Shown piece by piece: positions 1 through 64,000 of a stretch of DNA of 64,000 nucleotides; position 1 is the first letter of the stretch; each line of letters opens with the position of its first letter. Origin of the DNA: Williamsia sp. (GTDB taxonomy: Bacteria > Actinomycetota > Actinomycetes > Mycobacteriales > Mycobacteriaceae). The notes beneath the pieces were generated by a model. The model did no database searches. It was not told where the DNA came from and was given only the letters and a program-made list of their open reading frames with translations. Both the position numbers and the translations under genes were made by a program. The stretch is taken from assembly GCF_016462415.1 (NCBI RefSeq), contig NZ_JAEMTF010000003.1, positions 28,837 to 92,836 of the forward strand, written 5' to 3'.

Positions 1-1050
1 CACCATTAGCGGCTTCGGACCAAGACGCGGTGCCAGCGCCGACGCCACGCCTGCGGTGATCACGATGCCGCCGGTGATCGGCAGTGAGGCGACGCCGGAG
101 ATCACCGGGCTCATACCGAGGACGATCTGGAAGTAAAAGGTTAGGAACAGCGTCGCTCCTACGAGGACGGTTCCACATACGGCGGACCCGAAGAATGCCG
201 GCCCACGATCACGATGGAACAAGATGTTGAGCGGTAGCAGCGCATTCGCGGAGCGGGCTTCGACAAGTCCGAATACTCCAAGCAGGATCACGCCGCCGAC
301 AATGAACGAGATCGTTGTGGCCTGACCCCATCCGTTCTCCGCTTCGGTGAATCCGTACACCAGAGCGCCCAAGCCTAGGGCGACGAGAACAGCGCCCGGC
401 AGATCGTAGCGAGTGTCCCCATGGGCCTTGCTCTCCTTGACCACGGCCAAGGCGGCCACAATTGCGACCGCGACCACCGGCACATTCACGAGTAGGCACC
501 AGCGCCAGTTGGCGTACTCGGTCAACACTCCACCCAGTAGGAGGCCGATGGCCGCACCCCCGCCGGCGATCGCCCCGAAGACGCCAAATGCGGTTGACCG
601 CTCTTTGGGGTCAGTAAAGGTGACGGTTAGGATCGCCAGCGCTGCCGGTGCGAGCAGTGCTGCGAAGACTCCTTGGCCACCGCGGGCCAGGAACAGTTGC
701 CACGGTTCTTGAGCAAGCCCACCGATAGCGGATGCAACGGCGAAGCCGGCCATTCCCACTATGAACGACCGCTTGCGCCCCCAATAGTCGGACACCCGGC
801 CACCGAGCAGGAGCAGCGCACCGAACGACAAGGCGTAGGCGGTCACGACCCATGTCCTGCCTCCGTCACTGATCTGGAGATCCGCTTGCGCCTGCGGCAG
901 AGCTATATTCACGATTGTTGCATCCAGAACGATCATCAGCTGGGTCAACGCAACGATCGCGAGGACCAACCATCGGCGAGCATAGTTTGACGGGATCCTG
1001 TCCGAGGGGGCTACCGCCAGTTTCTGCTTTGCTTCTTTCGCGTCGCTCAC
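1..1050 (-). CDS. MFS transporter, DHA2 (EmrB/QacA-like) drug:H+ antiporter; 3' end cut by window edge
   Basis: Absent from the ORF track because there is no stop in the window. My minus-strand translation from GTG 1050-1048 reads VSDAKEAKQKLAVAPSDRIPSNYARRWLVLAIVALTQLMIVLDATIVNIALPQAQADLQISDGGRTWVVTAYALSFGALLLLGGRVSDYWGRKRSFIVGMAGFAVASAIGG... This is a classic DHA2 TM1-TM4 signature. The frame stays open to base 1 (350 codons). Confidence 0.75.
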   Translation of the reverse strand, partial: MSDAKEAKQKLAVAPSDRIPSNYARRWLVLAIVALTQLMIVLDATIVNIALPQAQADLQISDGGRTWVVTAYALSFGALLLLGGRVSDYWGRKRSFIVGMAGFAVASAIGGLAQEPWQLFLARGGQGVFAALLAPAALAILTVTFTDPKERSTAFGVFGAIAGGGAAIGLLLGGVLTEYANWRWCLLVNVPVVAVAIVAALAVVKESKAHGDTRYDLPGAVLVALGLGALVYGFTEAENGWGQATTISFIVGGVILLGVFGLVEARSANALLPLNILFHRDRGPAFFGSAVCGTVLVGATLFLTFYFQIVLGMSPVISGVASLPITGGIVITAGVASALAPRLGPKPLMV

Positions 1051-1185
1051 AGGAGCCTCGTAGGTTGTGGTCCGGCGTTTCGAATCTAACTACCTCAACA
1101 GCCCGCGCGTTACAGGGATTGGCCATCGCGACGGGCTGCGAAGAGGCACACATCGACGAAATCGCCACCGCTGTACGCGCATCAT

Positions 1186-1857
1186 CTACGAGGGCGGACC
1201 GTAATCCAGGATCTGCCAACCCTTGCCGGTGTTGGTCACCACCACTTTCAGCAACGTCGGCAATTCGCTTGGTTGAGTATTCTGCACATTCTGGGTCTTC
1301 TGGTTCGCGAAGACCATCACCGTGTACTTCCCGTCGGTCTTCTCCGTGACGCTCGTCGCGAGCACGCGGCCGGTCGCTTGCACCTGGGCTTGCTGCATGA
1401 TCTGGGTCAACGTCGGACGGACCTCGTCGTATCGCTTGACCAGGGCGTCGCCGGCATTCGTCTTCACTGCAGCGAAGAAGGCATCGGTGTTCTGGTAGCT
1501 GTACGTCAGTGATTTCGTGGTGTAGTCCGCTGCCGCGGCGGCTGCCTGTGCGCGCTGGGTGGCATCGGCATCTTTGGCGGAATTCACATCGTCGGCGTCG
1601 ACGTACAGGTACGCGAACACACCTACCAGCACTGCTAAGACCACGATCAGGACTATCGCGATCGCGCCGCGAGCACGCGCCGTGAGGTATCGCCGCGGCT
1701 TTTTTGCGACAACGGCGTCAAGGTCCGCCGTATCGCGAACGGGATCGTCGACCGTGTCGACCGGCTCGCTCACCACCACGTTTGAACCTGGTGTGCCCTC
1801 CGACTCGGTGCTCTGTGCGGGAGTGGTTCCCACACTCGATTGTTCGTGGTCTGTCAT
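1186..1857 (-). CDS. Mce-associated membrane protein (Mas/Mam-like)
   Basis: ORF 1186..2127 trimmed to ATG 1857 (MTDHEQSS...), about 47 nt downstream of the mceF stop. It has a single TM (AIAIVLIVVLAVLVGVFAYLY) followed by a ~150-aa extracytoplasmic domain. Position and architecture match Mce-associated proteins. Confidence 0.65.
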   Translation of the reverse strand: MTDHEQSSVGTTPAQSTESEGTPGSNVVVSEPVDTVDDPVRDTADLDAVVAKKPRRYLTARARGAIAIVLIVVLAVLVGVFAYLYVDADDVNSAKDADATQRAQAAAAAADYTTKSLTYSYQNTDAFFAAVKTNAGDALVKRYDEVRPTLTQIMQQAQVQATGRVLATSVTEKTDGKYTVMVFANQKTQNVQNTQPSELPTLLKVVVTNTGKGWQILDYGPPS

Positions 1858-1904
1858 GTGAGGCCTTTCTTGCACTGCGGCCGGGGTCGCAGTGTTCAGT
1901 TTCG

Positions 1905-2861
1905 TCACCGCGGTGACGGTGACGTGTTGATCGGAATCTGCGCGCTTCCCGGTTTCGACGCCGGGAATGTACGCGAGAGAAGGTCGCCGATCGATCCGAA
2001 GTCGACATAGGTGTTCGCGACCTTGGCCGTTGCCGGTTTGACAGCTCGGCTGATGGCCACCAGATCGGGCTGGAGGATCTGCAGGTAACCGTTCAACTTT
2101 GTGACGAGCTTCAGGATGGGAGGCCATTTGTCATATGACGTCGCCGAGAACTTGATGAACGCCCGCTGGATACGCGCCAACCCGCCGACTGCTGCCGGCG
2201 TCTCGACGGATGCGGCACTGAGAACGTCGCCGGTGTTCGACAGCAATCCGAGCAAGAACTCCGCGTTGTCCGCGGTCACCCGAACGGCACCGTCTTTGCC
2301 CACGAAGTCGACAAGGCGACCCATCATGTCACCGATCGTGGCCAGGTCCGCTTGCCGACCGTCCACCGCTTGCGACACGGTCTTGTTGATGGATTCGATT
2401 GCGGTGGGATCTAGTGCGTCCGCAACCGATGACAGTTTGGGCAGCACTTGCGGAACCGACGGATAGACGTGAACAGCGGTGGGCGGCACCACGTCGCCGC
2501 TGCCATAAAACCCGTCAGCGCTCGAATCGGCAGGTATGAAGTTGACGTATTGTTCGCCCGCTACCGACAGATTCTCTATTGTCATCACACTGTTTCGCGC
2601 GATCTTCGTTCCGGTCTCGACGCTCATGTCCACCTTGAGACCGCTGTCCGCCGCGTGGATCGCGGTGACCTTCCCCACCGGCAGTCCCTGCAGCATCACC
2701 GGCGAGGTGTCCAAGAGACCACCGGAGGCGTCGATGTATGCCGTCAGCGAATAGTCCGACCGCGCCGGGTTGATGCGAGCGACGACGACAACGAGGTAGG
2801 TGAGGCCCACAACGAGGACGACGAACAGGGCCAGCGCAGAAAGTCGCGCTCCTCGGGTCAT
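1905..2861 (-). CDS. mceF: MCE-family substrate-binding protein, sixth paralogue (MceF position)
   Basis: N-terminal TM (LSALALFVVLVVGLTYLVVVV) plus MlaD/Mce domain (YIDASGGLLDTSPVMLQGLPVGKVTAI). It is the last of six tandem Mce genes and overlaps the upstream gene by 4 nt. Confidence 0.85.
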   Translation of the reverse strand: MTRGARLSALALFVVLVVGLTYLVVVVARINPARSDYSLTAYIDASGGLLDTSPVMLQGLPVGKVTAIHAADSGLKVDMSVETGTKIARNSVMTIENLSVAGEQYVNFIPADSSADGFYGSGDVVPPTAVHVYPSVPQVLPKLSSVADALDPTAIESINKTVSQAVDGRQADLATIGDMMGRLVDFVGKDGAVRVTADNAEFLLGLLSNTGDVLSAASVETPAAVGGLARIQRAFIKFSATSYDKWPPILKLVTKLNGYLQILQPDLVAISRAVKPATAKVANTYVDFGSIGDLLSRTFPASKPGSAQIPINTSPSPR

Positions 2862-3898
2862 GGAAGCATTCCGATCGATTTCAAGACTGTGATGAACGAG
2901 CTGGCATCGCGGCGAGCGAGGTCACGGTTGTCGACGGAAATACCGGACACGTTGACGTTCGGTGAGCCGACGAACGGGATCAGCTTGTCGCGGATGACGC
3001 GGGTCGCTTGCTCGGTGACAGCTGCAGAGTAGATATCCGAATTCGCCAGCGAACGGACAACGGGGGCTATGGCAGCCACCGATGGCACGATCCGCGAGTT
3101 CTCAGGGTCGACGATTGCACCGGCCGCCGTAGAAAAGTCACGCAGATTCGCGATGAGGAGCGCGACGTCGATGAGGGTGTAACCCAGTCCGTAGAAATTT
3201 TTCCCACCCTTGATGAGCACGCGATCCAACGCGGCGGGGTCCGATAACACAACTTTCAGCGTTCGGTTGGCGGAGGTCAGCACCACGTCGAGCTTGTCCG
3301 TGTTCGACGAGACCTCCGACAACGTGGCGAGCGTTGTCCGATATAGAGTGTCGAACTGCTCTGGACTCTTGGGGAACGCGGTGTTGAGCGTCGAAATCGC
3401 CGTGTGGACCTTCGACAGCTCGCCTCCGCCCAAGACGTTGGCCATGCCACGCATCACGTCCTCGACATTGGCCGCCGGCTCGGTTCGGGACAGGGGGATG
3501 ACGGAGCCGGATCTCAACATGTCGGCGGTCGTCGGATCGCTAGGCGGAAGGATCGAGACATAGATCTCACCCAGTAGAGTGTCCTGCCTCAACTCAGCAC
3601 GGGAATCGGCGGGAAGTCGCGAATCTGACGTGACCTGAGCCCGGACCAGTGCGTGTCCGTTCTCGTAGGTGACGTCCTTGACCGTCCCGATATCTGCACC
3701 ATTTGAAAGAACCTTCGCCTGCGCGGGGAGGTTCAGCGCACTCGTGAACTCCATGCCGATGGTGTACCCGCGGCTACCGGAAGTAGTGAACGACGGCGGG
3801 TTGTCCGCGTTGATGCCACACGACGTCACTACCAGCACGACGGAGACCCCTGACATGAGGATCGGCAATCCCCGTCGTAACCGAATGCCCCTGATCAT
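2858..3898 (-). CDS. mceE: MCE-family lipoprotein (MceE / Lpr-like position)
   Basis: ORF 2858..3982 trimmed to ATG 3898, which forms an ATGA overlap with the mceD stop. The N-terminus MIRGIRLRRGLPILMSGVSVVLVVTSCG has a lipobox-like Cys. Mce domain present (LNLPAQAKVLSNGADIGTVKDV). Confidence 0.8.
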   Translation of the reverse strand: MIRGIRLRRGLPILMSGVSVVLVVTSCGINADNPPSFTTSGSRGYTIGMEFTSALNLPAQAKVLSNGADIGTVKDVTYENGHALVRAQVTSDSRLPADSRAELRQDTLLGEIYVSILPPSDPTTADMLRSGSVIPLSRTEPAANVEDVMRGMANVLGGGELSKVHTAISTLNTAFPKSPEQFDTLYRTTLATLSEVSSNTDKLDVVLTSANRTLKVVLSDPAALDRVLIKGGKNFYGLGYTLIDVALLIANLRDFSTAAGAIVDPENSRIVPSVAAIAPVVRSLANSDIYSAAVTEQATRVIRDKLIPFVGSPNVNVSGISVDNRDLARRDASSFITVLKSIGMLP

Positions 3899-4989
3899 CG
3901 CGGTCCTCCACCCATCAACGACGATACTGCGGCGGAGGCTCCGCCGGGAGCGCAAACGTCTGCTGCCGCCCGACTGTTGCACGCACCCACAACCTGACGG
4001 AGCGGCAACGACACGGCGAACGCCTTCAGGATGGATTGCGAATCAGGATATTTGACGATGAGGTCCGCAGTGCGCGCCGCGGAAGCGGCCACAAGGTTCA
4101 GCTGATCGCCAGCCTTGGCGATCAGCGGTACCGAGGCGTCACCGATCGCAAAGATGGGCGGGCCGAAGTCGGTCGACAGCCGGGACAGAATCGGCACGAA
4201 TACGCCCGCATATTCGACGGCAGCGCCAAATGTCTGGCCGAAGGCAACGATGACCTGGATGGCTTCCACGAAATGGTCGAACAGGGCCGTGACTTGTGCA
4301 GAATTATCGGTCGCCACTCCGGTGAGTGTGGCGAGATTTCCGACAATGCGCCTGATCTGACCGTCCCGCTTTGCCGGATCATTTATCAACGCCGCGGAAT
4401 TCTTGATGATTGACGAGATATCTCCGTCGGACCCCTTCAAATTGCGGGCGACAAGATTGAGCGACTGCAGAACGGCATCGGTGTTCCGGCCATTGTCCTT
4501 GACGAGATCATCAGACAGATTACTCAAGGACTCGAGCGTCTGACTGATTCCTAGCGGGGTTCTCGTGTTGGCCAGAGGGACACACTGCATTCCGTTGTAG
4601 CGGGCTCCACCGGCGTAGGGCTTTGTGAACTCGATCTGCCGCTCCGTGACGATTGACGTCGACACCAACGTGAGACCCACGTCCGCGGGTAGCGGAACGC
4701 TCTTGTCGACCTTCATGTCGACTCGAACCCCGCGTCCACCGTCATCGTTGTTTTGCGCGACCTTTGTGACGCTTCCGATCTTTTTACCAAGCATCGCAAC
4801 CGCGTTCCCATTAAATAGACCGGAGGCGTCGCTGAAGATCGCGCACATCGTGCGTGTGTTGCCCTCGGAAGCGGAGCGGCCGACGACCCCACCAACAACC
4901 GCGACCAGAACAGCCACCACGACTGCGGTGGGAACCAGCCACGATCTCAATCCTCGTCTCAACATTTGTCCTCGCCAGTCGGGATACAC
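3895..4989 (-). CDS. mceD: MCE-family protein (MceD position)
   Basis: TM (WLVPTAVVVAVLVAVVGGVV) plus Mce domain (FSDASGLFNGNAVAMLGKKIGSVTKV). An alternative start at ATG 4965 (MLRRGL...) would remove the overlap with mceC. Confidence 0.85.
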   Translation of the reverse strand: MYPDWRGQMLRRGLRSWLVPTAVVVAVLVAVVGGVVGRSASEGNTRTMCAIFSDASGLFNGNAVAMLGKKIGSVTKVAQNNDDGGRGVRVDMKVDKSVPLPADVGLTLVSTSIVTERQIEFTKPYAGGARYNGMQCVPLANTRTPLGISQTLESLSNLSDDLVKDNGRNTDAVLQSLNLVARNLKGSDGDISSIIKNSAALINDPAKRDGQIRRIVGNLATLTGVATDNSAQVTALFDHFVEAIQVIVAFGQTFGAAVEYAGVFVPILSRLSTDFGPPIFAIGDASVPLIAKAGDQLNLVAASAARTADLIVKYPDSQSILKAFAVSLPLRQVVGACNSRAAADVCAPGGASAAVSSLMGGGPR

Positions 4990-5963
4990 ATACGTAATTG
5001 GGGCTTCTGAGGGGTCGGTGCGCTGACGGGCGCGTCGAGCAGGATCCCGAGTTGACGCGAGATCTGGTCGACTTGTGTCAGCGCGTTCGAATACCCCGGC
5101 AACCCAGTTGCAACTTTGTCGAGCAGCTTCTTGAACTGCTGAACCGACGGTTCGATCCCGTCTTGATATGCAACCAGCGGCCTGGTGAGGAGTTTGAACA
5201 AGCGCCGCAAATAGTCAAATCCATCCCGCACGTTCTGGATGTCAGGGCCGAGTGTGCTCGCGAGGAAACTCAGCTGGCGCAGAAAGTCGACCAGCACCTG
5301 CTTGCGGTCGGCGAGCGCCTTGACGTACTCGTCAGAGAGCGAGACAGCACTGTCGAGCTGACCGTACTGTCGCTCGAGCAGATCGACCAGGCTGCTGGTG
5401 TTGCGTAAAGCGTCTGGGAGGTTCGTGTTTCCGTCGGAGAACGCCTTTTGCAACAGGTCGGCTGTCTTGCGCAGATCAACTGCTTTGACGTCGCGAAAAA
5501 TCGGTGTGGTGGTTTCGAGCGTGTCGGAAATATCGTAGGTACTCGATGTCTGCACAAGAGGTATCGGTCCCGACAACTTCTGCGATCCCGATCCTGGATT
5601 CAGGTCCAGGACTCGCCCTCCGATCGGCGTCACCAGACGGACGTTCGCCGTGGCGTTCGACCGAACTGGAATCGCGTCGTCGAGCCGGAACTTAACGGTG
5701 ATGAACGTCCCGGTCAGATCCACCGCCGAGACCTTGCCCTTACGGATACCGGCAATGCGGACTTGATCACCGGACTTCAAGCCGCCTGTATTGATCAGCT
5801 GTGCCGACAGGGTTCGTTGCCCAGGAGGCATGACGTAGGTGACGCCGGCGATCACGAGACCGACGACCAAAAGCAGAGACAGCACGCCTGCCACGATTAG
5901 GTTCCGTCCGCGTTCGGGCCGATTGTGCGGTCGGTTGGAATTGAACACGGATCTCACTGGCAC
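4959..5963 (-). CDS. mceC: MCE-family protein (MceC position)
   Basis: TM (LIVAGVLSLLLVVGLVIAGV) plus Mce domain (LINTGGLKSGDQVRIAGIRKGKVSAVDL). Confidence 0.85.
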   Translation of the reverse strand: MPVRSVFNSNRPHNRPERGRNLIVAGVLSLLLVVGLVIAGVTYVMPPGQRTLSAQLINTGGLKSGDQVRIAGIRKGKVSAVDLTGTFITVKFRLDDAIPVRSNATANVRLVTPIGGRVLDLNPGSGSQKLSGPIPLVQTSSTYDISDTLETTTPIFRDVKAVDLRKTADLLQKAFSDGNTNLPDALRNTSSLVDLLERQYGQLDSAVSLSDEYVKALADRKQVLVDFLRQLSFLASTLGPDIQNVRDGFDYLRRLFKLLTRPLVAYQDGIEPSVQQFKKLLDKVATGLPGYSNALTQVDQISRQLGILLDAPVSAPTPQKPQLRMCIPTGEDKC

Positions 5964-6958
5964 ACAACCAATCGTTGGCCCATCAACGCGATCTGGGCGG
6001 TTCTGGGCAAGGTGAGCGGACTACCGGAACACTTCGCGTCGGACGTGGTCGCGTGGGTTGCACCGGCCAATGCGTCGAGGACCGGCTTCAGCAGAACTGC
6101 TCCATTGAGAAGTCGTTCTGAATCACCCGGCTCACGCAGCAATCGTTGGTAGATCACCGCGTAGCTGTCGTCGTACGTCGACTCGAACTGCTCACCGATC
6201 TTCACGGTGTTGGCAAGTGACCGATTGACCTCGCGGAGCGATGCACGGAGCCGATCACTGACACGGCTGAAGGCGTCCACAATCGATCCCAGTTTGTCGA
6301 CGAGTTCTACCAACTGCGCCGATCGTCCCCGCAGCTGATCGGAAACCCGGCCAAGGCTGGTCACGATATTGGTGATGATCTCAGATCGCTGGTTGCCGTA
6401 CGCGGTGATGTTCTCGACCTGTTTGAGAACCGGAGATAACCCACTACCGTCGCCTTGCGCGACTCGAAGCAGATTGGCCTGCAACTCATTGATCTCGTTG
6501 GCGTTAAGCGTGTCAAAGACGGGTTTGAATCCGTTGAACAGTGTCGACACGTCAAACGATGGAATGGTTTTGTCGAGGGCCACCTGAGTGAGCGACCCTT
6601 GTGTGTCGTTCTGCTGCGCACCGATGAGCTCGACATATCGCTGGCCCAAGAGGTTCTGGTACCGCACCGCAGCACTCGTCTTGTCAGTGATGGTGATGTC
6701 TTTGTTCAGCTGGAATCGCACAACGGCAGTGGCGCCCTTAAGATCGACCGCCGTCACATATCCGACCTTGACGCCGGCCAAGCGCACCCCGTCGCGGGGC
6801 TTGAGGCCCGACGCATCGCTGAATACAGCGGAATGTTCCGAACTCCCATCCTGCGAAGCCGGCTCCAGAATGGCGACGATCACATAGGTCAGTAGCCCGA
6901 TCACCACAAAAAAACTCAGGATTTTTATAATCGTGGGAATCAACGACTTGAGAGTCAT
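5954..6958 (-). CDS. mceB: MCE-family protein (MceB position)
   Basis: TM (IIKILSFFVVIGLLTYVIVAIL) plus Mce domain (FSDASGLKPRDGVRLAGVKVGYVTAVDL). 4-nt overlap with mceA. Confidence 0.85.
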   Translation of the reverse strand: MTLKSLIPTIIKILSFFVVIGLLTYVIVAILEPASQDGSSEHSAVFSDASGLKPRDGVRLAGVKVGYVTAVDLKGATAVVRFQLNKDITITDKTSAAVRYQNLLGQRYVELIGAQQNDTQGSLTQVALDKTIPSFDVSTLFNGFKPVFDTLNANEINELQANLLRVAQGDGSGLSPVLKQVENITAYGNQRSEIITNIVTSLGRVSDQLRGRSAQLVELVDKLGSIVDAFSRVSDRLRASLREVNRSLANTVKIGEQFESTYDDSYAVIYQRLLREPGDSERLLNGAVLLKPVLDALAGATHATTSDAKCSGSPLTLPRTAQIALMGQRLVVCQ

Positions 6959-7989
6959 TTGACAGCCCTTCCCGCCGCCAGCGCGCTCTGCAAAGCAGGC
7001 GACGTGCGAATAATCAGCGCGACGTGCAGCTGCACTTTGTTGTCGACACGCGGCGTTGCCTTGTCGATTCCGTCAAGGATCTGCGGGACCGAGTCCATGG
7101 TCCGAACCAGACCCGACGCAGAACGTGCCACAGGAAGTGCGAGATCAAGCCCTACGTCCAATAGTGAGCTGAGTGCCGCGTAATTCTTCGTCAACAGGCC
7201 GCCGAGTCCGCCGAACAGCACCTCGCCGGTATCCTTCAGATTGCTCTTCGCGATGTCGATGCCGCGCTGATTGCCGAAGAAGTCAGCAATGTCTACGTTG
7301 AGATATATGCCCGGGATAAATGGCTTCATGAAATCCGCAATGCCTTGAGACAAATCAGCAGCAATCGCAAGGTCTTTACCGACGGGTCGTTTCTGTACAT
7401 CGCGGGTGAGCTGTGCGATCTGGAACGCCAACTTACCGGTGTCGGCGAATGTCTGAGAGTCATCGACGATGAACTTCGTCACCGCTTTGAACGACGGTTG
7501 ATCGAGAACTTGGACCAGGTTTGAGATCTTGCGGATCAGGGTCGACACCGAGGTCTGCTCGGTCTGCGCCCGCGAGACGCTGACCACCCCTCCGTCTCGG
7601 ACCCGCGCTCCGTCGCCCAGGTCGACGATCTCGAGAGCAGTCGGTCCCAAAGCATTCGCGGAGGTGTAATTTACCGACAAACCCTGCTTCGGATTTATGG
7701 CGCCGTTTCCCCCGGTGAATTCGATCTTCACGGCCGTGCCGCGGGTGCCGACTTTGACACTCGACACTCGCCCCACGGTCAGGCCCCGATACTTGACCTC
7801 CGAACCGCCCTTCAACCCATCGCCGATCACATCGGTGTTCAAGGTGAAAGTCTTGTCCGCGTTGACTTTCGTCGTGGTGTCGACGAGGAAGTAACCCGCA
7901 ATGATCACCACCACCAGCACAGCCACGCCACGTACGATCTGGCTCTTGCGCGACGGCGCACGCCCGGATAGATCTTTGAAGACAGCCAT
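6955..7989 (-). CDS. mceA: MCE-family protein (MceA position)
   Basis: TM (VRGVAVLVVVIIAGYFLV) plus Mce domain (GDGLKGGSEVKYRGLTVGRVSSVKV). First Mce gene after the two permeases. Confidence 0.85.
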   Translation of the reverse strand: MAVFKDLSGRAPSRKSQIVRGVAVLVVVIIAGYFLVDTTTKVNADKTFTLNTDVIGDGLKGGSEVKYRGLTVGRVSSVKVGTRGTAVKIEFTGGNGAINPKQGLSVNYTSANALGPTALEIVDLGDGARVRDGGVVSVSRAQTEQTSVSTLIRKISNLVQVLDQPSFKAVTKFIVDDSQTFADTGKLAFQIAQLTRDVQKRPVGKDLAIAADLSQGIADFMKPFIPGIYLNVDIADFFGNQRGIDIAKSNLKDTGEVLFGGLGGLLTKNYAALSSLLDVGLDLALPVARSASGLVRTMDSVPQILDGIDKATPRVDNKVQLHVALIIRTSPALQSALAAGRAVK

Positions 7990-7998
7990 CTGAACCCC

Positions 7999-8865
7999 CT
8001 ACCCTGAGATCCGGACGCCTGAATCAAAGCCCCACATCAACAGTGTCAGCACCATGTCCTCGACGACGATGATTATGAGGCTGCTCCGAATCGCTCGGCC
8101 TGAGGCACGACCCACTCCTTCCGCTCCACCGGTGGCGTAATAACCCTGGTAGCTGTGCACGATGACCACGGAAACGACGAACACCAGGACCTTGATCATT
8201 GAAAACAATAGATCGCGTGGCACAAGGAATTCGTTGAAATAGAAATCGTAGGTGCCGCCCGATTGTCCGTGTCCGATGGTGACGACCAGTTTGGCGGCAA
8301 AATACCCGAGAATGAGGGTGACAATGTAGAGCGGGATAACTGTGGTCACCGCCGCAACCACTCGCGTGCTCACCACAAAAGGAATCGGACGCACGGCCAT
8401 CGATTCCAGGGCGTCGATCTCCTCAGCAATACGCATCGACCCGATCTCTGCGGTCAAGCGGCAACCCGCTTGAGCCGCGAATCCGATCGCCGCGATAATC
8501 GGGGCGAGTTCGCGTGTGTTTGCGTACGACGACAAGAATCCGGTCAATGAACTCATCCCGACCAGGTCAAGTGACGCATAGCCCTGGATGCCGATGGACG
8601 CGCCGACGGCAATACCGAGTATGGCGAGAACGATCGCCGTGCCGCCGCCGACTAAGACCGCTCCACGGCCCCAAGCGAACTCTTGTATGTAGAGCAACGT
8701 CTGACGCCGATATGTGGTCGCCACGTGTCGGAGTCCCATGACCGTTTCGATGACAAAGGTGAAGACATGGCCCACCTGCTCGGCAATTCCGGTGGTTGCA
8801 TTCGCTACGCCGGCGAGTGTTCGGATGCCAGGTCTAGTTTGAAGAGAAGGCACAGCTAGGTTCAT
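7999..8865 (-). CDS. yrbEB: MlaE/YrbE-family ABC permease (YrbEB position)
   Basis: Polytopic protein with MlaE-like core (TRELAPIIAAIGFAAQAGCRLTAEIGSMRIAEEIDALESMAVRPIPFVVSTRV). Confidence 0.9.
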   Translation of the reverse strand: MNLAVPSLQTRPGIRTLAGVANATTGIAEQVGHVFTFVIETVMGLRHVATTYRRQTLLYIQEFAWGRGAVLVGGGTAIVLAILGIAVGASIGIQGYASLDLVGMSSLTGFLSSYANTRELAPIIAAIGFAAQAGCRLTAEIGSMRIAEEIDALESMAVRPIPFVVSTRVVAAVTTVIPLYIVTLILGYFAAKLVVTIGHGQSGGTYDFYFNEFLVPRDLLFSMIKVLVFVVSVVIVHSYQGYYATGGAEGVGRASGRAIRSSLIIIVVEDMVLTLLMWGFDSGVRISG

Positions 8866-8874
8866 GTTGGTCTG

Positions 8875-9657
8875 CTATCCGATGGTCTGGGGTACAAACA
8901 TGGTCGTGAGCTGCGTGATCAGCACATTGATGATGAAGCAAGACACGACACCCAGAACGACCGTCGCGTTGACCGACTGTGCGACTCCCGCCGGTCCACC
9001 TTTTGTCGAAAGTCCGCGTTGGCATGCGATCGCGACGACGACGAGACCGAACACGAGCGACTTGATCAGAGCAACCACGATGTCTGTCACAGACGCGAAG
9101 GACGCAAAGGAAGCGGTGTAGCTGCCAGGGGTGATTCCCTGAACGTTCACGCTGATGATGTAGCCCGCCAGGAGCCCCGTGAACACGATCAACATGCAGA
9201 GCATCGGCGCTGTGACGAGGACTGAGACAACGCGTGGCGCAACGACTCGGCGTGTCGGATTCAAGCCCAGGGTTTCCATGGCGTCGATCTCTTCTCGGAT
9301 CGTCCGCGCGCCGAGGTCGGCTGCGATGGCCGATCCCGCCGCACCCCCGAGCAGGAGCGCCGTCACGATCGGCGCTCCCTGCTGAATGATTCCGAGTCCG
9401 CCGGCTGCTCCGGCGATAGATGTCGCGCCCACTTGCTGGGTCAGGCTCCCGACCTGCACCGAAACGATGACGCCGAACGGTATAGCCACCAAAATCGCCG
9501 GCAGAGTGGTCACGGTGATCACAAACCAGGTTTGCGTGATGAATTCCCGGAACGGAAAGCGGCCGGTGACGATGTCGCGGACAGTCCATCTCAGCGCCCC
9601 GCCCGCCATCGTGGCTGTACTCCCAAAGGTCGCCAGGCTGTCTGCTGTTCGACCCAC
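8875..9657 (-). CDS. yrbEA: MlaE/YrbE-family ABC permease (YrbEA position)
   Basis: MlaE-like core (GAPIVTALLLGGAAGSAIAADLGARTIREEIDAMETLGLNPTRRVVAPRV). First gene of the mce operon. Confidence 0.9.
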   Translation of the reverse strand: MGRTADSLATFGSTATMAGGALRWTVRDIVTGRFPFREFITQTWFVITVTTLPAILVAIPFGVIVSVQVGSLTQQVGATSIAGAAGGLGIIQQGAPIVTALLLGGAAGSAIAADLGARTIREEIDAMETLGLNPTRRVVAPRVVSVLVTAPMLCMLIVFTGLLAGYIISVNVQGITPGSYTASFASFASVTDIVVALIKSLVFGLVVVAIACQRGLSTKGGPAGVAQSVNATVVLGVVSCFIINVLITQLTTMFVPQTIG

Positions 9658-9845
9658 TATTCGACTGGTAATTGATTGCTCCTGACAACACAGATCCGTA
9701 TCTCATCGCGAATTCGTTCCTGAGGGTATCAGGTACTTGGAGTACGTTCACCGGTTCAGGAAATTGGCATGTCCTCAGTTATCTGCGCATCCTGTTTTTG
9801 CTTCCTGTTGCCGTGAACTGGGCGGATATGGCTTTCGATGACCAT

Positions 9846-10640
9846 ATGGTTGAACGGAAGAGGCATTCCGCGCAGTAGATCGTGCGCGGGCTGCGTGCGC
9901 TGCGCGGTGCTGACGAGCTCACTGCGGCGGGCGATACGTCTGAGAAGCCCGCTGCCGAGCTGGAGGTGTCGGTCGCCACAGTGCAACTGGCGACGCTCGT
10001 ATAGCGGTATGTACACCGACGTTGCGAAGGAACTCCACGAGCTCCGCAAGCAAACGACCGGCTCAACAACTCCTCGCCGACGCCGAGCCGAAAAGTATGC
10101 GCTGCGCGAGGTGGCGGAGGGCAACTTCAGGGCCGAACCGCCAGGCGCCGCGCTGTGGACATGCTCGTCGAGGGCTTGTGTGTGTCGAAGCGGTTGTCGT
10201 GCGGGGCGGTCGCGCTTGCTCCTTCTACCCAAACGAGTGCAACGATCGTCGAGTCCGGCTGATTCTGAGGCCGATCTCCACGAGATACAACGAACGTATG
10301 CCCAGGCGAATCCGGTGCATGGCTATCCGAGCGCGGGCATCTGCTGCACGACCAGGCCATGCCGATCAACGAGAGGCAGGTCCACCGTTTGTGGACATAG
10401 GAAGGATGGCAGGTACAGACCTACGACGCACGCAACCATCCCGGTCCACGAACCATGTCATCTCAAGATCACCGAGAACCGAGACTCACGGGCGAACTTT
10501 CCGTCACTGTGACGGTAGGTCAGCTAGTGAGGGCCCGTGCCTTCGTAAATCAGCTCCCCAACTTCGTATGGCTCCACGTTCGAGCCTCAAATTGAACGAA
10601 TACAGACTTCCTGGAGCGAGGAGCGCACAATTTTCTCAAT
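9846..10640 (+). mobile_element. Decayed, truncated IS3-family transposase (orfA plus N-terminal orfB) relic
   Basis: No intact ORF, but transposase-like sequence appears when three + frames are stitched together. The pieces are MVERKRHSAQ*IVRGLRALRGADELTAAG..KPAAELEVSVATVQLATLV*RY, then DVAKELHELRKQ, QQLLADAE and YALREVAEGNF. These continue with RRAAVDMLVEGLCVSKRLSCGAVALAPSTQ, DLHEIQRTYAQANPVHGY and LLHDQAMPINERQVHRLWT*EGWQVQ. That matches the canonical IS3 OrfA HTH/leucine zipper and the OrfB N-terminus (xNxKRVxRLWREEGLxV) as I remember them. There are in-frame stops (for example TAG 9876-9878) and several frameshifts. No DDE core is recognisable, and the end coordinate is approximate. Confidence 0.6.
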
Positions 10641-10727
10641 AGCGCCGTACCGTTGAGCCAGGTCTCCACATCGCGAAGGAGGGCCTAACCAAGCGTTGCG
10701 ACCGCGAAACCGGACTGATCGAGCGGG

Positions 10728-11471
10728 CTAACGACGAGTCACGAGGCCAGGATCTGAAATCGACCGGTCTCGAGAGAAATCGACACCAAGCCGGCGGGAA
10801 GCGGCTTCGACTATCCCCCAGGTCGTATCTTGCAGGTGGGCGACGAACAACTCGTCATCTACGCCCTGCTCTGCACCACCGTCTAACCACCACTCTGTCG
10901 CCGATAAACCTGAACCAAGGATGGATGCCACCACGATTGGAACAGTCGAAGTGTCGGCATCAATGGTCCGTAGGTGCGTCGCGAACTGGTCGGCCAGAAT
11001 CTCGACAATCGACCTCAACTCGTCCGCCGCACCGCCATCTCCCGAGACCGAGTACTGAAACATCTTGTGGCTGATCAAAAAGCGCACAACTGCCGGATGC
11101 TTCCCGACCAGTCGTACATAGGAACGGATCAAGGAACCGAAAACTTCATCCACGGAGGGCGCACTTCCCGCGTCCTGCAACGTCAGTTCGGCCGATTCCC
11201 AGATCATGGTTCCCAGCCTCGAACCCACCGCCCGGTATAAACCCGCTTTGTCGCCGAAGTGGCGGTACAACTTGGGCTTCGAAACTCCGGCCTCCGCTGC
11301 TATATCCTCCATGCTGACACCTTGGCCGCACCTGTCGATCGCGCGAACTGCTGCGTCCGAAAGCTCGGCCCTGACCACGAGCCTGTGGTCATCCCAGCGG
11401 GTATTTCGTGCATCGAACACACGTTTTTGAACCTGGTGGGGCTTTGCTGAGATCCGGCGAATGACAGACAT
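10728..11471 (-). CDS. TetR/AcrR-family transcriptional regulator
   Basis: ORF 10728..11564 trimmed to ATG 11471 (MSVIRRISAK...). TetR HTH present: SMEDIAAEAGVSKPKLYRHFGDKAGLYRAV. Confidence 0.85.
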   Translation of the reverse strand: MSVIRRISAKPHQVQKRVFDARNTRWDDHRLVVRAELSDAAVRAIDRCGQGVSMEDIAAEAGVSKPKLYRHFGDKAGLYRAVGSRLGTMIWESAELTLQDAGSAPSVDEVFGSLIRSYVRLVGKHPAVVRFLISHKMFQYSVSGDGGAADELRSIVEILADQFATHLRTIDADTSTVPIVVASILGSGLSATEWWLDGGAEQGVDDELFVAHLQDTTWGIVEAASRRLGVDFSRDRSISDPGLVTRR

Positions 11472-11596
11472 ATCAGTGATGAGATTACCAGCGGTGCCAC
11501 ACAACCACCGAGCCTGGGTCATCCTCGAGGACCTGCATCGCAGGCGTGGGCACCGCCGCTTCAATCACATTGCAATCTGCAGGTCATGCCACATGG

Positions 11597-12511
11597 CTAG
11601 TGGGGTGTGGCTGCGTCCAGTCGGCCGACCGCGTCGTTGAACTCCCGCGGGGCCTCGAGATTGATCATGTGACCGACGTGCTGGATGGTCACCGTCTCAT
11701 GCAACCAACCACGTTGTTGTAGACGTTCTGCAATTACGATCGAGTGGGCCTGCGGGGTCAGCTTGTCCGCGTCGCCCACGGCAACCGTGGTCGGCACAGT
11801 CAGAGCATCCAACCCCGCACCGACATCGATGGTGGCGAGGACGCCCCCCCAGCCGGCCCGCACTGATGGGGGACATTCGAGAACGATCGCGCAGCACTCG
11901 GCAACCACATCGACTGGGGCATGCCGCCCCATGGTGCCGTACTTCACGAAGCGCCGGGTGAGTGCGCTGTTGGGCATCTCCGGGCCCGCTACTGCCAGAC
12001 CTGCACCGAAGGCGCGCTCGAGATGTGCGCGAAGCGACGGACGCGATCCGATCAGCGTTGACTTGCTAACCAGTTCCGACGGACCGGTGCTGGCCAGAAC
12101 AGCGCCACGCGCGAGCTCAGTTACCGAGTCAGGATGCCCGTCTGCCCACGCCATCACCGACATTCCACCCATACTGTGACCCACCAGGAGCGCTTTGTGA
12201 GGCGGCGTCACCACGGCTCGCAGAACGGCCTCGAGGTCGTCGCCGAGCGCGGCTGAGGTGAACGCAGTGCGTCCACGATCGCTCCAGCCATGTCCGCGCT
12301 GGTCATAAACCACTACACGATTGGACTTGGCGAAGTGCTCGATCTGTGGGCGCCAGAATCGACCTTGACAAGCCCACCCATGGCTGAAGACCAACAGCGG
12401 GGCGTCGGATCCGAGACCGAACTCTTCGACCATCAGCCGCGTCCCATCCGTTGATAGGACCTCCCTGACGCGCCGAGTTTCGGACACTGCAAACTGAATG
12501 TCAGAGGGCAT
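11597..12511 (-). CDS. alpha/beta-fold hydrolase (esterase/lipase-like)
   Basis: HGW oxyanion motif (LLVFSHGWACQ), nucleophile elbow GHSMGG, and C-terminal HVGHM catalytic His region. Overlaps the upstream reductase gene by 11 nt. Confidence 0.85.
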   Translation of the reverse strand: MPSDIQFAVSETRRVREVLSTDGTRLMVEEFGLGSDAPLLVFSHGWACQGRFWRPQIEHFAKSNRVVVYDQRGHGWSDRGRTAFTSAALGDDLEAVLRAVVTPPHKALLVGHSMGGMSVMAWADGHPDSVTELARGAVLASTGPSELVSKSTLIGSRPSLRAHLERAFGAGLAVAGPEMPNSALTRRFVKYGTMGRHAPVDVVAECCAIVLECPPSVRAGWGGVLATIDVGAGLDALTVPTTVAVGDADKLTPQAHSIVIAERLQQRGWLHETVTIQHVGHMINLEAPREFNDAVGRLDAATPH

Positions 12512-13571
12512 CGAAACTCACAGTGACTGCGTCGGTCAGCGGAAGCGCTTGACAGGCAAGGCGTTCGCCGTCCTGAACGTCCTCTTCGACCAGGATATTG
12601 TTCTGAACCATGTCGACGTCGCCGTCGACCAACCTGCACACGCACGCGCTACACGCGCCCTCACGGCACGAATACGGCGCGTTGTGCCCCTGTGACAGAA
12701 GCACATCGAGAAGCGGCGTGTTCCGCGGCCATTCAACGGTTATGCAGTCGCCGTTCAGGTACACAGTTGCGGTGGCGATGCCCTCATCGTCGCTGAGGCG
12801 CCGCAGCGTCGCTGTGTCGAATGGATCGCCGGATAAAGACTGGAAGACCTCGCGATGGACGTTCGCATGGTTCACCCCACACTCGACCGCGGCCCGCTCG
12901 ACGAGGTCCATGAACGGCGCAGGGCCGCACATGAAAACTTCGGTACCTTTGTGATCACTCAGGATCTCCGTCACCGCCTGTGCCGTCGGGATCCCGCGCT
13001 CCGACTCGAGCCAATTCACCATGGAGAACCGCTCAGGGAATTCCGCTGCGATCTGTTCGAGTTGGCCCCCGTACATCACCGATTCGATGTCGCGGTTGGC
13101 GTAAAACAACACCACTTCGCCACCACCGGCTATGAGCGCCGATTTCACTAACGAGAGGACTGGCGTGATTCCGCTTCCGCCAGCAAAGAACGCCATGTCC
13201 ACGTCCAGGTTCTTCGCGGTGAATTGGCCGGACGGCGCTAGAACTGTCATCTCCATACCCACAGTCACGTTGTCGCACAACCAGTTCGACGCGTAACCGT
13301 CGCGGGTACGTTTGACACCGATCTCGAGACGGAAATCATCGACATAGGGCGAGCTACTGAGTGAATAGCACCGAGCAACATGACCGGTCTGCTCAGACGG
13401 AATTTTCACCGTGACGAACTGGCCCGGTGCGTACTTGAAGTCCTCGACGATTTCGTCCGGGATGTCGAAGGCAATCGTCACCGAATCGATGGTTTCCTGC
13501 ACGACGTCGGTCACGGTGAGTGCTCGAGATCGCGATCTCGCTACCGGGGGCGCGTCCTGTTCCACCGTCAT
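12501..13571 (-). CDS. FAD/NAD(P)-binding ferredoxin-reductase fused to a C-terminal plant-type 2Fe-2S domain
   Basis: FNR-like RxYS motif (ARCYSLSS), NAD-binding GGSGITP, and C-terminal CREGACSACVC cluster ligands. Confidence 0.85.
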   Translation of the reverse strand: MTVEQDAPPVARSRSRALTVTDVVQETIDSVTIAFDIPDEIVEDFKYAPGQFVTVKIPSEQTGHVARCYSLSSSPYVDDFRLEIGVKRTRDGYASNWLCDNVTVGMEMTVLAPSGQFTAKNLDVDMAFFAGGSGITPVLSLVKSALIAGGGEVVLFYANRDIESVMYGGQLEQIAAEFPERFSMVNWLESERGIPTAQAVTEILSDHKGTEVFMCGPAPFMDLVERAAVECGVNHANVHREVFQSLSGDPFDTATLRRLSDDEGIATATVYLNGDCITVEWPRNTPLLDVLLSQGHNAPYSCREGACSACVCRLVDGDVDMVQNNILVEEDVQDGERLACQALPLTDAVTVSFDAL

Positions 13572-14434
13572 TTGATGATCCCCCGCCTGCGAGCAACTGC
13601 ATATCCCACACGTGTCAGAGGTGCTGCGATGTCCTGGTAGCGCGGTCCGACGACGCGCGCGACGAAGTCGAAGGCACGAGCATCAGCGCCGATGAGAACA
13701 CGTGCACGCTTTTTGTCAACGCCCTTGAGGATTGTCGATGCAGCCTTGTCGGGCGTGCTCCGAGCGATCTTGTCGAACATGGACGCGATGGTCGTGGTGT
13801 CGCCCATCTCGGACACACCACGAGCATTGTTGACGATATTCGTCTTGACACCGCCCGGGTGAACGCAGGTCACCACGACCGGGTAGCGGCTGATCTTCAT
13901 CTCTTGGCGCAGAGCCTCGGTGAACCCTCGAACACCGAACTTGGCAGCGTTGTACGCGCTCTGACTCGGGATCCCGATCAAACCGAAGACACTCGAGGTA
14001 TTGATCAGATGCCCGTCGCCGGACGCGATCAGATGCGGCAGGAACGACTTCGTGCCGTTGACGACACCGCCGAAGTTGATCCCCATCAGCCAGTCGAAGT
14101 CCTCCCAGGACATATCGACGACGTCGGCGCCGAGGGCGACGCCGGCGTTGTTGAAGACCAGGTTGACCTTGCCGAACGACGACTGCATCGCGTCCGCGTA
14201 ATCCTGAAACGCATTGCGGTCTGCAACATCGAGAACTGAGGTCTCGACCGTGGTGCCGTACTTCGTACGGCAGATATCAGCAGTCTCTTTGAGGTGCATT
14301 TCGTCAATATCGGACAGGGCGAGCGAGGCGCCACGTTCGGCCAACTGCACTGCCAACGATCTCCCGATTCCCGAAGCTGCGCCGGTGACAACCGCGACCT
14401 TTGATGCGTAATTGCCTGACGTCGAACTAGTCAC
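13568..14434 (-). CDS. short-chain dehydrogenase/reductase (SDR)
   Basis: TGAASGIG cofactor motif and YNAAK catalytic motif. ORF 13568..14608 trimmed to GTG 14434 (VTSSTSGNYASKVAVVTGAASGIG), because the long form would overlap the upstream BVMO by about 130 nt. The start is uncertain. Confidence 0.8.
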   Translation of the reverse strand: MTSSTSGNYASKVAVVTGAASGIGRSLAVQLAERGASLALSDIDEMHLKETADICRTKYGTTVETSVLDVADRNAFQDYADAMQSSFGKVNLVFNNAGVALGADVVDMSWEDFDWLMGINFGGVVNGTKSFLPHLIASGDGHLINTSSVFGLIGIPSQSAYNAAKFGVRGFTEALRQEMKISRYPVVVTCVHPGGVKTNIVNNARGVSEMGDTTTIASMFDKIARSTPDKAASTILKGVDKKRARVLIGADARAFDFVARVVGPRYQDIAAPLTRVGYAVARRRGIIK

Positions 14435-14475
14435 TTTGTAAACCCACTCTGTCGATGATTGAACAAATGCGCTAT

Positions 14476-15993
14476 CTAGGCGATTTCGTAGTCGGAGGCC
14501 TCGAAGTCCTTCGTGGCGCGCCAGTACTGCCAAGTGAAGCCGGGCCACACCGTCCGATTCACGCCGAGTGAATCCAGATACCAGCTTGTGCATCCACCGT
14601 TGGTCCACACCCCGTTGGCCAATTTGTGCTGGATGTCGTCGTTGAACTTGCTCTGAACAGTCGGGCGCACGTCAATGCGCTGTGCATCTTTGCTGTCGAC
14701 CGCATCGATCACCTTCAAGATGTACTTGATCTGCTGTTCGATCATGAAAACGACGGAGTTATGTCCCAATCCGGTGTTCGGCCCGAGAAGGAAGAACAAA
14801 TTGGGAAAGCCCTCAGTTGTGATACCGAGGTGGGTGTTGATGCCCGTCTCGCGCCAGTGTGACGGCAGATCTTCACCGCGGGCGCCCTTCAGCGCCAGCG
14901 AATCGAAGCCATCAGTGACGTGGAAGCCCGTCGCGTAAATGATCACATCGACCGGGTACGAGTTTCCATCAGACGTGACGATGGAATCTTCGGTCACCTT
15001 TGCGATCCGGTCGGCGACGACGGTCGTGTTCGGCGCCGCAAGGGCCGGATAGTAGTCGTTCGAGCCAAGGATCCTCTTGCACCCGATGCGGTAGGAGGGG
15101 GTCAGCTTCTCGCGGAGAACCGGATCACTAATAGAACGCTTGATGTTCCATTTCGCAACCTTCTCGATCGGACGCATGAGGTTGGAGTGCCCGTTCAGTC
15201 CGAAAGCCAGGCTCTCGGCGCCCCAGTACACCGACCAGCGTGCGAGCCGACGCGTGAGGGGGACCTTGTTGAGAACCGTGCGAACGGCGGCGGGAACCGC
15301 GAAGTTCCTGCGCGGCAGCACCCATGCCGGAGAACGCTGGAAAACTGTCAGCTCGCCGGCCTCCTTCTGCACGAAAGGCAAGAATTGAATCGCACTGGCA
15401 CCGGTACCCAGGACAGCAACACGCTTGCCTGCGAGCTCTACCGAATGGTCCCATTGCGCGGAGTGAAACGCCTGGCCCGTGAACTTCTCGATACCGGCGA
15501 GGTCAGGAAAGTTGGGGATGTGCAACGCACCGACACCGGACACCACGTATTGCGCGATGTACTCCCGACCCGCCTCGGTCCGCACGTGCCACCGGGACTC
15601 GGGCTCGCTCCAGTACCCAGAAATCAGCTTCTGGCCGAAGTGGATTTTCTGCGTGACGCCGCGCTTATCAGAGATGTCCTGGAGGTACTGCTCGATCTCT
15701 GGTTGCGACGACCACACTTTTGACCAGCCGCCGCGAGTCTCGAAGGAGTAGGAGTACATCAAGGAAGGGACATCGCACGCGCAACCTGGGTAGGTGTTGT
15801 CGCGCCAGGTCCCACCCACGGAGTCTGCCTTTTCCAGAACGAGGAAATCGTTGATTCCTTTGCGGCGCAACTGGACGGCCATCCCAAGTCCCGAGAACCC
15901 GCTACCAACTATAAGGACCTTGGTCGTGATTGGATCGTTGGATTTCGGCGACTTGGCAGAGCGCGGCGCGCGCTTCGTGGTGGATGATGTCAT
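14476..15993 (-). CDS. flavin-dependent Baeyer-Villiger-type monooxygenase (EthA/MymA-like)
   Basis: FAD motif GSGFSGLG, BVMO fingerprint FTGQAFHSAQWD (FxGxxxHxxxWD), and second Rossmann motif VLGTGASA. Start set at ATG 15993, which is preceded by GAGGAG 9 nt upstream. Confidence 0.85.
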   Translation of the reverse strand: MTSSTTKRAPRSAKSPKSNDPITTKVLIVGSGFSGLGMAVQLRRKGINDFLVLEKADSVGGTWRDNTYPGCACDVPSLMYSYSFETRGGWSKVWSSQPEIEQYLQDISDKRGVTQKIHFGQKLISGYWSEPESRWHVRTEAGREYIAQYVVSGVGALHIPNFPDLAGIEKFTGQAFHSAQWDHSVELAGKRVAVLGTGASAIQFLPFVQKEAGELTVFQRSPAWVLPRRNFAVPAAVRTVLNKVPLTRRLARWSVYWGAESLAFGLNGHSNLMRPIEKVAKWNIKRSISDPVLREKLTPSYRIGCKRILGSNDYYPALAAPNTTVVADRIAKVTEDSIVTSDGNSYPVDVIIYATGFHVTDGFDSLALKGARGEDLPSHWRETGINTHLGITTEGFPNLFFLLGPNTGLGHNSVVFMIEQQIKYILKVIDAVDSKDAQRIDVRPTVQSKFNDDIQHKLANGVWTNGGCTSWYLDSLGVNRTVWPGFTWQYWRATKDFEASDYEIA

Positions 15994-16096
15994 TGATTGA
16001 TACTCCTCAATTAACGAGTGTTCGCGATGCATATGAGTCAGGGAGGTGCAGGCGTGATGCTTGGCCTATGCGTTGATCCGTTGGATCAACGATCAG

Positions 16097-17065
16097 TCAC
16101 CGAAGGTCGTCGGGAAGGCTGCGGGTCGCGCGCCACATCGCCATGGTGAACTTGCCCTCGATCATGCCGGCCTCGTGGAAGAACCGGATCATGGGCTCTG
16201 ACATGAACTGAATGTTGACGCGGTAGTGCGGGCTGGTCTGCTGTGCGAACACGCCACGCAGACGGCCGATGCCAACGGCCGGGTACACCTTGGGGTTGAT
16301 CAGCAGCGGGTATGCGAGATTGGCGATTACTGCGAGCACTCCGCGGTGCCACGCTCGGGAGATCTTGCCGCGACGCTGCATTCCTTCGACCATGTCCAGC
16401 CGCGCGAACGTGATGTGCCGAGCCTCCTCGAGCACATGGATCTTCATCAGCTGACGCAGCTGCGGCTGCATCTCGGGGTCACTCATCGCCTCACGCTGAG
16501 CGCGATCGAGGATCTCCTCGATCAGCAGAGTCGCACCAGAGACCGAGGGACCTAGCGGGACGAAATGAAGAATCTTGGCGAAGCTGAGGAAACCCGTGGG
16601 CAAACGGTAGGGCTCGATGCCCATTTTGTTGATCAGACGGGCGAACATGATCGAGTGACGCGATTCATCACCGACCTCTGTTAGCGAGTACAACGAACGC
16701 TCGTCGGTGATCGCCCCCTTGGCGGTGGTCCGTAGGAGAGCTGAGCTCAGCAAGTTCTCGGCGTAGATTCCGAAGCTCAGAATGCTTGCGATCTCGTGCC
16801 GGCCCAGCTCGAACTTCTGCTCGTCGGTCATCTTGTTCCACAGCTTCGAACCGTAGAGCGACACCCTGTGTTCAGGCAGGAAACGCTTGCCGTCTTCCCA
16901 CGGCGAATCCCAATCGATGTCAATCTCGGCATCGTAGGATTTCTCGGCTGACGAGCGCAGCAAGCGACCGGCCGAGCGCTGCATGTCAACAGGCTTACGC
17001 GTATTGACTCGCGCTAGTCCCTCGGTGGAAAAGTTCGGCTTGATTTCGGCATCTTGAACGGTCAT
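16097..17065 (-). CDS. ferritin-like di-iron oxygenase (AurF / p-aminobenzoate N-oxygenase-like family)
   Basis: Helical protein with paired carboxylate/His sites (TEVGDESRHSIMFARL; HVLEEARHITFAR), typical of the AurF-like di-iron family. First gene of the minus-strand operon. Confidence 0.65.
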   Translation of the reverse strand: MTVQDAEIKPNFSTEGLARVNTRKPVDMQRSAGRLLRSSAEKSYDAEIDIDWDSPWEDGKRFLPEHRVSLYGSKLWNKMTDEQKFELGRHEIASILSFGIYAENLLSSALLRTTAKGAITDERSLYSLTEVGDESRHSIMFARLINKMGIEPYRLPTGFLSFAKILHFVPLGPSVSGATLLIEEILDRAQREAMSDPEMQPQLRQLMKIHVLEEARHITFARLDMVEGMQRRGKISRAWHRGVLAVIANLAYPLLINPKVYPAVGIGRLRGVFAQQTSPHYRVNIQFMSEPMIRFFHEAGMIEGKFTMAMWRATRSLPDDLR

Positions 17066-17121
17066 CTGCGCTCCATGTGTTCGTGGTTTCGGGATCCGCT
17101 GCTCGAGTATCTGTTACCAGT

Positions 17122-17163
17122 AGTACCCGGTACTGATAGTATTCTCAACAAGTTCCAACTTGT
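17122..17163. promoter_or_regulatory. two palindromes in the divergent intergenic region (candidate operator sites)
   Basis: AGTACCcGGTACT at 17122-17134 (6+1+6) and ACAAGTTccAACTTGT at 17148-17163 (7+2+7). Both lie between the di-iron oxygenase operon and the DUF4873-MmpL operon. Confidence 0.3.
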
Positions 17164-17192
17164 CAACGGCGATGCACGAAGGTGAGACCCAA

Positions 17193-17534
17193 ATGTCAGA
17201 CGACCACGATCTCGACTACTCCGGCGAAGCGGTGCTGGCATGCCGAGGGAAAGAGATCCCTGTTGATCTCAAGATCAAGGGCTATTTTCAGCCGCTCAAC
17301 GGCCTGTACACCTGGTACGGCCGGATAACCAAGAACGCCGAGCTCGATGCCCTGCTGGAGGGCAAGCGAACGGTGGCGGTGGTCTCGACGCCCGAGGGAC
17401 GCGCCGAATGCGTCGTCGGAGACGTCGATTTCTGGGGCCGCTACCGGCTGAGCGGCAAGAGCCGCCCGCCGTACCACGTACCGAGCACTCTCGAAGAGGT
17501 GGAAGCAATCGCCGAGAGCGAACACCACAGCTGA
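17193..17534 (+). CDS. DUF4873-like small protein
   Basis: ORF 17160..17534 trimmed to ATG 17193 (GAAGGTGAG upstream). The pattern YSGEAVLACRGKEIPVDLKIKGYFQPLNGLYTWYGRI matches my memory of DUF4873, a family usually found beside actinobacterial flavin monooxygenases. Confidence 0.6.
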   Translation: MSDDHDLDYSGEAVLACRGKEIPVDLKIKGYFQPLNGLYTWYGRITKNAELDALLEGKRTVAVVSTPEGRAECVVGDVDFWGRYRLSGKSRPPYHVPSTLEEVEAIAESEHHS

Positions 17535-17641
17535 TCTGACTGCAGACGGTCGTTTCGGGGTAACTGCAAACTCTCCTCAATTGGCCCGTCGCAGTTCACT
17601 GGACTTTTGCATGACCAATTGTTCGAGAGGAAACAAGACAC

Positions 17642-20600
17642 GTGCCTAGCGCGTCGACCGTGGACAACGGTCCGTCACCGAAACCATCGTCGAAGAAGTC
17701 GGCTGGGAGCGGCGAGTACAGCGCTCTGCTGGAGAAGTTGGCCTGGCTAGTCTTGCGGCGTAAGGGTGTCGTGGCATTGGTGTGGATCATCATCGCCGGT
17801 GGGCTTGCTCTGCTGTTTCCTCAGCTCGAGTCGGTGATCAGAGACCAGTCCGTGGACCCGATCCCGGCCAGCGTCCCGTCGTTCCAGACGCTCGACCGGA
17901 TGGGAACTGCGTTCAACGAGCGCGGCGCGAAGACCACCGTGTTCGTGGCCATGGAAAACAAGGGTGGACTGGACGCGGAAACGCGGGTCAAGTACGGCGA
18001 GATGGTGAAAGCGCTGAATGCCGATCGCGAGCACGTCATCGCTGTACGTGACCTCCTCGGTGATCGGCTCACCGAGAGTCAGGCGCTGAGCAGCGACAAG
18101 AAGGCGTGGTACTTGCCGGTTTCGCTGCAGGGAACGCTGGGTGGTCCGAAGGCCGCAGACTCCGTGGATTCGGTTCGCGAAGTCGCGGACCGAACCTTCG
18201 ACGGTTCCGGAACCACTGTGCGGATCACTGGCCCGCCGGCAACCTTCAGCGATCAAATCAAGGTGGGCGAATCGGATCTACTCGTGATCACCCTCGCCAC
18301 CGTATTCATGATCGCCGCGATTCTCTTTATCGTCTATCGATCGTTGTTCACCGCCGTGATGCCGCTGCTTGTGGTGGTGATGAGCCTCGCGGTAGGTCGG
18401 GGCGTCCTGTCCGGACTTGGTGAGATTGGTATGCCCGTATCCCAGTTCACCTCGATGTTCATGACGGTGATCATCTTCGGTGCAGGAGTGGACTACTCCG
18501 TGTTCCTGATAAGCAGATATCACGAGGCCATCCGCTCCGGCAGCACGCCAGATGTCGCGATTGCGCAGGCCAACGGGACCATCGGACGCGTGGTTTTGGC
18601 GTCGGCAGCGACTGTCGCCTTGGCGTTTCTGTCGATGGCGTTCGCGAAACTGAGCGTGTTCAGAACGCTGGGACCAGCGTGCGCAATCGCGATCTTAATC
18701 GGCTTCCTGGCAACAGTCACGTTGCTGCCTGCAGTGCTGTCATTTGCCGCGAAACATGGTGCGGGGCTGCCTCGCAGAGACTTGACGCGGCGATACTGGC
18801 ATCGCGTGGGGACCTTCGTCGTCAGGCGGCCGGTGCAACTCCTCGCCGTCAGTATCGTGGCGCTGATCGGCCTCAGTCTCATCGCAACCACTATGACGAT
18901 CACGTACGACGATCGAGAGGGTCAACCCGCCTCCACGGAGAGTAACGAGGGTTACGCCCTTCTCAACCGACACTTTCCCAAAGACACCATAATCTCCGAA
19001 TTCCTGATCGTGGAGTCCAAGAAGGACATGCGCACCGCTCAAGGTCTCGCCGATCTCGATCAGATGGCCTCGCGAGTCGCACAAACACCAGGAGTCACAC
19101 GGGTCATCGGCGTTACACGTCCGACCGGCGAGAAACTTCAGCAGGCCCAGTTGTCATGGCAGAACGATCAGATCGGCAACAAGATCACCGAGCAAACCGG
19201 AGGCGCACAAGCGCGCAAAGGTGACCTCGAACTCCTGAAGACGGGGTCCTCGCAGCTCGCAGGTGGCCTCGCACTTCTGAGTGACCAGATCACCACCAAT
19301 CTCGCGCCACTGGGAGGTCTGCTCGGTCAGGCCTCCGCCGCGGGCGGTCAACTCAGTCAGTACCGGCCGTTGGTGGACGAGCTCGCAAGCGCCGCACCAG
19401 CTCTCGACCAGTTCTCGCAACAGGCGCCACAGCTGGCGAGACTGGCTCGGCAGGCGCAGTCGGCAGCCAACACCGTCGCTCCCGCATTGGACGCGCTCGA
19501 CGCACCGTGGTGCCGGCAGATTCCCCAGTGTTCTGCCTTGCGGACCCAGACAGCCGACATTCGCTCACTTGCCGAGAACCAGTCGCTCACTCGATTCGCG
19601 GACTTCGCCACGAACCTCGGCGGGATCCGCGCGCCGGGCGCCGCGGATGTCGCACAGCTGCGGGACTCATTGAATGTCCTCGACTCCGCCTTACAGACCA
19701 TCAACGGCCAAGACCTCACCAGCCGGCTGTCCCAGCTCGAGACAGGAGTCGGCGCACTGGCCGACGGCGCCCGTCGATTGTCGGGTGGTGTGGCCGCTTT
19801 GGTGGACAGCAATGTGCAGTTGCTCGCAGGACTGTCGCAGGTGGCTGCGCAACTACGAGCGCCCGCCCGTGATATCGGCAACTCGGACTCGGCCACCGGC
19901 TTTTACCTTCCTGCCGACGCCTTCAAGGATCAGCAGTTCAGTCAGGTCGCAAAACAGTTCATCTCGCCGGACGGGAAGACTGTACGGTTCGCGGTACAGA
20001 CTGGTTACGATCCGTACACGGCTGATGCCATTCGCTTGGCGAACACGCTGTCAAAGGTTGCCGAAGGCGCGATGCCAAATACTTCTCTCGAGGGCGCCCG
20101 CGCTTCCGTGGCCGGATTCCCGGCCATCAACGCGGATGTCCAGCGTCTGCTTTCTTACGATTTCAAGTTATTGGGAATTGCCACCCTGCTCATCGTGGGG
20201 CTGATTCTGATGATTCTGCTGAGAGCTATCGTCGCACCCATCTATCTTCTCGCGACGGTGGTCCTCAATTATCTCGCCGCGCTCGGGATTGGGGTCCTAG
20301 TATTTCAAAACTTGCTCGGTGCTTCGATATCGTGGCCGGTTCCGCTGGTTTCGTTTATCGTTCTTGTGGCGGTGGGCGCGGACTACAACATGTTGCTGGT
20401 GTCGCGGCTACGCGAGGAGACTACGGACAGTGTTCGGCTCGGCGTGCTGCGGACCGTCGCCCACACTGGGTCCGTGATCACCTCAGCGGGATTGATTTTC
20501 GCTGCTAGCATGTTCGGGTTGGCCTTCGGGTCTATTGACGTCATGGTCCAGATCGGTGTAATTGTCGCGGCCGGACTTTTGATGGACACGTTCGTGGTTC

Positions 20601-20749
20601 GAACACTGGTTGTCCCTGCACTGGCAGTTCTGCTGGGCAAGGCGAGCTGGTGGCCGGGAAATATTGAGAGGCAGCACCACGAGCGCAGATTGATTAGACG
20701 GAAATGGGAAGTCCCAGTCGAAGAATTTATACTCTCGCGAGACCAGTGA
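17642..20749 (+). CDS. MMPL-family RND transporter
   Basis: 1035 aa with two 6-TM bundles, each ending in the MMPL signature (GAGVDYSVFLISRYHEA; GADYNMLLVSRLREE). A large coiled extracytoplasmic insert is also present. Confidence 0.9.
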   Translation: MPSASTVDNGPSPKPSSKKSAGSGEYSALLEKLAWLVLRRKGVVALVWIIIAGGLALLFPQLESVIRDQSVDPIPASVPSFQTLDRMGTAFNERGAKTTVFVAMENKGGLDAETRVKYGEMVKALNADREHVIAVRDLLGDRLTESQALSSDKKAWYLPVSLQGTLGGPKAADSVDSVREVADRTFDGSGTTVRITGPPATFSDQIKVGESDLLVITLATVFMIAAILFIVYRSLFTAVMPLLVVVMSLAVGRGVLSGLGEIGMPVSQFTSMFMTVIIFGAGVDYSVFLISRYHEAIRSGSTPDVAIAQANGTIGRVVLASAATVALAFLSMAFAKLSVFRTLGPACAIAILIGFLATVTLLPAVLSFAAKHGAGLPRRDLTRRYWHRVGTFVVRRPVQLLAVSIVALIGLSLIATTMTITYDDREGQPASTESNEGYALLNRHFPKDTIISEFLIVESKKDMRTAQGLADLDQMASRVAQTPGVTRVIGVTRPTGEKLQQAQLSWQNDQIGNKITEQTGGAQARKGDLELLKTGSSQLAGGLALLSDQITTNLAPLGGLLGQASAAGGQLSQYRPLVDELASAAPALDQFSQQAPQLARLARQAQSAANTVAPALDALDAPWCRQIPQCSALRTQTADIRSLAENQSLTRFADFATNLGGIRAPGAADVAQLRDSLNVLDSALQTINGQDLTSRLSQLETGVGALADGARRLSGGVAALVDSNVQLLAGLSQVAAQLRAPARDIGNSDSATGFYLPADAFKDQQFSQVAKQFISPDGKTVRFAVQTGYDPYTADAIRLANTLSKVAEGAMPNTSLEGARASVAGFPAINADVQRLLSYDFKLLGIATLLIVGLILMILLRAIVAPIYLLATVVLNYLAALGIGVLVFQNLLGASISWPVPLVSFIVLVAVGADYNMLLVSRLREETTDSVRLGVLRTVAHTGSVITSAGLIFAASMFGLAFGSIDVMVQIGVIVAAGLLMDTFVVRTLVVPALAVLLGKASWWPGNIERQHHERRLIRRKWEVPVEEFILSRDQ

Positions 20750-21152
20750 GGTTTTCTCACCTGAGGTCTGAGGTTAGTGCGATTTGAGTATCCGATGTCT
20801 CATGAGGGGCCCTGTTGGATCCGTTTCGACAAGGAAAGCCGTTCTGCCGCGAGAGGTCCCCACGTCATCACCTAGCCTGCCGGCTGCGAGGTACCGGAGA
20901 AGGACCTTGGGTATCGGGTTCCAGCCGTCGAGGACGAACTCCACCGGTCGGCACGGAAACGCCACGGACAGACGCTTTGGTACGCGTGCCGCTCGGTGAT
21001 GCCAAACCACATGTCGGCGCCGGTCAGATGGAACGTGCCTCTTTGAGCTGTATTCACAACCATCTGACTCCAGCGACCATAGCCGACTCCGTCGGCATCG
21101 ACCAGAGTTGATTCGAGTTCTTACACCGAAAACGCATCATCAGGAGTTGGCT

Positions 21153-21473
21153 ATGGGTGTTGTCACCTTTGTTTCCCACGACGGCGAGAAAGACGAGGCG
21201 CCGATCGAGGAAGGCGTGTCCCTGATGAAGATCGCAACCAACAACGCGGTGCCCGGTATCGATGGTGACTGTGGCGGTGAAGCCGCGTGCGGGACCTGCC
21301 ATGTGATCGTCGATCCGCAGTGGTCTGCGACGGTCGGGGGGTCGGGCGCCGTCGAGGAAGAGATGCTCGCGATGAACCCCGAGCGTCGACCGACCTCCCG
21401 GTTGTCCTGCCAGATGCTCGTGTCCGCGGCGTGGGACGGCTTGATCGTCCAGACGCCTGAATTTCAGATGTGA
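21153..21473 (+). CDS. 2Fe-2S ferredoxin (adrenodoxin/putidaredoxin type)
   Basis: Trimmed to ATG 21153 (AGGAG upstream). Cluster ligands CGGEAACGTCHV and a downstream SRLSCQ. Confidence 0.9.
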   Translation: MGVVTFVSHDGEKDEAPIEEGVSLMKIATNNAVPGIDGDCGGEAACGTCHVIVDPQWSATVGGSGAVEEEMLAMNPERRPTSRLSCQMLVSAAWDGLIVQTPEFQM

Positions 21474-21499
21474 CCCACGAGAGTGACGGATAAGACGCA

Positions 21500-22888
21500 A
21501 TGAAGGTTTCTGACGTGATCACTGAGCGGGTTCAGTCCGCCCTCCCGATCGATCTACAAATCCATGGCGCGCACCTGTACGACAGGACCCGGCGGTGGGT
21601 GACCGGATCGAACGGGAAGAGGCTGTTCGTCGAAAGTCCCATCCCGCCGGTCGAGGAGGTCGAACTCGCCGATATCGACCTCAGCAACCCGTTCCTTTAT
21701 CGTCAGGGGCGCTGGCAGTCCTATTACGAGCGCCTCCGCAATGAGGCGCCCGTGCACTACCTGCCCGCCAGCCCGTTCGGTCCGTTCTGGTCGGTCACCC
21801 GACATGCCGACATCATGGCCGTCGACAAGAACCATGAGGTGTTCTCCGCCGAACCGCTGATCGTCATCGGGGTCCCGCCGCGCTTTCTGGACATCACCAT
21901 GTTCATCGCGATGGATCCGCCCCGCCACGACCGGCAGCGGGCCGCCGTCCAAGGCGTGGTCGCGCCGAAGAATCTCCGTGAGATGGAGGCGTTGATTCGA
22001 TCGCGCGTTCAGGAGGTGCTCGACGACCTCCCGCTGAACGAGCCTTTCGACTGGGTGCAAAACGTTTCGATCGAGTTGACCGCTCGAATGCTTGCCACAC
22101 TGCTGGACTTCCCGTACGAGCAACGTCACAAGCTCGTTGAGTGGTCCGATCTCGCAACGTCGATGGAGCAGACCAACGGCGGCCCCTCAGACCTCGACGA
22201 CACGTTCGACGGTATGCGTGAGATGGCCCAAGGTCTCAGCAAGCACTGGCACGACAAGGCGGCCCGGACCGCAGCCGGCGAGGAACCCGGATTCGATCTG
22301 ATCACCATGATGCAAAGCAACGCCGACACCAAAAACCTCATCGACCGACCGATGGAGTTCCTGGGCAACTTGGCATTGCTGATCGTCGGTGGCAACGACA
22401 CGACCCGCAACTCGATGAGCGGCGGTGTGCTCGCCTTGAACCGGTTCCCCGACCAGTTCGAGAAGCTGAAGGCAAACCCCGACCTGATTCCCAACATGAA
22501 CTCAGAGATCATCCGGTGGCAGACACCGGTGGCCTACATGCGCCGCATCGCCACGACCGACACGATGCTTAACGGGCAATTTATCCGCAAGGGCGACAAA
22601 GTCGTGATCTGGTACGCCTCGGGCAACCGCGACGAGCGCGTGTTCGATCGTCCGGACGACTTCATCATCGATCGCGCCAACGCCCGCAACCACATCTCAT
22701 TCGGCTTCGGTGTTCACCGCTGCATGGGCAACCGACTGGCCGAGCTGCAGCTGAAAATCCTCTGGGAAGAGCTGCTTCCTCGGTTCGAGAACATCGAGGT
22801 CATCGGCGAACCCGAGTACGTGCAGTCCAACTTTGTCAGAGGGATCAGCAAGATGATGGTTCGCCTCACCGCGAAATCGGACGCATGA
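21500..22888 (+). CDS. cytochrome P450, CYP153-like alkane/terminal hydroxylase
   Basis: Heme loop FGFGVHRCMGNRLAELQLKILWEE, I-helix LLIVGGNDTTRN, and N-terminal NPFLYRQGRWQSYYERLRNEAPVHY...FWSVTRHADIMAVDKNHEVFS. Together these strongly resemble CYP153A proteins. Confidence 0.9.
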   Translation: MKVSDVITERVQSALPIDLQIHGAHLYDRTRRWVTGSNGKRLFVESPIPPVEEVELADIDLSNPFLYRQGRWQSYYERLRNEAPVHYLPASPFGPFWSVTRHADIMAVDKNHEVFSAEPLIVIGVPPRFLDITMFIAMDPPRHDRQRAAVQGVVAPKNLREMEALIRSRVQEVLDDLPLNEPFDWVQNVSIELTARMLATLLDFPYEQRHKLVEWSDLATSMEQTNGGPSDLDDTFDGMREMAQGLSKHWHDKAARTAAGEEPGFDLITMMQSNADTKNLIDRPMEFLGNLALLIVGGNDTTRNSMSGGVLALNRFPDQFEKLKANPDLIPNMNSEIIRWQTPVAYMRRIATTDTMLNGQFIRKGDKVVIWYASGNRDERVFDRPDDFIIDRANARNHISFGFGVHRCMGNRLAELQLKILWEELLPRFENIEVIGEPEYVQSNFVRGISKMMVRLTAKSDA

Positions 22889-24087
22889 CACCTCGGCGAG
22901 CCGTCGTCATCGGGGCCAGCCATGCCGGAGCACAGCTCGTAGCCAGTCTGCGGCAGGAGGGGTGGGCCGACGAGATCGTCCTCAGCGGGGATGAGTCGGC
23001 GCTGCCCTATCAGCGTCCACCGCTCTCGAAGGCTTACCTCGCGGACAAGTGCGTACTGGACGACCTCGCGATCCGAAGCTCGGATTTCTACGTCAAGCAG
23101 GGGATCACTCTGCTCGATGCTTCGGTCGTGAGCATCGACCGCGCGGCTGGGCACGTCGTGTCGAAAGACGGCGAGACGATGTCCTACGACAAGCTCGCCA
23201 TCTGTACGGGCGCCCGGCCTCGTCGGCTCTCCGCCCCGGGAGCCGACCTGGCCGGCGTGTACTACCTGCGTACCGCGGCCGACGTCGCTGAGATCCGCGA
23301 GGCCGCGCGCCCCGGGCTGCGCGCGGTGATCGTCGGCGGTGGTTATATCGGACTGGAGACGGCAGCCTCCCTGCGCGCGCTCGGCGTGGAGGTCACCGTC
23401 CTCGAGGCGACCGGACGCGTTCTCGAGCGGGTGACCGCCCCTGAGGTCTCTGCGTTCTTCGAACAGATCCACCGGGCGGAAGGCGTCGATATCCGCACGG
23501 GTGCGCTGGTCGAAGCCCTCTCCGGGGATGACAGGGTCAGCGAGGTGGTCTTGGCCGGTGGTGAGTCGATTGCCGCCGACCTCGTCATCGTCGGTATCGG
23601 CGTGGAACCGAACATCGATCTGGCCGCTGACGCGGGCCTGGTCATCGACAACGGCATAGTCATCGATGATCACGCCCAGACCAGTGACCCGGACATCGTT
23701 GCCGCCGGGGACTGTGCCAGCCACGTCATGGCCCGCTACGGCCGGCGTATCCGGCTGGAGTCCGTGTCGAGTGCCCTGGAGCAAGCCAAGGCCGCCGCCG
23801 CCGCCATGTGTGGGAAGTCCAAGACAATCACGGCGCTGCCGTGGTTCTGGTCCGATCAATACGATCTCAAGCTCCAGATCGCCGGTCTCAACACCGGTTA
23901 CGACGAGGTCGTTCTCAGCGGAAGACCCGCCCTGGACCGCGGCTTCACCTGCTACTACCTACGCGGTGGCGAGCTGATTGCGGCGGACTGCATCAATCGT
24001 CCCCGCGACTTCATGTTGAGTAAACGGATAATCACGCAGCATCTCCCCGTCGACCGCGCCGAACTGGCACTCGCGGCTGCAACGTGA
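22885..24087 (+). CDS. FAD-dependent NAD(P)H:ferredoxin reductase (putidaredoxin-reductase type)
   Basis: Two Rossmann motifs (VVIGASHAG; VIVGGGYIGLE) and the GDCA motif (AAGDCAS). 4-nt overlap with the P450 stop. Confidence 0.9.
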   Translation: MTPRRAVVIGASHAGAQLVASLRQEGWADEIVLSGDESALPYQRPPLSKAYLADKCVLDDLAIRSSDFYVKQGITLLDASVVSIDRAAGHVVSKDGETMSYDKLAICTGARPRRLSAPGADLAGVYYLRTAADVAEIREAARPGLRAVIVGGGYIGLETAASLRALGVEVTVLEATGRVLERVTAPEVSAFFEQIHRAEGVDIRTGALVEALSGDDRVSEVVLAGGESIAADLVIVGIGVEPNIDLAADAGLVIDNGIVIDDHAQTSDPDIVAAGDCASHVMARYGRRIRLESVSSALEQAKAAAAAMCGKSKTITALPWFWSDQYDLKLQIAGLNTGYDEVVLSGRPALDRGFTCYYLRGGELIAADCINRPRDFMLSKRIITQHLPVDRAELALAAAT

Positions 24088-24326
24088 GGTGACTCGCGCG
24101 GCTTCACCCTCTCGAGGAATAACTCGAGCTGTCCAATCGAGACGCGCAGCCATTCGGTGACGTCATGTGACCAGCTCGGGGAATGGCCGCGACGACGACG
24201 TTCGCACTGGCCGCCGATTTGGTGTCGGAGCAACTGCGACCTATGGGAAGTGCACGACCACGCCGGATCAAATTCGTAACAACCGAACTGTAAACAGCCC
24301 CGCCTGCCACTTACAAAGGACGTCGC

Positions 24327-25391
24327 ATGCCCCACAAGACCCTCATCCAGGATTACCCGCATCAGATCGGGGGACACTGTGGTTCGGGCGCGATGCGAGA
24401 TCTGCTGCACTGGCACGGCCTGGGGTGGGACGGACCACCTAGCGAAGGGCTGGTATTCGCCCTCGGCGGCGCTCTGGGCTTGTCCTACGTCCGATCGAGC
24501 GCCCTCTTCCCACCGCTGTATCTGGTGGGACGAGGCGCCGACTTCGAAATCGACTTGCCCCGCCGGCTCGGTGGGCACGTCGAGGTCCTGACCACCGATG
24601 ATCCCCAGGAAGGATGGTCGTGGGTTCGCGACGACATCGATTCCGGTCGACCAAGCCTGGTGTGGGGCGACATCGCCGAGCTACCGTATCTGAGGGTCCA
24701 GATGCAGATGAGCCGCCACGACATCGTCGTGATCGGCTACGACGAGGACGCGCACGTAGCGTTCGTCGTGGACAACGACCGGGCCGACGTGCAATCGGTT
24801 CCCCTCGAATCGCTGGCTCGGGCCAGATCGTCGACGTCATTTCCAGAGCCGACGCGCCATTGCACATATCGCATTACCTGGCCGAGCGAGCTCCCCGCTA
24901 TCGGTGACATTGCAGCGGCAGCATTCCGACAGTCTGCCGAGAACTTGCGTCAGCCATCAGGGGCGAGCATCGCCGACCTCACCCCCGCGAGCGGTGCCGA
25001 GGGCTTGGCAGCCGCCGGAGCGCTGGCCGCCGACATCCACACCTGGACCGGCCTTCCCGACGGCGAAATTGAAATCCTACTGTTCGGCCTCGGCGCGTTC
25101 ATCGAGAAGGCAGGCACCGGTGGCGGATTATTCCGACGTCTCCTCGCCGAGGGGTGCGCTGAGATCGCAAGACTGACCGGCGACCCGGCCACAGCAGACC
25201 TCGCGCGAGTCGCCGACTGCTGTGCGCAGGTCTGGACCGAGACCGCGCGCGCAGGGATCCAACGCGACGTTGATGTGCGAGCCCGCCTGGACGCGGTGAT
25301 CCTGTCAGTGAATCGATTGCCCGAAGCCGAAGCGGATCTTGCCGAGGCCCTGGAACTTGCTTCCAGCTCATTGGCGACTGCAAACCGCTGA
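24327..25391 (+). CDS. BtrH N-terminal / DUF4872-like protein (papain-fold, peptidase-C39-like)
   Basis: N-terminus GGHCGSGAMRDLLHWHGLGW...GLVFALGG is the BtrH_N signature as I recall it. The C-terminal helical half resembles DUF4872. Confidence 0.6.
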   Translation: MPHKTLIQDYPHQIGGHCGSGAMRDLLHWHGLGWDGPPSEGLVFALGGALGLSYVRSSALFPPLYLVGRGADFEIDLPRRLGGHVEVLTTDDPQEGWSWVRDDIDSGRPSLVWGDIAELPYLRVQMQMSRHDIVVIGYDEDAHVAFVVDNDRADVQSVPLESLARARSSTSFPEPTRHCTYRITWPSELPAIGDIAAAAFRQSAENLRQPSGASIADLTPASGAEGLAAAGALAADIHTWTGLPDGEIEILLFGLGAFIEKAGTGGGLFRRLLAEGCAEIARLTGDPATADLARVADCCAQVWTETARAGIQRDVDVRARLDAVILSVNRLPEAEADLAEALELASSSLATANR

Positions 25392-25697
25392 CCGCGCTCG
25401 ACTCATGGAATCAGATCAGGCCGCGCCGTCATGGAAACCGAAACTTCTTCTACAGAAAGCCTCTACACGGCGATACGTTTCATTGCGATACACCCTTGAT
25501 AGATCCGTCAAGAGAGAATATTGGTGACAAACACACTATGGATGCGAGACTCGAGGAGACCGACACGATGCGACTGATTCTGTGGTGATACTGAATCGAC
25601 ACTTCATAAGACTGGTGTCGCCCGGGATGGAAATCGACTCAGCGATCGATGTCTTGCTGTTTACGTCGGGGCGGAACCCGGCCTCAGTGGGTTCGCC

Positions 25698-26330
25698 ATG
25701 ACAGAACCACTGGAAACGGGTCGAGAATCCTCCGAGCGTCAGGTTGAGACCGACCTCGCGCTCGTTACGACCTGGTGGCGAAACTTCAAGGAACAGCGAG
25801 ACACACTCGCGGACGGTGACCCTCTCCCGCCTCACCACCCGTGGTGCCTTGGCTGTGGTCCGGACAATCCCCACGGCCATCATCTACAGGCGCGACGGCG
25901 GGGCGACGGCGTCGTGGCGGTGCATGTGTTCGATGGTCGGCACCGAGGTGCTCCGGGCATCGCGCACGGCGGGGCTGTAGGCACCGTGCTCGATGACATG
26001 GTGGGAATGCTTCTTTACGTGATCGGGGACATGGCGGTTACACGGAAGCTCGATATCGAGTTTCTCGCGCCAGTTCTCCTGCAAATGCCTTACGAGGTAA
26101 GTGCCATCCTGAAAGAGCGCGACGGCCGCAAGCTTCACGTGGCTGCCGAAGTTCGAGCGCAACACACCGGTGACATAGTGGCCTCTGCAGAAGGCGTCTT
26201 CATCGTCGTAGATCTCGCGCATTTCATCGCCGCGCTTCGACCCGAAATCCGAGCTCGGGAGAGCGATCTCAGTTCGCGTCGCGCCGTCACATCGTTTGCT
26301 ATACAACCAGGCGAAAAAAACGATGTCTAA
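25698..26330 (+). CDS. PaaI-family hotdog thioesterase
   Basis: CLGCGPDNPHG zinc-ribbon-like lead-in and hotdog core GAPGIAHGGAVGTVLDDMVG. Confidence 0.75.
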   Translation: MTEPLETGRESSERQVETDLALVTTWWRNFKEQRDTLADGDPLPPHHPWCLGCGPDNPHGHHLQARRRGDGVVAVHVFDGRHRGAPGIAHGGAVGTVLDDMVGMLLYVIGDMAVTRKLDIEFLAPVLLQMPYEVSAILKERDGRKLHVAAEVRAQHTGDIVASAEGVFIVVDLAHFIAALRPEIRARESDLSSRRAVTSFAIQPGEKNDV

Positions 26331-26545
26331 CAGCCTTTAATTGCAGCTACTCATAAGTCACCGATTACGGTTGGACTTATTACCACCGCGCCCGGTGGCG
26401 TGTTCCCGGCGACCGGATCCACCCAGTTCGGAGATTGAGACCCGGCCATCCGGTATGAAGTGGCGGCAGCGATGAGACCGCGTTGTAAAGGATATGCGCG
26501 GACCAAACCTTCGCAAGCCCGTCACGGGAGGTAGTCTTCGCGATT

Positions 26546-27421
26546 ATGGGGGTTGAAATATCTAGCGTCGGCACAACCGCGGTCTTGGTGGCTCAGATGA
26601 GAGCGCTTGAGTCCGCTCGGACGGACCGCTTGTTCACGGATGAACTCGCCCACGAGCTGGTCACGGCTGCCGCCATGGGTATAGAGAACGTCACCCTGGA
26701 ACAGGTTGAGGGACAACGGGTTTACGTTTCAGTGTCGGTCCGTACTCACTACCTCGATGCATGGTGCAGCCAGCTACTCAGCCCCAACGCCATCCGGCAG
26801 GTCGTGATACTCGGCGCCGGCCTCGACACGCGCGCGATCCGTCTCAACTGGCTTGACGACGGTCTGTCGGTCTTCGAGATCGACCGCTCCGACGTCACGG
26901 AGCTGAAAGCGCAGGTGCTCGGAATCGATCCCGACGCTCGGTGGCGCGGTCTCGCGACTGATCTGGCAACAGAATCTTGGTCGGCAGAACTTCACGGTGC
27001 CGGGTTCGACCCGACTGCCCCGACGTTGTTCATCGCCGAGGGGTTGTTCATGTACCTGGATGACGTCGTCAGTACAGACATCATCGCCCAAATCGAGAAG
27101 CTGAGCGCTCCCGGCAGCCACCTGCTCGGTGTTCACTTCGGGCGCGGCGCGCTGATCGACGCTGAGACGCAGGCGATGTCAGCTGCGATCGGCAAGAACG
27201 GGTACGGCTTCGAGTCCGTAATCGACACGACGCCGGATAAGTGGCTCGGCGACTCCTGGGACGTCCTGAGCGCAACTTCGATAGCGCAATACGCTCCGAC
27301 CGTCGGGCGCAAGATCCCGTACGACGAAGACGCAATCGGAGCAGAGGTGACGTGGATGTTCGCAGCCTCGCTCAGTGCTGCGAAATCTCAAACATCATCC
27401 GATGGGTCACCACGGGCGTAG
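26546..27421 (+). CDS. class I SAM-dependent methyltransferase (TIGR00027 / leucine carboxyl MTase-like)
   Basis: TAVLVAQMRALES...D.LA lead-in and SAM motif VVILGAGLDTRAIRL, plus FIAEGLFMYL. This is typical of the mycobacterial putative O-methyltransferase family. Confidence 0.8.
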   Translation: MGVEISSVGTTAVLVAQMRALESARTDRLFTDELAHELVTAAAMGIENVTLEQVEGQRVYVSVSVRTHYLDAWCSQLLSPNAIRQVVILGAGLDTRAIRLNWLDDGLSVFEIDRSDVTELKAQVLGIDPDARWRGLATDLATESWSAELHGAGFDPTAPTLFIAEGLFMYLDDVVSTDIIAQIEKLSAPGSHLLGVHFGRGALIDAETQAMSAAIGKNGYGFESVIDTTPDKWLGDSWDVLSATSIAQYAPTVGRKIPYDEDAIGAEVTWMFAASLSAAKSQTSSDGSPRA

Positions 27422-28310
27422 CCGAGGCCCTCCAGCACTGAGCAAGATTCACGGGAACTCTGATGTCATCAAAGTGGTTTCGGTGCTGCGCGCTTCGTGA
27501 CCGCAGCCAACTGTCACTGAGTGCGGTCAGCAGCCGATACCGCTGCACCCGATCTACCAGCCTGATGACCTGGGGAACCATCAGCGCCGCGACCAGCAGC
27601 ACCGTGACCAGCGTCGTCAAACTGACGGCGATCAACGAACTCCCCTCGACATAGCTACTTGGAAAAACGTTCGGCGCCATGTGAACAACGAAGACCCGCA
27701 GAACGATGTGGATCGAAAACAGGATCGCTGTTACTGACGCGAGCCCGATCAGCACCATCATCGCTCGAATCGCACCAACAAATTCTGACGAGGCGCGTCC
27801 GATGAGCGCGATCGCCGCCACGCCGACCACCGCAATTGCGAGAGCGACGTACGCCCAGAAAATGGACTGCGAGAGGCTCGAGTCGAAGGCGTCAGGGAGG
27901 TAGCTGATCGGCCGGTTTCGCAAGTTGCTAGTCGCAAATGCCCCGAACAGCACGCCCCCCGTCATAGCCGCAAACCAGTGTGGCACTCGGGGATTGAATC
28001 CGTATCCGACGACCCAGGCAGTCGCCGGCACGCAGTACCCGAGTGCAAGGGTGGTGCTGGTGATCGTCAGGAAGTATGGAACGTTGTACCACCGCCCAGA
28101 GCCGTCGACTTCTTGGCTCAAGCCGTCGAAGAAATTCTCGATCACTGGGAGGTGAAGAAATCGTGCACACACAAACAGCACCAGCGCGATGCCGATCCAG
28201 TGGCCCCCCGACGTGGGCGAGGACCCCGGTCCTGACCGCGACAGCAATTTCACGCCGACCGCCAGAAGGACAAGGGCTCCGCACGTAGTCATCATGTCAA
28301 GCCAAAACAT
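27372..28310 (-). CDS. polytopic membrane protein (about 8 TM), possibly MAB_1171c-family
   Basis: Hydrophobic segments throughout, with a cytosolic C-terminal tail (VDRVQRYRLLTALSDSWLRSRSAQ). Its start shares one base with the ImmA-like stop (TGATG). The family name is from memory only. Confidence 0.55.
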   Translation of the reverse strand: MFWLDMMTTCGALVLLAVGVKLLSRSGPGSSPTSGGHWIGIALVLFVCARFLHLPVIENFFDGLSQEVDGSGRWYNVPYFLTITSTTLALGYCVPATAWVVGYGFNPRVPHWFAAMTGGVLFGAFATSNLRNRPISYLPDAFDSSLSQSIFWAYVALAIAVVGVAAIALIGRASSEFVGAIRAMMVLIGLASVTAILFSIHIVLRVFVVHMAPNVFPSSYVEGSSLIAVSLTTLVTVLLVAALMVPQVIRLVDRVQRYRLLTALSDSWLRSRSAQHRNHFDDIRVPVNLAQCWRASATPVVTHRMMFEISQH

Positions 28311-28945
28311 CAGAACATGCTCACAGCGACACAGTAGTAGCCAAATGTCCGCGCGATCCGATCAATCATCAAGGCGCCTCGGTCGTGACCTCTGCTCGCA
28401 GAAATCCGGGCCCGCTTCTCGTCAACTCTGGCCAGGACGATCGTTGCGAACCACTCCGCTTCTTGTTCTGCCCGTTCATAATCCGTCAACGGTGACAGAT
28501 CCGATGGGGCATGCGAGCCCGCCTTACACGCAAATGACCCCAGGTGTGATTCCACGATCGCCGGTGGCAGGGCACCGAGCCATCCAACCCAACGCTCGGG
28601 AGTGACGCGACGAGGGTGCCCCAGCAGAAGGTGACCCATTTCGTGCGCGATGACGTACCGGCGTTCGTCGGCCGACAGGTCGGCTACGAGGACAATCTCG
28701 TCGTAACCCTCGAGCGGCCATAGTTGTCCGGTTACGCCCTCGCCAAAGGTTGAATCATCGCGCGCCGTGACAACACGGATCGGGCGAGTGCGTCGCAACG
28801 ACTCGTCTACGACGAAGGAATCCGCAGTCCACATCGGACCAGGCGCGACTTCTCGAACCAGCGCCTCCGCAACGGCCATCGGCGTGGCGTTCGTTACTCG
28901 CCCCTCGCCTGTGCGCTCACGTGTTGAGCGCGGGACGAACCTCAT
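28310..28945 (-). CDS. ImmA/IrrE-family zinc metallopeptidase
   Basis: HEXXH motif VIAHEMGHLLLGH (about 28631-28651 on the minus strand). ATGA overlap with the upstream gene. Confidence 0.8.
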   Translation of the reverse strand: MRFVPRSTRERTGEGRVTNATPMAVAEALVREVAPGPMWTADSFVVDESLRRTRPIRVVTARDDSTFGEGVTGQLWPLEGYDEIVLVADLSADERRYVIAHEMGHLLLGHPRRVTPERWVGWLGALPPAIVESHLGSFACKAGSHAPSDLSPLTDYERAEQEAEWFATIVLARVDEKRARISASRGHDRGALMIDRIARTFGYYCVAVSMF

Positions 28946-29388
28946 GAGGCGAGGAGCGAAAGCCGTCCCGACGAGAACAGATAGGCACGATAGTCGCGAA
29001 GCTCAACTACTGACATCAGGGCAAACACCGGCAACCCATTTCCACCACGTGCATGCGGCATCCCCATGTTCCGAATGGACAAGAGAATCTCTGCCTGGAC
29101 CAGAGGCAGCAGGTAAGCCTCGGGATCATCTGACAACATCGACGTGTCGTCGTGCCACTGACACGCGTCCGCGTAGGCCCGCCGCTCACGTGCGCTAGGT
29201 ATCGACGCCCCATCGAGATGCGATTGCACCACTTCGGATTTGACCTCGAAACCTAACCCGCGAAGGCGCTCGGCAATCGCACCCGGATAGTCATCCGAGA
29301 TCCCAGGGGCGAGTGCGATCATGATTCGAAGGCGCGAACTCAGCGATTCAGATCTGCCGGCGGCGTCGAGTTGATCCATAGACGTCAT
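28942..29388 (-). CDS. hypothetical protein (148 aa) within the HTH/ImmA operon
   Basis: Intact ORF tightly packed between the HTH and ImmA genes. I recognise no motif. Confidence 0.5.
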   Translation of the reverse strand: MTSMDQLDAAGRSESLSSRLRIMIALAPGISDDYPGAIAERLRGLGFEVKSEVVQSHLDGASIPSARERRAYADACQWHDDTSMLSDDPEAYLLPLVQAEILLSIRNMGMPHARGGNGLPVFALMSVVELRDYRAYLFSSGRLSLLAS

Positions 29389-29397
29389 CTGCAGACC

Positions 29398-30189
29398 CTA
29401 GTGCGTCGCCACGCTGATAGCGCGCATCTTCCGGTCGAACCGATTCGAAAATCGCCCATCTGTGTCTTCTGCAATTCCGATTAGCCAACGGCGATATCTC
29501 TGGTCATCGCGTTGTTGCACTGTCGCATCATCGAACGGCACTTCATCTAGCAGGTACGGCCCGAACGCCGTTTGCAGGAATCCGGGAACGGTCCGACCCG
29601 GCCCCCCGAAACGTTCCAGCACCTCAGTCGCATGGGCGGCGCTGAGCTTGTGCGCGAACCGAATCAGTGCGGTCGCGACGTCAGCATCTACCGCGGCGCT
29701 GGGCGTCAGTCTCTGGATGAGGGCCAAGCCTTCGCGCAGCACATCAGCGGGAACCTCAACATAATTAAAGTCAAGCGCATCAGGCGGCGTCACGGACTGA
29801 CTCGCACGCCCGACGTCGTCACTTGCGATCACGGATTCAGAGTCTGACGACGAGCCGAGCGGTCCTGACGGTACCGGGGGCCGGAGGTCAAGACAGCCTG
29901 CAGCAGAACCGCGCTGCCACTGTAAGGCCGTGTCTAAGCGCTCCAGAGTGCTCGGTCGAGGGAACGCGGTCGACGCGGTCGGGCTCTCGATTCGCGCCAT
30001 GGTCGAATCCGATGGGCCGCCTGCTCGGCGTAGAGCATCCCTGGTGAGACCAAGAGTCCGTCGCCGCTCAACGACCGCATCAGCGAGGAATGCCAGCTGC
30101 GGCGGTATCTGATCGGGCACGGGCCTGAGTTTATCGCCCCGAGCCACGCGTCTTGAGTCACCGAAGCTTGTGGGTCCTCTAACCGTCAT
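29398..30189 (-). CDS. XRE-like helix-turn-helix regulator with a long C-terminal domain
   Basis: HTH segment FLADAVVERRRTLGLTRDALRRAGGPSDSTMARIES. First gene of the four-gene operon, divergent from the transfer block. Confidence 0.65.
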   Translation of the reverse strand: MTVRGPTSFGDSRRVARGDKLRPVPDQIPPQLAFLADAVVERRRTLGLTRDALRRAGGPSDSTMARIESPTASTAFPRPSTLERLDTALQWQRGSAAGCLDLRPPVPSGPLGSSSDSESVIASDDVGRASQSVTPPDALDFNYVEVPADVLREGLALIQRLTPSAAVDADVATALIRFAHKLSAAHATEVLERFGGPGRTVPGFLQTAFGPYLLDEVPFDDATVQQRDDQRYRRWLIGIAEDTDGRFSNRFDRKMRAISVATH

Positions 30190-30385
30190 AAAACCATCAT
30201 AATCGTTCGTGACGCCTCTTTCACCTGCATATGACCTTCGCCAGTCTTCGTCCTTGCACTTGTGATGTCTCTGTGACGTGTTAGCGTTCCCGTGAAGGTC
30301 TTACGACGTCCACTGAGAAGTCGGCGACTGCTCGGCGCACGAGCTACGAGCTACGAGCTACGCGACCGGGTTACCCAATGAACCC
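30190..30385. promoter_or_regulatory. divergent promoter region between the HTH/ImmA operon and the transfer operon
   Basis: 196-bp gap between divergently oriented first genes. It contains (CGAGCTA)x3 at 30340-30362. No -10/-35 elements were assigned. Confidence 0.3.
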
Positions 30386-31693
30386 TTGAGAGGAATCACT
30401 GTGTTGCAGAGCACCCGCTCACAAAAGGTGAAGTTGCCGCTAGTCGGATTTGCCATCACGCATGACACGCACTTCACACAGAAGCTGTTGGTGGCGAGCG
30501 TTGTCGCCGCTCTCGGGCTTGGATTGGCCGGTGCGGGAACGGCTGCTGGCGCTCCCGAAGACGACCAGGGCGGTGTCACCTCACCGTCCGTCTCGGGCGG
30601 AGACCAAGCCGGTGTGACGGGCGCACCCGACACCGGGCCCGGCGCGATTCCCGATCCCCCGCGAGAGGCCCCGTACCGGCCCATTCCGATTGACGACGGG
30701 CCGGTCTACAGCGGCCCCACCTACACCGACCCCGGCTACAACACCGAACCGGCCATCAACCAGTCGCCGGCACCGCGGGCGACGACCCAGCCCACCCCGT
30801 CTCCCAAGATTCGTCCCGGTGGACCGGTTCGGCCGATCCTTCCCCCGAAGGGGTACTTGCGGGTCGGCCGGTTCATCACCAAGGACACCGGTCCGCTGTC
30901 GCACGCGCAGGTCAACTCGATCAACCGGTACGCGGCCTATGGCGAGGCCAAGATCGCGCAGTCGCTGATCGCGGTTGGTGTGTCACCGCGTGAGGCGGAC
31001 CGGCAGGCTGCGTCCACGATCATCGGTGTCGTCGTCGGCGGCGGTGTCGGCGCGGCCACACTGGGTATCCCGCTGGCCGTTGTCGGTGGCCTGGGTGGTG
31101 CGGCGATCGGTGCCGGTATCGGCGCGTTGGTTCCGCCCACACCGTTCAACGCCGGTCCAGGTGCGCTGATCGGCGCAGGGTCCGGTGCCGTAGTGCTCGG
31201 ACTCGGGGGCGCCGCGGCTGGTGCCGGTATCGGCGGGACCATCGGCGGTGTCATTGGCTACATACTCGGTGCCGGTGACCCCAGGGCCCATCCGACGCTG
31301 CCGGGTCACGACCCGGCTCGGCCGCCGGCGCCGCTGCGTAAGGCTGCGCCATTGCTCAACCCTGGTGCGAACCGATATCAGCTGACGGTCGGTGATGAGG
31401 CGGGCCTCCCCGGGAGAGGCAAGGTCAGCTACGTCGTTGAAACCAACGGCGCGGTCGATCTCACGGCCACGATCGGTGGTCGTGACTTCCACGTCGGGTT
31501 GACAAAGGCCCAGGCCGAGGCCCCATTGAAGGCCCTCGGCGGAGCTGAGGCGCAGGCCCGTCATGCGATCGACGACGCCACGAAACGAATAAGTGACGCG
31601 GCGAATTCGCTTGCCGGGGTCCACGTGGAGTTCCCGCAGTTCGTCGCACCCCGTCACGCTGTGAACCCCCGCCATTCTGCGGCGCATCGGTAG
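30386..31693 (+). CDS. secreted/membrane protein with Pro-rich linker and glycine-zipper region
   Basis: Signal-like LLVASVVAALGLGLAGAGTAAGAP, a Pro-rich stretch, and a Gly-zipper block (IIGVVVGGGVGAATLGIPLAVVGGLGGAAIGAGIGAL...). The start is ambiguous (TTG 30386 or GTG 30401). Confidence 0.55.
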   Translation: MRGITVLQSTRSQKVKLPLVGFAITHDTHFTQKLLVASVVAALGLGLAGAGTAAGAPEDDQGGVTSPSVSGGDQAGVTGAPDTGPGAIPDPPREAPYRPIPIDDGPVYSGPTYTDPGYNTEPAINQSPAPRATTQPTPSPKIRPGGPVRPILPPKGYLRVGRFITKDTGPLSHAQVNSINRYAAYGEAKIAQSLIAVGVSPREADRQAASTIIGVVVGGGVGAATLGIPLAVVGGLGGAAIGAGIGALVPPTPFNAGPGALIGAGSGAVVLGLGGAAAGAGIGGTIGGVIGYILGAGDPRAHPTLPGHDPARPPAPLRKAAPLLNPGANRYQLTVGDEAGLPGRGKVSYVVETNGAVDLTATIGGRDFHVGLTKAQAEAPLKALGGAEAQARHAIDDATKRISDAANSLAGVHVEFPQFVAPRHAVNPRHSAAHR

Positions 31694-31706
31694 GGGCTGA
31701 TCACTC

Positions 31707-32579
31707 ATGGCTTATGGCTCCACCGACAATGGTCGCCGCCCCGCGCGACGACGAGCCACTCCTGCTGGCGAGGCGTTGCCTCGGCGGCGGGTGGCAGTCG
31801 TTGGGGCCGTACCAGGTTCGGCTCCTCAGCGGCCAGCTGCACCGCCGAGGGAGGTACTCAGACCAGTCACCGTGACTCCTGTTGTGCCCCCGCTGCTGTC
31901 ACCGTCTGCTGAGCCTGTCGAGATGTCCACCGCACCGATAGCGGCTCCCGCTGCGAGTCGTGCGCAGGGGGCGTCACGGCGGCGCAATAGACGCGCACTA
32001 TCGGTATCGCTGGGCAGCCTGCTGGTCCTCGTCGTGATCGGGATCATCGCTTCAGCGGGGCTGATCTCGCCGATGCTCGGTTCTCGGTCCGTCAATACCG
32101 CGATCGCCATTCCATCTGCTGACACCTCTGCCTCGATCGCGGCGAGTCCTATCACTTCCCCCGCCACCGCTCCGGCGGTCGCACCGTCTGCGCTGGTGCC
32201 AGGATGTCCGACGCTGGCCGATGGCCCGGTGTCCTCCGGGAACGATGCCGGCGGTCCGCGCGGCGGGGTCGAGGTCATCAAAGCGTTTCAGTTCGCCTAT
32301 TACGTCACCCGCTCCGCGGCCGCGGCACAGGCGTTTCAAGCACCGTCCGCCCGAAGGACCACGGTCACCAAGCTCCAGGGCTTCATCAACGCCGTCCCCG
32401 TCGGCACCACTCACTGCGTGGCGATCACCGATCGCGGCGCGGGGCTGTGGGCGGTCACCGTCAACGAGATGGTCCCCGGTCAGCCCCCGAACCTCTTCTA
32501 CCAACTCGCCAAGACCGCGGATGTGGGCGATAAGACCGTCATCACATCGGTGGCCAAAGACCCAATCGAAGGGAAGTGA
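31707..32579 (+). CDS. membrane-anchored hypothetical protein
   Basis: Arg/Pro-rich N-terminus, one TM (LSVSLGSLLVLVVIGIIASAGLI), and a C-terminal globular domain (VIKAFQFAYYVTRSAAAAQAF...). Confidence 0.55.
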   Translation: MAYGSTDNGRRPARRRATPAGEALPRRRVAVVGAVPGSAPQRPAAPPREVLRPVTVTPVVPPLLSPSAEPVEMSTAPIAAPAASRAQGASRRRNRRALSVSLGSLLVLVVIGIIASAGLISPMLGSRSVNTAIAIPSADTSASIAASPITSPATAPAVAPSALVPGCPTLADGPVSSGNDAGGPRGGVEVIKAFQFAYYVTRSAAAAQAFQAPSARRTTVTKLQGFINAVPVGTTHCVAITDRGAGLWAVTVNEMVPGQPPNLFYQLAKTADVGDKTVITSVAKDPIEGK

Positions 32580-32838
32580 CCATGCCGATCCGGTCCGAAA
32601 AGAGCTGCGCTGGTGGCCAGCTGGGCCCGACCACCAATCTATTCCCAACGGATCACGTGCTGAACAGATAGCTCAGCCGTGATGCGCCCAGGCGGGGGCG
32701 CTCACACACGTCAATCAGCGCACCACAGCGCGGGTTGACTCGTCGGCCACCAGATGAGGATGCCACCGCCTTGGCGTCGTCTCTGGTGGCCGCCGTCTTT
32801 CCCCCCAACTCAACACCACTGTCCTGGAGGAAAACCCG

Positions 32839-34449
32839 ATGAATCTACCGCCCACCCTGCGGCTGCGAGCACCCCGTCGCCGCGTACGCCTGGGGCTGAC
32901 CGCTGTGAGTGTGTCGGCCGCGATCATCACCGCCGGGGCCGTGGTGCCGCAGACGGCGAGCGCAGCGTCATCGTGCCCACTGCTTCACGTGTTCGCGTTG
33001 CAGGGCACCACCGAGTCATCGACGACCACGAACTCTAAGGTCGACTCCGGGATGCTCTCGCAGGTCCTGATTCCCGTCGACAACGCGCTGCGATCGAACA
33101 AGACGCTCATTGATCGCGACTACGTTCCGTATCCGGCCAGCTTCGGTGGACGCGCCGGTGACAAGTCGACCGACACCTACACCCAGAGTGTCGAGACCGG
33201 AATCGCCAACACCAACAAGCTGATCAGCTCAGTGCACTCCAGCTGCCCGTCGACACGGGTGGCGATCATGGGCTATTCCCAGGGTGCGCACGTCGCGCAC
33301 AACGTCATCGCCAACATCGGGGCCGGCAAGGGCCCTATCCCCGCCGACATGTTCGCCGCCGGTGCGCTGTTTTCCGACCCCGTGCGCCAGCAAGGCGCAT
33401 CACTGTTCCCAGGTGCCCCCAATCAGATCAGCCCGGCCGCTGTCCCGGGCACCACCGGTGCAGCGGTGACCAAAGTAGCCGCCGACGCCCAGGTGCCCTC
33501 CACCGGAGGCGGTATCGCCCCGGTCCAGCCCGGGGAGACCGACACCCAGGGCTTCGGTGGAGTGTCGGGTCGTGTCACCAGCTTCTGCCAGACCGGCGAC
33601 CTGGCGTGCTCGGCGAGTGACTCCCCTGTCGTCAAGCTCGCCACCAACATCTCCGGGCAGCTCCACCTCGACCAGCAAGACCCCCAGCAGACGCTGATCG
33701 ACGTGGCGTTGGCGTTGGGCGGTACCGCGATCCGTTCCACAGCAACGATTGTCAACGACGACGTCCAGACCGGCGATGGCACCACCGCCGGATTGCAGTA
33801 CACCCCGCAGAAGACGTTGCTTTCCCGCGTCGCCGATGGCAGCGACCCGCAGGGCAGCGCCGATGTCGTCGGGGCGATGGTCAAGGTCGGGACGATCGCT
33901 TTCAACACCGGCGTCGCGATCGCGAAGAAGATCATCACCCCGGGCAATATCGCCGAGCTGGCAACTGTCGGTCTGGCCAATCCTGCTGCCGCGCTGATCC
34001 TTTTTGGTCAGAAGCTCGGCTCGGCAGCGCTGGAGATGTTGCCGCCGATCGGGGTCGACCAAATCCAGAGCATTTTCTTCAACGAGATCAGCCAGGACAT
34101 CACCGACAACAAGTCCCTGGTGAACATGGCCACCGACGTCAGGTACTGGAACACCGTGCGCCTGCACGGCTCCTACGCCTCGACCCCGGTCACCCCGACC
34201 GGCAAGGCCCCGACCGGCTTCGTCGCGCAGTGGCTCGAATCAGCCGTCAAGGACCTCGCCGACAATACCTCATTGGGCGGATCGACAGATTCACCGTCGA
34301 CGACCGACACCACGACGACGACGACCAGCTCTACTGCCCTGCCAGCCAGCAGTCCCGATCTCGCGCCTGCGTCGATCGGAAATGGAGCCGACGACCCGCG
34401 AACCACCTCGACGCCGGTCACCACAACAACGACCACCTCAGGGCAGTAG
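32839..34449 (+). CDS. secreted cutinase-family serine esterase with a large C-terminal extension
   Basis: Signal peptide (LGLTAVSVSAAIITAGAVVPQTASA), an early Cys (SSCPLLHVFALQGTTES) and the nucleophile motif GYSQGA (33271-33288). The Asp-containing C..GD..C element (FCQTGDLAC) is also present. A Thr-rich tail follows. Confidence 0.75.
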   Translation: MNLPPTLRLRAPRRRVRLGLTAVSVSAAIITAGAVVPQTASAASSCPLLHVFALQGTTESSTTTNSKVDSGMLSQVLIPVDNALRSNKTLIDRDYVPYPASFGGRAGDKSTDTYTQSVETGIANTNKLISSVHSSCPSTRVAIMGYSQGAHVAHNVIANIGAGKGPIPADMFAAGALFSDPVRQQGASLFPGAPNQISPAAVPGTTGAAVTKVAADAQVPSTGGGIAPVQPGETDTQGFGGVSGRVTSFCQTGDLACSASDSPVVKLATNISGQLHLDQQDPQQTLIDVALALGGTAIRSTATIVNDDVQTGDGTTAGLQYTPQKTLLSRVADGSDPQGSADVVGAMVKVGTIAFNTGVAIAKKIITPGNIAELATVGLANPAAALILFGQKLGSAALEMLPPIGVDQIQSIFFNEISQDITDNKSLVNMATDVRYWNTVRLHGSYASTPVTPTGKAPTGFVAQWLESAVKDLADNTSLGGSTDSPSTTDTTTTTTSSTALPASSPDLAPASIGNGADDPRTTSTPVTTTTTTSGQ

Positions 34450-34460
34450 GGAGCGACACC

Positions 34461-35700
34461 ATGAGTGAACCGACAGACGATTACATGCAGTGGCTGCGTA
34501 GCGGCGATCCGGCACCGCAGGCAACCGCCTCCAGCGAGGTCGACGACGCTGCCGACGAGACGCGGCCGATGCCGACCCTGCGCCCGGTCCATGGAATCCC
34601 AAGGGGCGCGTCAGACGTCCGGGGACCTGAGGTGGGTTTCGATCCGCAAGCCTGGTCGCATCCCGCTGAGCCGGTCCTGACGCGCCAGAACATGACCGCA
34701 GGCGCAGCCGGGTGGAACCGAGCGACTGTCCGCGCCACGCCCGCCTCGGGGTGGCGCAGAGCGCTCTACGTGACGACCGGGCACCTGATCAACCCGGGTG
34801 AGAACCCGCTTGACGTGCGTGGCCGTGAGCTCGATGCGCGGCTCCGTCAACCGGTCGAGGACCGCGACTACTCGATCGCGGTCCTGTCGATCAAGGGCGG
34901 ATCGGCGAAGACGACCACCACGATCGCCCTGGGTAATGCGTTCGCCGAGGTCCGTGGGCGACGGTGTGATCGCCGTTGACGTCAACCCCGACTGCGGCAA
35001 CCTCGCCGACCGGATCACCCGCCGCACCGATTCCTCGATACGCGATCTGCTCGCCGACACGCAGGTACTGGGTCGCCGCGACATCTGCCGGCACACCAAC
35101 GAGTCCCCGGCCCGCCTCGAGGTACTCGCATCCCCGCTCGATCCCGCGGTCAGCGAATCGTTCAGTGCCGCCGACTACGGCCGCGTCTATCAGATCCTGC
35201 GCGAGCACTACGCAGTGATCCTGTCTGACAACGGCACTGGCGTGAAGCACGACGCACTCAATGCGGTGCTGGCGTCGGCCTCGACGGTGGTGGTGCCGAT
35301 GGCAGCGAAGGTCGACTCCGCGGACGCGGCGACCAAGACGCTGGACTGGCTCTACAACTCGCCGCTGATCGATCCCGACACCGGGGAGCGCGTGACCGAC
35401 CATTCCGGCCGCGACATCTTCCCCTACCGCCATCTGGTGTCCGCCGCGGTCGTCGTGGTGTCCCACCAGCGGCCCGGTCGCCCGGAAATCGATATGGCCT
35501 CGTGCCGAGAGTATTTCGCCAACCGTGTCCGCGCGGTCGTCGAGATCCCGTTCGATCCGCACCTGTCCGAGGGTGCGCTGGTCGACCCGGCGCGGTTGGC
35601 GAAGAAGACCCGCGAGGCGTGGCGGGTGCTGGCCGGAGTCATCGCTGACGACTTCGGCCGGCCTTCCGGCCGCACCGCCGCGCAGGCCCGCCAGCGCTGA
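34461..35700 (+). pseudogene. MinD/ParA-family ATPase, frame-disrupted near 34956-34960
   Basis: ORF 34230..34979 (real start ATG 34461, GGGAG upstream) carries the deviant Walker A SIKGGSAKTTTT and ends ...AEVRGRRCDRR*. ORF 34798..35700 continues in another frame with DGVIAVDVNPDCGNLADRI... Removing one base from the run cgtGGGc restores ...AEVRGDGVIAVDVNPD. Confidence 0.75.
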
Positions 35701-35755
35701 GCCCCGCGAGCTCCGACCACACCGCCAGTAGCCACACCACCCACGAGGGGAACCC

Positions 35756-36799
35756 ATGAACACCACGAAGAAAGCCGGTCTGGCTCTCGTCGCGGCTGTC
35801 ATGGCTGTGGTGATGCTGCTGGTGGTGTGGCTGGTCCAGGTCGACTCCGACAGCCAGACCACCGGCCAGACCGGGTTGTCGTCGGCGAAGCTCAAGCCCG
35901 GAACGGTACCGCCGGAGTTCGAGGCCGCGATCACCGCCGCGGGCTCGGTGTGCCCGGAGGTACCGGCACCGTTCATCGCCGCCCAGCTCGAGCAGGAATC
36001 GGGGTTCAACCCCAGAGCGGTGTCCCCGGCCGGTGCGCAGGGCATCGCCCAGTTCATGCCCGGAACCGCTGCAGCGTATGGACTGAGCGATCCGTTCGAT
36101 CCGATTGCCTCGATTGCTGCGCAAGGCCGCTACGACTGCACGATCGCAAAGAACATGAAGGCCAAGATCGCCTCCGGTGCGGTCAAAGGCGACGTCCTCG
36201 ACGTCATCAGCTGGTCTTACAACGCCGGCGAGGGTGCGGTGGTGCAGTACGGCGGCGAGCCCCCCTACGCCGAGACCATCGCCTATGCGAAGTCCATCAA
36301 GTCGAAGATGGCCAGATACACCCAGCCCGGGTCGACCTTCGGTGGTCCGGGCGTGGGCAAGGGCGGCAAGTACACCTACCGGCCCGGTGTCGACGAGGGC
36401 CAGCAGACCGTCGCGGCGTTGATGCAGTACCTCGGCATCACCTACGCCTGGGGCGGCGGCGATTTCAACGGCCCGACCAAAGGCATCCACGACGGCGGCG
36501 TGGCCGATGCACACGGTGACTACAACAAGGTCGGCTTCGACTGCTCAGGCGCGACGCAGTACGCACTCTTTCAGGGAACCAACGGACGAGTCCGATTGGG
36601 CCGCAACACACATGCCCAGAGCGGCGATGGGCGAGCTGTACCCATGAGCGACCTAAAGGCGGGTGACCTCATCTTGATGAACGGTGACGAACACGTGGGC
36701 CTGGCCCGCGGCGACGGAACAATGATCGAAGCCCCCGAATCCGGGGACGTCCTCAAAGTATCGAAGGTCCGCGACGGCCACGGGGTGCAAGTCCTGTGA
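35756..36799 (+). CDS. bifunctional lytic transglycosylase (SLT) / NlpC-P60 peptidoglycan hydrolase
   Basis: TM anchor, SLT catalytic region AAQLEQESGFNPRAVSPAGAQGIAQFMP, and an NlpC/P60 region YAWGGG...GFDCSGATQYAL...GDLILMNGDEHVGL. Confidence 0.9.
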   Translation: MNTTKKAGLALVAAVMAVVMLLVVWLVQVDSDSQTTGQTGLSSAKLKPGTVPPEFEAAITAAGSVCPEVPAPFIAAQLEQESGFNPRAVSPAGAQGIAQFMPGTAAAYGLSDPFDPIASIAAQGRYDCTIAKNMKAKIASGAVKGDVLDVISWSYNAGEGAVVQYGGEPPYAETIAYAKSIKSKMARYTQPGSTFGGPGVGKGGKYTYRPGVDEGQQTVAALMQYLGITYAWGGGDFNGPTKGIHDGGVADAHGDYNKVGFDCSGATQYALFQGTNGRVRLGRNTHAQSGDGRAVPMSDLKAGDLILMNGDEHVGLARGDGTMIEAPESGDVLKVSKVRDGHGVQVL

Positions 36800-37371
36800 A
36801 TACCCGGATCCGCGCCTCCGCGATCGCGATTGCGATCCTGGGGGCAGCGTTACTCGCGCTCACCGGATGCGGCATCGGCGAGGACACCGTGCCACCGGCC
36901 TCGACGTCACGCTCCTGCTCTGATCCATTGTCGAACACCGCCTTCGGCACCGCAAACACCTGCGATCAGACCCAGCTCATCACCACCGCGTTGACGGTGA
37001 TGTTCTCCTGGGATCCGGCTACCGACACCAACCCGCACTCCGCATCGGCGCGTGCGCTGCCCCTGATGACCGGCGAGCTACACACCGCCACCGAACAAGG
37101 ACCGCAAGGGCCCGGGTCGATCAACCCCGGCGCGGACTGGCTGGCCCAGCGCGACGCCGGGTGGGCGACCACCGCACAGGTCAGCGTCGCCCGCGAAGAC
37201 GGCCACGTCATCTACCTGGTGCACCAGATACTCACGGCGTCCCCCGGGAAAAAGCCCACCCCAGGTCCCGCCGGCCGCTCCGGTCGCACCGTCAACGACT
37301 TCTCAGTAACAGCGTTGACCACCCGCGTCTCCTCCGGCGGATTCCGTCTCTCTCAAATCCAGGTCAGGTGA
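36796..37371 (+). CDS. lipoprotein, function unknown
   Basis: Lipobox AALLALTGCG. GTGA overlap with the upstream gene. Confidence 0.6.
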   Translation: MNTRIRASAIAIAILGAALLALTGCGIGEDTVPPASTSRSCSDPLSNTAFGTANTCDQTQLITTALTVMFSWDPATDTNPHSASARALPLMTGELHTATEQGPQGPGSINPGADWLAQRDAGWATTAQVSVAREDGHVIYLVHQILTASPGKKPTPGPAGRSGRTVNDFSVTALTTRVSSGGFRLSQIQVR

Positions 37372-37376
37372 GCGAC

Positions 37377-38075
37377 ATGGCCTATCCATCCCGCAACAGC
37401 GACTACGACCACACCACCGGTGACGACCGGGACTGCCACTCCGGGGTCGACGACGGCGGGTCGCCGTCGAGTCGCGCGGTGCCCGGTGCCCGGATGCCAC
37501 CGCCCAACCGGTGCGCCCAGGTCTGGGAAGGCCCGGTCGGGCGCGGTGAGTTCTCCGCCGAACAACCCTTGCTATGGCTGCTCGGTGCCCACGGCGGTGC
37601 CGGGGTCAGCGTCCTGACGGCCTCGATCGCCCCGGCCGGGGACTGCGACCGGACCTGGCCCGATGCCGCACCCGAGACCGGTGATTCACCGCTGGTAGTC
37701 ATCGTCGCGCGCACCCATTTATCGGGTCTTCGACGCGCCTATGACCTGATTTCGCAGTACCACGCGGGCGGAACCGGGGCCTATGGCCAACTTCTCGGAG
37801 TCATCACCGTCGCCGATTCCGATCGCCCCCTGCGGCCCGAGGTCCGCACCGAGCTCGCCGTGCTCGAGGCGGCTGCTCCCGCGCACTGGCACGTCGGGTG
37901 GATCGAACCGTGGCGATCGATGACCCCCGACCAGCTGCCGTCACTGGCACCCGGACAACCGCTGCCCGAGGACAAGAGGGACCGCCGCGACTTCTCGATC
38001 ACACCGCCCGAACCGATCCGCGACCTGCAAGCCAACCTGCTGGCCGCGGCCCGCACAGCCATCACCACCCGGTAA
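37377..38075 (+). CDS. degenerate MinD/ParA-like protein (Walker A lysines lost)
   Basis: ORF 37161..38075 trimmed to ATG 37377. WLLGAHGGAGVSVLTASIA aligns with the SIKGGSAKTTTTIALG of the 34461 gene. VVIVARTH...LRRAYDLISQY and LGVITVADSDRPLRPEVRTEL align with its later blocks. Confidence 0.55.
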   Translation: MAYPSRNSDYDHTTGDDRDCHSGVDDGGSPSSRAVPGARMPPPNRCAQVWEGPVGRGEFSAEQPLLWLLGAHGGAGVSVLTASIAPAGDCDRTWPDAAPETGDSPLVVIVARTHLSGLRRAYDLISQYHAGGTGAYGQLLGVITVADSDRPLRPEVRTELAVLEAAAPAHWHVGWIEPWRSMTPDQLPSLAPGQPLPEDKRDRRDFSITPPEPIRDLQANLLAAARTAITTR

Positions 38076-38123
38076 CTCCACTTGGACACCAACCAGTTCA
38101 CCCGACGATAGAAGGAAACGGCA

Positions 38124-38414
38124 ATGATCTCAACGGTTCTCGCCTCGACGGCCACCGTCCTGGCCGACATCGGTCCCAGCAGCCCGCAGACCCCGACCGG
38201 CGGCGACAAGTGGCAGTCGCTACTCAACATGGGGTTGTGGGCCGCAGTCGCGGTGCTCGCGCTGATCGGCGTGTTCGCTGGCGTCAAGTTCGCCGCCTCG
38301 TACGTCTCCGGTGAGTCCACCCGCGAACGCATGATGATCCTTGGCGGCGTCTGCGTCGGAGCGGTGTTCACCGGTACCGCTGTAGCACTGGTCAACTCAC
38401 TGGCCCTGGGCTGA
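38124..38414 (+). CDS. small two-TM membrane protein (VirB2/TrbC-like topology)
   Basis: 96 aa with a hairpin of two TMs (LWAAVAVLALIGVFAGVKFAASY; ILGGVCVGAVFTGTAVALV). Confidence 0.6.
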   Translation: MISTVLASTATVLADIGPSSPQTPTGGDKWQSLLNMGLWAAVAVLALIGVFAGVKFAASYVSGESTRERMMILGGVCVGAVFTGTAVALVNSLALG

Positions 38415-38425
38415 GCGGGTCGACA

Positions 38426-38674
38426 ATGTTCCTCCTTGCTGCCGACGACACCGAAGTCCGCGCCCGCACCGACCAGCTGTTCGGCCAGGCTCTGTGGCTG
38501 ATCATCGGATTCACCGCGTTGGCCGGGGTATTCGCCGGCGTTCGCTACGCCAAGGCCTACCTCGACGGCGACGGCCACGACAAGGCCAGCGCCCATCTGA
38601 TCTGGATCTGTGTGGCGTGCCTGCTCATCTCGACCGGCGGCGCGACCGCCAATTTCATCATCGTCCAATCTTGA
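38426..38674 (+). CDS. small two-TM membrane protein, paralogue of 38124..38414
   Basis: 82 aa. LWLIIGFTALAGVFAGVRYAKAY aligns with LWAAVAVLALIGVFAGVKFAASY of the neighbouring gene. Confidence 0.6.
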   Translation: MFLLAADDTEVRARTDQLFGQALWLIIGFTALAGVFAGVRYAKAYLDGDGHDKASAHLIWICVACLLISTGGATANFIIVQS

Positions 38675-38692
38675 CGTTCGAAAGGCCCTGTC

Positions 38693-39337
38693 ATGTCTGC
38701 ACGCACCCTGCTCAACACGCTCGCCGCGGCAATCGCCATCACCGCGGTCCTCGCCGGGTGTAGCGGCACCGACACCGGTTCGGGCTCCCCGTCCTCGGCC
38801 CCAGCCGAACCGGGCCGCGCCCCCACCCAGGTCCACTGGTCGGACTTCTCTGGCGTGCAGGTGCCGACCTCAAGGGTCGATGGACCCAACGAGACCAGCG
38901 TCGGCGGGGTGCCGAGCGGATACAGCCACACACCCCAGGGCGCGATCCTGACCATCGAACAGGCTCAGGCGCGGCTGAGTCTGACCCCGGACGGTGCCTG
39001 GCCGCAGGTTCTCAACGCTGTCACCGCTCCCGGCCCCGGTCGTGATGCGTTCGCCTCGACCCGGGTCTTCGCCTCGATCACCTCCGGCTCGAAGGCCACC
39101 AAGGCACAGCAGTACGTGGGCTACACGTTCACCACCTATACCCCCGAGCGTGCTGACGCGGTTGTCGTCACCCGCGACGCGACGGGTGTCTCGACCGCCA
39201 CACCGACCACCGCGATCTGGCGCGGCGATGACTGGAAGTTGCTACTGCCCGACCCGGCGAGCAATCCCCCTGCACCGCAGATGGTTCAAGACGGCGTCGC
39301 CCGCGACGTCGTTGCGTTCGCCGCCCCCGGCAACTGA
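38693..39337 (+). CDS. lipoprotein with conserved conjugation-cluster domain
   Basis: Lipobox VLAGCSG. The domain contains SGYSHTPQGAILT, shared with the next gene. Confidence 0.6.
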   Translation: MSARTLLNTLAAAIAITAVLAGCSGTDTGSGSPSSAPAEPGRAPTQVHWSDFSGVQVPTSRVDGPNETSVGGVPSGYSHTPQGAILTIEQAQARLSLTPDGAWPQVLNAVTAPGPGRDAFASTRVFASITSGSKATKAQQYVGYTFTTYTPERADAVVVTRDATGVSTATPTTAIWRGDDWKLLLPDPASNPPAPQMVQDGVARDVVAFAAPGN

Positions 39338-39370
39338 CCCATCCGACGACTTCGACGAAGGAGCGCAGCC

Positions 39371-40291
39371 ATGAAACTGGGCGGCAAGAAGACGACCACC
39401 CCCGACGACGAGGGGGGCGGCTACCGGATCCCCGACCTCCCAGAATCGCTCGACGCCGACGAACGCAGCTGGATGATGCGCTCACCGATCACGTTGTGGC
39501 TCTCGGTGATTGTGTTGCTCGCCGCAGTTGTCGGGGCGGTGGTCGTCGTTGCGTTCGGCGGGTCGAACGACTCGGCGAAGAGCTTCGCTCCTGAGGTGTC
39601 TGCGCCCCCGCCGGCCTCGACGACGGTCTCACCGAGCGGGTCCTCCCCCGCAGGCGAGTTCGGTGCCCCGAGCATCGACTACAACAACCGGCGCGTCGAC
39701 GTCCCGATCAACGTCTACGGCCAGCCACTCGAGCAGTCGTCGCGCTCATCGTCCAGCGCGTTCGATGCCGCTTTACCGCTGCCCGTCCCGACCGGGATGA
39801 AGTGGGAGTACTTCTTCGGTCTCGCTCTGCCGTACTCGACCTCGGACGGTCCGACTATCCTGGACGGGCCGCTGGTGTCGGGGTTCGCCCACACCCCGCA
39901 GGGTGCAGCTCTGGCCGGCTATCAGATCTTCGGCCGTCAACTCCAAGGCAGCCAGGACGCACGCCGTGCTGTCGCCCAGGGACAGACCCTGGCGGGCGAT
40001 GATGCCGCGCACAAGCGCTACATCGATGAGGCGATCACTCCGGGGGCCCCGGCAGTCAAACCGCGGTTGCTGCTGCGCCCTGACGCGTTTCGGGTCATCA
40101 GCTACGCCCCCGATTTCGCGGTCACCCAGTACGCCGTCCCGATCGGGTTCGGCGGTCAGGACGCCGTCACGTCGTGGGGGGTGGTTCAGGAGCAGCTCGT
40201 CTGGTCCGGCGGTAACTGGACCCTCAAAATCGGCGACCCTGATCCGCAACTCCCACAAACCAACTCACTTCTGGGGTGGACCACATGGTGA
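39371..40291 (+). CDS. membrane-anchored paralogue of 38693..39337
   Basis: GAAGGAG RBS, one TM (ITLWLSVIVLLAAVVGAVVVVAF), and a domain with SGFAHTPQGAALAG matching the previous gene. Confidence 0.6.
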   Translation: MKLGGKKTTTPDDEGGGYRIPDLPESLDADERSWMMRSPITLWLSVIVLLAAVVGAVVVVAFGGSNDSAKSFAPEVSAPPPASTTVSPSGSSPAGEFGAPSIDYNNRRVDVPINVYGQPLEQSSRSSSSAFDAALPLPVPTGMKWEYFFGLALPYSTSDGPTILDGPLVSGFAHTPQGAALAGYQIFGRQLQGSQDARRAVAQGQTLAGDDAAHKRYIDEAITPGAPAVKPRLLLRPDAFRVISYAPDFAVTQYAVPIGFGGQDAVTSWGVVQEQLVWSGGNWTLKIGDPDPQLPQTNSLLGWTTW

Positions 40292-41898
40292 CACCGTCAC
40301 ACACCCTGAAACTCGCGCTGATCGCGATGTGCGGGGCGGTATTCCTGCTGCTGTTCGGCGGCGCGGCCATTGCCGCCGCAGCCCCGGACACGTCACCCCC
40401 GGCCACCTCGCCGCCCTCCTCAGCGGTACCGCCCGGTGCTCCCGCGTCCCCAGCACAACCGGATGCGACAGCGACCCCGGGCACCGGGGCGACCGGTCAA
40501 CAAGGTGGCGGCGATAGCTCGCTCTACGGTTACGCAAAGGAATGCAACACCGCCGGAGGCGTTCTGGGCGCGCTGGCCAAGGCAGTGATCCCCGGCGGCG
40601 AGAGCCTCGGCGGCGTCGCGAACCAGGCATGCCAGGCCACCAACGCCGCCACCCACCCCGGCGATGCGGCGAGTGCGTTGTGGGACTCCAGCGTCGGCAA
40701 GCTCGCGCAGGCCGCGATCAGCTCCTGGGGCGACGGGTTGACGCTGATGATGACGTGGTGGCTGCACATCCCGATCCCACAAGAGTTCGAGACCACTGCA
40801 CCGAAGCAGCTCAACGACGCAACCTATTACATCCAGGTGTCGCTGCTCGCCCTGTCGATGGCGATCGCCGGTCTGCGATTGGCCTGGGCACGCGCGCACG
40901 CCCGCGCTGAGGTCGCCGAGGAAACAGCGAAGATGATCACCCGGGCAGCGTTCGCCGCCTGGTCATTTGGGCCGTTCCTTCTGCTGGGTCGCGCTCTGGG
41001 CGACGCTCTCGCCGACTACCTGATCAAGCAAGCCGGAAACACCGATGGCGGCACCCTCGGCGCGGTCAAGAACCTGCTCGTCGTCGGCCCCATCCCCGGT
41101 CTGGGGCCGTTCCTGATCATCATCATGGCGATATTCGGGATCATCGGCGCACTGGTCCAAGCGGTGTGCGTCGTCATGCAGATCCTGCTGCTGATGCCCG
41201 TCATCGGTTTCGCCCCCATCGTCGCGGCCGCATCAGGGACCAAAGCCGGGGCCCAGGCGTGGGAGAAGATCAAGGGCTGGGGCATCGCGTTCGTCCTGTA
41301 CAAACCCGTCGCGGCGTCGATGATCGCCCTCGCGCTGTGGGCGGCGAACGGCTCGACCCCGATGGGACGCCTGCTCGGGATGATCATGCTCGCGTTCTCC
41401 GGGTTCGCACTGTTCGCTTTGATGCGCCTGGTCGTTCCCGCTGTCGCTGAAGTCGGTGGCAGCGGTGCGAGTGCGCTGGTTGCCGGTGGCCTCGCCGCCA
41501 GCGGCGCAGTGGGCGGGCAGGCAATCGCCGGAATGATGGGCGGCGGTAGCGGCGGCGGATCGGCCGACGGCGGACAGTCCTCGTCGGAGGCTCCGACCGG
41601 CAATTCCAGTGGCGGCAGTAGCGGCGGCATGGGCGAGATGGCGATGTCCGGTGCCGCCGCCGCAGCGACCGGCGGTGCCAGCGCAGCCGGTGGCGCATCC
41701 GGCGGGGCGTCCGGTGCGATTGGCGGCTCCGAGGCGATGGGCGGCAGCTCGTCGGGGGCCGGCGGCTCAGGCATGGCCGGTCAGCTCGGTGAACAGATCG
41801 GTGCCGCAGTCCAAGCAACCGGGTCAGCTGTCGACGACACCGCAGGCGGTGGCCCGCCCGGCAACGACGGCGGCGCACAGGGCGGGCGTGCCGAATGA
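40285..41898 (+). CDS. polytopic VirB6/TrbL-like membrane protein with a Gly/Ser/Ala-rich tail
   Basis: Signal-like N-terminus, at least 6 TMs in the central region, and a C-terminal ~130-aa low-complexity GGSGG/AAGGAS tail. Start is ATG 40285 (ATGGTGA overlap) or GTG 40276. Confidence 0.6.
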   Translation: MVTPSHTLKLALIAMCGAVFLLLFGGAAIAAAAPDTSPPATSPPSSAVPPGAPASPAQPDATATPGTGATGQQGGGDSSLYGYAKECNTAGGVLGALAKAVIPGGESLGGVANQACQATNAATHPGDAASALWDSSVGKLAQAAISSWGDGLTLMMTWWLHIPIPQEFETTAPKQLNDATYYIQVSLLALSMAIAGLRLAWARAHARAEVAEETAKMITRAAFAAWSFGPFLLLGRALGDALADYLIKQAGNTDGGTLGAVKNLLVVGPIPGLGPFLIIIMAIFGIIGALVQAVCVVMQILLLMPVIGFAPIVAAASGTKAGAQAWEKIKGWGIAFVLYKPVAASMIALALWAANGSTPMGRLLGMIMLAFSGFALFALMRLVVPAVAEVGGSGASALVAGGLAASGAVGGQAIAGMMGGGSGGGSADGGQSSSEAPTGNSSGGSSGGMGEMAMSGAAAAATGGASAAGGASGGASGAIGGSEAMGGSSSGAGGSGMAGQLGEQIGAAVQATGSAVDDTAGGGPPGNDGGAQGGRAE

Positions 41899-41965
41899 AC
41901 GTCACGGTCGCTGCCGTGTTCTACCGCGCCGCTCGGCGCAGGTCTGCTCAGACAGGAGATAGCCA

Positions 41966-43468
41966 ATGACCACCACCGTCGTCATCCCCGATCGCCGCCA
42001 ACGCCCCACCTACGGCGGCTGGATCTCGATGAAGTCGACGTTCGCGTTCGGTTTCACCAAACTCGCCGCCGCTGTCGCGGCGACCGCGGTCATCGCGATG
42101 TTCGTCGTGATGTTTGCCGTCGGTGCGATTCAGGGCCTGATCGTGCTCGTCGTGTCGTCGGTATTCGTTGCGCCGCTGGCTATTTCCATCAACGGCCGAA
42201 CGATCTATGAGGAAGTGGTTTCGATGCGTCAATGGAGTCGACAGAAGTCCCGCGGGCAGAACATCTTGCGGGCAGGTCCGTTGTCGAACCAGCCCGGTGG
42301 TCGGTGCCGCCTCCCCGGGGTATCGGCGGCCACCGAGATGTGGTGGTCGAAGGACACGATGGGCAACGAGTTCGGGATGATCCGGATGCGCGCCACCTCG
42401 CAGTACACCGTCCTGTTGCGCTGCACACCCCAGGGTGACCGCAACATCGAGCAGGACACCATCGACGAGTGGGTCGGGTCGTGGGGCTATTTCCTCGCCG
42501 CACTAGGACAGTCATCTGACATCGACGGCTGCGTCGTGGTCGTCGAATCGCTACCCGATACCGGCGCGGCGGTGCGCACCGAGGTCGAAAGCCTTTGCAG
42601 CAACGGCAATGCCCCCGAGCTGGCGAAGCGAGTCATCCGCGAACACGTCCCCCAGGTCGACCACGGTGGCCAGCGAATCTCAGCACGGATGGCGCTGACG
42701 TTTCGTGCCCGCACCCCCGAACGCCGACGCGATCCGATGAAGATGGCCCTAGAGATCGGCACCCGACTCCCTGCGCTGTATCACCACATGGCGCGATGCG
42801 GTGTCGCGTGCGAGCCGATGCTCGACCAGGAAATTGCTGGCGTCACCCGTATCGCCTATGACCCCGAAGCCCAGGAAGACGTCGAAGCGTCAATGGCCGC
42901 CCGCGACAAGTCGATGGTGTGGGAGGACGCCGGTCCGATCGCAGTTGACGAGACGAAGAAGACGTATCACCACGACAGCGGTGTGTCGCGGTCCTGGGTG
43001 ATGCGGGTACCGCCCGCCGGCACGATCAGCGAACGAGTCCTCAAGCCGCTGTTGGCCCCTCGCGGCGATATCCGGCGCAAGCGCGTGGCGATCATCTACC
43101 GCCCGCACACCGCCGCGGATGCCTCGCGAATCATCGACCGCGACTACAAATCGGCACTCGCCAAGGCATCGCAGTCGCGTGGCCCGGTGGCCCCGGCCGC
43201 GAAGATCGGCGTCGCAGCGACCGCGAAAGCCCGCGAGGAAGAAGCACAGGGCCATGGGTTGAGCCGATTCGCGATCATCGTCACCGTCACCGGCCTCGAT
43301 GAGGACGAACTTGACCTGATGGTGCCCACAGCCACCGACCTCATGGCCCAAACACGCATGAAGATGCGCGTCGCTTTCCGCACGCAGGCAGCGACATTCG
43401 CCGCCGGTCTCGGTGTCGGAGTCCTCCTGCCCGATCACATCACCGCCCCGAAGGCTCTCGGCGGATAA
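41966..43468 (+). CDS. SCO6880-like conjugation protein (two N-terminal TMs, VirB3-like position)
   Basis: N-terminus RRQRPTYGGWISMKSTFAFGFTKLAAAVAATAVIAMFVVMF resembles the SCO6880 family as I recall it. It sits immediately upstream of the VirB4-like ATPase. Confidence 0.55.
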   Translation: MTTTVVIPDRRQRPTYGGWISMKSTFAFGFTKLAAAVAATAVIAMFVVMFAVGAIQGLIVLVVSSVFVAPLAISINGRTIYEEVVSMRQWSRQKSRGQNILRAGPLSNQPGGRCRLPGVSAATEMWWSKDTMGNEFGMIRMRATSQYTVLLRCTPQGDRNIEQDTIDEWVGSWGYFLAALGQSSDIDGCVVVVESLPDTGAAVRTEVESLCSNGNAPELAKRVIREHVPQVDHGGQRISARMALTFRARTPERRRDPMKMALEIGTRLPALYHHMARCGVACEPMLDQEIAGVTRIAYDPEAQEDVEASMAARDKSMVWEDAGPIAVDETKKTYHHDSGVSRSWVMRVPPAGTISERVLKPLLAPRGDIRRKRVAIIYRPHTAADASRIIDRDYKSALAKASQSRGPVAPAAKIGVAATAKAREEEAQGHGLSRFAIIVTVTGLDEDELDLMVPTATDLMAQTRMKMRVAFRTQAATFAAGLGVGVLLPDHITAPKALGG

Positions 43469-43502
43469 CCCGTAGACGGACTCAGTCCCCTATGGCACCC
43501 AA

Positions 43503-45299
43503 ATGAAATCTCGCAGACAAGGACACCCACTCATGGCATGGACAGTGATATCGCGGACTGCCGCGGCGTTCGGTGATCGATTCGAGCAGCGCCTGACCGA
43601 TCGGGCCCGCCGCCGCCGTGCGGTACGCGATCCTGAGCGTGACGCCCGGTTGCGCAAGATCGACGCCCGTAAGACCGCCGACGCCGCCGAACGCACCCGG
43701 TTGCGGGAGGAACGCCAGAAGCTGGCGTGGCACAAATACGAACCGGCCTGGCGCCACTCTCCGGTGGTCACCGCTCACGGTTTCGACGGTCGTGGTGGCG
43801 GAAAGATGGGAGTCGTCGACCAGATCCCCGAGTTCCGGGCGACCACCCCACAGCTGTGCGGCATCTGGCCGTGGGCGGTCGCTGGGGGCGTCCCGCAGGT
43901 CGGGACCCCGATCGGACGGCACCTCGATCACGCCCTCGACGTGATGTTCGACCCGATCTCCTGGGTGTACCGCACACCGCTGATGAACACACCGTCGCTG
44001 TTCCTGCTCGGATTGCCTTCGCTCGGCAAGTCGACTCTCGGTCGCAAGCTGTGCAACGGCGCGATCGCCCAGGGCCAGATCCCGCTCATACTGGCCGACC
44101 TCAAACCCGACTACGCGCTGCTCGTCGAAGCGATGGGCGGGCACGTGATCCGGATCGGCCACGGCCTGGGCCACTTCAACCCCCTCGCCGTGGGCGCGCT
44201 CGGCTCGATCATCCCGCTCCTCGACGAGTTCCCCGAGGAACAGCGTCGCGTCCGTGCCCAGGTGTTGTCTCGCCGATTCCGGTTGATGCAGGGGTTATTG
44301 GAGCTGGTCCGTCGCGGTCCGCTCGTGGAGCATGAGAACAACCTGCTGTCGAAGACATTGCGGATCCTCGAAGACGACCCACGATTCTCCCCCACCACCC
44401 CGCCACTGATTCAGGACCTGTTCGACACCATCCAGGCCGGCCCCCTCGACCTGCGCGGGCACGTGCTGGCGCGTACCACCGAGGAATACGAAGCGAAGAC
44501 GGACCGGCTGCTGTCCACGCTGACTAGTTTGCTCGACGGCCCCCTTGGCGAGGTGTTCTCCCGGCAGACCTGCGAGCCTCTCGACCTGTCCGGCGACAAC
44601 CCGCCGGTTGCTGTCTGCGTTGACGTCTCGGCGATCGACACCGCAGACAGCGCCCTGGAAGGCGCGGTACTCCTGGCGTGCTGGGAAGACGGATTCGGTG
44701 CCATCGAAGCCGCACACACCCTCGCTGACTGCGGGCTGCGCCCGCAGCGCCACTTCCTGGTGTTCCTCGACGAGCTGTGGCGCGTGCTCGGGGCCGGCCC
44801 CGGCATGGTCTCGCGTGTCGACAAGATGACCCGCCTGACCCGCACCCTGGGAACCGGGCTCGTCGAGATCACCCACACCGTCAAAGATTTAGAATCCCTC
44901 GAGGCAGAGTTCGACATCAAGAAGGCCAAGGGCTTCATCGAACGCGCAGGGGCAGTCATCGTCGGCGGACTGCCAAGGCAGGAAATGGTGAAGCTCTGCG
45001 ACATCGTGCCGTTCACCAACCCCGAGATCGACATGGTGACGTCGTGGGCCACACCGGCTTCGTTCGACGCGCATAGCAAGAAGAAGCTCCCGCCACCTGG
45101 GCGAGGACGGTTCCTACTCAAGGTGGGCACCGACAACACCCCAGGCATTCCGTTCCAGACGTTCCTCACCGCGACCGAACGCGACCTTGGCTACCACGAC
45201 ACCAACAGCCGCTTTACCGGAGACACCAAGAACGTGACTCCTGTCGCCGACTCGACCACCAACGGAAACGGGGGTGGACGCCATGCAGTCTCCGCTTGA
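43503..45299 (+). CDS. VirB4/TraE-like conjugation ATPase
   Basis: Walker A GLPSLGKST (about 44011-44037) and Walker B-like FLVFLDELWRVL. Confidence 0.8.
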   Translation: MKSRRQGHPLMAWTVISRTAAAFGDRFEQRLTDRARRRRAVRDPERDARLRKIDARKTADAAERTRLREERQKLAWHKYEPAWRHSPVVTAHGFDGRGGGKMGVVDQIPEFRATTPQLCGIWPWAVAGGVPQVGTPIGRHLDHALDVMFDPISWVYRTPLMNTPSLFLLGLPSLGKSTLGRKLCNGAIAQGQIPLILADLKPDYALLVEAMGGHVIRIGHGLGHFNPLAVGALGSIIPLLDEFPEEQRRVRAQVLSRRFRLMQGLLELVRRGPLVEHENNLLSKTLRILEDDPRFSPTTPPLIQDLFDTIQAGPLDLRGHVLARTTEEYEAKTDRLLSTLTSLLDGPLGEVFSRQTCEPLDLSGDNPPVAVCVDVSAIDTADSALEGAVLLACWEDGFGAIEAAHTLADCGLRPQRHFLVFLDELWRVLGAGPGMVSRVDKMTRLTRTLGTGLVEITHTVKDLESLEAEFDIKKAKGFIERAGAVIVGGLPRQEMVKLCDIVPFTNPEIDMVTSWATPASFDAHSKKKLPPPGRGRFLLKVGTDNTPGIPFQTFLTATERDLGYHDTNSRFTGDTKNVTPVADSTTNGNGGGRHAVSA

Positions 45300-45344
45300 T
45301 AGAGCAGAGGCAGGACATCAGCTCGTTACTCGCCTGGCTGCGCA

Positions 45345-45683
45345 ATGAACTGCGACAGGGTGGTTCTGCTTCAGCGCATTTCGACACACCACCAGCGCTC
45401 CCAGGGCAGCGGTCAGGGCCAGACAGTGCACCGCAAGGTCGCCGAACTGCTCGCCCGGATCCTCGCGACATGCGGGGATGACGCGCCCCTGGCCCGCTCC
45501 GCGGTCAGCGACGGGGCATTCACCCATCCCGACAGCGCGGTCCGGCACGAGCTGGCTGCGGTGCTGCGGAAGCTGAATCTGCCCCAGCACGCCTCACTCG
45601 CCCGGGTAGGGCGTGCTGCAAACGACCTCCTCGGCGCCCACCTGGTCGACAACGACCTCATGTCCCGACAGGAGCATCCATGA
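45345..45683 (+). CDS. hypothetical small protein
   Basis: ORF whose stop overlaps the coupling-protein start (ATGA at 45680-45683). The 5' end is uncertain, because an alternative frame (45296..) also looks partly coding. Confidence 0.4.
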   Translation: MNCDRVVLLQRISTHHQRSQGSGQGQTVHRKVAELLARILATCGDDAPLARSAVSDGAFTHPDSAVRHELAAVLRKLNLPQHASLARVGRAANDLLGAHLVDNDLMSRQEHP

Positions 45684-47473
45684 CCACTCCCGGAAAACCC
45701 AAGCAGCCCAAGAGCACTGCCGAAGTTGAGCTGTTGTTTGGTCTCCTTGTGATCGTCCTGGCGGTGTGCGGGGCGATTGACCTCGCATTGCAGCTGGGCA
45801 CCGACCAGACGGTCCCGTGGTTCCCACCCGTCGCGGTCCTCCATCTGATCACCGGAGAACTTGCGTGGTCGACCGGAACGACGGTGGCCGCGGCGGTCAT
45901 GTTCGCTCTAGCCCTCGCGGTCATTGTCGGTGTCGTGGTCCTTCTGGCGGGTCGCCGCCGCCGACGCAGCCGGGTCGACACCATTGCCTCCAAGCTTGGC
46001 CACGGCGATTCGGTGAGCTCGTTGACCGCGCGTGCCGCGACCGCCAAGGCCAAGAGCCTGTACGTCGTTTCCGACGCGGGTCCGGGCATTCTGCTCGGCC
46101 GAATGGTCCACGGCCGCGGTGAGCGGTTGTACGCCTCCTGGGAGGACACCCAGCTCGACATCTGGGGACCACGCACCGGCAAGTCCACCTCGCGGATCAT
46201 CCCGGCGATCATGGACGCCCCCGGCGCGGTTATCGCGACGAGCAACAAACGCGACCTCGTCGACGCCACCCGAGATCCGCGCGCGCAACTCGGCTCCAAG
46301 CCGTGGGTGTTCGACCCGCAGGACATGGTTGGCGAAGTACCGACGTGGTGGTGGAACCCGCTGTCCTACGTCGTCGACGACGTCTCGGCGATCAAGCTCG
46401 CCGACCTGTTCGCCGCCGGATCTTCCGACCCGGGAGCGAAGACTGACGCGTTCTTCGACCCGGAGGGCAAAGACGTCCTTGCGGCTACTCTGCTCGCCGC
46501 CGCGCTGGACGGGCGCCCGGTCACCCAGGTCTACAGCTGGGTGACCACACCCAGCATGGAGGCGGCCGTCGTGTTGCGGCGCAACGGCTACGACCTGATG
46601 GGTGACGCGCTCGCCGCACACATTAGCTCCCCCGAAAAGCAAAAAGCGGGTGTCTTCGGCACCGCCAAGAAGACGGCCGGCTGCCTGCGACTTCGGGGCT
46701 TTCAGCCGTGGGTCACCCAGACCGGCGGACACCGACCGCACCTCGACGTCGAACAGTTCGTGCGCAACGGCGACACCCTGCACCTGCTGTCGAAGGAAGG
46801 GGCCGGAACCGGTGGACCGTTGGTCGCCGGTCTCACCGTGGCGATCATCGAAGAAGCCGAACGCCAAGGATCTCTCTCGCGCGGTGGACGCCTTGCCACA
46901 CCACTGCTGGCCGCACTCGACGAGGCCGCGAACATCGTGCGCTGGCCACAACTTCCGAACCTTTACAGCCACTACGGGTCGCGCGGAATCATGCTGATGA
47001 CCATGCTCCAGTCCTGGTCACAGGGCGTGGAGTGCTGGGGCGAAGCGGGCATGAAGAAGCTGTGGTCAGCGGCGAACGTGAAGGTTTACGGCGGCGGCGT
47101 GTCCGAATTGGAGTTCCTGCGCAGCATGTCCGAGCTGGTCGGCGACTACGACTACATCGGCTCGTCGACGTCGTCGGGATCAGGCAACGGCAGCAGCGGC
47201 TCAGTCAGCCGTCAGGCCGCATCCGGGCGGATCCTCACCGCGGCCCACCTCAACGAGTGGCCCCGCGGCCGCGCGCTGGTGTTCTCCTCCGGCAACCGGG
47301 CAACGGTGATCAAACCCGAGCCGTGGATGGCGGGCCCCCACGCGAGGGCAATCGAAACGTCGATCAAGGCAAACGATCCCACCGCCGACACAACCCTGGG
47401 CGACCTGCGCCACGGCCTGACCGCCGTTCCCCTCCAATCAGCAGTCGACACAACGAAAACGAGAGCGTCATGA
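45680..47473 (+). CDS. type IV coupling protein (VirD4/TraG/TraD family)
   Basis: Two N-terminal TMs, Walker A GPRTGKSTS (about 46165-46188), and Walker B region LLAALDEAANI. Confidence 0.85.
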   Translation: MTTPGKPKQPKSTAEVELLFGLLVIVLAVCGAIDLALQLGTDQTVPWFPPVAVLHLITGELAWSTGTTVAAAVMFALALAVIVGVVVLLAGRRRRRSRVDTIASKLGHGDSVSSLTARAATAKAKSLYVVSDAGPGILLGRMVHGRGERLYASWEDTQLDIWGPRTGKSTSRIIPAIMDAPGAVIATSNKRDLVDATRDPRAQLGSKPWVFDPQDMVGEVPTWWWNPLSYVVDDVSAIKLADLFAAGSSDPGAKTDAFFDPEGKDVLAATLLAAALDGRPVTQVYSWVTTPSMEAAVVLRRNGYDLMGDALAAHISSPEKQKAGVFGTAKKTAGCLRLRGFQPWVTQTGGHRPHLDVEQFVRNGDTLHLLSKEGAGTGGPLVAGLTVAIIEEAERQGSLSRGGRLATPLLAALDEAANIVRWPQLPNLYSHYGSRGIMLMTMLQSWSQGVECWGEAGMKKLWSAANVKVYGGGVSELEFLRSMSELVGDYDYIGSSTSSGSGNGSSGSVSRQAASGRILTAAHLNEWPRGRALVFSSGNRATVIKPEPWMAGPHARAIETSIKANDPTADTTLGDLRHGLTAVPLQSAVDTTKTRAS

Positions 47474-48156
47474 CCGAGCCCACCAATGCGATCGCAGGAC
47501 TACTCGCCGGCGCTGCCGGGGCAGCGTTCATCAACGATCAGGCCCAACACGTCCTGGTCGAACAAGTCCGCAAACGTCTCGCGACCGAGATCACCGGAAT
47601 GGTCGAAGCCGCGTTCTCCGAACACATCGACGCCGAAACTAACTTCCAGCTTCAACAAGCAGCGAGCGACATGGTCCTCGATCAACTCGCCTCAGCCACC
47701 CTCGACCCGATGCAACCCGGTGACGATACCGACACCGTCGAGGACGTCCCCGAGCTCGTCTATCCCGACCTCGGTACGTTCGTACACGACAAGATCGCCT
47801 ACAGCTATCGCCGCGAGGTCACCGAAGGCATCGACCGGCGCTGGTGCCCGGAGTGGTGGCGACACGAGGAGGCCAACTCCCGCCTCGAGGCGCTGTGGCG
47901 GGCGTGGGAACACCTGCGCCTGGACCCGGCCACCGGGATGAGTGTGTGGTGGCGCGATCACGCCGATCACCACATGGAAAAGCTGTTCGATCCCGAAGGC
48001 CCGTTCAAGGCGTGCTCGGTACGCGAGGGGCACGCGGTTCCCGACTCGATCAGCTTTGTCCCCGCCCTGCCGATGGCCGATGAACCCTCGCCACTGTTCA
48101 CCATCGACACGAGCGGGACCGGCGACATCGACGATGAGTTGGCGACGATGCGATGA
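47470..48156 (+). CDS. DUF4913-like protein
   Basis: Frame of ORF 46708..48156 trimmed to ATG 47470 (ATGA overlap with the VirD4 stop). RWCPEWWRHEEANSRLEALWRAWEHLRLDPATGMSVWWRDHADHHM matches my memory of DUF4913 from actinobacterial conjugative elements. Confidence 0.7.
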   Translation: MTEPTNAIAGLLAGAAGAAFINDQAQHVLVEQVRKRLATEITGMVEAAFSEHIDAETNFQLQQAASDMVLDQLASATLDPMQPGDDTDTVEDVPELVYPDLGTFVHDKIAYSYRREVTEGIDRRWCPEWWRHEEANSRLEALWRAWEHLRLDPATGMSVWWRDHADHHMEKLFDPEGPFKACSVREGHAVPDSISFVPALPMADEPSPLFTIDTSGTGDIDDELATMR

Positions 48157-48941
48157 CTGTCACCGTCTACTCCACCCCGAACTGCGTGCAGTGCAAGGCG
48201 ACCTATCGCGCGCTGGACAAGCTCGAAATCCCTCACGTGTCGGTCGATCTAGCGACCGATGACGTCGCGAGGACGCGGCTCCGCGACGAGTTGGGCTACA
48301 CCCAGGCTCCGGTCGTCGTGGCCGGCGACGAGCACTGGTGCGGATACCGGCCCGACCGGATCAAAGGCGTTACCGCTGAGGTCCGCCAGGTCGACACACC
48401 GGCGCCTGATCCGCCGACACCGTCGCGGGAGGGGGTTCGGATCATCGGTGGACTCGAGATCCCTGAGTACACCCAACCCGACCTGTCCGCAGTCGAAGCT
48501 TGGATGGCCATCAGCCTCGACGCGGCGCGATCGGCGGGTCAAGTGCCCGAGCTGGGCAGCCCGCAGTGGGTGGAGATGTCGAACAACGACCCCCGCAAGC
48601 TCGGAGCGGTGATGGCCGCCGCCGCGAGCGAGGTCCGCGCCCGCCACGCACTGCCCACGCGGGTGCGCACCGAACTCGACAGCCTCAACGCCGACTACCG
48701 CGAGGCGATCGGGCAAGCCAATGACGCCGTGGCCGCAGAACTACGTGGCCGCCCTACCGGCCCAAGCTTCGCCGAGCTGCAACGCCGCCGATACGGCGAT
48801 CGGGCCAGCGAAGTGACCGCGATTCAGCGCGTCGCCAACGACTTCCCCACCAATTCACGGCCCCAGTCGACTCCGGCCGCAGCGGCGCATTTCCGCCGCG
48901 TTATCCACGCCCCGGCCCGTGCCGGCGGCATCGAGCGCTAA
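48153..48941 (+). CDS. NrdH-like glutaredoxin fused to a DUF2742-like domain
   Basis: N-terminus VTVYSTPNCVQCKATYRALDK...APVVV has the CxxC redoxin fold. The C-terminal GSPQWVEMSNNDPRKLGAVMAAAASE resembles DUF2742 of actinophages and ICEs (from memory). Confidence 0.65.
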   Translation: MTVTVYSTPNCVQCKATYRALDKLEIPHVSVDLATDDVARTRLRDELGYTQAPVVVAGDEHWCGYRPDRIKGVTAEVRQVDTPAPDPPTPSREGVRIIGGLEIPEYTQPDLSAVEAWMAISLDAARSAGQVPELGSPQWVEMSNNDPRKLGAVMAAAASEVRARHALPTRVRTELDSLNADYREAIGQANDAVAAELRGRPTGPSFAELQRRRYGDRASEVTAIQRVANDFPTNSRPQSTPAAAAHFRRVIHAPARAGGIER

Positions 48942-48965
48942 CCCCACCAGCAAGGAAACTCCGTC

Positions 48966-49931
48966 ATGAGCCAGCCCGCCGAGCACGATGAAATCCTCAA
49001 CGAGATCGCCACCGTGCTGCGCACACTGACCGCGGCGGCATCGCGGTTCGCTGAGGTCCGCGCCCGCCGCCGTGAACAACAGCTGCGCGACGCGACCGCC
49101 CGCAGCGAGCAGCAGCGCCGCGAGACAACGGCCCGCATCGACTCCCAGCAGCGGATGGCCGAGGCGTCGCTGCGTCAGGTGTTCCAAGAGCAGTGGTGGA
49201 ACGACGCCGACCCGCTGAAGTTCGCCAACGCCTACCGCGCAAGCCGGGAATGGAGCGACCGCTCCCCGGTGGCCTCAACTGCCCGCGACCACATGGAGTC
49301 ACAGTTCAAGGACCGCTACAACCTCGAGGTGCGTGCCCTCTACGACGAGCACAACCACATCGAACAGCTACTCAACGATGCCCAGAAAGACCGTGACGGC
49401 GCGTCGACGAACCAGCAGAGCTCCGACAGGGAGGCCGCCGCTGTGCGCGCCCTGCTCGCCGACGCCGACCGCGAAGACCGCGCCGCAGAGCGTGAGGACC
49501 CCGCCGAGTGGGCGCAGCATCGCGTCGAGCTCGAAGATCAGCTCGCCGGGTGGGGACTCGACGACGGGATACCCCCGCCCAGCGACCAGGAGGTCGCCTA
49601 CGTCCAGGAGCAGATCGCCAACTACGACGCCCTGCTCGACAACAACGACCCCGCCCAGACACCCGAAGCAGGAGCCCACCTCGATCAGGCCAGCGCCGAT
49701 CGGGTCGCCGCCGACGTCGGCTACGACTCCACGCAGCGTCGCGCGGGCACCGCCCGAGCACTACTCGCCCAGGGCATCGGCACAGAGGCGGTCGCCGCGC
49801 GGATGTCGGCCGATCAGGACCAGGCTCACCCCGCCACCCAAGCCGTCGCCAACGGCCCTCAGCGCGCCCCCAAGGCCCGTAAGGGCCGACCCGGCTCCAA
49901 CCACAACCGTCAGCGGGAGCAGGGCCGGTGA
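48966..49931 (+). CDS. hypothetical protein, charged/coiled
   Basis: AAGGAA RBS. Composition is Glu/Arg/Asp/Gln-rich and helical. No motif recognised. Confidence 0.55.
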   Translation: MSQPAEHDEILNEIATVLRTLTAAASRFAEVRARRREQQLRDATARSEQQRRETTARIDSQQRMAEASLRQVFQEQWWNDADPLKFANAYRASREWSDRSPVASTARDHMESQFKDRYNLEVRALYDEHNHIEQLLNDAQKDRDGASTNQQSSDREAAAVRALLADADREDRAAEREDPAEWAQHRVELEDQLAGWGLDDGIPPPSDQEVAYVQEQIANYDALLDNNDPAQTPEAGAHLDQASADRVAADVGYDSTQRRAGTARALLAQGIGTEAVAARMSADQDQAHPATQAVANGPQRAPKARKGRPGSNHNRQREQGR

Positions 49932-50152
49932 GACTGAATCCGCGACGCAAAACGCCGCCCCCGGCGTCCGCACCGCCAACGGCGCGTGGGTCCGGCAGCG
50001 CAATACCGAGGCCCACCCGAGCCGAACTCGAAGCCCTCGACCTTGCACAGAAGGCGCGGATCGCCGAGCTGCTGAGTCAGGTCGAGGAACTGCGGCAGTA
50101 CATCCCGCCGTGGCTGCGTGACACCGAGGGACAGGCACACCCTCATGAGTGA
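49928..50152 (+). CDS. hypothetical small protein
   Basis: GTGA overlap with the upstream stop. The C-terminal half is helical (AELEALDLAQKARIAELLSQVEELRQYIPPWL). Confidence 0.4.
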   Translation: MRLNPRRKTPPPASAPPTARGSGSAIPRPTRAELEALDLAQKARIAELLSQVEELRQYIPPWLRDTEGQAHPHE

Positions 50153-50789
50153 ACTCAGCAACGACGAGCTGGCCGACGTCACTCGCCGACAAGGCCATCA
50201 GATCGCCGCTCTCGAGGAAGAGGTACGCCGACTCAAGGAGTGGATCGGCACCGAGATCGGGCAGATGACCGACCGTGCCGACCAGTTCGGTGTCACCCCG
50301 GTACGCGGCGCGAGCCGCGGTGGCGGCGGTCCGTCGATCGCCCATCCGGGTACCGGGTTCGCCGCCGCGCATCTGCTGAACCTCGACACCAGCCCGCACA
50401 ACGACCGCGCTTCCGAGCCCACTGCACCCGACGTCGCTGGCCTACTGGCCGGCCACAACCGCACCTGGCTCACCGCTGTCGGCGGCGCCGAGGTCCTCGA
50501 CGCCTACCAATCGAGTCGAGCGGCCACCGACTCATCGGTGGCGGCAGAACCGTTGGCAGAGCACATCGGGCGACTCCTGCAGGACTACGGCGTCAACGTC
50601 GACGATCTCGCCGAGTTGCCGCCCGAGCAGGGCGCGGCACGGATCGACCAAGCAATCGCCGACACCGCCCGCCGCCGTAGCGGCTTTCCCGCACCGGCCA
50701 CATCGGTACTCAACCTCGACACCACCAGCACCGAGAAAGCGGCCAAGCAACGCGGTGGAGCCTACCGGTCACATGGGCACGAACGGTGA
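50145..50789 (+). CDS. hypothetical protein
   Basis: ORF 50118..50789 trimmed to ATG 50145 (MSELSNDELADV...), overlapping the previous stop. Coiled N-terminus. Confidence 0.5.
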   Translation: MSELSNDELADVTRRQGHQIAALEEEVRRLKEWIGTEIGQMTDRADQFGVTPVRGASRGGGGPSIAHPGTGFAAAHLLNLDTSPHNDRASEPTAPDVAGLLAGHNRTWLTAVGGAEVLDAYQSSRAATDSSVAAEPLAEHIGRLLQDYGVNVDDLAELPPEQGAARIDQAIADTARRRSGFPAPATSVLNLDTTSTEKAAKQRGGAYRSHGHER

Positions 50790-50799
50790 AAGGACCACC

Positions 50800-51130
50800 G
50801 TGACCGCCCCCGAGCCGCGCCCGCCGCTGAGTGCAGCCGGCCTGATCGAAATGCTTCAGCAGATCGCCCGAGCGAACTACGACCAGGCCGCAATCAACCA
50901 ATCCAGCAGCGATGGTGAGACATACGAACTCGTCGCCGACGTCATCACCCGAGCCATCCCGGCCGACTGGTCACGCTACGCACGCGACCTGCCGTCACCG
51001 AGGTGGCCGACCAAATCGGGGCATCGCTGTCCTCCCCAAGCGCGAGCTGACCGAACTCTCCCCAGCCCGCCACGCAATTGACTTGGCCCACCGCCAGATT
51101 CACTCCATGCGCGAAACGCATCGAATATGA
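50800..51130 (+). pseudogene. small hypothetical gene apparently broken by two 1-nt deletions
   Basis: GTG 50800 (AAAGGA upstream) opens ...GLIEMLQQIARANYDQAAI...SRYARDLP. Coding-like sequence then moves to a second frame (VTEVADQIG, from about 50994). It moves to a third frame after the G-run at 51018-51021 (IAVLPKRELTELSPARHAIDLAHRQIHSMRETHRI*, end 51130). Confidence 0.4.
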
Positions 51131-51161
51131 AGACGGCGCTGGCGCGGCACTCGAAACCCGC

Positions 51162-52511
51162 CTAGTGCAGCGCTCGGACAACTCCGTGGATCGCACGGTT
51201 GATCCAGGCGGCGTCGCAGACGGCGATACCGTCGATCGTTCCTTCGTAGACGCCGTGGTGATCACGTGCAGTGGCCGACCATGTTCCGGTGATGGCGGTC
51301 GCGTCGCAGTCTCTAGGCACTAGCAAAACAACCTCGCCGTTTGGCGAGGTCACTACGTCGCGTGGTCGAAGCTCGTTTAGCGAGATCGCGAGTTCGGCCG
51401 GTCCGTTGATGCGGAGACCACCGGGGGTCGGCGGCAGTACAGGGATCCGCGCTGCTTCAGGACGCTTAGTGATTGCGTAATTCGGAATGGGGATTGAGAA
51501 CGGTCTCGGACCGTAAGCCCTCGGCGGGGTGGGGATCAGTTTTGCGGCGTTGCTGACCGATCCTTGAGCCCTATGAGCTATTACGGGCTCGTTGAACCGC
51601 ACTGATACCCGAACTCCCTCCAGAAACGTGTCATTGAGGTTCGCGATGCGTAGGCGGAATGGCTGCCAGCAGGCCAGGATGTGTTCGATTACGTCCGGGA
51701 TGGCGTTCTTTGCGGCCGTGGCCCATTCGGCGACCTCGCCGAGATACTCGTCTCGGCTTCGAGGATCCGGCTCTTGTGAGAGCGCCGCGATGTTGGCCGG
51801 CGTGAAGATGTTGCTTCCGGCCATGCCGCGGTAGGAAGTTTGAGCCGACGCATCGGGAAGTGCACGCCTGAGCTGCGCGGCGGTTCGGTCGACATACATG
51901 GTGAGCGCAGCGTCGTCGTAGCCGCAGTGAAGGGCGTCGCCGTCGCCCGTCACAGCGATGCTCGCATCGAGCGGTGTCTTGCGCGTCCGGGCAATGAGCG
52001 CCCGGATTTCGCCACCCTTCGCACGACGTGTTGCTCCGTCAGTCCGAATGTAGATGTCGCCGTCGACCAACCCATCGGCCCCATCGCTATGGCACGTCGC
52101 TATGACTGTCGGCTCCGGAGGGGCGACAACGATGACAACGACATCTTTCCCGTCAAGCTGCACTCGCTGCACATCCCAATGCGGCCCGTTATCGCCAATA
52201 GCGGCTCGCACCGCATCGGCGAGCTGGTGCATCTCGAAGGGCTGCACCCCCACCACAGCGTTCGGCGCGATACCGAGAACCATGATCGCGTGCCCGTCCA
52301 GCCACGGCGCAGCCACGGCCGGATCGCGGTTCGATGCGCCGAGAATGAACTTCGCGACCTTGACCCGCCCACTCTTCTGCGTCAGCTCAATGTCTGACTT
52401 GAGCTCGAGGAAGTGCCGTTCGGCACGATCATCGGTGGCCACCAGGTGCTCGATGAGCGTGGTCCATCCCATCTGCCCTCTCGGCAGATGAGTGAAATCA
52501 GGGTTCGCCAC
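51162..52511 (-). CDS. AlbA_2 / Schlafen-like DNA-binding domain protein with an unknown C-terminal half
   Basis: The N-terminal ~190 aa fit the AlbA_2 pattern: ERHFLELKSDIE, VAKFILGASNRD, HAIMVLGIAPNAVVGV, KDVVVIVVAPPEP and GDIYIRTDGATRRAKGGEIRALI. Confidence 0.6.
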   Translation of the reverse strand: MANPDFTHLPRGQMGWTTLIEHLVATDDRAERHFLELKSDIELTQKSGRVKVAKFILGASNRDPAVAAPWLDGHAIMVLGIAPNAVVGVQPFEMHQLADAVRAAIGDNGPHWDVQRVQLDGKDVVVIVVAPPEPTVIATCHSDGADGLVDGDIYIRTDGATRRAKGGEIRALIARTRKTPLDASIAVTGDGDALHCGYDDAALTMYVDRTAAQLRRALPDASAQTSYRGMAGSNIFTPANIAALSQEPDPRSRDEYLGEVAEWATAAKNAIPDVIEHILACWQPFRLRIANLNDTFLEGVRVSVRFNEPVIAHRAQGSVSNAAKLIPTPPRAYGPRPFSIPIPNYAITKRPEAARIPVLPPTPGGLRINGPAELAISLNELRPRDVVTSPNGEVVLLVPRDCDATAITGTWSATARDHHGVYEGTIDGIAVCDAAWINRAIHGVVRALH

Positions 52512-52674
52512 GAATCAAGGGTGCCATCCACTTCAGACACCGGCGAGATCGCCCATGGTCTCACCGAACCGGGCGACGTTGACCGCTTTCGGGGTTCGGC
52601 GGGCAGAGGTCGGAGTGGACGTGACGTGCAGGGTGCGACGCTGGTACTCGGTCAGTGACCGAGCAGCGAGCGGG

Positions 52675-53895
52675 TCATGCGGAAGTCGAGGGCTTGGTGA
52701 TAACGACGGGAAGTATTGCCAGCGAGACGCGCCGCCCTTCTGCGTCGGCGGTGAAGACGTAGTCCACCAGCCGCGCCGGGTCGCCACCTTCGACGGTCTC
52801 TACGTACTTGGGGTGCGCTTCTGCCGCGGAGTGCAGCTTGTCGATGATGGCGACCGGGTCGGCGGCGCCGATGAACATCACCAGCGCCGCTTTGCTGTCG
52901 CGCCAGACCAGGTAACCGAGCAGCTGTGTGAGAGCATCGGTGGCGGTCTTTTGGCCGCGCCAGATCTTCAGCTCCGCGATGAAGGCGTTGCGGTCCTCAT
53001 GGCGGATGAGGATGTCGGTCTTGCCCTCCCCGTTGAACAGTTCGCCGCCAGCAGCTCCTTGCCAGTAGCTGTTGAGAGTCCCCAGCAGCAGATCGCGTAA
53101 CCCCTCCTCATCCAGTTTCCGTGTGGTGGCCGGGGACCGCTCAATGGTGTTTGCCCACGACCGCACGGCGTCCAGCGTGTCTCGGTACACCGCTTCTTCC
53201 AGGACGGGCTCGGCCACCACTCCGGCCTGTTCGCTCCGCTCTTTGAGGGAGACATGTTTACGTTTCGCCGGTACGGATGGTGGCCGCGGTGCGTCCAGCT
53301 TCCGTACGGGGATATTCAAGTCTGCGACGACCGCCCGGTCGTTCTCAATGCGCGAGCGGCGAGCGGCAACGACCTCACGGAGGCGTGTATCGGCGAGCCT
53401 TAGGAAGTCCCGCAGCTCGCTGTTTGCCCACTCAGCTCGTCGGATCATGTCGGCCCGCGCATCTTTGAGGCGGTCAGTAATGATCTCGCTCGTGAGTATC
53501 GGTGCGACTACCCGAACATCGAACTCGCGCCCGTTGACGGTGCCGATCTGAGGCTCGCCCGAGAAGTCGATGGTCCGCGCGCGGTGTGTCAGTAGCGAGA
53601 CGGTGCCGAGGATCGGATACGAGACAACGAACTGGCTGGCCCGCACTTGGCGCATCTCTCGCGTATGTCGGTCGGGCAGATGGAGGGTGGTTTCCTTCGT
53701 CGGACTCCTGGTCGCGTTCCCCCAGTCGAACGAGACCTCGACGGGCATGTGCTCGTCGAGCAACCTCGACACGAGCACGTCCGCGTCTTCTGCCAGGAGT
53801 GCATCTGGGTCCATTCGATCGACCTCAGTAATCGCAGTGTTGAGATGCGAGTGCAGATGGTTGCCGAGCTCCGAGCCCCCACCGAACGGGCTCAT
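52675..53895 (-). CDS. hypothetical protein with a C-terminal PD-(D/E)xK-like nuclease motif
   Basis: ORF 52675..54621 trimmed to ATG 53895 (MSPFGGGSELG...), which forms an ATGA overlap with the relaxase stop. The upstream 242 codons are an Arg-rich shadow of the relaxase gene. C-terminus: GEGKTDILIRHEDRNAFIAELKIWRGQKTATDALTQLLGYLVWRDSKAALVMF (D...E-x-K). Confidence 0.6.
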   Translation of the reverse strand: MSPFGGGSELGNHLHSHLNTAITEVDRMDPDALLAEDADVLVSRLLDEHMPVEVSFDWGNATRSPTKETTLHLPDRHTREMRQVRASQFVVSYPILGTVSLLTHRARTIDFSGEPQIGTVNGREFDVRVVAPILTSEIITDRLKDARADMIRRAEWANSELRDFLRLADTRLREVVAARRSRIENDRAVVADLNIPVRKLDAPRPPSVPAKRKHVSLKERSEQAGVVAEPVLEEAVYRDTLDAVRSWANTIERSPATTRKLDEEGLRDLLLGTLNSYWQGAAGGELFNGEGKTDILIRHEDRNAFIAELKIWRGQKTATDALTQLLGYLVWRDSKAALVMFIGAADPVAIIDKLHSAAEAHPKYVETVEGGDPARLVDYVFTADAEGRRVSLAILPVVITKPSTSA

Positions 53896-55553
53896 GAGCG
53901 CGGTCCGATCTCGCGTTCGGTGCCGCCACGGCGGCGGGCTGGTTCGGCGGGGGTGAGTGTGTTGGATACCGCCGATCCGGGTTCGCGGCGCGGCGCGGTC
54001 GGAGCGATCGGGAAGTCTCCACGAGCGCGCTCGACCGGGGACTGTTGCGCCGAGACAGGTGTGGCTGCGACGGCGGGGATCGCGTTGACGCGGTCCAGTT
54101 CCGACCGCGCCATTGCCGTCAGTGCTTGCGCGCGCTGGAGGTCGCCGGCCGCGCTGTGGGACGCTGCGATGGCGTCGACTGCGGCGAGGAGCTGACGGAT
54201 CAGGACGGTGTAGGCCAGGGTGCTGTTGGCGTGGGCGGTGGCGGTCATCAGGATCATCGCGACCCCACCGGCCGAGACCCGGCCTGCCTTCTTCGGCAAC
54301 GCACGGTGCGCCTGGATGCCCGCCGACCGCGACAGCGCGTCTGACGCGGCCGCGAGCGGGCCGGGTACCGGCTCGGTGCGCGCCGACCATGCGGCGAATA
54401 CCCCGGCGGTCTGTCCGGCAGCGCGTGCCCACGCGGCGCGATCGTCGGCGGGGATGGTCCGCAGGTACGCGGTCCACTTCTCCAGGTCGGCGTGCGCGGC
54501 GCGCAGCAGATCGGGTTGGGTGCCCTTGCGCCGGTTCGCGCCGCGCATCGCCGGTCGTCCGCGCTTCGCGCGCCGCCACTCGGCTGCGGCCTCCAGCGAC
54601 TGCTGCGGGGTATCGTCCCACTCGGCGCGCAGACGCGGCAGCGACAGATCCTTACCGAGCTGTCCTCCACCAAACCAGATGGGTTTGGCGTCGAAGTCGC
54701 GCGACCCGTCACTGTTCCTTGGGGCCTGGGCAACGGAGTAGCCAGTGACGACGTCTTCGCGACCGGCGGCGTACCGCGGCCGGATTAACAGGCCTTCGGC
54801 GCGCACCCGGCGCACAAAGTCGACCTCGGTTCGCGCGGACGTCGCGCACGCCCGCACACTGCGAGCCAACGCGACCCGCGACGGCTCGCTGTCGTTGCGG
54901 CCTTCGGTAGTCGCCACGCGGGCGGCCTTCTCCGCATCCGCGCGGGAGAAGCCACGCGAAACGATTCCGGCTGCGCGGCCCTCGGTGATCGTCAGGCCGT
55001 ACTTGAGTTCCAACTCCGCCGCGACTGACTGAGTCTTCTTCCAGTCGTTCCACAGCGCCACCTTGGTGCCATCCTCACGCACACAGGTCGCGGCGATGTG
55101 GATGTGGTCATTCCCGGCGGCCGACTTTCCGTGATGAATCGCAACCCACCGCGCGGGCGACAGCCCTTCCTCGGCGAAGCCCATCTCGCGCATGAAGTCG
55201 GTAGCGATCTCGCCCCACTCGGTATCGGAAACAACCCGGTCGTCGGCTCTCAGGGACAACGAGCAGTGCCACACGTGTGCATCTCGCACGCCATCGGTGA
55301 GCCACTTTAAGTCGTCGCCCATAACTCGTTTCGGCACGGTCACCTCGGTGCCGAAAACGCGTCGAGGATGTTCCAACTTCCGCGCGATGTCGCGAGCCTC
55401 GAGCGCCGAGAGTTCTGCGTCGTCGTGCCACGCCATGATCGCGGGATCACCGCCAACGAGGTGCGGAGTCTCGTGTTCGTTGGCCTTGCCCGGTCCGACG
55501 AGGTAGCGCAGTAAGCCGGCCATCGTTGCGCCACGCGTCACGTTCGGGATCAT
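53892..55553 (-). CDS. relaxase / mobilisation nuclease (MobA-VirD2-type domain)
   Basis: ORF 53892..55760 trimmed to ATG 55553 (MIPNVTRGATMAGLLRYLVGPGK...). It has the VWHCSLSL block and the histidine triad region HHGKSAAGNDHIHIAAT. The long C-terminal region is helical. Confidence 0.85.
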   Translation of the reverse strand: MIPNVTRGATMAGLLRYLVGPGKANEHETPHLVGGDPAIMAWHDDAELSALEARDIARKLEHPRRVFGTEVTVPKRVMGDDLKWLTDGVRDAHVWHCSLSLRADDRVVSDTEWGEIATDFMREMGFAEEGLSPARWVAIHHGKSAAGNDHIHIAATCVREDGTKVALWNDWKKTQSVAAELELKYGLTITEGRAAGIVSRGFSRADAEKAARVATTEGRNDSEPSRVALARSVRACATSARTEVDFVRRVRAEGLLIRPRYAAGREDVVTGYSVAQAPRNSDGSRDFDAKPIWFGGGQLGKDLSLPRLRAEWDDTPQQSLEAAAEWRRAKRGRPAMRGANRRKGTQPDLLRAAHADLEKWTAYLRTIPADDRAAWARAAGQTAGVFAAWSARTEPVPGPLAAASDALSRSAGIQAHRALPKKAGRVSAGGVAMILMTATAHANSTLAYTVLIRQLLAAVDAIAASHSAAGDLQRAQALTAMARSELDRVNAIPAVAATPVSAQQSPVERARGDFPIAPTAPRREPGSAVSNTLTPAEPARRRGGTEREIGPRS

Positions 55554-55639
55554 TGCGCGGCGATCCGATTGGCTACTCGGCGCCGTGCGCTCGCTGGCGG
55601 TGGGTGGACGTCGATCGGTGCCATCCTCGTCCCCTCTTC

Positions 55640-55740
55640 GGCCCAGCGCAGCGACCCCACATCGTGGGGACTCACACCAAAAGTGTGAAAGATGCCCCAG
55701 CGCAGCGCAAGTGGCATCTCGACTTAGGGCACCTAAGTCC
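55640..55740. other. candidate oriT
   Basis: About 90-190 nt upstream of the relaxase start there are three hairpins. They are CCCCAC-atc-GTGGGG (55655-55669), AGATGCC-n16-GGCATCT (55690-55719) and ACTTAGG-gca-CCTAAGT (55722-55738). There is also a direct repeat CCAGCGCAGCG (55643-55653 and 55697-55707). Confidence 0.4.
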
Positions 55741-55783
55741 ATAGCTTGCTCCCTCGGCATAGCGGGATACTGTCCAATTCAGT

Positions 55784-56728
55784 GTGAGCGTTGCGAACTC
55801 CGTTATGCACGCGCTTCGCGCGCAAGGCTCTACGACAGGAGGACCCGTGACCAAAGGCAACAAGCGCCAACGACGCCAACACCGGAAAGCCAAGGAGCGG
55901 GGCCCATTCATCCCGTCGCAAGAGGACAAATTCATCTCCGTGGACACCGGCCCCCTGTGCTTCTTCAACAAGATCACCGGCACGTTCACGAGTGATGGCG
56001 GCAAAACGCTGACGGTCAAAAGCATCCCCGTCGAGGACACCATTCGCCCGGTCCCCATGAAGTTCAACCCACCGCTGCAGTCCGACGGGACGGACCCAAC
56101 GTGCTTCGATTATCAGTGGCAACAACTCACGTATCTGTTCAACTTTGACGACCCAGCAACATTCGTGAGTGTCGTGGATGCGCTGATTGACGAGGAGAGA
56201 GCGCTCCTCCTCCGCTACGTCACAACATGTCGAAACCTGGCCGGCTACACCATCCTCAACGACAAGCCCGGCTTCCACCTCTCGTGGAAGCGCAGGGGTA
56301 GCGCTACGGTCCGAGCGGACCTACCCAGCCACCAGGAATTCACCGGATTCTCTGCAACGTTCCGGCAGCTCCATAACGATGGCGAGGAGGCCAGCTTCGT
56401 CAAAGTCTGGAACATCATCAACCGTGCCCTCAACGACGCTGGACTCGATGCGACTGCTCTCGCAGATGCACATGAAACGCTCAAGGCATGGAAGAAAGCG
56501 CGCGCCAGGCTCAAGGAGAAAGCTGATCAAGAACTTCAACTACGGCGACACTCTGCACTGGGGCAACACACGTGAGCAGCTGGCGGAGCTCACAAATGAT
56601 CCCTTCACGCCAACTTCTACAAGTTCTGTTGCACCACAACAATGGCCTCGCTGGGCCACCTGTACTTCGGCTTCGCCGTCCTGGCGGCCGCAGCGCTAGG
56701 CGTCCCCGAGCTCGGTCAAAAGACGTAG
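55784..56728 (+). pseudogene. hypothetical gene with two compensating frameshifts
   Basis: ORF 55784..56575 ends ...ARLKEKADQELQ... After the A-run at 56519-56521 the coding-like sequence continues in the next frame (KLIKNFNYGDTLHWGNTREQLAELTNDPF). It returns to the first frame near 56606 (HANFYKFCCTTTMASLGHLYFGFAVLAAAALGVPELGQKT*, stop 56726-56728). The start is ambiguous (GTG 55784, ATG 55805 or GTG 55847). Confidence 0.5.
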
Positions 56729-56904
56729 CCGGCGATGGACTCCCTAGCGATTTCGTTTTTCATGCGTGAGCTGCGCACCCAGCCCGCACAGCGCGCGGCG
56801 TCTCAGCGCGACTCGACGAACTCAGCTCTCTAATTCAGACGGTTGATCGCCGACAGGCGCGGGCCGACGCAGCAGACGACGACGGCGAGGCCCTGCACGA
56901 CGAC

Positions 56905-57373
56905 ATGCTCGAGCATCGTGATGACGACGCCGATTTAGCAGATCAATGCTTCATCACCGTGCAGTCGATCTTGACCGCCGGCGCCTTGGCATCGAAATGC
57001 TTATGGAGCCCGCGTACATCATCGGGGTCAAAAGAGCGAGGCCGACGGCTGCGCGAGCTGTTGGCCCTCGACGAGGACGAGTTCCCATTATTGCGAAGCC
57101 GACAAGTGCGTAACGCCTTCGAGCATTTCGACGAGCGCATCGAGGACCACCTCGAACACAACGGCCTCGTACTCGACCACTATGTCGGCTCGGACTCTTG
57201 GGACGGCCCCCCCGGCCGCGATGCGGAGCTGCAACGTGTCGACCTGGGAGGTGTCGGTCGCTGGGAACACTGTCAACCTCCGAGCACTGCTACTAGAAAT
57301 GGACGACCTATCTGCTCGCGCAACTGCATGGCTGAATCAGGCGTACGTCAGCGATAGGCCAATCACCCCGTAG
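56905..57373 (+). pseudogene. hypothetical gene, frame-disrupted
   Basis: ORF 56905..57357 reads well up to ...NGLVLDHYVGSDSWDG. After a C7 run (57207-57213) the plausible sequence is in ORF 57182..57373 (EVSVAGNTVNLRALLLEMDDLSARATAWLNQAYVSD). The open frame also extends upstream of the ATG with no start codon (from 56771). Confidence 0.4.
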
Positions 57374-57423
57374 TCGTCGAGAGCTACGGGAGCTGAACAC
57401 ACGGCGCGTGGCGCCCCGCAGAA

Positions 57424-60400
57424 TTACCGGTCCAGGCCGGCGTCGAGGCGCCGACCCCGGTCTTTGCCACATCCAAGTCCGCGTCCCTCGTCGGTGGAAA
57501 CACGGCGTGTGAGTGCGCCGGTGGCCGGCGCCGGGAAGTCGCCAACGAGGGCGATAGTCTCTGAATGCTCTTCCGCCCATTCCCGCGCCTGGTGCTCGTG
57601 CTTGCGACGCATAACGGTCACGTACTCGTCTTTGCTCATCCCCTCCGATGCCGCAGTGAACTCGGTCGGGTTGAGATCCAGGCTCCACCCGGGTTGGCGA
57701 CCTTGCTCACCCATGCGCGCCGCTGCTTCGGCGCGCTTGGCGACCGCGCCAGCAGAGTTCTCGGCCTGCTGAATCTCGAGGCACAGCGACGCCAGCTCGA
57801 CCTTGATATGCGCCAGCTCATCGGCGCGCGAAAACGGTGTATCCATGCGCGGCGCCTGCAGCGCCACTTCACGTCGCCATCCGTTGAGCTTGGTCTCCAG
57901 ACGCGCCGGCACATCGATCAGTGATTCGTGGGAGTTCTCCAACCGCGTCGCCAGACCGTTGGCCAGCGCCGCCTTCGACTGCCCGGTATCGGCACGCTGA
58001 CCGGCGTCATCGACCTTGCCCCACAGCTGTTCGCGGGTGACATAGAACTGAGGACGGCCCGGAACGTCAAGCCACACGTACAGCTCGTCGTTGAGCGACG
58101 CGCGCGCCGCCTTCGCCACGACACCGGTGTCGAACTCCGCGAGAGTCACCGAGATGGACATACCCCGGCCCTTCAACTCCACGAAAGAGGCTCGCGCTCG
58201 CTCGAGCAGGTCGGCCGAGCGGTCCTTGCGCTCGAGTGCGCAACACCCTTCGATGGAGAATGTCTTGCCGGCGTCGAGCCACTGCGCCACCTTGTCGGCC
58301 AAGTCCGAAGCGGTGCCCTGCATTGCCTCGGTCTTCTCGATCTCGCGGTCGTTGTTGCGGACAACAGAGCGCGCGTGGTTGCGGCCGTCGGTGTGCGCAT
58401 CTGACAACGCCGATAGGCTCGCGACGTCGGAGTCAAGCTGCGCCATCCGCATGTAGCGGGGGTCGCCGGTCGCGGCTGCCTTCGTCGCGGCTGCCGCGTC
58501 GGCGAGGTTGTCATCGGCGATGTCGGCGACCTGGGTCACCTCGTCGCCGAGTTGCCCGGTCTTGGCCTGCTGGATGAACGCCGCTTTCGACTCCACCGTC
58601 GCCCACATCACGGTGTCGGTGGTCGACTCGGTGACGTAGTTGAAGATCTGGACCTCGGGGTTCTGATTGCCCTGGCGCAACATTCGACCCTCACGCTGTT
58701 CCAGGTCCGCCGGGCGCCAAGGCACGTCCATGTGGTGCAGCGCGACCATCCGCGCCTGCACGTTGAGCCCGGTGCCCATTTTCGGAGTCGACCCGACCAG
58801 GACCGCAATCTTGCCCGACCGGCAGTCGGCCTGCATCGCCAATTTCTGCGATGGCGATTTCGCGTCATGGATGAACACGACCGCCTCGGCGGGGACCCCG
58901 GCATCGACCACCATGTCCTTGAGGTTCTGATAGACCGACCGCGCTCCGGGTTTCGGTGTGCCGCGATCGCAAAACACCAACTGCAACCCGCCACGGCGCG
59001 GCGACGGAGTGCCGTCCTCGGTGCGGTACCGGTTGTCTTTGGTGTCGTGATAAATCGTCGCGACCTGCTCGGCGACGGCGTCGGCGCGGGTGTTGCCCGG
59101 ATCGGGTGCGAGGTTGGCCAGCATCGGATCGATCGCGACGTTGCGGCCGTCGTTGATGACTTTCAAGATGTTGTCGGTCGCCATCTCCCGCGGATCAAAG
59201 TTCGACATCCGGTATTCGAGGTCGGTGATGAAATCGCGACGCTCCTGCCCCGGAGTGGAAGTTATGACCTGGCGGCCTTCGAAACTCGGCAACGCCGCGG
59301 GCACCTGGTCGCGGGTGACGACGTCGGTGTACTGCGCGGCCATCGCGAACATCTCTTTCGGGTTCGAGAACGCCGCCACCTTCGACACCACCATGATCCG
59401 GGTGCCGGTCGCGTTGGTGACCGTCTCCGACTTCGTCGCGGTGAACGACGCCGCCCAGTCGGTGATCGAGCGAACTCCCGCCACCTCCAACACATCAGGA
59501 CGCAGGTACTGCTGCATCACCCACGCCTCGGCCAACGAGTTCGCGATCGGCGTACCGGTCGCGAACGTCGCCACTCGCTCCGCGCCCGGGGTGATCACCC
59601 GGCCCGCAGCGCGGGCTTCGTTCTGTCGTCGGCTGCGCAGATAATCGAGCTTCATGGACAGGTCCTCCGCCTTGTCCGACCCCTTGGGCAACGCCAACGT
59701 CGCCACCGCGCACTGCCGTGACTTGTTTTTGAAGTCGTGCGCCTCGTCGATGAACAGGTAGTCCGCGCCGGTCTGCTCGAACGTCACCCCCGCGTCCTTT
59801 TTCGCCTGCTCGGTCGCCGCCTCCAACTTCTTGCTCAGCGCCTTCTTCGCCTTCTCGATCCGCTTGACCGTGGCGTCACTCTGCCCGCCGGCCGCACGCC
59901 CTGCCGTCATCTCCTCGTCCAATTCGGCAACCTGGGCGCGGATATAGGCGACCCGCTGATCAGGATGCACCCGGATCTTTTCGAACACCGACGACGGGAT
60001 GATCACCATGTCCCAGTCCGACGTCGCGGTCTGCGCCGCGAACACCCGCCGATCCTCGGCGTCCATCCCCTTGGCCCCGACCAACACATTCGCCGCCGGA
60101 TACCACTGCTTGAGCTCCCGGCCGAACTGCTCGATCAGATGCGTCGGCACGACAATCCAAGGCTGCGAGACCAGGCCGCGGCGTTTAAGTTCCATCGCGG
60201 CCATGAACATTGTTCCGGTCTTGCCCGCGCCCACGACGTGGTCCAGGAGCACAGTCGGCTCGGCGGTCACCCGGGCCACCGCATCGCGCTGATACCGGTG
60301 TGGGGTGAACACCGGAGACAGACCGGGCAGGTCCAGGCGGCTGCCGTCATGTGACGGTTTGACCCACGTGTTGAACCTGTTGTTCCACTCGGTCACCAGC

Positions 60401-63249
60401 CGTTCTCGGCGGTCGTCGTCGGACCACACCCACGTCCGGAACTCGCCGGCAATCTTCTCCGCCTGGACCTGGGCGTAGACGGTGGCCTTTGTGTCGACTG
60501 CCGGGGCTCCCTCCTCGACCGCGCCCTTGGAGTTGCGGACCTCGATGGGGCGTTGGTTCATCAACCTGTCGAGCAGCTCGACTGCTGACATCGACTTGTG
60601 GCTGTCCGCGTTGTCGGCGCCGTAGTCCACCCGCATCGATTGGGTGTTGAGCTGACCCGCGGGCACCGACACCATCCACGTACCGGCGGCACGTTCCACC
60701 GTCGCCTGCTGCGCATCGAAGGTCTCGCGGACGAACTGTGCGTAGTCATGCGGCGCGATCCAGGTCGCACCCAACGCCACCGGACCCATCTGCGACGGCT
60801 GTTTGAGTGGCGGCACCACCTCGGCCAGTGCCGCCTCCACCTCCCGCCAGTCCTGGGTCGGGGTGTCCTGCACCTGAGTGACGGCCGTGGCGTGTTTGGC
60901 GCGCACATTGCCCGACAGGGCCGTCGAGCACGGCAGCAACTCACTCGGGTTGTCGACGTCGATGAACACCAACCCGCGCACCGATTCCCGCGTGGTGTCG
61001 CTGTCTTGGCCCAAGAGACTGGCAATTCGGTCGAGGTCGATGCGGCCGCGTTCTCCCATGCAGATCGCGACCGCGTCTTCCGGTGTGTCGGCCGACAGCA
61101 CCGGGACCGGGGCGACAACGACGTCGCGGGCGAACACTGCGGTCTTCGACACCGCCCCGGTTTCCTCGTCGAACCGCTCCAGCGCCATCACCCCGGCGAT
61201 CCCCGGATCACTGGTGACCGCCTCGAGGTGGGTTTGGCGTTTCACTCTCGGCGAGGACTGCCACGCCTTCTCTTCCAGCTCGCCGAGAACCTTTTCCGGT
61301 AGCTCGCCGAGGAACGAGACACCATCATCGTCGCGGTTGTCCTCGCGCCACTTCGTCTCCGCGACCGCCAGGCGGGCCATCGCTTCGTGTTCGCTGCGTT
61401 CCTTGCCGCCCGACCACTTCATCCGATTGATCGGTCCGTAGGCGGCGACGTAGGCGTCGTAGGTCGTGCCCAGGTCGCGACGCAGGCCTTCGCGGTGCGC
61501 CGCGGTGGTGTCGTCGGTGCGCTGAGATGCGATGACCTGTTCGGTCAGGTTGCGCAGCCGCAGCAGATGCCGGGTCTCAGTGGTCCGGGTCTTGGGGACC
61601 TTGATCGGGTCGACCCCGTCGATTCCCTTGCGCACGAACCCCTGTGAGTCCTCATCCCACTCCACGCGTCCGATCGGGACGTCCTCGCCGTAGAGGCCCG
61701 CCGCGGTGGCCACGCCCGCCTCCAGCGTCGCCGCGACAGACTCGGCCTGCACAGGGTGCGGACTGTAGGTCAGCCGGATCGTGGGACGGTCCACGAGCAT
61801 CTCCGAGATCGCCTCGGCTTTGCGTGCCGACGCGATGATCGAGGCGAGGGATTCCCGCACCGCAGTCGCCGTGTCGCGGTCCGGATCGACCTCGACGCGC
61901 ATCTGTCCACCCCGGTACATGCCGTGATCGGCGACGGTCGTGCCCAACACGTGCCGAGGGGTGCGCTCGAAGTAGCCGTTGACATCCACCGTCCGAGTGC
62001 CCCCGTTCTGACGATCGGCGACCTCCACTTTCACCGTGCGCAACCAATTCGGGTTCTGCTCAGGCAACGGGGCACCGAGTTCACGTTTGCGCAGCACCAG
62101 GATGTCGGTGACGACCTGGGTGCCCGCGACCCGACTGAAGGCGTTCGACGGCAACCGGACCGCGCCGACCAGATCGCCGAGCGCGTGCATGTCGCGGCGC
62201 GCTTTATCGTTCGCGGCATCCAAGGTGCCCGAGGTGGTGACGGCCATGACGTAGCCACCGGGCGCGGTCAGCCGGAGCGCCTTGATCAGGAAGTGATTGT
62301 GGATGTTGTGCTGCGCCGGGTTGTGGATCGGGTCGTGCACCGAGAACCCGCCGAACGGGACGTTGCCGATCGTCGCCGAAAACGTGTTCTCCGGGACACG
62401 GGTCGACTCGAACCCCTCGTTGCGGACCTGGGCGTTTGGGTAGAGCAGGTGCGCGATCTGGGCGGTCATCGGATCGTTCTCGACGCCGATCATCGTCGCC
62501 GAGGCGGGCGCCACCCCCATGAATGTGCCGCTGCCACAACCCGGTTCCAGCACGTAGCCACCGTCGAACCCTGCCTCGACGAGGGTGTCCCACATCGCGG
62601 CCGCGATCGCGGGATCGGTGTAGTGGGCGTTGAGTGTCGATGCTTTCGCATCCCGGTACTGCTCGGCGGTCAAGTACTCCTCACGCAACGCGCGGCGCGG
62701 AGTGTCCCACTCCTGCTTGGACTCATCGAAGATGTCGGACACCGCGCCCCACCCCGACCACTGGGACAACACCCGCTGCTCATCAGGCAGGGCAGCGCGG
62801 TTGAGGGTGTCGCAGCGCAGCACCACGTCGATCGCCGACATGTTCGCCTGCGCGCGAGCTTTGGCCCCTGAGGGCACCAGTACCTGCCCCGAATGGACGA
62901 ACGGCACCGCCGGAACCGGAGCTAACGGTGTCGGCGGTGCCACATCAACCGTGTGCGCAGCGGCGGTTGACTCGTCAGCGACGTCGTCGATCGGGTCGGG
63001 CTCCAGGCCCGCCACGACGTTGTCGGCCTTGACGTTTACGATCGACCCGTCCGGGCGGATTGCCGGGGTGGTGCGCACGCTCGACCACTGCGATAGCGGG
63101 ACACCCCGCTCCGATTGATCGACCTTCGGCAGAGTGTCGCGGTCGGCAGGCAACGGCGGCAGTACCGTGCCACCGGGGTCGATGACCGCTGGATCGGTCG
63201 GCAGACGCAGCTCGTCGACCGACTCGAACAGCAGTCCCTGCTCGGCTAG
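57424..63249 (-). CDS. giant N6-adenine DNA methyltransferase + SNF2/DEAD-like helicase fusion (P1 DarB-like); 5' end unresolved
   Basis: MTase motif I YVLEPGCGSGTF (about 62523-62560) and motif IV GNVPFGG (about 62347-62370). Helicase motif I GAGKTG (about 60215-60234), motif II FIDEAHDF (about 59731-59754) and motif VI QREGRMLRQGN (about 58667-58700). The ORF track extends to 63951, but those first 234 codons are a G/R/D-rich shadow of a better ORF in another frame. The first canonical in-frame starts are TTG 63153 and GTG 63078. Confidence 0.85.
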   Translation of the reverse strand, partial: LAEQGLLFESVDELRLPTDPAVIDPGGTVLPPLPADRDTLPKVDQSERGVPLSQWSSVRTTPAIRPDGSIVNVKADNVVAGLEPDPIDDVADESTAAAHTVDVAPPTPLAPVPAVPFVHSGQVLVPSGAKARAQANMSAIDVVLRCDTLNRAALPDEQRVLSQWSGWGAVSDIFDESKQEWDTPRRALREEYLTAEQYRDAKASTLNAHYTDPAIAAAMWDTLVEAGFDGGYVLEPGCGSGTFMGVAPASATMIGVENDPMTAQIAHLLYPNAQVRNEGFESTRVPENTFSATIGNVPFGGFSVHDPIHNPAQHNIHNHFLIKALRLTAPGGYVMAVTTSGTLDAANDKARRDMHALGDLVGAVRLPSNAFSRVAGTQVVTDILVLRKRELGAPLPEQNPNWLRTVKVEVADRQNGGTRTVDVNGYFERTPRHVLGTTVADHGMYRGGQMRVEVDPDRDTATAVRESLASIIASARKAEAISEMLVDRPTIRLTYSPHPVQAESVAATLEAGVATAAGLYGEDVPIGRVEWDEDSQGFVRKGIDGVDPIKVPKTRTTETRHLLRLRNLTEQVIASQRTDDTTAAHREGLRRDLGTTYDAYVAAYGPINRMKWSGGKERSEHEAMARLAVAETKWREDNRDDDGVSFLGELPEKVLGELEEKAWQSSPRVKRQTHLEAVTSDPGIAGVMALERFDEETGAVSKTAVFARDVVVAPVPVLSADTPEDAVAICMGERGRIDLDRIASLLGQDSDTTRESVRGLVFIDVDNPSELLPCSTALSGNVRAKHATAVTQVQDTPTQDWREVEAALAEVVPPLKQPSQMGPVALGATWIAPHDYAQFVRETFDAQQATVERAAGTWMVSVPAGQLNTQSMRVDYGADNADSHKSMSAVELLDRLMNQRPIEVRNSKGAVEEGAPAVDTKATVYAQVQAEKIAGEFRTWVWSDDDRRERLVTEWNNRFNTWVKPSHDGSRLDLPGLSPVFTPHRYQRDAVARVTAEPTVLLDHVVGAGKTGTMFMAAMELKRRGLVSQPWIVVPTHLIEQFGRELKQWYPAANVLVGAKGMDAEDRRVFAAQTATSDWDMVIIPSSVFEKIRVHPDQRVAYIRAQVAELDEEMTAGRAAGGQSDATVKRIEKAKKALSKKLEAATEQAKKDAGVTFEQTGADYLFIDEAHDFKNKSRQCAVATLALPKGSDKAEDLSMKLDYLRSRRQNEARAAGRVITPGAERVATFATGTPIANSLAEAWVMQQYLRPDVLEVAGVRSITDWAASFTATKSETVTNATGTRIMVVSKVAAFSNPKEMFAMAAQYTDVVTRDQVPAALPSFEGRQVITSTPGQERRDFITDLEYRMSNFDPREMATDNILKVINDGRNVAIDPMLANLAPDPGNTRADAVAEQVATIYHDTKDNRYRTEDGTPSPRRGGLQLVFCDRGTPKPGARSVYQNLKDMVVDAGVPAEAVVFIHDAKSPSQKLAMQADCRSGKIAVLVGSTPKMGTGLNVQARMVALHHMDVPWRPADLEQREGRMLRQGNQNPEVQIFNYVTESTTDTVMWATVESKAAFIQQAKTGQLGDEVTQVADIADDNLADAAAATKAAATGDPRYMRMAQLDSDVASLSALSDAHTDGRNHARSVVRNNDREIEKTEAMQGTASDLADKVAQWLDAGKTFSIEGCCALERKDRSADLLERARASFVELKGRGMSISVTLAEFDTGVVAKAARASLNDELYVWLDVPGRPQFYVTREQLWGKVDDAGQRADTGQSKAALANGLATRLENSHESLIDVPARLETKLNGWRREVALQAPRMDTPFSRADELAHIKVELASLCLEIQQAENSAGAVAKRAEAAARMGEQGRQPGWSLDLNPTEFTAASEGMSKDEYVTVMRRKHEHQAREWAEEHSETIALVGDFPAPATGALTRRVSTDEGRGLGCGKDRGRRLDAGLDR

Positions 63250-63827
63250 AGGCTCGGCTTGAGTCCGTGCTCGGCGAGAGCGGCGTTGCTGCGGGCCATC
63301 TCCTGCTCGACCGCCACCGCCAACTCCCCCGCCAGTGGATCGTCCGGGCCGACCGGCAGCGCCAGGCCGTCCTCCGCGCGCGCCGCGAGAAGCAGCTCCG
63401 CGGTCACCTGAAAGGCCGGCGTCCGATCCGGCCACACCATCTCCACCACCTGCTCGGTCTCGCGGTCCGGCTCGGTCCCGGCCTCGGTCGTCCACCGGTC
63501 CATCGCCGCCACCGGTATCGGTGTCTCGCTCGAGGGCTCGGGCTCCGCGTCGTCCGGATCCTGGTAGCCCTCCCACAGCTGATGGGTCACCCACTCGATC
63601 GCCGCCAACCGTGTCTGGTTGATCAACCCCAGCCGTTCCATGTAATCCGGTTCTCGACCCATCGCCGATGTCCAGGCCGCGATCGTCGGTCCCTGGTTGT
63701 CGGTCTGGAATTGCGACGCCTGTACTTCCAGCTCCTGCGTCTTCGCGGCCACCCAATCCTCGAAGCTGGCCCGATCCATCTCGGCCAGCTCTTGGGCGTA
63801 ACGCTGCACTATCTGCTCGCGGATCAT
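63246..63827 (-). CDS. hypothetical protein (193 aa), or the detached N-terminal part of the giant methylase-helicase
   Basis: ORF 63246..63917 trimmed to ATG 63827, which has AGGAGGAG 7 nt upstream. It has strong third-position G/C bias and a globular composition (MIREQIVQRYAQELAEMDRASFEDWVAAKTQELEVQ...). Confidence 0.65.
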   Translation of the reverse strand: MIREQIVQRYAQELAEMDRASFEDWVAAKTQELEVQASQFQTDNQGPTIAAWTSAMGREPDYMERLGLINQTRLAAIEWVTHQLWEGYQDPDDAEPEPSSETPIPVAAMDRWTTEAGTEPDRETEQVVEMVWPDRTPAFQVTAELLLAARAEDGLALPVGPDDPLAGELAVAVEQEMARSNAALAEHGLKPSL

Positions 63828-64000
63828 CGGCGGTCTCCTCCTGGTCAAGAGCGAATAGATCGAACTGGTCATCATCACGTGATGTAGCCACTGGTCGTGT
63901 CTCCCTGGTAAATGCACCAGACGACCCGCGCATTACGACAACGCGCCACACGAGCCGCCTGGCTCCTAACCGGGATTCACAGTCCGCCTACCGCAAATAC

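Follow-up and report, generated by a model that had tools for sequence, protein, structure and literature searches.

The window, by which we mean the whole 64,000-nucleotide stretch of Williamsia sp. DNA that was analysed, carries on its minus strand a four-gene operon which is probably a regulatory on/off switch heading the conjugation operon on Rhodococcus/Nocardia-type plasmids. This role is proposed because the cassette recurs at the head of conjugation genes on many plasmids of this type. The operon itself is real, as the ORF table and the sequence both gave the four ORFs, and it lies among the following features:

26546..27421, plus strand: SAM-dependent methyltransferase of the LCM/TIGR00027 family, convergent with the cassette (Pfam, TIGR)
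27372..28310, minus strand: gene 4, 7-TM protein of 312 aa, short member of the MAB_1171c/DUF6545 superfamily (AF2, NCBIfam, hhalign)
28310..28945, minus strand: gene 3, ImmA/IrrE/CapP-type (M78, COG2856-like) zinc metalloprotease of 211 aa with HEMGH (Pfam, PADLOC, phrog)
28942..29388, minus strand: gene 2, diverged EspR-like two-domain HTH protein of 148 aa (positional-homologue profiles)
29398..30189, minus strand: gene 1, XRE-type HTH protein of 263 aa (Pfam, family profile, AF2, Foldseek)
30190..30385, no strand: divergent control region (promoter scan, upstream alignment, repeat search)
30386-31693, plus strand: Gly-rich secreted or membrane protein, first ORF of the transfer block
31707-32579, plus strand: 290-aa protein, second ORF of the transfer block
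32839-34449, plus strand: cutinase, third ORF listed for the transfer block (Pfam Cutinase, 1.7e-16)
35756-36799, plus strand: SLT+NlpC/P60 hydrolase of the transfer block (SLT and NlpC_P60)
45680-47473, plus strand: VirD4/TraG coupling protein of the transfer block (TraG-D_C, 9e-33)

The genes are joined by a gap of 9 nt between genes 1 and 2 (29389-29397), an ATGA overlap of 4 nt between genes 2 and 3 (28942-28945) and a TGATG overlap of 1 nt between genes 3 and 4 (at 28310), just as the sequence-only reading had described the operon. Our literature search found no paper describing the four-gene cassette, and none of the RNA runs searched for the window sequence contained it. The module is not unique to the window: the four families recur, with order and orientation kept and with protein identities of 20-60%, in 22 further loci, so the arrangement is beyond chance. 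At least seven genera carry it (Rhodococcus, Williamsia, Nocardia, Gordonia, Dietzia, Antrihabitans and Cryobacterium). Across loci the HTH gene is always directly upstream of the protease gene, and the junction of the protease and 7TM genes is an NTGA start/stop overlap in most of them. A three-gene core, consisting of the EspR-like HTH, the ImmA-like protease and the DUF6545 protein, was found on plasmids of Mycobacterium, Streptomyces and Tsukamurella; this trio is widespread in Actinomycetota, mostly away from transfer genes and often with a P450 or methyltransferase downstream of it. Some of the Streptomyces homologues are called 'toxin' or 'regulator component' in RefSeq.

A survey of co-occurrence with transfer genes, which had been called for on the basis of the sequence alone, was positive. 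The cassette faces a cutinase-led transfer block (cutinase, SLT/NlpC-P60 and p540, divergently oriented) in 15/23 four-gene loci, the window included, versus 0/6 trio-only loci (Fisher one-sided p=0.006, the loci not being independent), and 14 further loci had homologues of the first transfer-block genes in divergent orientation to the cassette. The DNA examined for five of the four-gene loci (L004, L005, L006, L013 and L020) contained no transfer genes. The adjacency persists with a short membrane gene or with the long DUF6545 form (L019, L022, L024), and it persists despite a change of the methyltransferase companion family. In the window, the block extends over ~20 kb on one strand, and DUF4913 and a relaxase were also detected. 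With the cutinase, the SLT+NlpC/P60 hydrolase, the coupling protein and the relaxase, the genes from which the operon had been said to diverge are genuine transfer genes. As far as the citing statement in PMC6794481 goes, conjugation of pFiD188 is promoted by a cutinase.

The start-to-start distance from the gene 1 ATG (30189) to TTG 30386 of the divergent gene is 196 bp, the spacer length proposed earlier. This value holds for the TTG start; however, GTG 30401 is more likely to be the start, with an SD-like GAGAGGAA ahead of it at 30388-30395, and the spacer would therefore be 211 bp. A -35/-10-like pair (GTGAAA 30224-30219, TATGAT 30201-30196) ends 6 nt before the gene 1 ATG, and the promoter scan gave 1 site versus 0.8 expected, which is non-significant alone. 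In the upstream alignment (n=6), TAACACGT(C/T)A was present in 5/6 sequences, and both the start-codon column and the -10 position were conserved. The conservation of the start-codon column together with the -10-like hexamer 6 nt upstream suggests that the gene 1 mRNA is leaderless, and ATG 30189 is supported as the gene 1 start by these sequence features. The conserved motif TAACACGTCA lies at 30274-30283 on the minus strand; this 10-mer occurs once in the window, which is the chance level, and no repeated operator was found there with it. Three tandem CGAGCTA units were located at 30339-30362.

Gene 1 had been read as an XRE-like HTH protein, and this was borne out by Pfam (HTH_31, E=4e-4), by its family profile against XRE HTH structures (DBP48 1.5e-6, phage repressor 8bny, CapH 7t5u) and by Foldseek with the HTH (C.Esp1396I, ClgR and DdrO, TMt ~0.7). 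It also matched phrog_6288 (E=2.7e-15). The AF2 model (pLDDT 77.6) delimits a disordered N-terminus (1-24), the XRE/Cro-type HTH (~30-110), a disordered linker (111-136) and a family-specific helical C-terminal domain (~145-262), in which T188, L191-E192-R193 and Y232-R-R-W-L-x-G are invariant columns and for which Foldseek returned no match. Homologues of gene 1 were also found solitary or in tandem with no protease near, so gene 1 need not be the protease substrate.

The 148-aa product of gene 2 had been left as an unknown, yet its family is EspR-like and provides a second HTH, as revealed by a chain of profile and hhalign comparisons through its positional homologues. Profiles of these homologues matched M. 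tuberculosis EspR structures over the full length (E=1.4e-9 and 2e-10); hhalign linked the window gene 2 subfamily to the positional homologues (96.5%, E=8.6e-10) and the latter to the EspR group (98.9%, E=2.9e-17). The window subfamily matched EspR directly with a prob of 7.5% (E=0.005), which is weak, in the same register, and the window protein as a lone query matched nothing, so the link to EspR is transitive and positional. Proteins in the gene 2 slot match EspR (Rv3849) of M. tuberculosis across both domains, with E-values of 5e-23 for M. riyadhense and 3e-21 to 4e-21 for M. avium when the EspR sequence was the query, whereas the window copy is highly diverged. We know of no description of EspR, a nucleoid-associated chromosomal regulator, together with an ImmA-like protease or DUF6545 partner; searches for Rv3850 gave nothing relevant. 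The view that a repressor-protease pair was expanded by an extra small protein has thus to be turned round: gene 2 appears to be the HTH of an ancient three-gene core, and the 263-aa gene 1 is the add-on.

For gene 3, the ImmA/IrrE-type HEXXH signature recognised earlier was upheld. The protein scored 27.4 bits against Pfam Peptidase_M78 (cut-off 22 bits), restricted to residues 83-110, and E=6e-6 against PADLOC capP, and it resembles phage ImmA-like anti-repressors in matching the phrog_87 metallo-protease. The best PDB match of its family profile, and hence its likeness to CapH/CapP, was CapP 7t5t (E=4e-4, both motifs aligned), with IrrE at 0.78. The motifs are H101-E-M-G-H105...H110 and a conserved downstream E160-Q-E-A-E-W-F-A; C140 is invariant, and HExxHxxxxH is kept in 29/29 ORFs homologous to gene 3. 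Outside the two motifs the protein shows no similarity to M78, and the motifs lie ~25 residues farther apart than in CapP; neither a signal peptide nor a TM segment was present. The gene 3 product would be a small protease core without a sensor domain, with proteolysis predicted from its motifs. As a protease, CapP cuts the HTH repressor CapH; both it and IrrE possess a C-terminal GAF-like sensor domain and respond to DNA damage. Gene 3 differs from both in being the protease core alone (150-211 aa), so sensing must lie outside it. What CapH/CapP and DdrO/IrrE (Deinococcus) share with the proposed cassette is the logic of a protease cutting the C-terminal part of an XRE repressor; no CBASS or DNA-repair genes were found near the cassette.

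The transfer of ICEBs1 of Bacillus subtilis is controlled by ImmR/ImmA through repressor cleavage (PMC6540685). The cassette resembles this system in that an HTH gene directly precedes the small HExxH (M78/COG2856) protease gene to which it is coupled, and in that the pair is on a conjugative element and adjoins transfer genes. However, the cassette has two HTH proteins, one of which is EspR-like and not ImmR-like; a 7TM protein takes the place of RapI or RecA as the invariant third partner; gene 3 resembles M78 in the catalytic motifs only, and cleavage by the cassette is predicted; and the element in the window is a T4SS-like plasmid of an actinobacterium. PMC2701414 describes Xre-COG2856 pairs as protease-repressor circuits and also predicts that they are TA-like. 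From this prediction, from the plasmid location, from the RefSeq names given to some Streptomyces homologues and from the PADLOC matches, which were capP and RmrA only, it could be argued that the cassette is a TA-like addiction module or a CapH/CapP-like CBASS control module serving plasmid stability or an immune effector, not transfer. We consider this improbable, as toxin and effector families are absent and PADLOC had no match for genes 1, 2, 4 or the methyltransferase. Moreover, the most likely role of the protease according to PMC2701414 is to cleave an Xre repressor in a regulatory cascade, and TA or CBASS control pairs have neither a conserved 7TM partner nor a position at the head of a transfer operon.

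The membrane protein had been given about eight TM segments, but its AF2 model (pLDDT 91, pTM 0.85) is a compact bundle of seven TM helices with a cytoplasmic helical tail. By the positive-inside rule, the N-terminus is out and the C-terminus in; the outer loop is acidic and has a short helix (~52-76), and the tail (~250-312) is Arg-rich with conserved R254, R257, W268, W293, A295 and E308. The gene 4 protein alone had no direct match in Pfam and NCBIfam, failing both the NF042915 and DUF6545 models, and full HMMER against 1.84e9 representatives returned 21 relatives only. Nevertheless, NCBIfam NF042915 (MAB_1171c_fam) matched 12/21 aligned family members (the window protein plus 20 of the 21 relatives; best E=1.6e-15), and hhalign matched the short family to long DUF6545 proteins at 93% (E=3e-7, 260 columns). 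Gene 4 shares with MAB_1171c (NF042915)/DUF6545 (PF20182) proteins the position after an ImmA-like gene, but it is ~80 residues shorter and does not have the DUF6545 C-terminal part. No paper was found in a full-text literature search for DUF6545. A transposon mutant of M. abscessus MAB_1171c formed ~50% less biofilm and had altered cefoxitin and clarithromycin MICs (PMC8707978). This phenotype and the RefSeq family name 'putative transporter' would suit gene 4 as a transporter or exclusion/immunity protein, with the protease processing gene 4's product or some other envelope protein and the HTHs acting as plain autoregulators, no proteolysis being involved. Such an explanation seems very improbable to us: Foldseek gave generic 7TM matches only (GPCR- and rhodopsin-type bundles, E>0.09), the model has no internal repeat and no transporter-like match, the protease is without signal peptide or TM segment, and the constant HTH gene directly upstream of it follows the ImmR/ImmA pattern.

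The conceptually closest working model for the cassette is BlaR1/BlaI and MecR1/MecI, compared by concept with no homology shown. In BlaR1/MecR1, a transmembrane sensor controls the activity of a cytoplasmic HExxH zinc protease, and a DNA-binding repressor is cleaved. In BlaR1, one polypeptide (M56) is both sensor and protease and bears an extracellular penicillin-binding domain, whereas the cassette encodes the two in separate genes that are translationally coupled, and its putative sensor is a 7TM bundle without a large outer domain. In the model that we favour, though it may well prove wrong, the sensor-less ImmA/CapP-type protease would be gated by the 7TM protein and would cleave an HTH repressor, thereby derepressing transfer. 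Gene 1 and/or gene 2 would bind the divergent control region, holding the transfer operon in one state, and would probably autoregulate the cassette operon too; gene 1 is a candidate with its flexible linker joining the HTH to an oligomerisation-like C-terminal domain, and gene 2 with its EspR-like nature. Control of the protease presumably rests with the Arg-rich tail that the 7-TM protein has in the cytoplasm, and the two proteins are presumably made in fixed proportion because their genes are translationally coupled. On perceiving an envelope or lipophilic cue, the 7-TM protein might free or activate the protease, which would then sever the DNA-binding part of an HTH protein from its oligomerisation part. 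Genes 2-3-4 may represent an ancient, general-purpose actinobacterial signalling trio and gene 1 an adaptor coupling it to the transfer genes. What the data establish is the gene content, the identities of the domains, the conservation of the catalytic motifs, the gene order, the coupling and the synteny. As the sequence-only reading suggested, conjugation would be gated by a membrane signal and an HTH protein cleaved by the ImmA-like protease; both points we infer purely, and what we say of DNA binding at the region, of which protein is cleaved, of the kind of signal and of the direction of regulation is likewise inference.

Since the trio is usually off transfer genes and often before a P450 or methyltransferase, its native output may differ from transfer, and the adjacency of cassette and transfer genes could be inherited plasmid-backbone synteny, not functional coupling. 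On these lines, the cassette might be a sensor-regulator of the adjacent small-molecule or lipid chemistry (methyltransferase; P450 in relatives) and not of conjugation. It would sense a hydrophobic compound through its 7TM protein and use the protease-HTH pair to switch the modifying enzymes at its tail end. The slot 3' of the 7TM gene holds a methyltransferase in 19/23 four-gene loci, from three unrelated families (LCM/TIGR00027, ICMT/PEMT and Methyltransf_12), and a P450 comes directly after the trio in the trio-only loci of M. avium, M. riyadhense and Streptomyces, with a methyltransferase behind it in M. riyadhense; the P450-FdR-BtrH-thioesterase-MTase string of the window, which converges on the cassette, also fits. 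However, we judge this explanation unlikely, as in most four-gene loci, and in the window too, the methyltransferase gene is convergent instead of co-transcribed, and as gene 1 tracks the transfer block specifically (in 15/23 loci against 0/6). It would also be compatible with the switch, for the enzyme could make or destroy a signal gating transfer. The window methyltransferase (Pfam LCM 5.5e-42, TIGR00027 1e-51) has ML2640 and Rv0731c as best PDB matches. Its 3' end overlaps that of gene 4 by 50 nt, and its family fills the equivalent slot in 10 other loci as a conserved companion of the cassette.

Our analysis revealed that the four-gene cassette is real and conserved, and the interpretation first placed on it was partly supported and sharpened. 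The cassette, its 3' neighbour and members of the divergent transfer block are located as follows:

29398-30189, minus strand, gene 1, XRE-type HTH protein (263 aa; ORF list and sequence)
28942-29388, minus strand, gene 2, probable EspR-like HTH protein (148 aa; ORF list and sequence)
28310-28945, minus strand, gene 3, ImmA-like protease (211 aa; HEMGH present)
27372-28310, minus strand, gene 4, 7TM protein (312 aa; ORF list and sequence)
26546-27421, plus strand, methyltransferase, tail-to-tail with gene 4 (50-nt overlap)
32839-34449, plus strand, cutinase, transfer block
35756-36799, plus strand, SLT+NlpC/P60 hydrolase, transfer block
45680-47473, plus strand, VirD4/TraG coupling protein, transfer block

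In the ORF list and the sequence, all junctions that the sequence-only reading had described for a four-gene operon were seen, namely a 9-nt gap between genes 1 and 2, an ATGA overlap coupling genes 2 and 3, and a TGATG overlap between genes 3 and 4. Terminator-like matches within the operon were not above shuffled expectation. The 196-bp divergent spacer runs, as had been described, from the ATG of gene 1 at 30189 to TTG 30386, where the plus-strand gene could start at the earliest, and the transfer genes beyond it indeed form a genuine conjugation block (cutinase, SLT+NlpC/P60 and VirD4/TraG). DUF4913 also occurs in this block; farther on lie a relaxase of MobA/VirD2 type and an SNF2 helicase of 2175 aa. 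The same set of conjugation genes is found on the R. equi plasmid pRErm46 (PMC6794481), and according to a passage of that paper citing earlier work, conjugation of R. fascians pFiD188 was promoted by cutinase. The contig bearing the window is 108 kb per the gene caller, which fits a plasmid. On this contig the gene caller's versions of genes 1 and 4 are shortened, to 144 and 293 aa, respectively. The operon DNA had no near-identical match among plasmids, and the best relatives, about 60% identical, came from Williamsia and Rhodococcus. A search of sequencing runs returned only two low-share matches, of DNA or unknown type, and no RNA runs.

A survey of the co-occurrence of the four families next to transfer genes had been proposed together with the original reading, and its outcome agreed with that reading. 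By tblastn against plasmids, with one genome scan in addition, we collected 33 loci, and a local HMM for each of the four families was then used to examine them. The window and 22 further loci carried the four-gene cassette with unchanged gene order; the genera were Rhodococcus/Rhodococcoides, Williamsia, Nocardia, Gordonia, Dietzia, Antrihabitans and Cryobacterium; in an Acidimicrobiia MAG locus, the sequence ended after gene 1. In the window and 14 other loci the cassette was divergent from the cutinase-to-VirD4 block, and this adjacency was kept with either the short membrane gene or a long DUF6545 form (loci L019, L022 and L024). Among the 23 loci, three are uninformative because of short DNA (L007, L016 and L009, of which the truncated L009 still has one transfer-block gene), and transfer genes were absent from the examined DNA of five (L004, L005, L006, L013 and L020). 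A three-gene core of EspR-like HTH, ImmA-like protease and DUF6545 protein, lacking gene 1, occurred on plasmids of M. avium, M. riyadhense, Tsukamurella, Mycolicibacterium and Streptomyces, and none of the six loci of this kind adjoined transfer genes. The presence of gene 1 tracked transfer-gene adjacency (15/23 vs 0/6, one-sided Fisher p=0.006), an association that is indicative only since the loci are phylogenetically related. In every one of the 23 four-gene loci, the EspR-like HTH gene directly preceded the protease gene; this also held for four of the six trio-only loci, the HTH gene being divergent in L023 and undetected in L026. The protease and 7TM genes shared an NTGA overlap in most loci. 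In the plasmid of Dietzia sp. oral taxon 368 (L004, 3004-4479), an IS1182 transposase lies between genes 1 and 2 and splits the operon, and a methyltransferase does not follow the cassette.

The product of gene 3 had been named an ImmA/IrrE HEXXH protease, and this assignment was borne out by Pfam Peptidase_M78 (27.4 bits vs a cut-off of 22) and by the conservation of both motifs. H101-E102-M-G-H105 was invariant in an alignment of eight sequences, and HExxHxxxxH was present in 29/29 homologous ORFs. E160-Q-E-A-E164-W-F-A was invariant or near-invariant in the same alignment and was found by regular expression in 25 of the 29 ORFs. In the family alignment the invariant columns were H101, E102, H105, H110, C140, E160, A163, E164 and W165. 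An E..AE.FA-type helix carries the third zinc ligand in this clan, and the downstream Glu helix of gene 3 aligned with iEaqAdlFA of CapP, its distance from HExxH exceeding that in CapP by about 25 residues. The Pfam match was confined to residues 83-110, the HExxH helix, and gene 3 would belong with M78 by its motifs, similarity over the whole domain being less certain. The family profile had CapP as its best PDB match (E=4e-4, both motifs aligned), with IrrE weaker (E=0.78); PADLOC called the protein capP, and PHROGs placed it in the phage metallo-protease family phrog_87. Both CapP and IrrE carry a sensor domain. The 211 aa of gene 3, and the 150-190 aa of its homologues, leave no room for a sensor or second domain, so that the protein appears to be a protease core only, with predicted active-site motifs intact. 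Its characterised relatives ImmA, IrrE and CapP each cut an adjacent XRE-type repressor (PMC6540685, PMC2701414; CapP via the PDB match). Since the motifs of gene 3 are intact and the sensor domain is missing, we tentatively read the cassette, at a little under even confidence and as the explanation with the best support, as an ImmR/ImmA-like proteolytic switch that would take its input from the 7TM partner. Intact ImmA-like ORFs are present at 5959-6555 in the Rhodococcus sp. NBC_00294 plasmid unnamed2 (L001) and at 5965-6579 in Cryobacterium pA26BH1 (L002); the PLSDB gene tables, which are incomplete, have no CDS for either, and in L001 a 186-bp ORF on the opposite strand is given instead.

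The membrane protein had been described as having about eight TM helices; it is indeed polytopic, but the AF2 model (pLDDT 91, pTM 0.85) has seven. The model also shows an acidic outside loop that contains a short amphipathic helix, and a helical tail, rich in Arg and about 60 residues long. By our reading of the positive-inside rule, the modelled topology would be N-out, C-in. Foldseek gave no solved homologue, and homology to GPCRs or rhodopsins was rejected as only generic 7TM bundles were matched at E>0.09. Gene 4 and its close homologues had no match in Pfam or NCBIfam, gene 4 by itself falling below the NF042915 and PF20182 thresholds. Only 21 relatives emerged when 1.84 billion representatives were searched in full with HMMER, and 12 of the 21 aligned members of this short family matched NCBIfam NF042915, "MAB_1171c family putative transporter" (best E 1.6e-15). 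Furthermore, the short-family profile aligned with long DUF6545 proteins over 260 columns (hhalign 93%, E=3e-7), including the cytoplasmic R..LR..W...HRM.VEI.DA segment; the profile of the window subfamily gave a negative hhalign result against these proteins, and only the broader family profile makes the link. Gene 4 and the DUF6545 proteins also share their place after the ImmA-like gene. On these profile comparisons, gene 4 is a superfamily-level relative of MAB_1171c/DUF6545 and not a member of the curated family. The name of that family speaks of a transporter, and a transporter or exclusion role for gene 4 was considered; we regard it as very improbable. The 7TM protein with its conserved cytoplasmic tail is the one invariant, translationally coupled partner of the protease, which argues for the proteolytic switch with membrane input: the 7TM partner would supply the input to the protease, and the protease would cut an HTH repressor.

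Two HTH proteins are candidates for this repressor. The 148-aa product of gene 2, left as an unknown by the sequence-only reading, could be placed through its positional homologues, whose full-length profiles matched M. tuberculosis EspR (E=1.4e-9 and 2e-10). With EspR as the phmmer query, proteins in the gene 2 position of several loci were matched, down to 5e-23. The window subfamily matched the positional homologues (hhalign 96.5%, E=8.6e-10), which in turn matched the EspR group (98.9%); the direct comparison of the window subfamily with the EspR group was weak (7.5%, E=0.005) and in the same register. Gene 2 and its close relatives had no match in Pfam or NCBIfam scans and, alone or as a subfamily, none in the PDB, the link to EspR passing through the remoter positional homologues. 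By this transitive evidence, gene 2 probably encodes an EspR-like HTH protein. Speculatively, the espR locus of M. tuberculosis could be a remnant of such a module.

For gene 1, the label XRE-like HTH was upheld by the family profile, which matched XRE HTH chains including a phage immunity repressor and CapH; Pfam HTH_31 remained below its cut-off (21 vs 27 bits). The AF2 model (pLDDT 77.6) comprised a disordered N-terminus, an HTH domain (30-110), a disordered linker (111-136) and a helical C-terminal domain (145-262). The HTH domain, modelled at a pLDDT of about 95 as a five-helix XRE-type fold, was matched in Foldseek by C.Esp1396I and ClgR at TMt about 0.7 and by DdrO, and the C-terminal domain had no Foldseek match. 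In the family alignment, the invariant residues of the C-terminal domain were T188, LER 191-193 and YRRWL 232-236. As modelled, this layout of HTH, flexible linker and C-terminal domain is typical of cleavable repressors, and the linker is where a cut would be predicted. That gene 1 is built in this way, and that an HTH gene always lies immediately upstream, further suggests the proteolytic switch. Of the two HTH proteins the ancient trio has only the EspR-like one, which makes it the likelier main partner for the protease, and gene 1 may serve as an adaptor tying the system to the transfer promoter. Gene 1 of the window matched phrog_6288, an actinophage family of unknown function, over the HTH domain only, and the L003 homologue matched it over most of its length. 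Relatives of gene 1 (YRRWL-type HTH) occurred without the trio, and with no protease nearby, in loci L030-L033: one is solitary in a Rhodococcus chromosome, and others, on metagenome contigs, are paired in tandem just behind an Lsr2 gene.

In its proposed way of working we liken the cassette to ImmR/ImmA, DdrO/IrrE and CapH/CapP. With ImmR/ImmA it shares a protease gene that is coupled to an HTH gene standing just ahead of it, and also the placement next to transfer genes; in the logic of a membrane input it may resemble BlaR1/BlaI. The capP call on gene 3 raises the alternative that the cassette is a toxin-antitoxin-like or defence-control pair. One RefSeq label in the cassette reads "toxin", and Pfam, NCBIfam and PADLOC found no known toxin family in the operon; we regard this alternative as improbable. 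A CBASS CapH/CapP control pair in particular was rejected: gene 3 is too short for the second domain, the cassette is flanked by transfer genes on one side and a methyltransferase on the other, and PADLOC gave no match beyond capP and RmrA on gene 3.

The 3' flank is likewise conserved. A methyltransferase gene lay just 3' of the 7TM gene in 19 of the 23 four-gene loci, mostly convergent and overlapping. LCM/TIGR00027 occupies the slot in the window and in 10 more loci, the R. fascians group has the integral-membrane ICMT/PEMT family there, and Methyltransf_12 stands in L022 and, after a P450, in L019 and L024. Such non-homologous replacement by three unrelated families speaks for a functional tie between methylation and the cassette. 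The nearest solved relatives of the window methyltransferase, ML2640 and Rv0731c, are both without known substrate. Several trio-only loci also run on into a P450, and in the M. riyadhense locus a methyltransferase then follows it. Loci with a P450 after the DUF6545 gene belong to Mycobacterium, Streptomyces, Nocardia and Antrihabitans, a hint that the three-gene core may be linked to a small molecule. In L021, L025, L028, L019 and L024 the P450 stands directly after the DUF6545 gene, start and stop often overlapping. The cassette might therefore regulate the neighbouring methyltransferase/P450 chemistry; we regard this as rather unlikely to be its role, and it is compatible with the proteolytic switch as the main reading. 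A broader proposal, which we consider unlikely at present, is that the trio is a widespread, unrecognised actinobacterial transmembrane signalling system, a "split BlaR1" in which a 7TM receptor would gate a repressor-cleaving protease. Gene 1 would couple it to conjugation on mycolata plasmids, and a lipophilic signal would be produced or broken down by the ever-present methyltransferase or P450 next to it, giving pheromone- or quorum-like control of transfer. If this were true, EspR-type regulators in general may undergo proteolytic control.

The original remark that such a four-part module is uncharacterised in mycolata was in line with our literature search, which found nothing on the cassette, no paper on DUF6545, nothing relevant on Rv3850/EspR or on ImmA in actinobacteria, and a transposon screen as the sole mention of MAB_1171c. 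In RefSeq the parts carry separate, unconnected labels: "ImmA/IrrE family metallo-endopeptidase", "toxin", "MAB_1171c family putative transporter" and "hypothetical protein". T4SS-like conjugative plasmids of mycolata bear virulence, antibiotic-resistance and catabolic genes. For those of Rhodococcus, Nocardia, Gordonia and related mycolata we found no account of their regulation, and a review of Gram-positive conjugation control mentions neither Rhodococcus nor Mycobacterium. At the head of the transfer operon, the cassette is a concrete candidate for a master switch of conjugation. It also provides a first functional context for the DUF6545/MAB_1171c family of Mycobacterium, Streptomyces and Nocardia, and ties EspR-type regulators to a protease partner. 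ImmA-type anti-repressors are known to be triggered by DNA damage and by RapI; should gating by the 7TM protein hold, a membrane- or chemically sensed input would be new for them.

In the divergent control region, the sequence upstream of gene 1 was aligned from six close relatives, and the start-codon column was conserved. A conserved -10-like hexamer (TATGAT in the window, 30201-30196) lies 6 nt upstream of the gene 1 start, suggesting a leaderless transcript. About 85 nt upstream of this start, the motif TAACACGT(C/T)A is conserved (30274-30283), and the 10-nt TAACACGTCA at these coordinates was kept at the same position in four relatives. The motif (TAACACGTYA) has one copy in the window, no more than chance for a 10-mer and without enrichment, so that its weight comes from conservation alone. 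Three tandem CGAGCTA heptamers (30339-30362) stand just upstream of the likely ribosome-binding site of the divergent gene, and together with TAACACGTCA they are candidate operator or promoter elements. The first transfer-block gene, with the SD-like GAGAGGAA (30388-30395) followed by GTG 30401, probably starts at this GTG and not at TTG 30386, and its product would then begin closer to a hydrophobic signal-like segment.

The left half of the window (1186-25391) is a cargo region, in which the following features were located:

6955-7989, MlaD-type protein of an Mce-like transporter, further Mce-like genes being present
7999-8865, MlaE of an Mce-like transporter
14476-16032, FMO/BVMO-like monooxygenase
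16097-17065, AurF-like N-oxygenase
17642-20749, MmpL
21500-22888, P450
22885-24087, reductase of the P450
24327-25391, BtrH-like/DUF4872 protein
within 1186-25391, TetR regulator, alpha/beta hydrolase, ferredoxin reductase-type protein and SDR

On the right, the relaxase is flanked by a Schlafen/AlbA_2-domain protein (51162-52511) and the 2175-aa SNF2/helicase-domain giant protein (57424-63951, minus strand). Large helicases of this sort are typical of actinobacterial conjugative plasmids.

Follow-up and report, generated by a model that had tools for sequence, protein, structure and literature searches.

Candidate single-gene immunity nucleases at a cargo hotspot that begins at the relaxase stop codon of a Williamsia conjugative element

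Behind the relaxase gene of a Williamsia conjugative element, two further genes follow on the same strand. Do they form one defence or exclusion system, or are they separate genes that share an address? The locus lies within a window of 64,000 nucleotides, the whole stretch of DNA that was analysed. An earlier note, made from the sequence alone, had described a two-gene cassette: a PD-(D/E)xK-like protein coupled to the relaxase (here gene B) and an AlbA_2/Schlafen-like protein (gene C). The basic layout in that description is correct, with a 406-residue frame after the relaxase (minus strand, 52675-53895), a gap of 163 bp (52512-52674), and a 449-residue frame (minus strand, 51162-52511). As judged from sequence, both genes are real, because both have families of homologues. 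The features of the locus, in the direction of transcription, are as follows.

53892..55553, minus strand: MOB relaxase (MobA/VirD2-like), Pfam PF03432, E 2.6e-13
53892..53895, minus strand: ATGA overlap of the relaxase stop and the gene B start, read directly; translational coupling
52675..53895, minus strand: gene B, 406-residue member of the PDC-S54 family, PADLOC PDLC05036, E 4.6e-96
53311..53895, minus strand: gene B N-terminal domain, residues 1-195; helices, a β-sheet and a 58-residue helix in the AF2 model
52678..53208, minus strand: gene B C-terminal PD-(D/E)xK nuclease-like domain, residues 230-406, from invariant residues and the model
52912-53043, minus strand: putative catalytic core of gene B, residues E285, D294, E308, K310, Q324 and Y328
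51112..52671, no strand assigned: replaceable cargo segment, gene C plus the 163-bp upstream region, from blastn against the related element L081
51162..52511, minus strand: gene C, 449-residue Schlafen/AlbA_2-like protein with a C-terminal β-sandwich, from the translation, the homologue family and the AF2 model
52020..52421, minus strand: gene C Schlafen/AlbA_2-like domain, residues 31-164, from PF04326 and the invariant E31, E36 and K38
52398-52421, minus strand: putative catalytic triad of gene C, E31-x4-E36-x-K38, from invariant residues
51216..51659, minus strand: gene C C-terminal β-sandwich (Ig-like), residues ~285-432, from AF2 strands and Foldseek

The relaxase matches PF03432 above the gathering threshold (50.8 bits versus 24.6), and its matches to the NCBIfam models TraI_MobP_relax and MobB are both sub-threshold. 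Its open frame on the minus strand reaches 55760 (53892-55760). The protein is 91% identical to the 553-residue relaxases of two related elements, L081 and L089, and aligns from their residue 1 at position 55553. Because these relatives begin at the equivalent position, the start is probably at 55553, giving a protein of 553 residues, and not at 55760. At the other end of the gene, the TGA stop shares bases with the gene B ATG, as the earlier note had read it; the equivalent 4-bp overlap in L081 and L089 is GTGA. A NikA/MobC accessory gene lies upstream of the relaxase in the relatives, so that L081 and L089/L090 carry the order NikA-relaxase-gene B with the overlap; in the window, NikA is absent and the overlapping relaxase-gene B pair is kept. 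Thus, the coupling to the relaxase is real and is conserved in the lineage of the window's element.

Gene B matches the PADLOC model PDLC05036 nearly end to end (320.8 bits; residues 8-400 against profile positions 11-407 of 410), and the L089 allele also matches the PDC-S54 model (E 1.2e-99). The family is large and mostly solitary. A word-indexed search gave at least 442 homologues, and an exhaustive search gave 4269 clusters at 50% identity, nearly all of about 400 residues and full length, which are spread over many phyla, mostly without relaxases. A Pfam search of 30 homologues yielded no consistent family (FG-GAP, NucS_C and others appeared as single insignificant matches), and a profile sequence search against solved structures returned only a chance match to a β-lactamase (E 0.92). 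PADLOC is the only catalogue found here that contains the family. PDC systems are candidates obtained by guilt-by-embedding in BREX, DISARM or type I R-M loci, with defence as a prediction (Payne et al., bioRxiv 10.1101/2024.01.29.577857). The name PDC-S54 itself was found neither in the literature nor in the supplements of that preprint. The earlier note had not recognised its gene pair as a named system; this is only half right, since gene B had already been catalogued as the candidate PDC-S54. Like other PDC-S54 members, gene B is a single gene of about 400 codons with no conserved partner. Unlike the embedded candidates, it lies between a relaxase and gene C on a conjugative element, outside any BREX, DISARM or type I R-M locus, and its relatives beside a type III R-M system or an N6_N4 methyltransferase are likewise not embedded.

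Two domains of different character make up the gene B protein. The C-terminal domain contains the D…ExK core that the earlier note had pointed out (GKTDILIRH…FIAELKIW…QLLGYL…ALVMF), and 30 aligned homologues show no variation at E285, D294, E308, K310, Q324 and Y328, which have the spacing E308-x-K310 and Q324xxxY328. In the AF2 model, helix 263-277, strands 282-287, 293-299 and 302-311, helix 315-328, and strand 334-342 give the element order α-β-β-β-α-β, and D294, E308, and K310 map to the consecutive strands 293-299 and 302-311. Together, this core and the PADLOC candidate family bear out the assignment of a defence-type domain to gene B. The N-terminal domain is modelled mostly with pLDDT above 90 and has no match in Pfam or the PDB. 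It is the less conserved part of the protein (mean pairwise identity 42.5% versus 65.7% for the C-terminal domain) and is presumed to be a sensor or oligomerisation module. A nucleotidyltransferase reading of this domain was considered, given Foldseek matches to Pol β, OAS, and Cid1. These matches are short and mostly of low probability, and the homologue alignment contains no conserved DxD or GS motif; the reading was therefore rejected.

Structural comparison gives weak evidence for a nuclease fold of the restriction-endonuclease-like type in gene B. For the whole model (pTM 0.47), Foldseek returned no PDB match below 1e-3; the best was the effector nuclease NucC (6p7p_A), a weak match with E 0.039, probability 0.92 and TM 0.23/0.36. 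Against viral structures, nothing fell below E 0.02 and no coherent theme emerged. Gene B resembles NucC and other PD-(D/E)xK effectors in its invariant D…ExK core and, in the model, its α-β-β-β-α-β order; it differs from NucC in its extra N-terminal domain of about 195 residues and in the lack of a cyclic-nucleotide signalling partner nearby. We take its QxxxY motif to be more reminiscent of RecB/Cas4-type nucleases than of NucC. Shedu (SduA, DUF4263), in which a variable sensor at the N-terminus is joined to a PD-(D/E)xK nuclease, is built on the same plan as gene B, whose single chain combines a divergent N-terminal part with a conserved nuclease-like C-terminal part. However, DUF4263 was matched at E<=1 by 0 of 30 gene B family members, no Shedu structure was among the best 50 Foldseek matches, and none of these comparisons made gene B a member of Shedu. 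Other PDDEXK models of Pfam gave a single match to these aligned sequences, NucS_C at E 0.11.

Gene C starts at a GTG codon, its N-terminus in register with the starts of its homologues, of which there are 36 besides itself (a family of 37). Its GC3 is 0.70, versus 0.78-0.85 for the backbone. The AlbA_2 domain of the earlier note is present as a match over nearly the full PF04326 profile (positions 1-117 of 118, E 2e-4), but it is weaker than the note implied, scoring 22.2 bits against a gathering threshold of 25.3. Six of 33 family members match PF04326 at E<=0.01, the best at 2e-7, and E31, E36 and K38 are invariant across these 33 sequences. With the N-terminal domain alone as the query, a tblastn search of plasmids found matches in proteins that PGAP names "ATP-binding" or "RNA-binding domain-containing". 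Gene C is absent from PADLOC v2. The AF2 model (pLDDT 87.5) adds a C-terminal β-sandwich in a half of the protein for which there is no Pfam match. The Foldseek PDB matches all fall on this sandwich (TTHA1873 at E 4.9e-4, RhoGDI, and transglutaminase barrels); it dominates the best 50, among which there is no Schlafen structure (SLFN or Cash). The domain is presumed to be regulatory or a sensor.

The closest described relative of gene C may be Cash. In a profile search of the PDB, the first match is CbCash (9ylu), which is not significant alone (E 0.13). CbCash is a tRNase with the catalytic triad E17-D22-K24, spaced as E17-x4-D22-x-K24, and prokaryotic "cluster 4" Schlafens have uncharacterised C-terminal domains and lie near R-M systems (Nat Commun 2026, PMC13462974). 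The invariant E-x4-E-x-K of gene C corresponds to the CbCash triad, and its uncharacterised C-terminal domain and the R-M or other defence genes near its homologues recall the cluster 4 proteins. Unlike Cash, gene C has a β-sandwich in place of a Csx15/CARF sensor, shows no type III CRISPR association, and has a weak sequence link (the CbCash match and the sub-gathering PF04326 score). No cas genes are present in the neighbourhood in the window or in five distinct contexts of gene C homologues. In these contexts, each homologue is a solitary gene within a defence island or a mobile element: beside GmrSD; with Kiwa, SIR2_2, and DUF4062; with SIR2_2, Vsr, and ResIII; or in a transposase/integrase region. 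Such neighbours and the Schlafen/AlbA_2-like nuclease signature agree with the earlier view that gene C, too, carries a defence-type domain. On this evidence, genes B and C would each belong to a known kind, with a predicted function in defence.

The sister elements show how the interval is built. By blastn, L081, the closest relative, matches the window on both sides of gene C: its positions 2906-5806 correspond to window 55569-52672 (87%) and its positions 10531-15450 to window 51111-46178 (86%). Between these two matches lie 4.7 kb of L081 that encode a type III methyltransferase and ResIII and do not match the window. The position after gene B is thus occupied by gene C in the window, by a type III R-M system in L081 (MTase_III, E 4.6e-103), and by four small ORFs in L089, the next relative. 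In all three, gene B comes immediately behind the relaxase and is coupled to it. It is itself subject to replacement. The backbones of L081 and L089 are 92-98% identical and their relaxases 96%, while their gene B products are only 56.6% identical; the breakpoint of the allele replacement is the relaxase stop, where a nucleotide identity of 92% gives way to one of about 50%, and dS is 1.36 for gene B versus 0.20-0.35 for the backbone. A gene B dN/dS of about 0.3 indicates purifying selection. A search for repeats or att-like sites at the borders of the gene C cassette gave only short chance matches, and megablast of window positions 51000-56000 against PLSDB found no near-identical plasmids. 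Scans of 50700-56400 gave no σ70-like promoter and two terminator-like sites, below chance expectation; both scans are uninformative for an actinobacterium. As in known defence or cargo hotspots of mobile elements, the position is fixed, the flanks are conserved backbone, and sister elements carry different defence genes. Unlike those hotspots, this one begins exactly at the relaxase stop codon and always has a PDC-S54 allele first.

The wider contexts of gene B fit a single gene. An all-against-all blastp of 642 neighbour proteins from 75 loci revealed no conserved partner; the largest neighbour cluster occurs at 6 of the 75 loci, in variable positions, which argues that no partner is obligatory. 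Integrases, resolvases, and HTH proteins are frequent among the neighbours, with HmaA, DrmD, BrxH, a type IIG R-M system, PD-T4-6, and ShosA scattered between them. One homologue adjoins an N6_N4 methyltransferase, and another adjoins Abi_2 on a Rhodococcus conjugative element. Many other neighbours are housekeeping genes, and the association with defence is qualitative.

That the two genes might nevertheless work as one two-component defence or exclusion system, for example with the gene C product as sensor or binder and that of gene B as effector, is suggested by their adjacency on one strand, 163 bp apart, and by nuclease-type domains that are common in defence systems. The co-occurrence survey that the earlier note had proposed speaks against it: a gene C homologue lies within 10 kb at 0 of 80 gene B genome loci (tblastn), and a gene B homologue is present in 0 of the 5 distinct gene C contexts. 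Family sizes differ about 100-fold. The closest sisters retain gene B and have other genes in the gene C position, and the cassette ends between genes B and C, with gene C inside the replaceable segment 51112-52671. The two-component reading is largely refuted by this synteny, and we regard it as highly improbable; the two-gene cassette of the earlier note does not survive. Genes B and C are unrelated, independently mobile single genes, and what they reveal is a cargo hotspot rather than a new two-gene system.

We therefore think it reasonably probable that the interval carries two candidate immunity nucleases, each encoded by a single gene and functionally independent of the other, as cargo that starts at the relaxase stop of a Williamsia conjugative element of the T4SS type. 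In gene B, the fast-diverging N-terminal domain with its long helix would sense a trigger and/or drive oligomerisation and so control the conserved PD-(D/E)xK domain, which would cut the DNA of an invader or, as abortive infection, that of the host. Within this element lineage, gene B always comes directly behind the relaxase, to which its translation is coupled, and it is therefore presumably expressed together with the mobilisation operon. In gene C, by analogy with CbCash and the mammalian SLFNs, the E-x4-E-x-K centre may cleave tRNA or other RNA; the β-sandwich domain would release or activate this cleavage and thereby shut down translation in infected cells.

A model of purely random cargo does not explain why the coupling of gene B to the relaxase persists, and several readings give that coupling a larger role. 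Gene B could be a conjugation accessory, such as the relaxosome-associated nuclease also considered in the earlier note, that processes oriT or the T-strand and has no part in immunity. The 4-bp coupling is indeed kept in three elements even after allele replacement, and on a Rhodococcus conjugative element the gene that immediately follows T4CP-DUF4913 is a further homologue. However, this role is decidedly unlikely because the family, with more than 4000 clusters in many phyla, occurs in the great majority of cases where there is no relaxase. By tblastn, the 80 gene B loci contain no relaxase like that of the window, relaxases are not among the recurrent neighbour families, and an essential transfer factor should co-evolve with its relaxase, whereas here a 96%-identical relaxase is paired with a 57%-identical gene B. 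Somewhat less doubtful, though still unlikely, is an exclusion- or incompatibility-type nuclease that is expressed with the transfer operon and destroys related incoming elements, its allele diversity reflecting specificity. The swap of a divergent allele into an otherwise almost unchanged backbone has its break exactly at the start codon, the variation is concentrated in the putative recognition domain at the N-terminus, the ATGA overlap couples expression to the mob operon, and gene B recurs on conjugative elements. On the other hand, self/non-self marking is not in evidence, features of membrane proteins or of entry exclusion are absent, chromosomes commonly carry the family at sites apart from conjugation genes, and allele turnover is equally typical of anti-phage genes. 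We give the same small weight to a transfer-coupled immunity or competition nuclease, for which the link to the relaxase would be functional rather than incidental and the exchanged N-terminal domain would set which DNA is attacked. A PDC-S54 allele would then be made whenever the mobilisation operon is expressed, and the DNA under attack might belong to competing conjugative elements or to phages that take advantage of conjugating cells. At about the same low level stands the view that the cargo, in the case of one gene or of both, has nothing to do with defence: gene C would be an AlbA_2-type DNA- or RNA-binding regulator that lacks catalysis, and gene B would encode a repair nuclease that is either degenerate or housekeeping. 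The PGAP names of gene C relatives, its sub-gathering AlbA_2 score, the many housekeeping neighbours of gene B homologues, and the fact that several SLFN proteins lack catalysis (PMC13462974) would fit this view. The invariant acidic and lysine residues in both families, their patchy occurrence linked to mobile elements and defence islands, and the purifying selection on gene B despite allele turnover argue against it.

The findings at this locus overturn no current concepts. They do draw attention to gene B, whose family of more than 4000 clusters at 50% identity is without a Pfam model or a solved structure. Three related conjugative elements, two of them near-isogenic, carry divergent gene B alleles and offer a clean test system for PDC-S54 and for recognition by its N-terminal domain; if the transfer-coupled reading were true, this would be an allele-specific arms-race locus hard-wired to a relaxase. 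Gene C would add a compact, stand-alone architecture of Schlafen domain plus β-sandwich to the prokaryotic Schlafen tRNases, a field that has opened only recently. Finally, knowing that a hotspot for cargo and defence genes begins exactly at the relaxase stop codon in actinobacterial conjugative elements helps in finding further cargo, such as the four ORFs of L089.

The ORF that follows the relaxase gene (gene B, with a C-terminal PD-(D/E)xK-like core) and the ORF after it (gene C) are arranged as follows. The ATGA overlap, both ORF lengths, and the gap all read in the window sequence as the earlier note had claimed.

57424-63951, minus strand: 2175-aa ORF, methyltransferase-like at about 434-623 (PADLOC mad2/MTase_II), SNF2/ResIII helicase at about 1216-1840
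53892-55760, minus strand: relaxase ORF, MobA/VirD2 domain (PF03432, E 2.6e-13)
53892-53895, minus strand: ATGA overlap of the relaxase TGA stop and the gene B ATG
52675-53895, minus strand: gene B, 406-aa ORF, ATG start
52512-52674: 163-bp gap between genes B and C
51162-52511, minus strand: gene C, 449-aa ORF, GTG start

Relatives make 55553 (553 aa), rather than 55760, the most likely start of the relaxase. The right half of the window also encodes an SLT/NlpC-P60 hydrolase, a TraG/VirD4-type coupling protein (T4CP), DUF4913, and a glutaredoxin/DUF2742 protein; together with the relaxase and the 2175-aa methyltransferase-SNF2 helicase, whose C-terminal part is 81% conserved in the sister element L081, these represent an actinobacterial T4SS-type conjugative plasmid or ICE. 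No near-identical plasmid to the locus region is present in PLSDB. G+C content is about 0.59-0.62 over 1-30 kb and about 0.65-0.69 over 30-64 kb; the step, near 30000, may be the left boundary of the element. Both sister elements have a NikA-like/MobC accessory gene ahead of the relaxase, for which tblastn finds no homologue in the window (window 55554-56300 compared with L081 2530-2925 and L089 134-529); in its place, the relaxase reading frame stays open upstream for a further 69 codons. The mobilisation module of the window may be rearranged or defective.

Genes B and C had been proposed to form a relaxase-coupled two-gene defence or exclusion cassette. L081, a 15-kb metagenomic contig, carries the closest gene B relative among the matches listed (86% identical) in the order NikA/MobC, relaxase, gene B (4-bp overlap), N6_N4 methyltransferase, and ResIII helicase, the last two scoring as type III R-M (MTase_III, E 4.6e-103; REase_III, E 2.9e-8). 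By blastn, it aligns with the window as follows.

L081 2906-5806: window 55569-52672, 87% identity
L081 5807-10530 (type III R-M): no window match
L081 10531-15450: window 51111-46178, 86% identity

Because the matches lie on both sides of it, window segment 51112-52671 is a replaceable block; it consists of gene C and the region upstream of that gene. At the same position (3493-5872), the second sister element, L089/L090, which has the same NikA-relaxase-gene B arrangement and a gene B that is 57% identical, contains four small ORFs (77, 269, 154, and 211 aa). These ORFs match nothing in Pfam or PADLOC and could be further defence or anti-defence cargo. Co-conservation of the two families, which the earlier note had suggested surveying, was likewise not found: among 80 representative-genome loci, neither a gene C homologue nor a window-like relaxase lies within 10 kb of gene B, and clustering of 642 neighbour proteins yields no gene B partner shared by more than 6 of the 75 loci. 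Conversely, no gene B homologue is found in the surroundings of gene C homologues in five distinct contexts:

conjugative element with GmrSD_C
transposase/integrase region
SIR2_2 with Vsr and ResIII
GmrSD
L087 3566-8563: dense defence island with KwaA/KwaB (Kiwa), SIR2_2, and DUF4062, next to an RHS/YD-repeat protein

The cassette is therefore not upheld by the sister elements or the loci surveyed, and the adjacency of genes B and C is an accident of a cargo hotspot rather than a pairing. Each gene is a further member of an already known kind.

The PADLOC search proposed earlier matches gene B end to end to PDC-S54 (E 4.6e-96), and by this HMM criterion gene B is assigned to that candidate family. 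PDC systems are 145 "phage defence candidates", predicted on the ground that at least one member lies embedded within BREX, DISARM, or type I R-M loci (bioRxiv 10.1101/2024.01.29.577857); in contrast to this original definition, gene B is not embedded in a host system. The name PDC-S54 does not occur in the literature or supplements searched. A word-indexed search returns at least 442 homologues, including a 100% match on a 108-kb Williamsia sp. contig, and an exhaustive profile search finds 4269 clusters at 50% identity (E<=1e-3), or 1839 at the stricter E<=1e-30. Nearly all are about 400 aa long and match across both domains; they come from Actinomycetota, Planctomycetota, Proteobacteria, and other phyla, with one member assigned to an archaeal MAG. 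Searches with gene B and its homologues find no Pfam model, and a search of solved-structure sequences finds no relative.

The D...E-x-K stretches quoted earlier for the 406-aa protein are present in its translation, and residues E285, D294, E308, K310, Q324, and Y328 are invariant among 30 aligned homologues. The AlphaFold model (mean pLDDT 81.7, pTM 0.47) has a confidently modelled N-terminal domain (residues 1-195; helices, a beta-sheet, and a 58-residue helix), a disordered linker (198-212), and a C-terminal domain composed of helix 263-277, strands 282-287, 293-299, and 302-311, helix 315-328, and strand 334-342. As modelled, this order is the alpha-beta-beta-beta-alpha-beta of PD-(D/E)xK nucleases, with D294 on the second strand and E308/K310 on the third. 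Foldseek gives no PDB match below E 1e-3 and nothing useful in a viral structure library; the top PDB match, weak and obtained with the whole-chain model, is the restriction-endonuclease-like effector NucC (6p7p_A, E 0.039, probability 0.92). Mean pairwise identity is 42.5% in the N-domain versus 65.7% in the nuclease domain and 73.9% in the nuclease core, a divergence that, judging from the alignment, is the one expected of a recognition or regulatory module joined to a conserved effector. The working logic would resemble that of Shedu-type or NucC-type nuclease effectors; gene B was also tried as a Shedu and did not pass the membership tests.

The AlbA_2 domain claimed for gene C is borne out in part: its match to PF04326 (Schlafen, AlbA_2) covers the whole profile (E 2e-4), but at 22.2 bits scores below the gathering threshold of 25.3. 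The family is small (37 matches, the best non-self match at 39% identity), and 6 of 33 members match PF04326 (best E 2e-7). No PADLOC v2 model matches gene C, and its GC3 (0.70) is lower than that of the backbone (0.78-0.85). Within the N-terminal ~165 residues, E31, E36, K38, N61, R62, G73, G80, W112, P132, G151, and R156 are invariant in the family alignment. In a profile search against PDB sequences, CbCash (9ylu) comes first, but only at E 0.13. CbCash, a CRISPR-associated Schlafen, was demonstrated in 2026 to act as a tRNA endonuclease that is activated by cA4, with the catalytic centre E17-D22-K24 (PMC13462974); the E31-x4-E36-x-K38 of gene C has the same spacing and chemistry. Gene C has the putative catalytic triad of a Schlafen nuclease, whose working logic it would share, but falls short of the Pfam threshold. 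Lacking both a CARF/Csx15 domain and CRISPR neighbours, it is not a Cash. In its AlphaFold model (pLDDT 87.5), an alpha/beta N-domain is followed by a helical middle part and, at the C-terminus, a beta-sandwich; since all Foldseek PDB matches fall on the sandwich (TTHA1873, E 4.9e-4; RhoGDI; transglutaminase barrels), the Schlafen fold is a prediction from sequence. Plasmid tblastn finds proteins, named "ATP-binding" or "RNA-binding domain-containing protein", that share the N-domain only, indicating that this domain is a shuffled module.

For gene B, we infer that the variable N-domain, with its long helix, would sense a trigger and/or mediate assembly, thereby licensing the predicted PD-(D/E)xK domain to cut either invader DNA or, in abortive infection, host DNA. 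For gene C, on the model of CbCash and SLFNs, relief of autoinhibition by the beta-sandwich domain would let the predicted E-E-K centre of the Schlafen-like domain cleave tRNA or other RNA.

The 4-bp stop/start overlap is kept in all three related elements (ATGA in the window, GTGA in L081 and L089). Between L081 and L089, most backbone proteins are 92-98% identical (relaxase 95.8%, T4CP 97.7%; two small ORFs ~84%), versus 56.6% for gene B; dS is 0.20-0.35 for the backbone and 1.36 for gene B, and dN/dS is 0.05-0.07 and about 0.3, respectively. Nucleotide identity falls from ~92% to ~50% within the 60-nt window containing the relaxase stop, so the variable region starts exactly at the gene B start codon; identity climbs back part of the way, to 65-77%, within the nuclease domain and disappears past the gene B stop. 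These comparisons indicate that the divergent allele came in by recombination with its coupled position preserved. Gene B evolves under purifying selection, yet its alleles turn over; conflict genes typically show this pattern, which is also consistent with specificity determinants.

In other genomic settings, integrases, resolvases, and HTH proteins are frequent among gene B neighbours (75 loci), alongside scattered matches to HmaA, DrmD, BrxH, type IIG R-M, PD-T4-6, and ShosA and ordinary metabolic genes. One homologue adjoins an N6_N4 methyltransferase. In Corynebacterium deserti pCdes2 (L091 6219-8182), the end of a YfbU-family gene, whose product has no PADLOC match, overlaps the homologue's start by 1 bp within an accessory region with recombinases, a toxin-antitoxin (TA) antitoxin, and IS3. 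Homologues also occur in mycobacterial chromosomes, where six loci (L015, L016, L018, L095-L097) have a same-strand gene of ~210-230 aa after gene B; the ones at L015, L016, and L018 form a single blastp cluster. This arrangement may be a lineage-specific two-gene PDC-S54 variant.

One feature does not follow from random cargo alone: a PDC-S54 gene whose alleles turn over fast stays translationally coupled to the relaxase. This leaves a small chance of a role in transfer-linked immunity or competition. In Rhodococcus sp. NM-2 (L094 3097-11184), a gene B homologue directly follows the T4CP and DUF4913 of another conjugative element, with an Abi_2 gene, a helicase, and an integrase in convergent orientation to it. 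This provides a second, relaxase-independent tie between the gene B family and actinobacterial conjugative elements.

Follow-up and report, generated by a model that had tools for sequence, protein, structure and literature searches.

A DarB-like methylase-helicase gene of actinomycete plasmids that probably harbours a conserved gene nested out of frame

Two overlapping genes on one strand

The 64,000 nt of Williamsia sp. DNA analysed here (the window) carry near their end two overlapping open reading frames which, like all features of these genes mentioned below, lie on the reverse strand. The giant ORF covers 57424-63951, that is 2175 codons from GTG 63951 to a stop at 57426-57424. The shorter ORF1 covers 63246-63827, running from ATG 63827 to TAG 63248-63246 in the +1 frame relative to the giant ORF, and encodes 193 aa. 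It is preceded by the Shine-Dalgarno (SD) sequence AGGAGGAG (63835-63842) located 7 nt 5' of its ATG, where the giant frame reads Q-E-E. The GC content by codon position in the overlap is.73/.46/.85 for ORF1 and.86/.72/.46 for the giant frame, the codon usage of the latter being poor there (GC3 0.46). We confirmed the out-of-frame overlap reported in the initial annotation along with the ribosome binding site and third-position G/C bias it had assigned to the small ORF.

Giant codons 1-234 are rich in G/R/D/A, in accordance with the G/R/D-rich character described earlier. The giant-frame reading of the overlap itself (63249-63828, ~193 codons) is G/R/D/A/P-rich with ~10% hydrophobic residues, and its product is presumably a disordered linker. 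As also observed before, the frame turns protein-like again at codon 235 (63249), directly abutting the ORF1 stop. Three codons past this stop a stretch conserved in the giant frame (63154-63240) starts with QGLLF (63240-63226), hereafter motif 2, and continues as ESVDELRL-PTDPAVIDPGG-TVLPP. Past the ORF1 stop no canonical start occurs in frame before TTG 63151-63153, exactly as first annotated, and GTG 63078 is the next.

The DarB-like core and its genetic context

The part of the giant protein resembling DarB-like proteins is encoded by 57757-62877. It begins at residue 359, at VPSGAKARAQAN, ~110 residues before methylase motif I, and comprises a pre-methylase region, the methyltransferase, an SNF2/SF2 helicase and part of the C-terminal tail. 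All catalytic motifs quoted earlier were located: the N6-adenine methyltransferase motif I GCGSGTF (62541-62521, read directly as EPGCGSGTF) and motif IV NVPFGG (62364-62347, likewise by direct reading), the Walker A sequence GAGKTG (60231-60214), DEAH (59748-59737) and the helicase motif VI QREGRMLRQGN (58698-58666). The tail beyond motif VI measures about 410 aa, and not the ~600 aa first estimated.

In Pfam the giant protein scored above the cut-offs for SNF2-rel_dom, ResIII and Helicase_C, and relatives carry the precomputed Pfam family PF28553. PADLOC mad2 and MTase_II match residues 428-617, and further matches were found to the helicase C-domains of DrmD, BrxH and DpdE and to phrog DNA methyltransferase families. 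The match to phrog_10089, 'DarB-like antirestriction', reached E=3.9e-94, and by tblastn the proteins of Bcep22, DC1 and JC1 showed 32-33% identity over 87% of the 1707-aa core (E about 1e-115). With P1 DarB the methylase domain alone aligns, with 27.6% identity over 253 residues (query 81-333, E=3e-18). By these matches the predicted giant protein is a DarB-like N6-adenine methylase joined to an SNF2/SF2 helicase, and a distant relative of P1 DarB within the class rather than an orthologue. The P1 DarB-type architecture initially proposed is hence retained at the level of the class, while the match to P1 DarB itself does not extend beyond the methylase domain.

Methylase-SF2 helicase dyads form a class of polyvalent proteins described by Iyer et al. 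2017 (PMC5512222), with P1 DarB, which acts in cis to shield incoming DNA against type I restriction, as the archetype, and with a family-specific domain, LPD36, N-terminal to the methylase. P1 DarB has the same domain order as the giant protein, methylase then helicase, but is packaged in the phage head and has neither ORF1 nor the N-terminal motifs described below. In the closer Bcep22-type proteins (podophages of Burkholderia and Ralstonia, phrog_10089) the pre-methylase region, an EcoKI/TaqI-like N6-adenine methylase, the helicase and part of the tail align with the giant protein, and both reside on a mobile element that needs to evade restriction on entry. The phage proteins are virion-delivered and carry other added domains, e.g. 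a lytic transglycosylase, whereas the plasmid protein is extended at its N-terminus by ~360 lineage-specific aa composed of two QxxLF motifs, the off-frame linker and a P-rich stretch. To our knowledge no nested gene occurs in the Bcep22-type phage genes. The element in the window also encodes a MobA/VirD2 relaxase (53892-55760) and a VirD4/TraG T4 coupling protein (45680-47473), and the orthologue-bearing plasmids are of MOBF/MOBP type. Family membership and motif resemblance suggest that the giant protein may have an anti-restriction role on incoming plasmid DNA.

ORF1 encodes a separate acidic protein

The ORF1 protein is acidic (pI 4.15, with a range of 4.15-4.75 across 12 loci). It is all-helical, and its AlphaFold2 model has a mean pLDDT of 95.8. 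It belongs to a stand-alone family of ~200 aa with 179 cluster representatives, and a 100%-identical sequence is annotated in NCBI as a 193-aa protein. As the model is this confident, the family this large, and an SD and start of its own are found in every lineage, ORF1 is a genuine, separately initiated acidic helical protein. Searches of ORF1 against Pfam, NCBIfam, PADLOC and PHROGs gave no match, nor did the model match any PDB entry at E<=0.001 (best E-value 2.7). The acidity would fit an ArdA/Ocr-type DNA mimic, but we rejected this candidate as no ArdA/Ocr fold was matched in PDB or in the families.

The giant frame is kept open across ORF1

We surveyed 31 loci with both genes, later extended to 40-plus. 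The first survey covered Williamsia, Gordonia, Mycobacterium, Mycolicibacterium, Rhodococcus, Dietzia and Cryobacterium, thereby spanning Mycobacteriales and one Micrococcales plasmid. The giant frame is the -1 frame of ORF1 in 31/31, and the later loci agree. It is also stop-free across the overlap in all orthologues: no giant-frame stop was found across ORF1 in 28 loci from 10 lineages (<60% ORF1 identity between lineages), where codon shuffling predicts 0.9-3.5 stops per locus. In L057 there were 0 against 6.3 expected. Multiplying the most conservative P(0) of each lineage gives 1e-12. As an empirical control we took 193-codon chunks of the giant gene, which have 0.8x the expected number of -1-frame stops and of which 10/92 are stop-free; this control gives about 1e-9.6 for ten lineages, and the joint P is overall about 1e-10 to 1e-12. 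Copies of ORF1 without a downstream giant gene (L021-24 and L030) do contain -1-frame stops. Both frames are hence open beyond chance, and because the frame offset is identical in every examined locus with both genes, the out-of-frame arrangement is neither chance nor sequencing error.

Further we measured the synonymous fraction of pairwise codon differences per frame and segment. From the giant ATG to the ORF1 start (20 codons) the excess is modest: the giant frame has 0.32, the other frames 0.22 and 0.20. In the ORF1 body the fraction is 0.34 in the ORF1 frame and 0.09 in the giant frame, while past the ORF1 stop the giant frame reaches 0.43, compared with 0.11 for the ORF1 frame and 0.06 for the third. 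Codon-level selection thus changes frame at the ORF1 boundaries. Inside the overlap we saw no amino-acid-level conservation of the giant frame, only stop avoidance. Three lineages (L036, L056 and L057) have motif 2, of the general form Q-x-[SDGL]-L-F (EPEQLDLVF, QLSIFD and QLSLFD, respectively), on the last codons of ORF1 or ahead of its stop. Selection on the giant frame is seen in both flanks and, where motif 2 meets the ORF1 end, also within the overlap. Motif 2 and its surroundings carry synonymous changes in the giant frame, L035 and L036 differing there by no others, and CAG/CAA and other third-position exchanges are seen past the stop. The suggestion that the first residues after 63249 might be untranslated is not supported by this comparison.

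A conserved start and motif upstream of ORF1

Ahead of ORF1 the giant frame opens with a conserved SD and a canonical start, followed by an N-terminal peptide that fits the pattern M-x(6-12)-Q-x-D-L-F. The SD and start read GGAGAGGA-4 nt-ATG in mycobacteria, AGGAG-8 nt-ATG in Gordonia and AGGAG-8 nt-GTG in Cryobacterium, and examples of the peptide are MARKPKDAEQPDLFSLFDEE, VAKDSDDFQLDLFAE and, in the window, QFDLFAL. All typical lineages have an SD and start for both genes. The orthologues thus do show two separate genes with a conserved canonical start for the large one, the twist being that this start lies upstream of the small gene. The earlier view that the 2175-aa call is unlikely is not supported.

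Three candidate giant starts are found in the window. GTG 63951 has the SD-like AGGAG (63963-63967) 11 nt 5' of it, and relative L003, from which the sequence beyond the upstream end of the window was taken, has the same AGGAG 13 nt 5' of its own in-frame GTG. ATG 63931-63933 (giant codon 7) matches the position of the ATG of most lineages and has no SD directly 5' in the window lineage. GTG 63889-63891 (giant codon 21), by direct reading, follows GGGAGA (63905-63900) by 8 nt; with 7 residues separating it from the Q of QFDLF, it would have the spacing typical of the family. In the window lineage any of the three may be the start.

The QFDLF sequence (63853-63867, giant aa 29-33), hereafter motif 1, represents the Q-x-D-L-F peptide that is conserved in the giant frame 5' of ORF1 in nearly all lineages, N replacing Q in Gordonia. 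A search for homologues with the N-terminal 500 aa of the giant protein returned mostly fragments with arbitrarily called starts, and its sole use was the finding of P0276 (locus L052). This relative lacks ORF1 and reads GAGGGA-4 nt-GTG followed by M-x10-QLSLFD, placed directly on the methylase protein.

Motif 1 resembles the beta-clamp-binding motif, the consensus of which is QL[S/D]LF, with QLDLF as a strengthened, high-affinity form (PMC3664792). Among motifs 1 and 2 we find QLDLF (Cryobacterium, R. fascians), QLSLF (G. amicalis, P0276) and QFDLF (window, R. erythropolis), with QPDLF, QGSLF and QGLLF as further variants. Like clamp-binding motifs they are situated in terminal or low-complexity segments, the likeness being one of sequence match only. 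It should be noted that the word 'clamp' is absent from the description of the DarB-like class in PMC5512222, where no clamp binding is reported for these proteins.

Alternative explanations

The two genes could instead be connected by recoding at the junction, either through a -1 shift near the end of ORF1 that yields a ~2134-aa fusion, or through termination followed by re-initiation at a non-canonical start, be it CTG or a GTA/CTA/ATA that overlaps the stop, so that the giant protein begins at motif 2; a CTG or coupled re-initiation start had been among the readings of the initial annotation. The universal -1 relation would agree with this, as would the ORF1 stop being nearly always TAG or TAA (TGA in L039 and L053), the CTG start overlapping the stop (CTGA) that PGAP, the annotation pipeline of NCBI, calls in L053, and the typical loci, none of which has a canonical start between the ORF1 stop and motif 2 and at least 6 of which have none within 200 nt 3' of the stop. 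Nevertheless, we find recoding improbable. Across 18 loci, no X XXY YYZ heptamer or relaxed variant of it is shared within the final 450 nt of ORF1, the only strict heptamer being found in one locus at -148. A slip or hop at the stop itself is rejected, as the last sense codons (CGG, CGA, CGC, CAG, AGG, CTC, CAC, AAG, GGG and AGC, in equally diverse contexts) cannot re-pair at -1, +2 or +5, and take-off and landing pairs for a hop occur in single lineages only. None of the Rfam families matched 62800-64000. The CTG of motif 2, being CTC in L005, was rejected as a start, and the giant motif lies before or across the ORF1 stop in the three loci given above. Recoding would also offer no reason for a giant frame that is open along all of ORF1, nor for the SD, start and motif conserved 5' of it. 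At least in the variant lineages L032 and L053 a giant start at the junction is plausible; these have a different N-terminal domain without clear motifs, and GTG or CTG right at the ORF1 stop. Equally doubtful is initiation of the giant protein inside ORF1 at a GTG or ATG, e.g. at its invariant Trp132 (GTG 63435 in the window), whereby the last 55-65 ORF1 codons would be dual-coding and the long frame upstream untranslated. A GTG or ATG at the homologous position in almost all loci (-169 in mycobacteria, -187 in the window and -163 to -190 elsewhere) would account for the missing start past the ORF1 stop, but this NTG is largely a by-product of the invariant TGG, and L035 has no canonical giant-frame start from -565 to +59. 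Moreover, the stop depletion covers all of ORF1 and reaches beyond its start instead of being confined to the last third, and the SD, start and QxDLF peptide 5' of ORF1 would again have no explanation. Several giant-frame GTGs are found inside the overlap, and such in-frame GTG/ATG codons could give shorter giant isoforms.

Most public annotations of orthologues place the giant start past the junction, at the canonical codon met first (in the window TTG 63153 or GTG 63078), which would make the conserved stretch before it non-coding or regulatory. PGAP does so in L001, L002, L033, L034, L035 and L036, with starts +44 to +158 nt from the ORF1 stop. These positions are non-homologous and unconserved even between close relatives (a GTG in L003 is GTA in the window), and the stretch ahead of them evolves as giant-frame protein according to the synonymous fractions above, hence we regard such a start as highly unlikely. 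Relatives have GTA, GTG or CTG at positions neighbouring TTG 63153, which is probably not the giant start. As to the 1-nt indel suspected initially, by which a sequencing or assembly error or a recent pseudogenising frameshift would have split a fused ~2130-aa gene in this contig, the window junction does hold a 29-nt imperfect duplication: the imperfect 14-nt direct repeats GCCGAGCACGGACT and GCCGAGCAGGGACT (63233-63275) lie 29 nt apart, and span the ORF1 stop, the ORF1 tail LAEHGL mirroring the giant-frame LAEQGL; they are also present in L003. A few database proteins (P0050, P0084 and P0091) furthermore run from the N-terminal part of ORF1 into the giant frame, but these cross the off-frame, G/R-rich linker and lose the frame again further on, as is to be expected from error-prone assemblies. 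The same offset recurs in over 30 independent records, among them complete plasmids of six genera, and the identical 193-aa NCBI protein stands alone. A profile search of 1.84 billion representatives gave only stand-alone ORF1 and the few frameshift-like chimeras, with clean in-frame fusions in 0/179 family representatives. The universal -1 offset and the stand-alone ORF1 family effectively refute an indel, which we give next to no credence.

Proposed arrangement and comparison with known systems

We consider it rather likely that the locus encodes one continuous giant protein of 2155-2175 aa, starting upstream of ORF1, with ORF1 nested out of frame inside its gene. A single mRNA would then carry two overlapping same-strand genes. 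Translation of the giant gene would begin at a canonical codon 5' of ORF1 (GTG 63951, ATG 63933 or GTG 63891) and produce a short N-terminal peptide ending in Q-x-D-L-F, after which ribosomes would traverse all of ORF1 in the -1 frame, giving a linker of ~200 residues, rich in G/R/D/P, with a sequence dictated by the codons of ORF1. Past this linker the second motif, Q-x-[SDGL]-L-F...PTDPxxIDPGG, and the methylase-helicase body would follow. ORF1 would initiate at its own strong SD and ATG/GTG, 40-130 nt 3' of the giant start in the +1 frame, and give a separate acidic helical protein of ~200 aa.

Long genes nested in the same strand are known from comS inside srfA of Bacillus subtilis and from phiX174. 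As in these cases a complete gene lies inside a larger one in another frame, each with its own start. ORF1 with its ~200 codons is far longer than comS (46 codons), the nested gene here is the one under strong codon selection while the host frame is merely open, and plasmids from two orders of Actinomycetes have the arrangement conserved. Programmed -1 frameshift pairs such as dnaX, orfA-orfB of the IS3 family and the G/GT tail chaperones of phages likewise consist of a short ORF followed by a long -1-frame ORF without a start near the junction. The present pair differs from them in having no slippery heptamer, and in a giant frame that is open far upstream and has its own conserved start.

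From their resemblance to clamp-binding motifs, the two QxxLF motifs may tether the giant protein to the beta sliding clamp. Further, we speculate, with more doubt than conviction, that the ~200-codon gene conserved inside the giant gene in conjugative plasmids of Mycobacteriales and Micrococcales doubles, in its off-frame reading, as a disordered tether with a clamp-binding motif at either end. Such a tether would dock the methylase-translocase on sliding clamps that are loaded while the complementary strand of the incoming plasmid is synthesised. Methylation would then keep pace with synthesis and let the DNA escape restriction, and the acidic helical ORF1 protein would be a partner or regulator of the methylase-translocase.

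Implications

In bacteria, long genes nested within another on the same strand are rare, and claims of them are disputed. The present case, if true, would be unusually long (~200 codons) and old, being common to plasmids of two actinomycete orders, and it brings a clean statistical signature along with natural controls. It would also correct a systematic annotation error. Public annotations probably miss the nested arrangement; their giant starts are non-homologous (+44 to +158 nt, inside ORF1, or CTG) and would cut off the conserved N-terminus. ORF1 represents a new, confidently folded family of acidic proteins co-encoded with DarB-like methylase-helicases. The tblastn matches include M. ulcerans, M. 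abscessus and M. intracellulare, and clinically relevant mycobacteria are hence among the hosts of such plasmids. Finally, the putative clamp-binding motifs offer a hypothesis for how the DarB-like methylase-helicases of conjugative plasmids may find incoming DNA.

Layout of the overlapping genes and their setting

The giant methylase-helicase ORF runs on the minus strand from GTG 63951 to a stop at 57426-57424 (2175 codons). Within the 5' part of this ORF, read in a different frame, ORF1 extends from ATG 63827 to TAG 63248-63246 on the same strand (193 aa), with the Shine-Dalgarno (SD) sequence AGGAGGAG at 63842-63835 (minus strand), 7 nt before its ATG; the giant frame is the -1 frame of ORF1. 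Reading both ORFs bore out this out-of-frame arrangement as described in the initial annotation. Every methylase and helicase motif quoted there was located in the giant protein, which has Pfam matches to SNF2-rel, ResIII and Helicase_C, but the tail beyond helicase motif VI measures ~410 aa and not the ~600 aa claimed. Within the overlap, GC content by codon position comes to.73/.46/.85 in ORF1 and.86/.72/.46 in the giant frame, and the giant gene body has.67/.47/.84; compositionally, the "normal" coding frame of the overlap is ORF1. Read in the giant frame, the overlap gives a G/R/D/A-rich product with ~10% hydrophobic residues, and the first canonical in-frame start past the ORF1 stop is TTG 63153.

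The closest DNA matches were Gordonia plasmids at ~74% identity, and no phage DNA matches were found. Genes for a MobA/VirD2-type relaxase (53892-55760, minus) and for a VirD4/TraG coupling protein (45680-47473, plus) also lie in the window; the setting is a transferable element. A 449-aa ORF between these two regions (51162-52511, minus) has a weak Schlafen AlbA_2 match below the Pfam cut-off. The G+C content steps at ~30000 from ~0.59-0.63 (1-30000) to ~0.64-0.69 (30000-64000), which may mark a boundary between element modules or between host and element.

ORF1 as a separate gene

Searching 1.84 billion cluster representatives with a profile returned 179 ORF1 family members, almost all of them stand-alone proteins of 180-270 aa, and a 100%-identical copy of ORF1 is recorded as a hypothetical protein of Williamsia sp. 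With tblastn, ORF1 was detected in 76 PLSDB plasmid records, from Rhodococcus, Gordonia, Mycobacterium, Mycolicibacterium, Mycobacteroides, Dietzia and Cryobacterium. The loci compared comprised 26 from genomes, 15 from metagenomes and 15 from plasmids, along with two close relatives. ORF1 has an SD and a start in every lineage; variation in the overlap is greatest at ORF1 position 3, and the ORF1 frame has a synonymous fraction of 0.34 there, compared with 0.09 for the giant frame. On these comparative grounds we regard ORF1 as a real, separate gene. Its protein is acidic (pI 4.15-4.75), and AlphaFold2 gave an all-helical model from a 44-sequence alignment (mean pLDDT 95.8). ORF1 had no matches in Pfam, NCBIfam, PADLOC or PHROGs, and its model had no fold match in the PDB (best E-value 2.7), which leaves an ArdA/Ocr-like DNA mimic unsupported by fold.

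The giant frame across ORF1

In each of the 31 loci surveyed first that had a detectable ORF1 and giant N-terminus, the giant frame equals the ORF1 frame minus 1, and loci added later agree. Codon shuffling predicted 0.9-3.5 stops in the -1 frame of each ORF1, but none was observed in 21 of 21 loci; the +1 frame carries 4-16 stops, matching expectation. As a control we used 193-codon chunks of the giant gene, in which -1-frame stops occur at 0.8 times the expected number and 10 of 92 chunks are stop-free. With 28 loci grouped into 10 lineages (<60% ORF1 identity) and the most favourable member of each used, the joint probability of finding no stops is ~1e-12, or ~1e-9.6 by the empirical control. 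Stops are likewise absent from five further plasmid lineages, including one where 6.3 were expected. ORF1 copies lacking a downstream giant gene (loci L021-24 and L030) do contain -1-frame stops. The giant frame is thus kept open across the whole of ORF1.

It had been proposed that a 1-nt indel split one polypeptide in this contig. The constant -1 offset in the 31 loci and the later ones, together with an ORF1 family that is almost wholly stand-alone, contradicts this, and we give the idea practically no credence. A few longer family proteins (P0050, P0084, P0091 and P0064) begin in ORF1, pass into a G/R-rich giant-frame reading and in part leave the frame again further on, a pattern to be expected of error-prone assemblies rather than of domain fusions.

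The proposed N-terminus upstream of ORF1

In nearly every lineage an SD, a start and a conserved giant-frame peptide (motif 1, QxDLF) are found 40-130 nt upstream of the ORF1 start. The giant start reads GGAGAGGA-4 nt-ATG-ARKPKDAEQPDLFSLFDEE in mycobacteria, AGGAG-8 nt-ATG-ARNATPDDNTPNLFDLL in Gordonia and AGGAG-8 nt-GTG-AKDSDDFQLDLFAE in Cryobacterium and R. fascians, while the N-terminal peptides are ...EQPDLFSF in Dietzia and ...DDDQFDLFAL in the window. Over this 20-codon segment the synonymous fraction is 0.32 in the giant frame versus 0.22 and 0.20 in the others, and the ORF1 SD (GAGGAGG) encodes D/E-E-G in the giant frame. A relative lacking ORF1 (P0276, locus L052) has GAGGGA-4 nt-GTG followed by M-x10-QLSLFD directly on the methylase protein, making M-x(6-12)-Q-x-[SD]-L-F the ordinary N-terminus of this superfamily. 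In the same locus an SSB-like (OB-fold) gene (1-294), judged by eye from the translation, precedes the methylase gene.

Three in-frame minus-strand candidates for the giant start come before motif 1 in the window, with no one of them singled out: GTG 63951 with AGGAG 11 nt upstream, ATG 63933 without an SD, and GTG 63891, which follows GGGAGA at 8 nt and has the family-typical spacing to the Q.

In six mycobacterial loci (L005, L008, L009, L015, L019 and L029), a stretch G(C/T)TACCC(A/C)GACCCCG(A/C)CACC that lies 40 nt before the giant ATG and ahead of the giant SD shows nucleotide-level conservation. Gene callers extend ORF1 N-terminally through it ('GYPDPxT..ERTIW' in P0003-5 and P0091); a promoter or operator is the more likely explanation.

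The region past the ORF1 stop and other possible starts

Beginning 1-9 codons past the ORF1 stop, nearly all lineages carry the giant-frame sequence Q-x-[SDGL]-L-F-[DE]...PTDP[RA]xIDPGGxxLP, of which the first part is motif 2 (QxxLF). Substitutions there are third-position synonymous (CAG/CAA, TTC/TTT, CCG/CCA and so on), and giant position 3 is the most variable from ~660 nt past the giant ATG onward in 11 mycobacterial loci. The synonymous fraction of pairwise codon differences past the stop is 0.43 in the giant frame versus 0.11 and 0.06 in the others. This points to translation of the stretch in the giant frame, and the conserved peptide with its synonymous changes contradicts the suggestion that the residues following 63249 are untranslated. 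The PTDP peptide lies just past motif 2, at 63169-63201 in the window and correspondingly in orthologues; phage DarB-like proteins lack it.

No ATG, GTG or TTG lies between the ORF1 stop and motif 2 in any typical locus, and several loci have no canonical start even within 200 nt 3' of the stop. Most annotated starts of orthologues would place the beginning of the giant gene downstream of the junction, at +44, +59, +113, +119, +140 and +158 nt; one other lies inside ORF1 (-424) and another is a CTG at the stop. A downstream start seems very unlikely, as the annotated positions are non-homologous between orthologues (PGAP starts in L001, L002, L005, L033-L036 and L053) and the stretch past the stop evolves as giant-frame protein. 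By sequence comparison, the PGAP starts all appear to cut off or misplace the conserved giant N-terminus.

Recoding at the junction, by which ribosomes would pass from ORF1 into the giant frame, we consider improbable: no X XXY YYZ heptamer common to the loci was found, the last sense codons and the bases flanking the stop vary freely, and the CTG of motif 2 is replaced by CTC in one locus. Most telling are three lineages in which the ORF1 stop falls within or after the conserved giant-frame motif. In Dietzia (L036) the motif reads EPEQ-L(CTA)-DLVF, with only giant-frame-synonymous changes relative to L035; in one Gordonia locus (L056) QLSIFD is entirely upstream of the ORF1 TAG, and in G. amicalis (L057) QLSLFD straddles the TAA. 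This placement argues that the giant frame is read before ORF1 ends and, with the CTC, speaks against the CTG start or re-initiation proposed in the initial annotation. A similarly low probability is assigned to an internal start created by the invariant Trp132 codon of ORF1. In nearly all loci a G or A stands before this TGG codon, giving a giant-frame GTG or ATG 55-65 codons before the ORF1 stop (GTG 63433-63435 in the window), but L035 lacks it; this codon could serve a shorter isoform or be a by-product.

Almost all lineages that keep the giant gene end ORF1 with TAG or TAA, despite non-homologous stop positions. Just two of them, L039 and L053, use TGA, each after a C (CTGA), as do the giant-less copies L021-24; possibly TGA is avoided because [A/G/T]TGA would put a canonical giant-frame start directly on the stop. 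An imperfect 14-nt direct repeat, GCCGAGCACGGACT and GCCGAGCAGGGACT, spans the window's ORF1 stop (63233-63275, 29 nt apart) and is also present in L003. Since the ORF1 tail LAEHGL mirrors LAEQGL of the giant protein, the ORF1 C-terminus in the Williamsia lineage was probably born by a 29-nt duplication.

We therefore favour, as the probable arrangement, a continuous giant protein with ORF1 nested out of frame. What we read directly from the loci is the frame relation, the depletion of stops, the starts, the motifs and the selection on each frame; translation through the overlap in the giant frame we infer. A single mRNA would carry a separate start for each of the two frames. In the window the giant protein would be 2155-2175 aa long; it would begin with the QxDLF peptide, continue through a ~200-aa off-frame linker whose sequence is dictated by ORF1, and proceed to the second QxxLF motif with PTDPxxIDPGG, a P-rich stretch and the DarB-like core; ORF1 would be nested in the +1 frame.

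Relation to known systems

Bcep22-type "DarB-like antirestriction" proteins are homologues of the giant core, with 32-33% identity across 87% of its length, and phrog_10089 matches it as well (E=4e-94), so the DarB-like class assigned earlier holds. P1 DarB itself matches in the methylase domain only (27.6% identity), and orthology to it does not hold. The protein fits the methylase-SF2 helicase dyad of polyvalent proteins (PMC5512222); NCBIfam and PADLOC gave domain-level matches only.

The giant frame ends early (292-1238 aa) in L008, L009, L016, L037, L048 and L051 though the contig continues, and near-identical relatives read on (e.g. L010 versus L009), which suggests that the giant gene is often pseudogenised or split. 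R. opacus pCP105 (L032) and Rhodococcus sp. LW-XY12 pLW2 (L053) have an extra ~1000-aa N-terminal region, annotated DUF3072 in L032; the L053 protein is 3083 aa and the L032 gene is broken by an IS3 element. This lineage lacks the QxxLF motifs and has GTG or CTG right at the ORF1 stop.

A full-text literature search found no description of this conserved nested ~200-codon gene. The giant protein is a previously undescribed member of the known DarB-like class; the nested gene, together with the mis-annotated giant N-terminus, adds a new form to the known but rare kind of same-strand overlapping genes. Both flanking motifs match the beta-clamp-binding consensus by sequence resemblance, QLDLF being the strengthened clamp-binding motif used in PMC3664792. 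From this match we tentatively suggest that the giant protein may be recruited to clamps on newly replicated incoming DNA.
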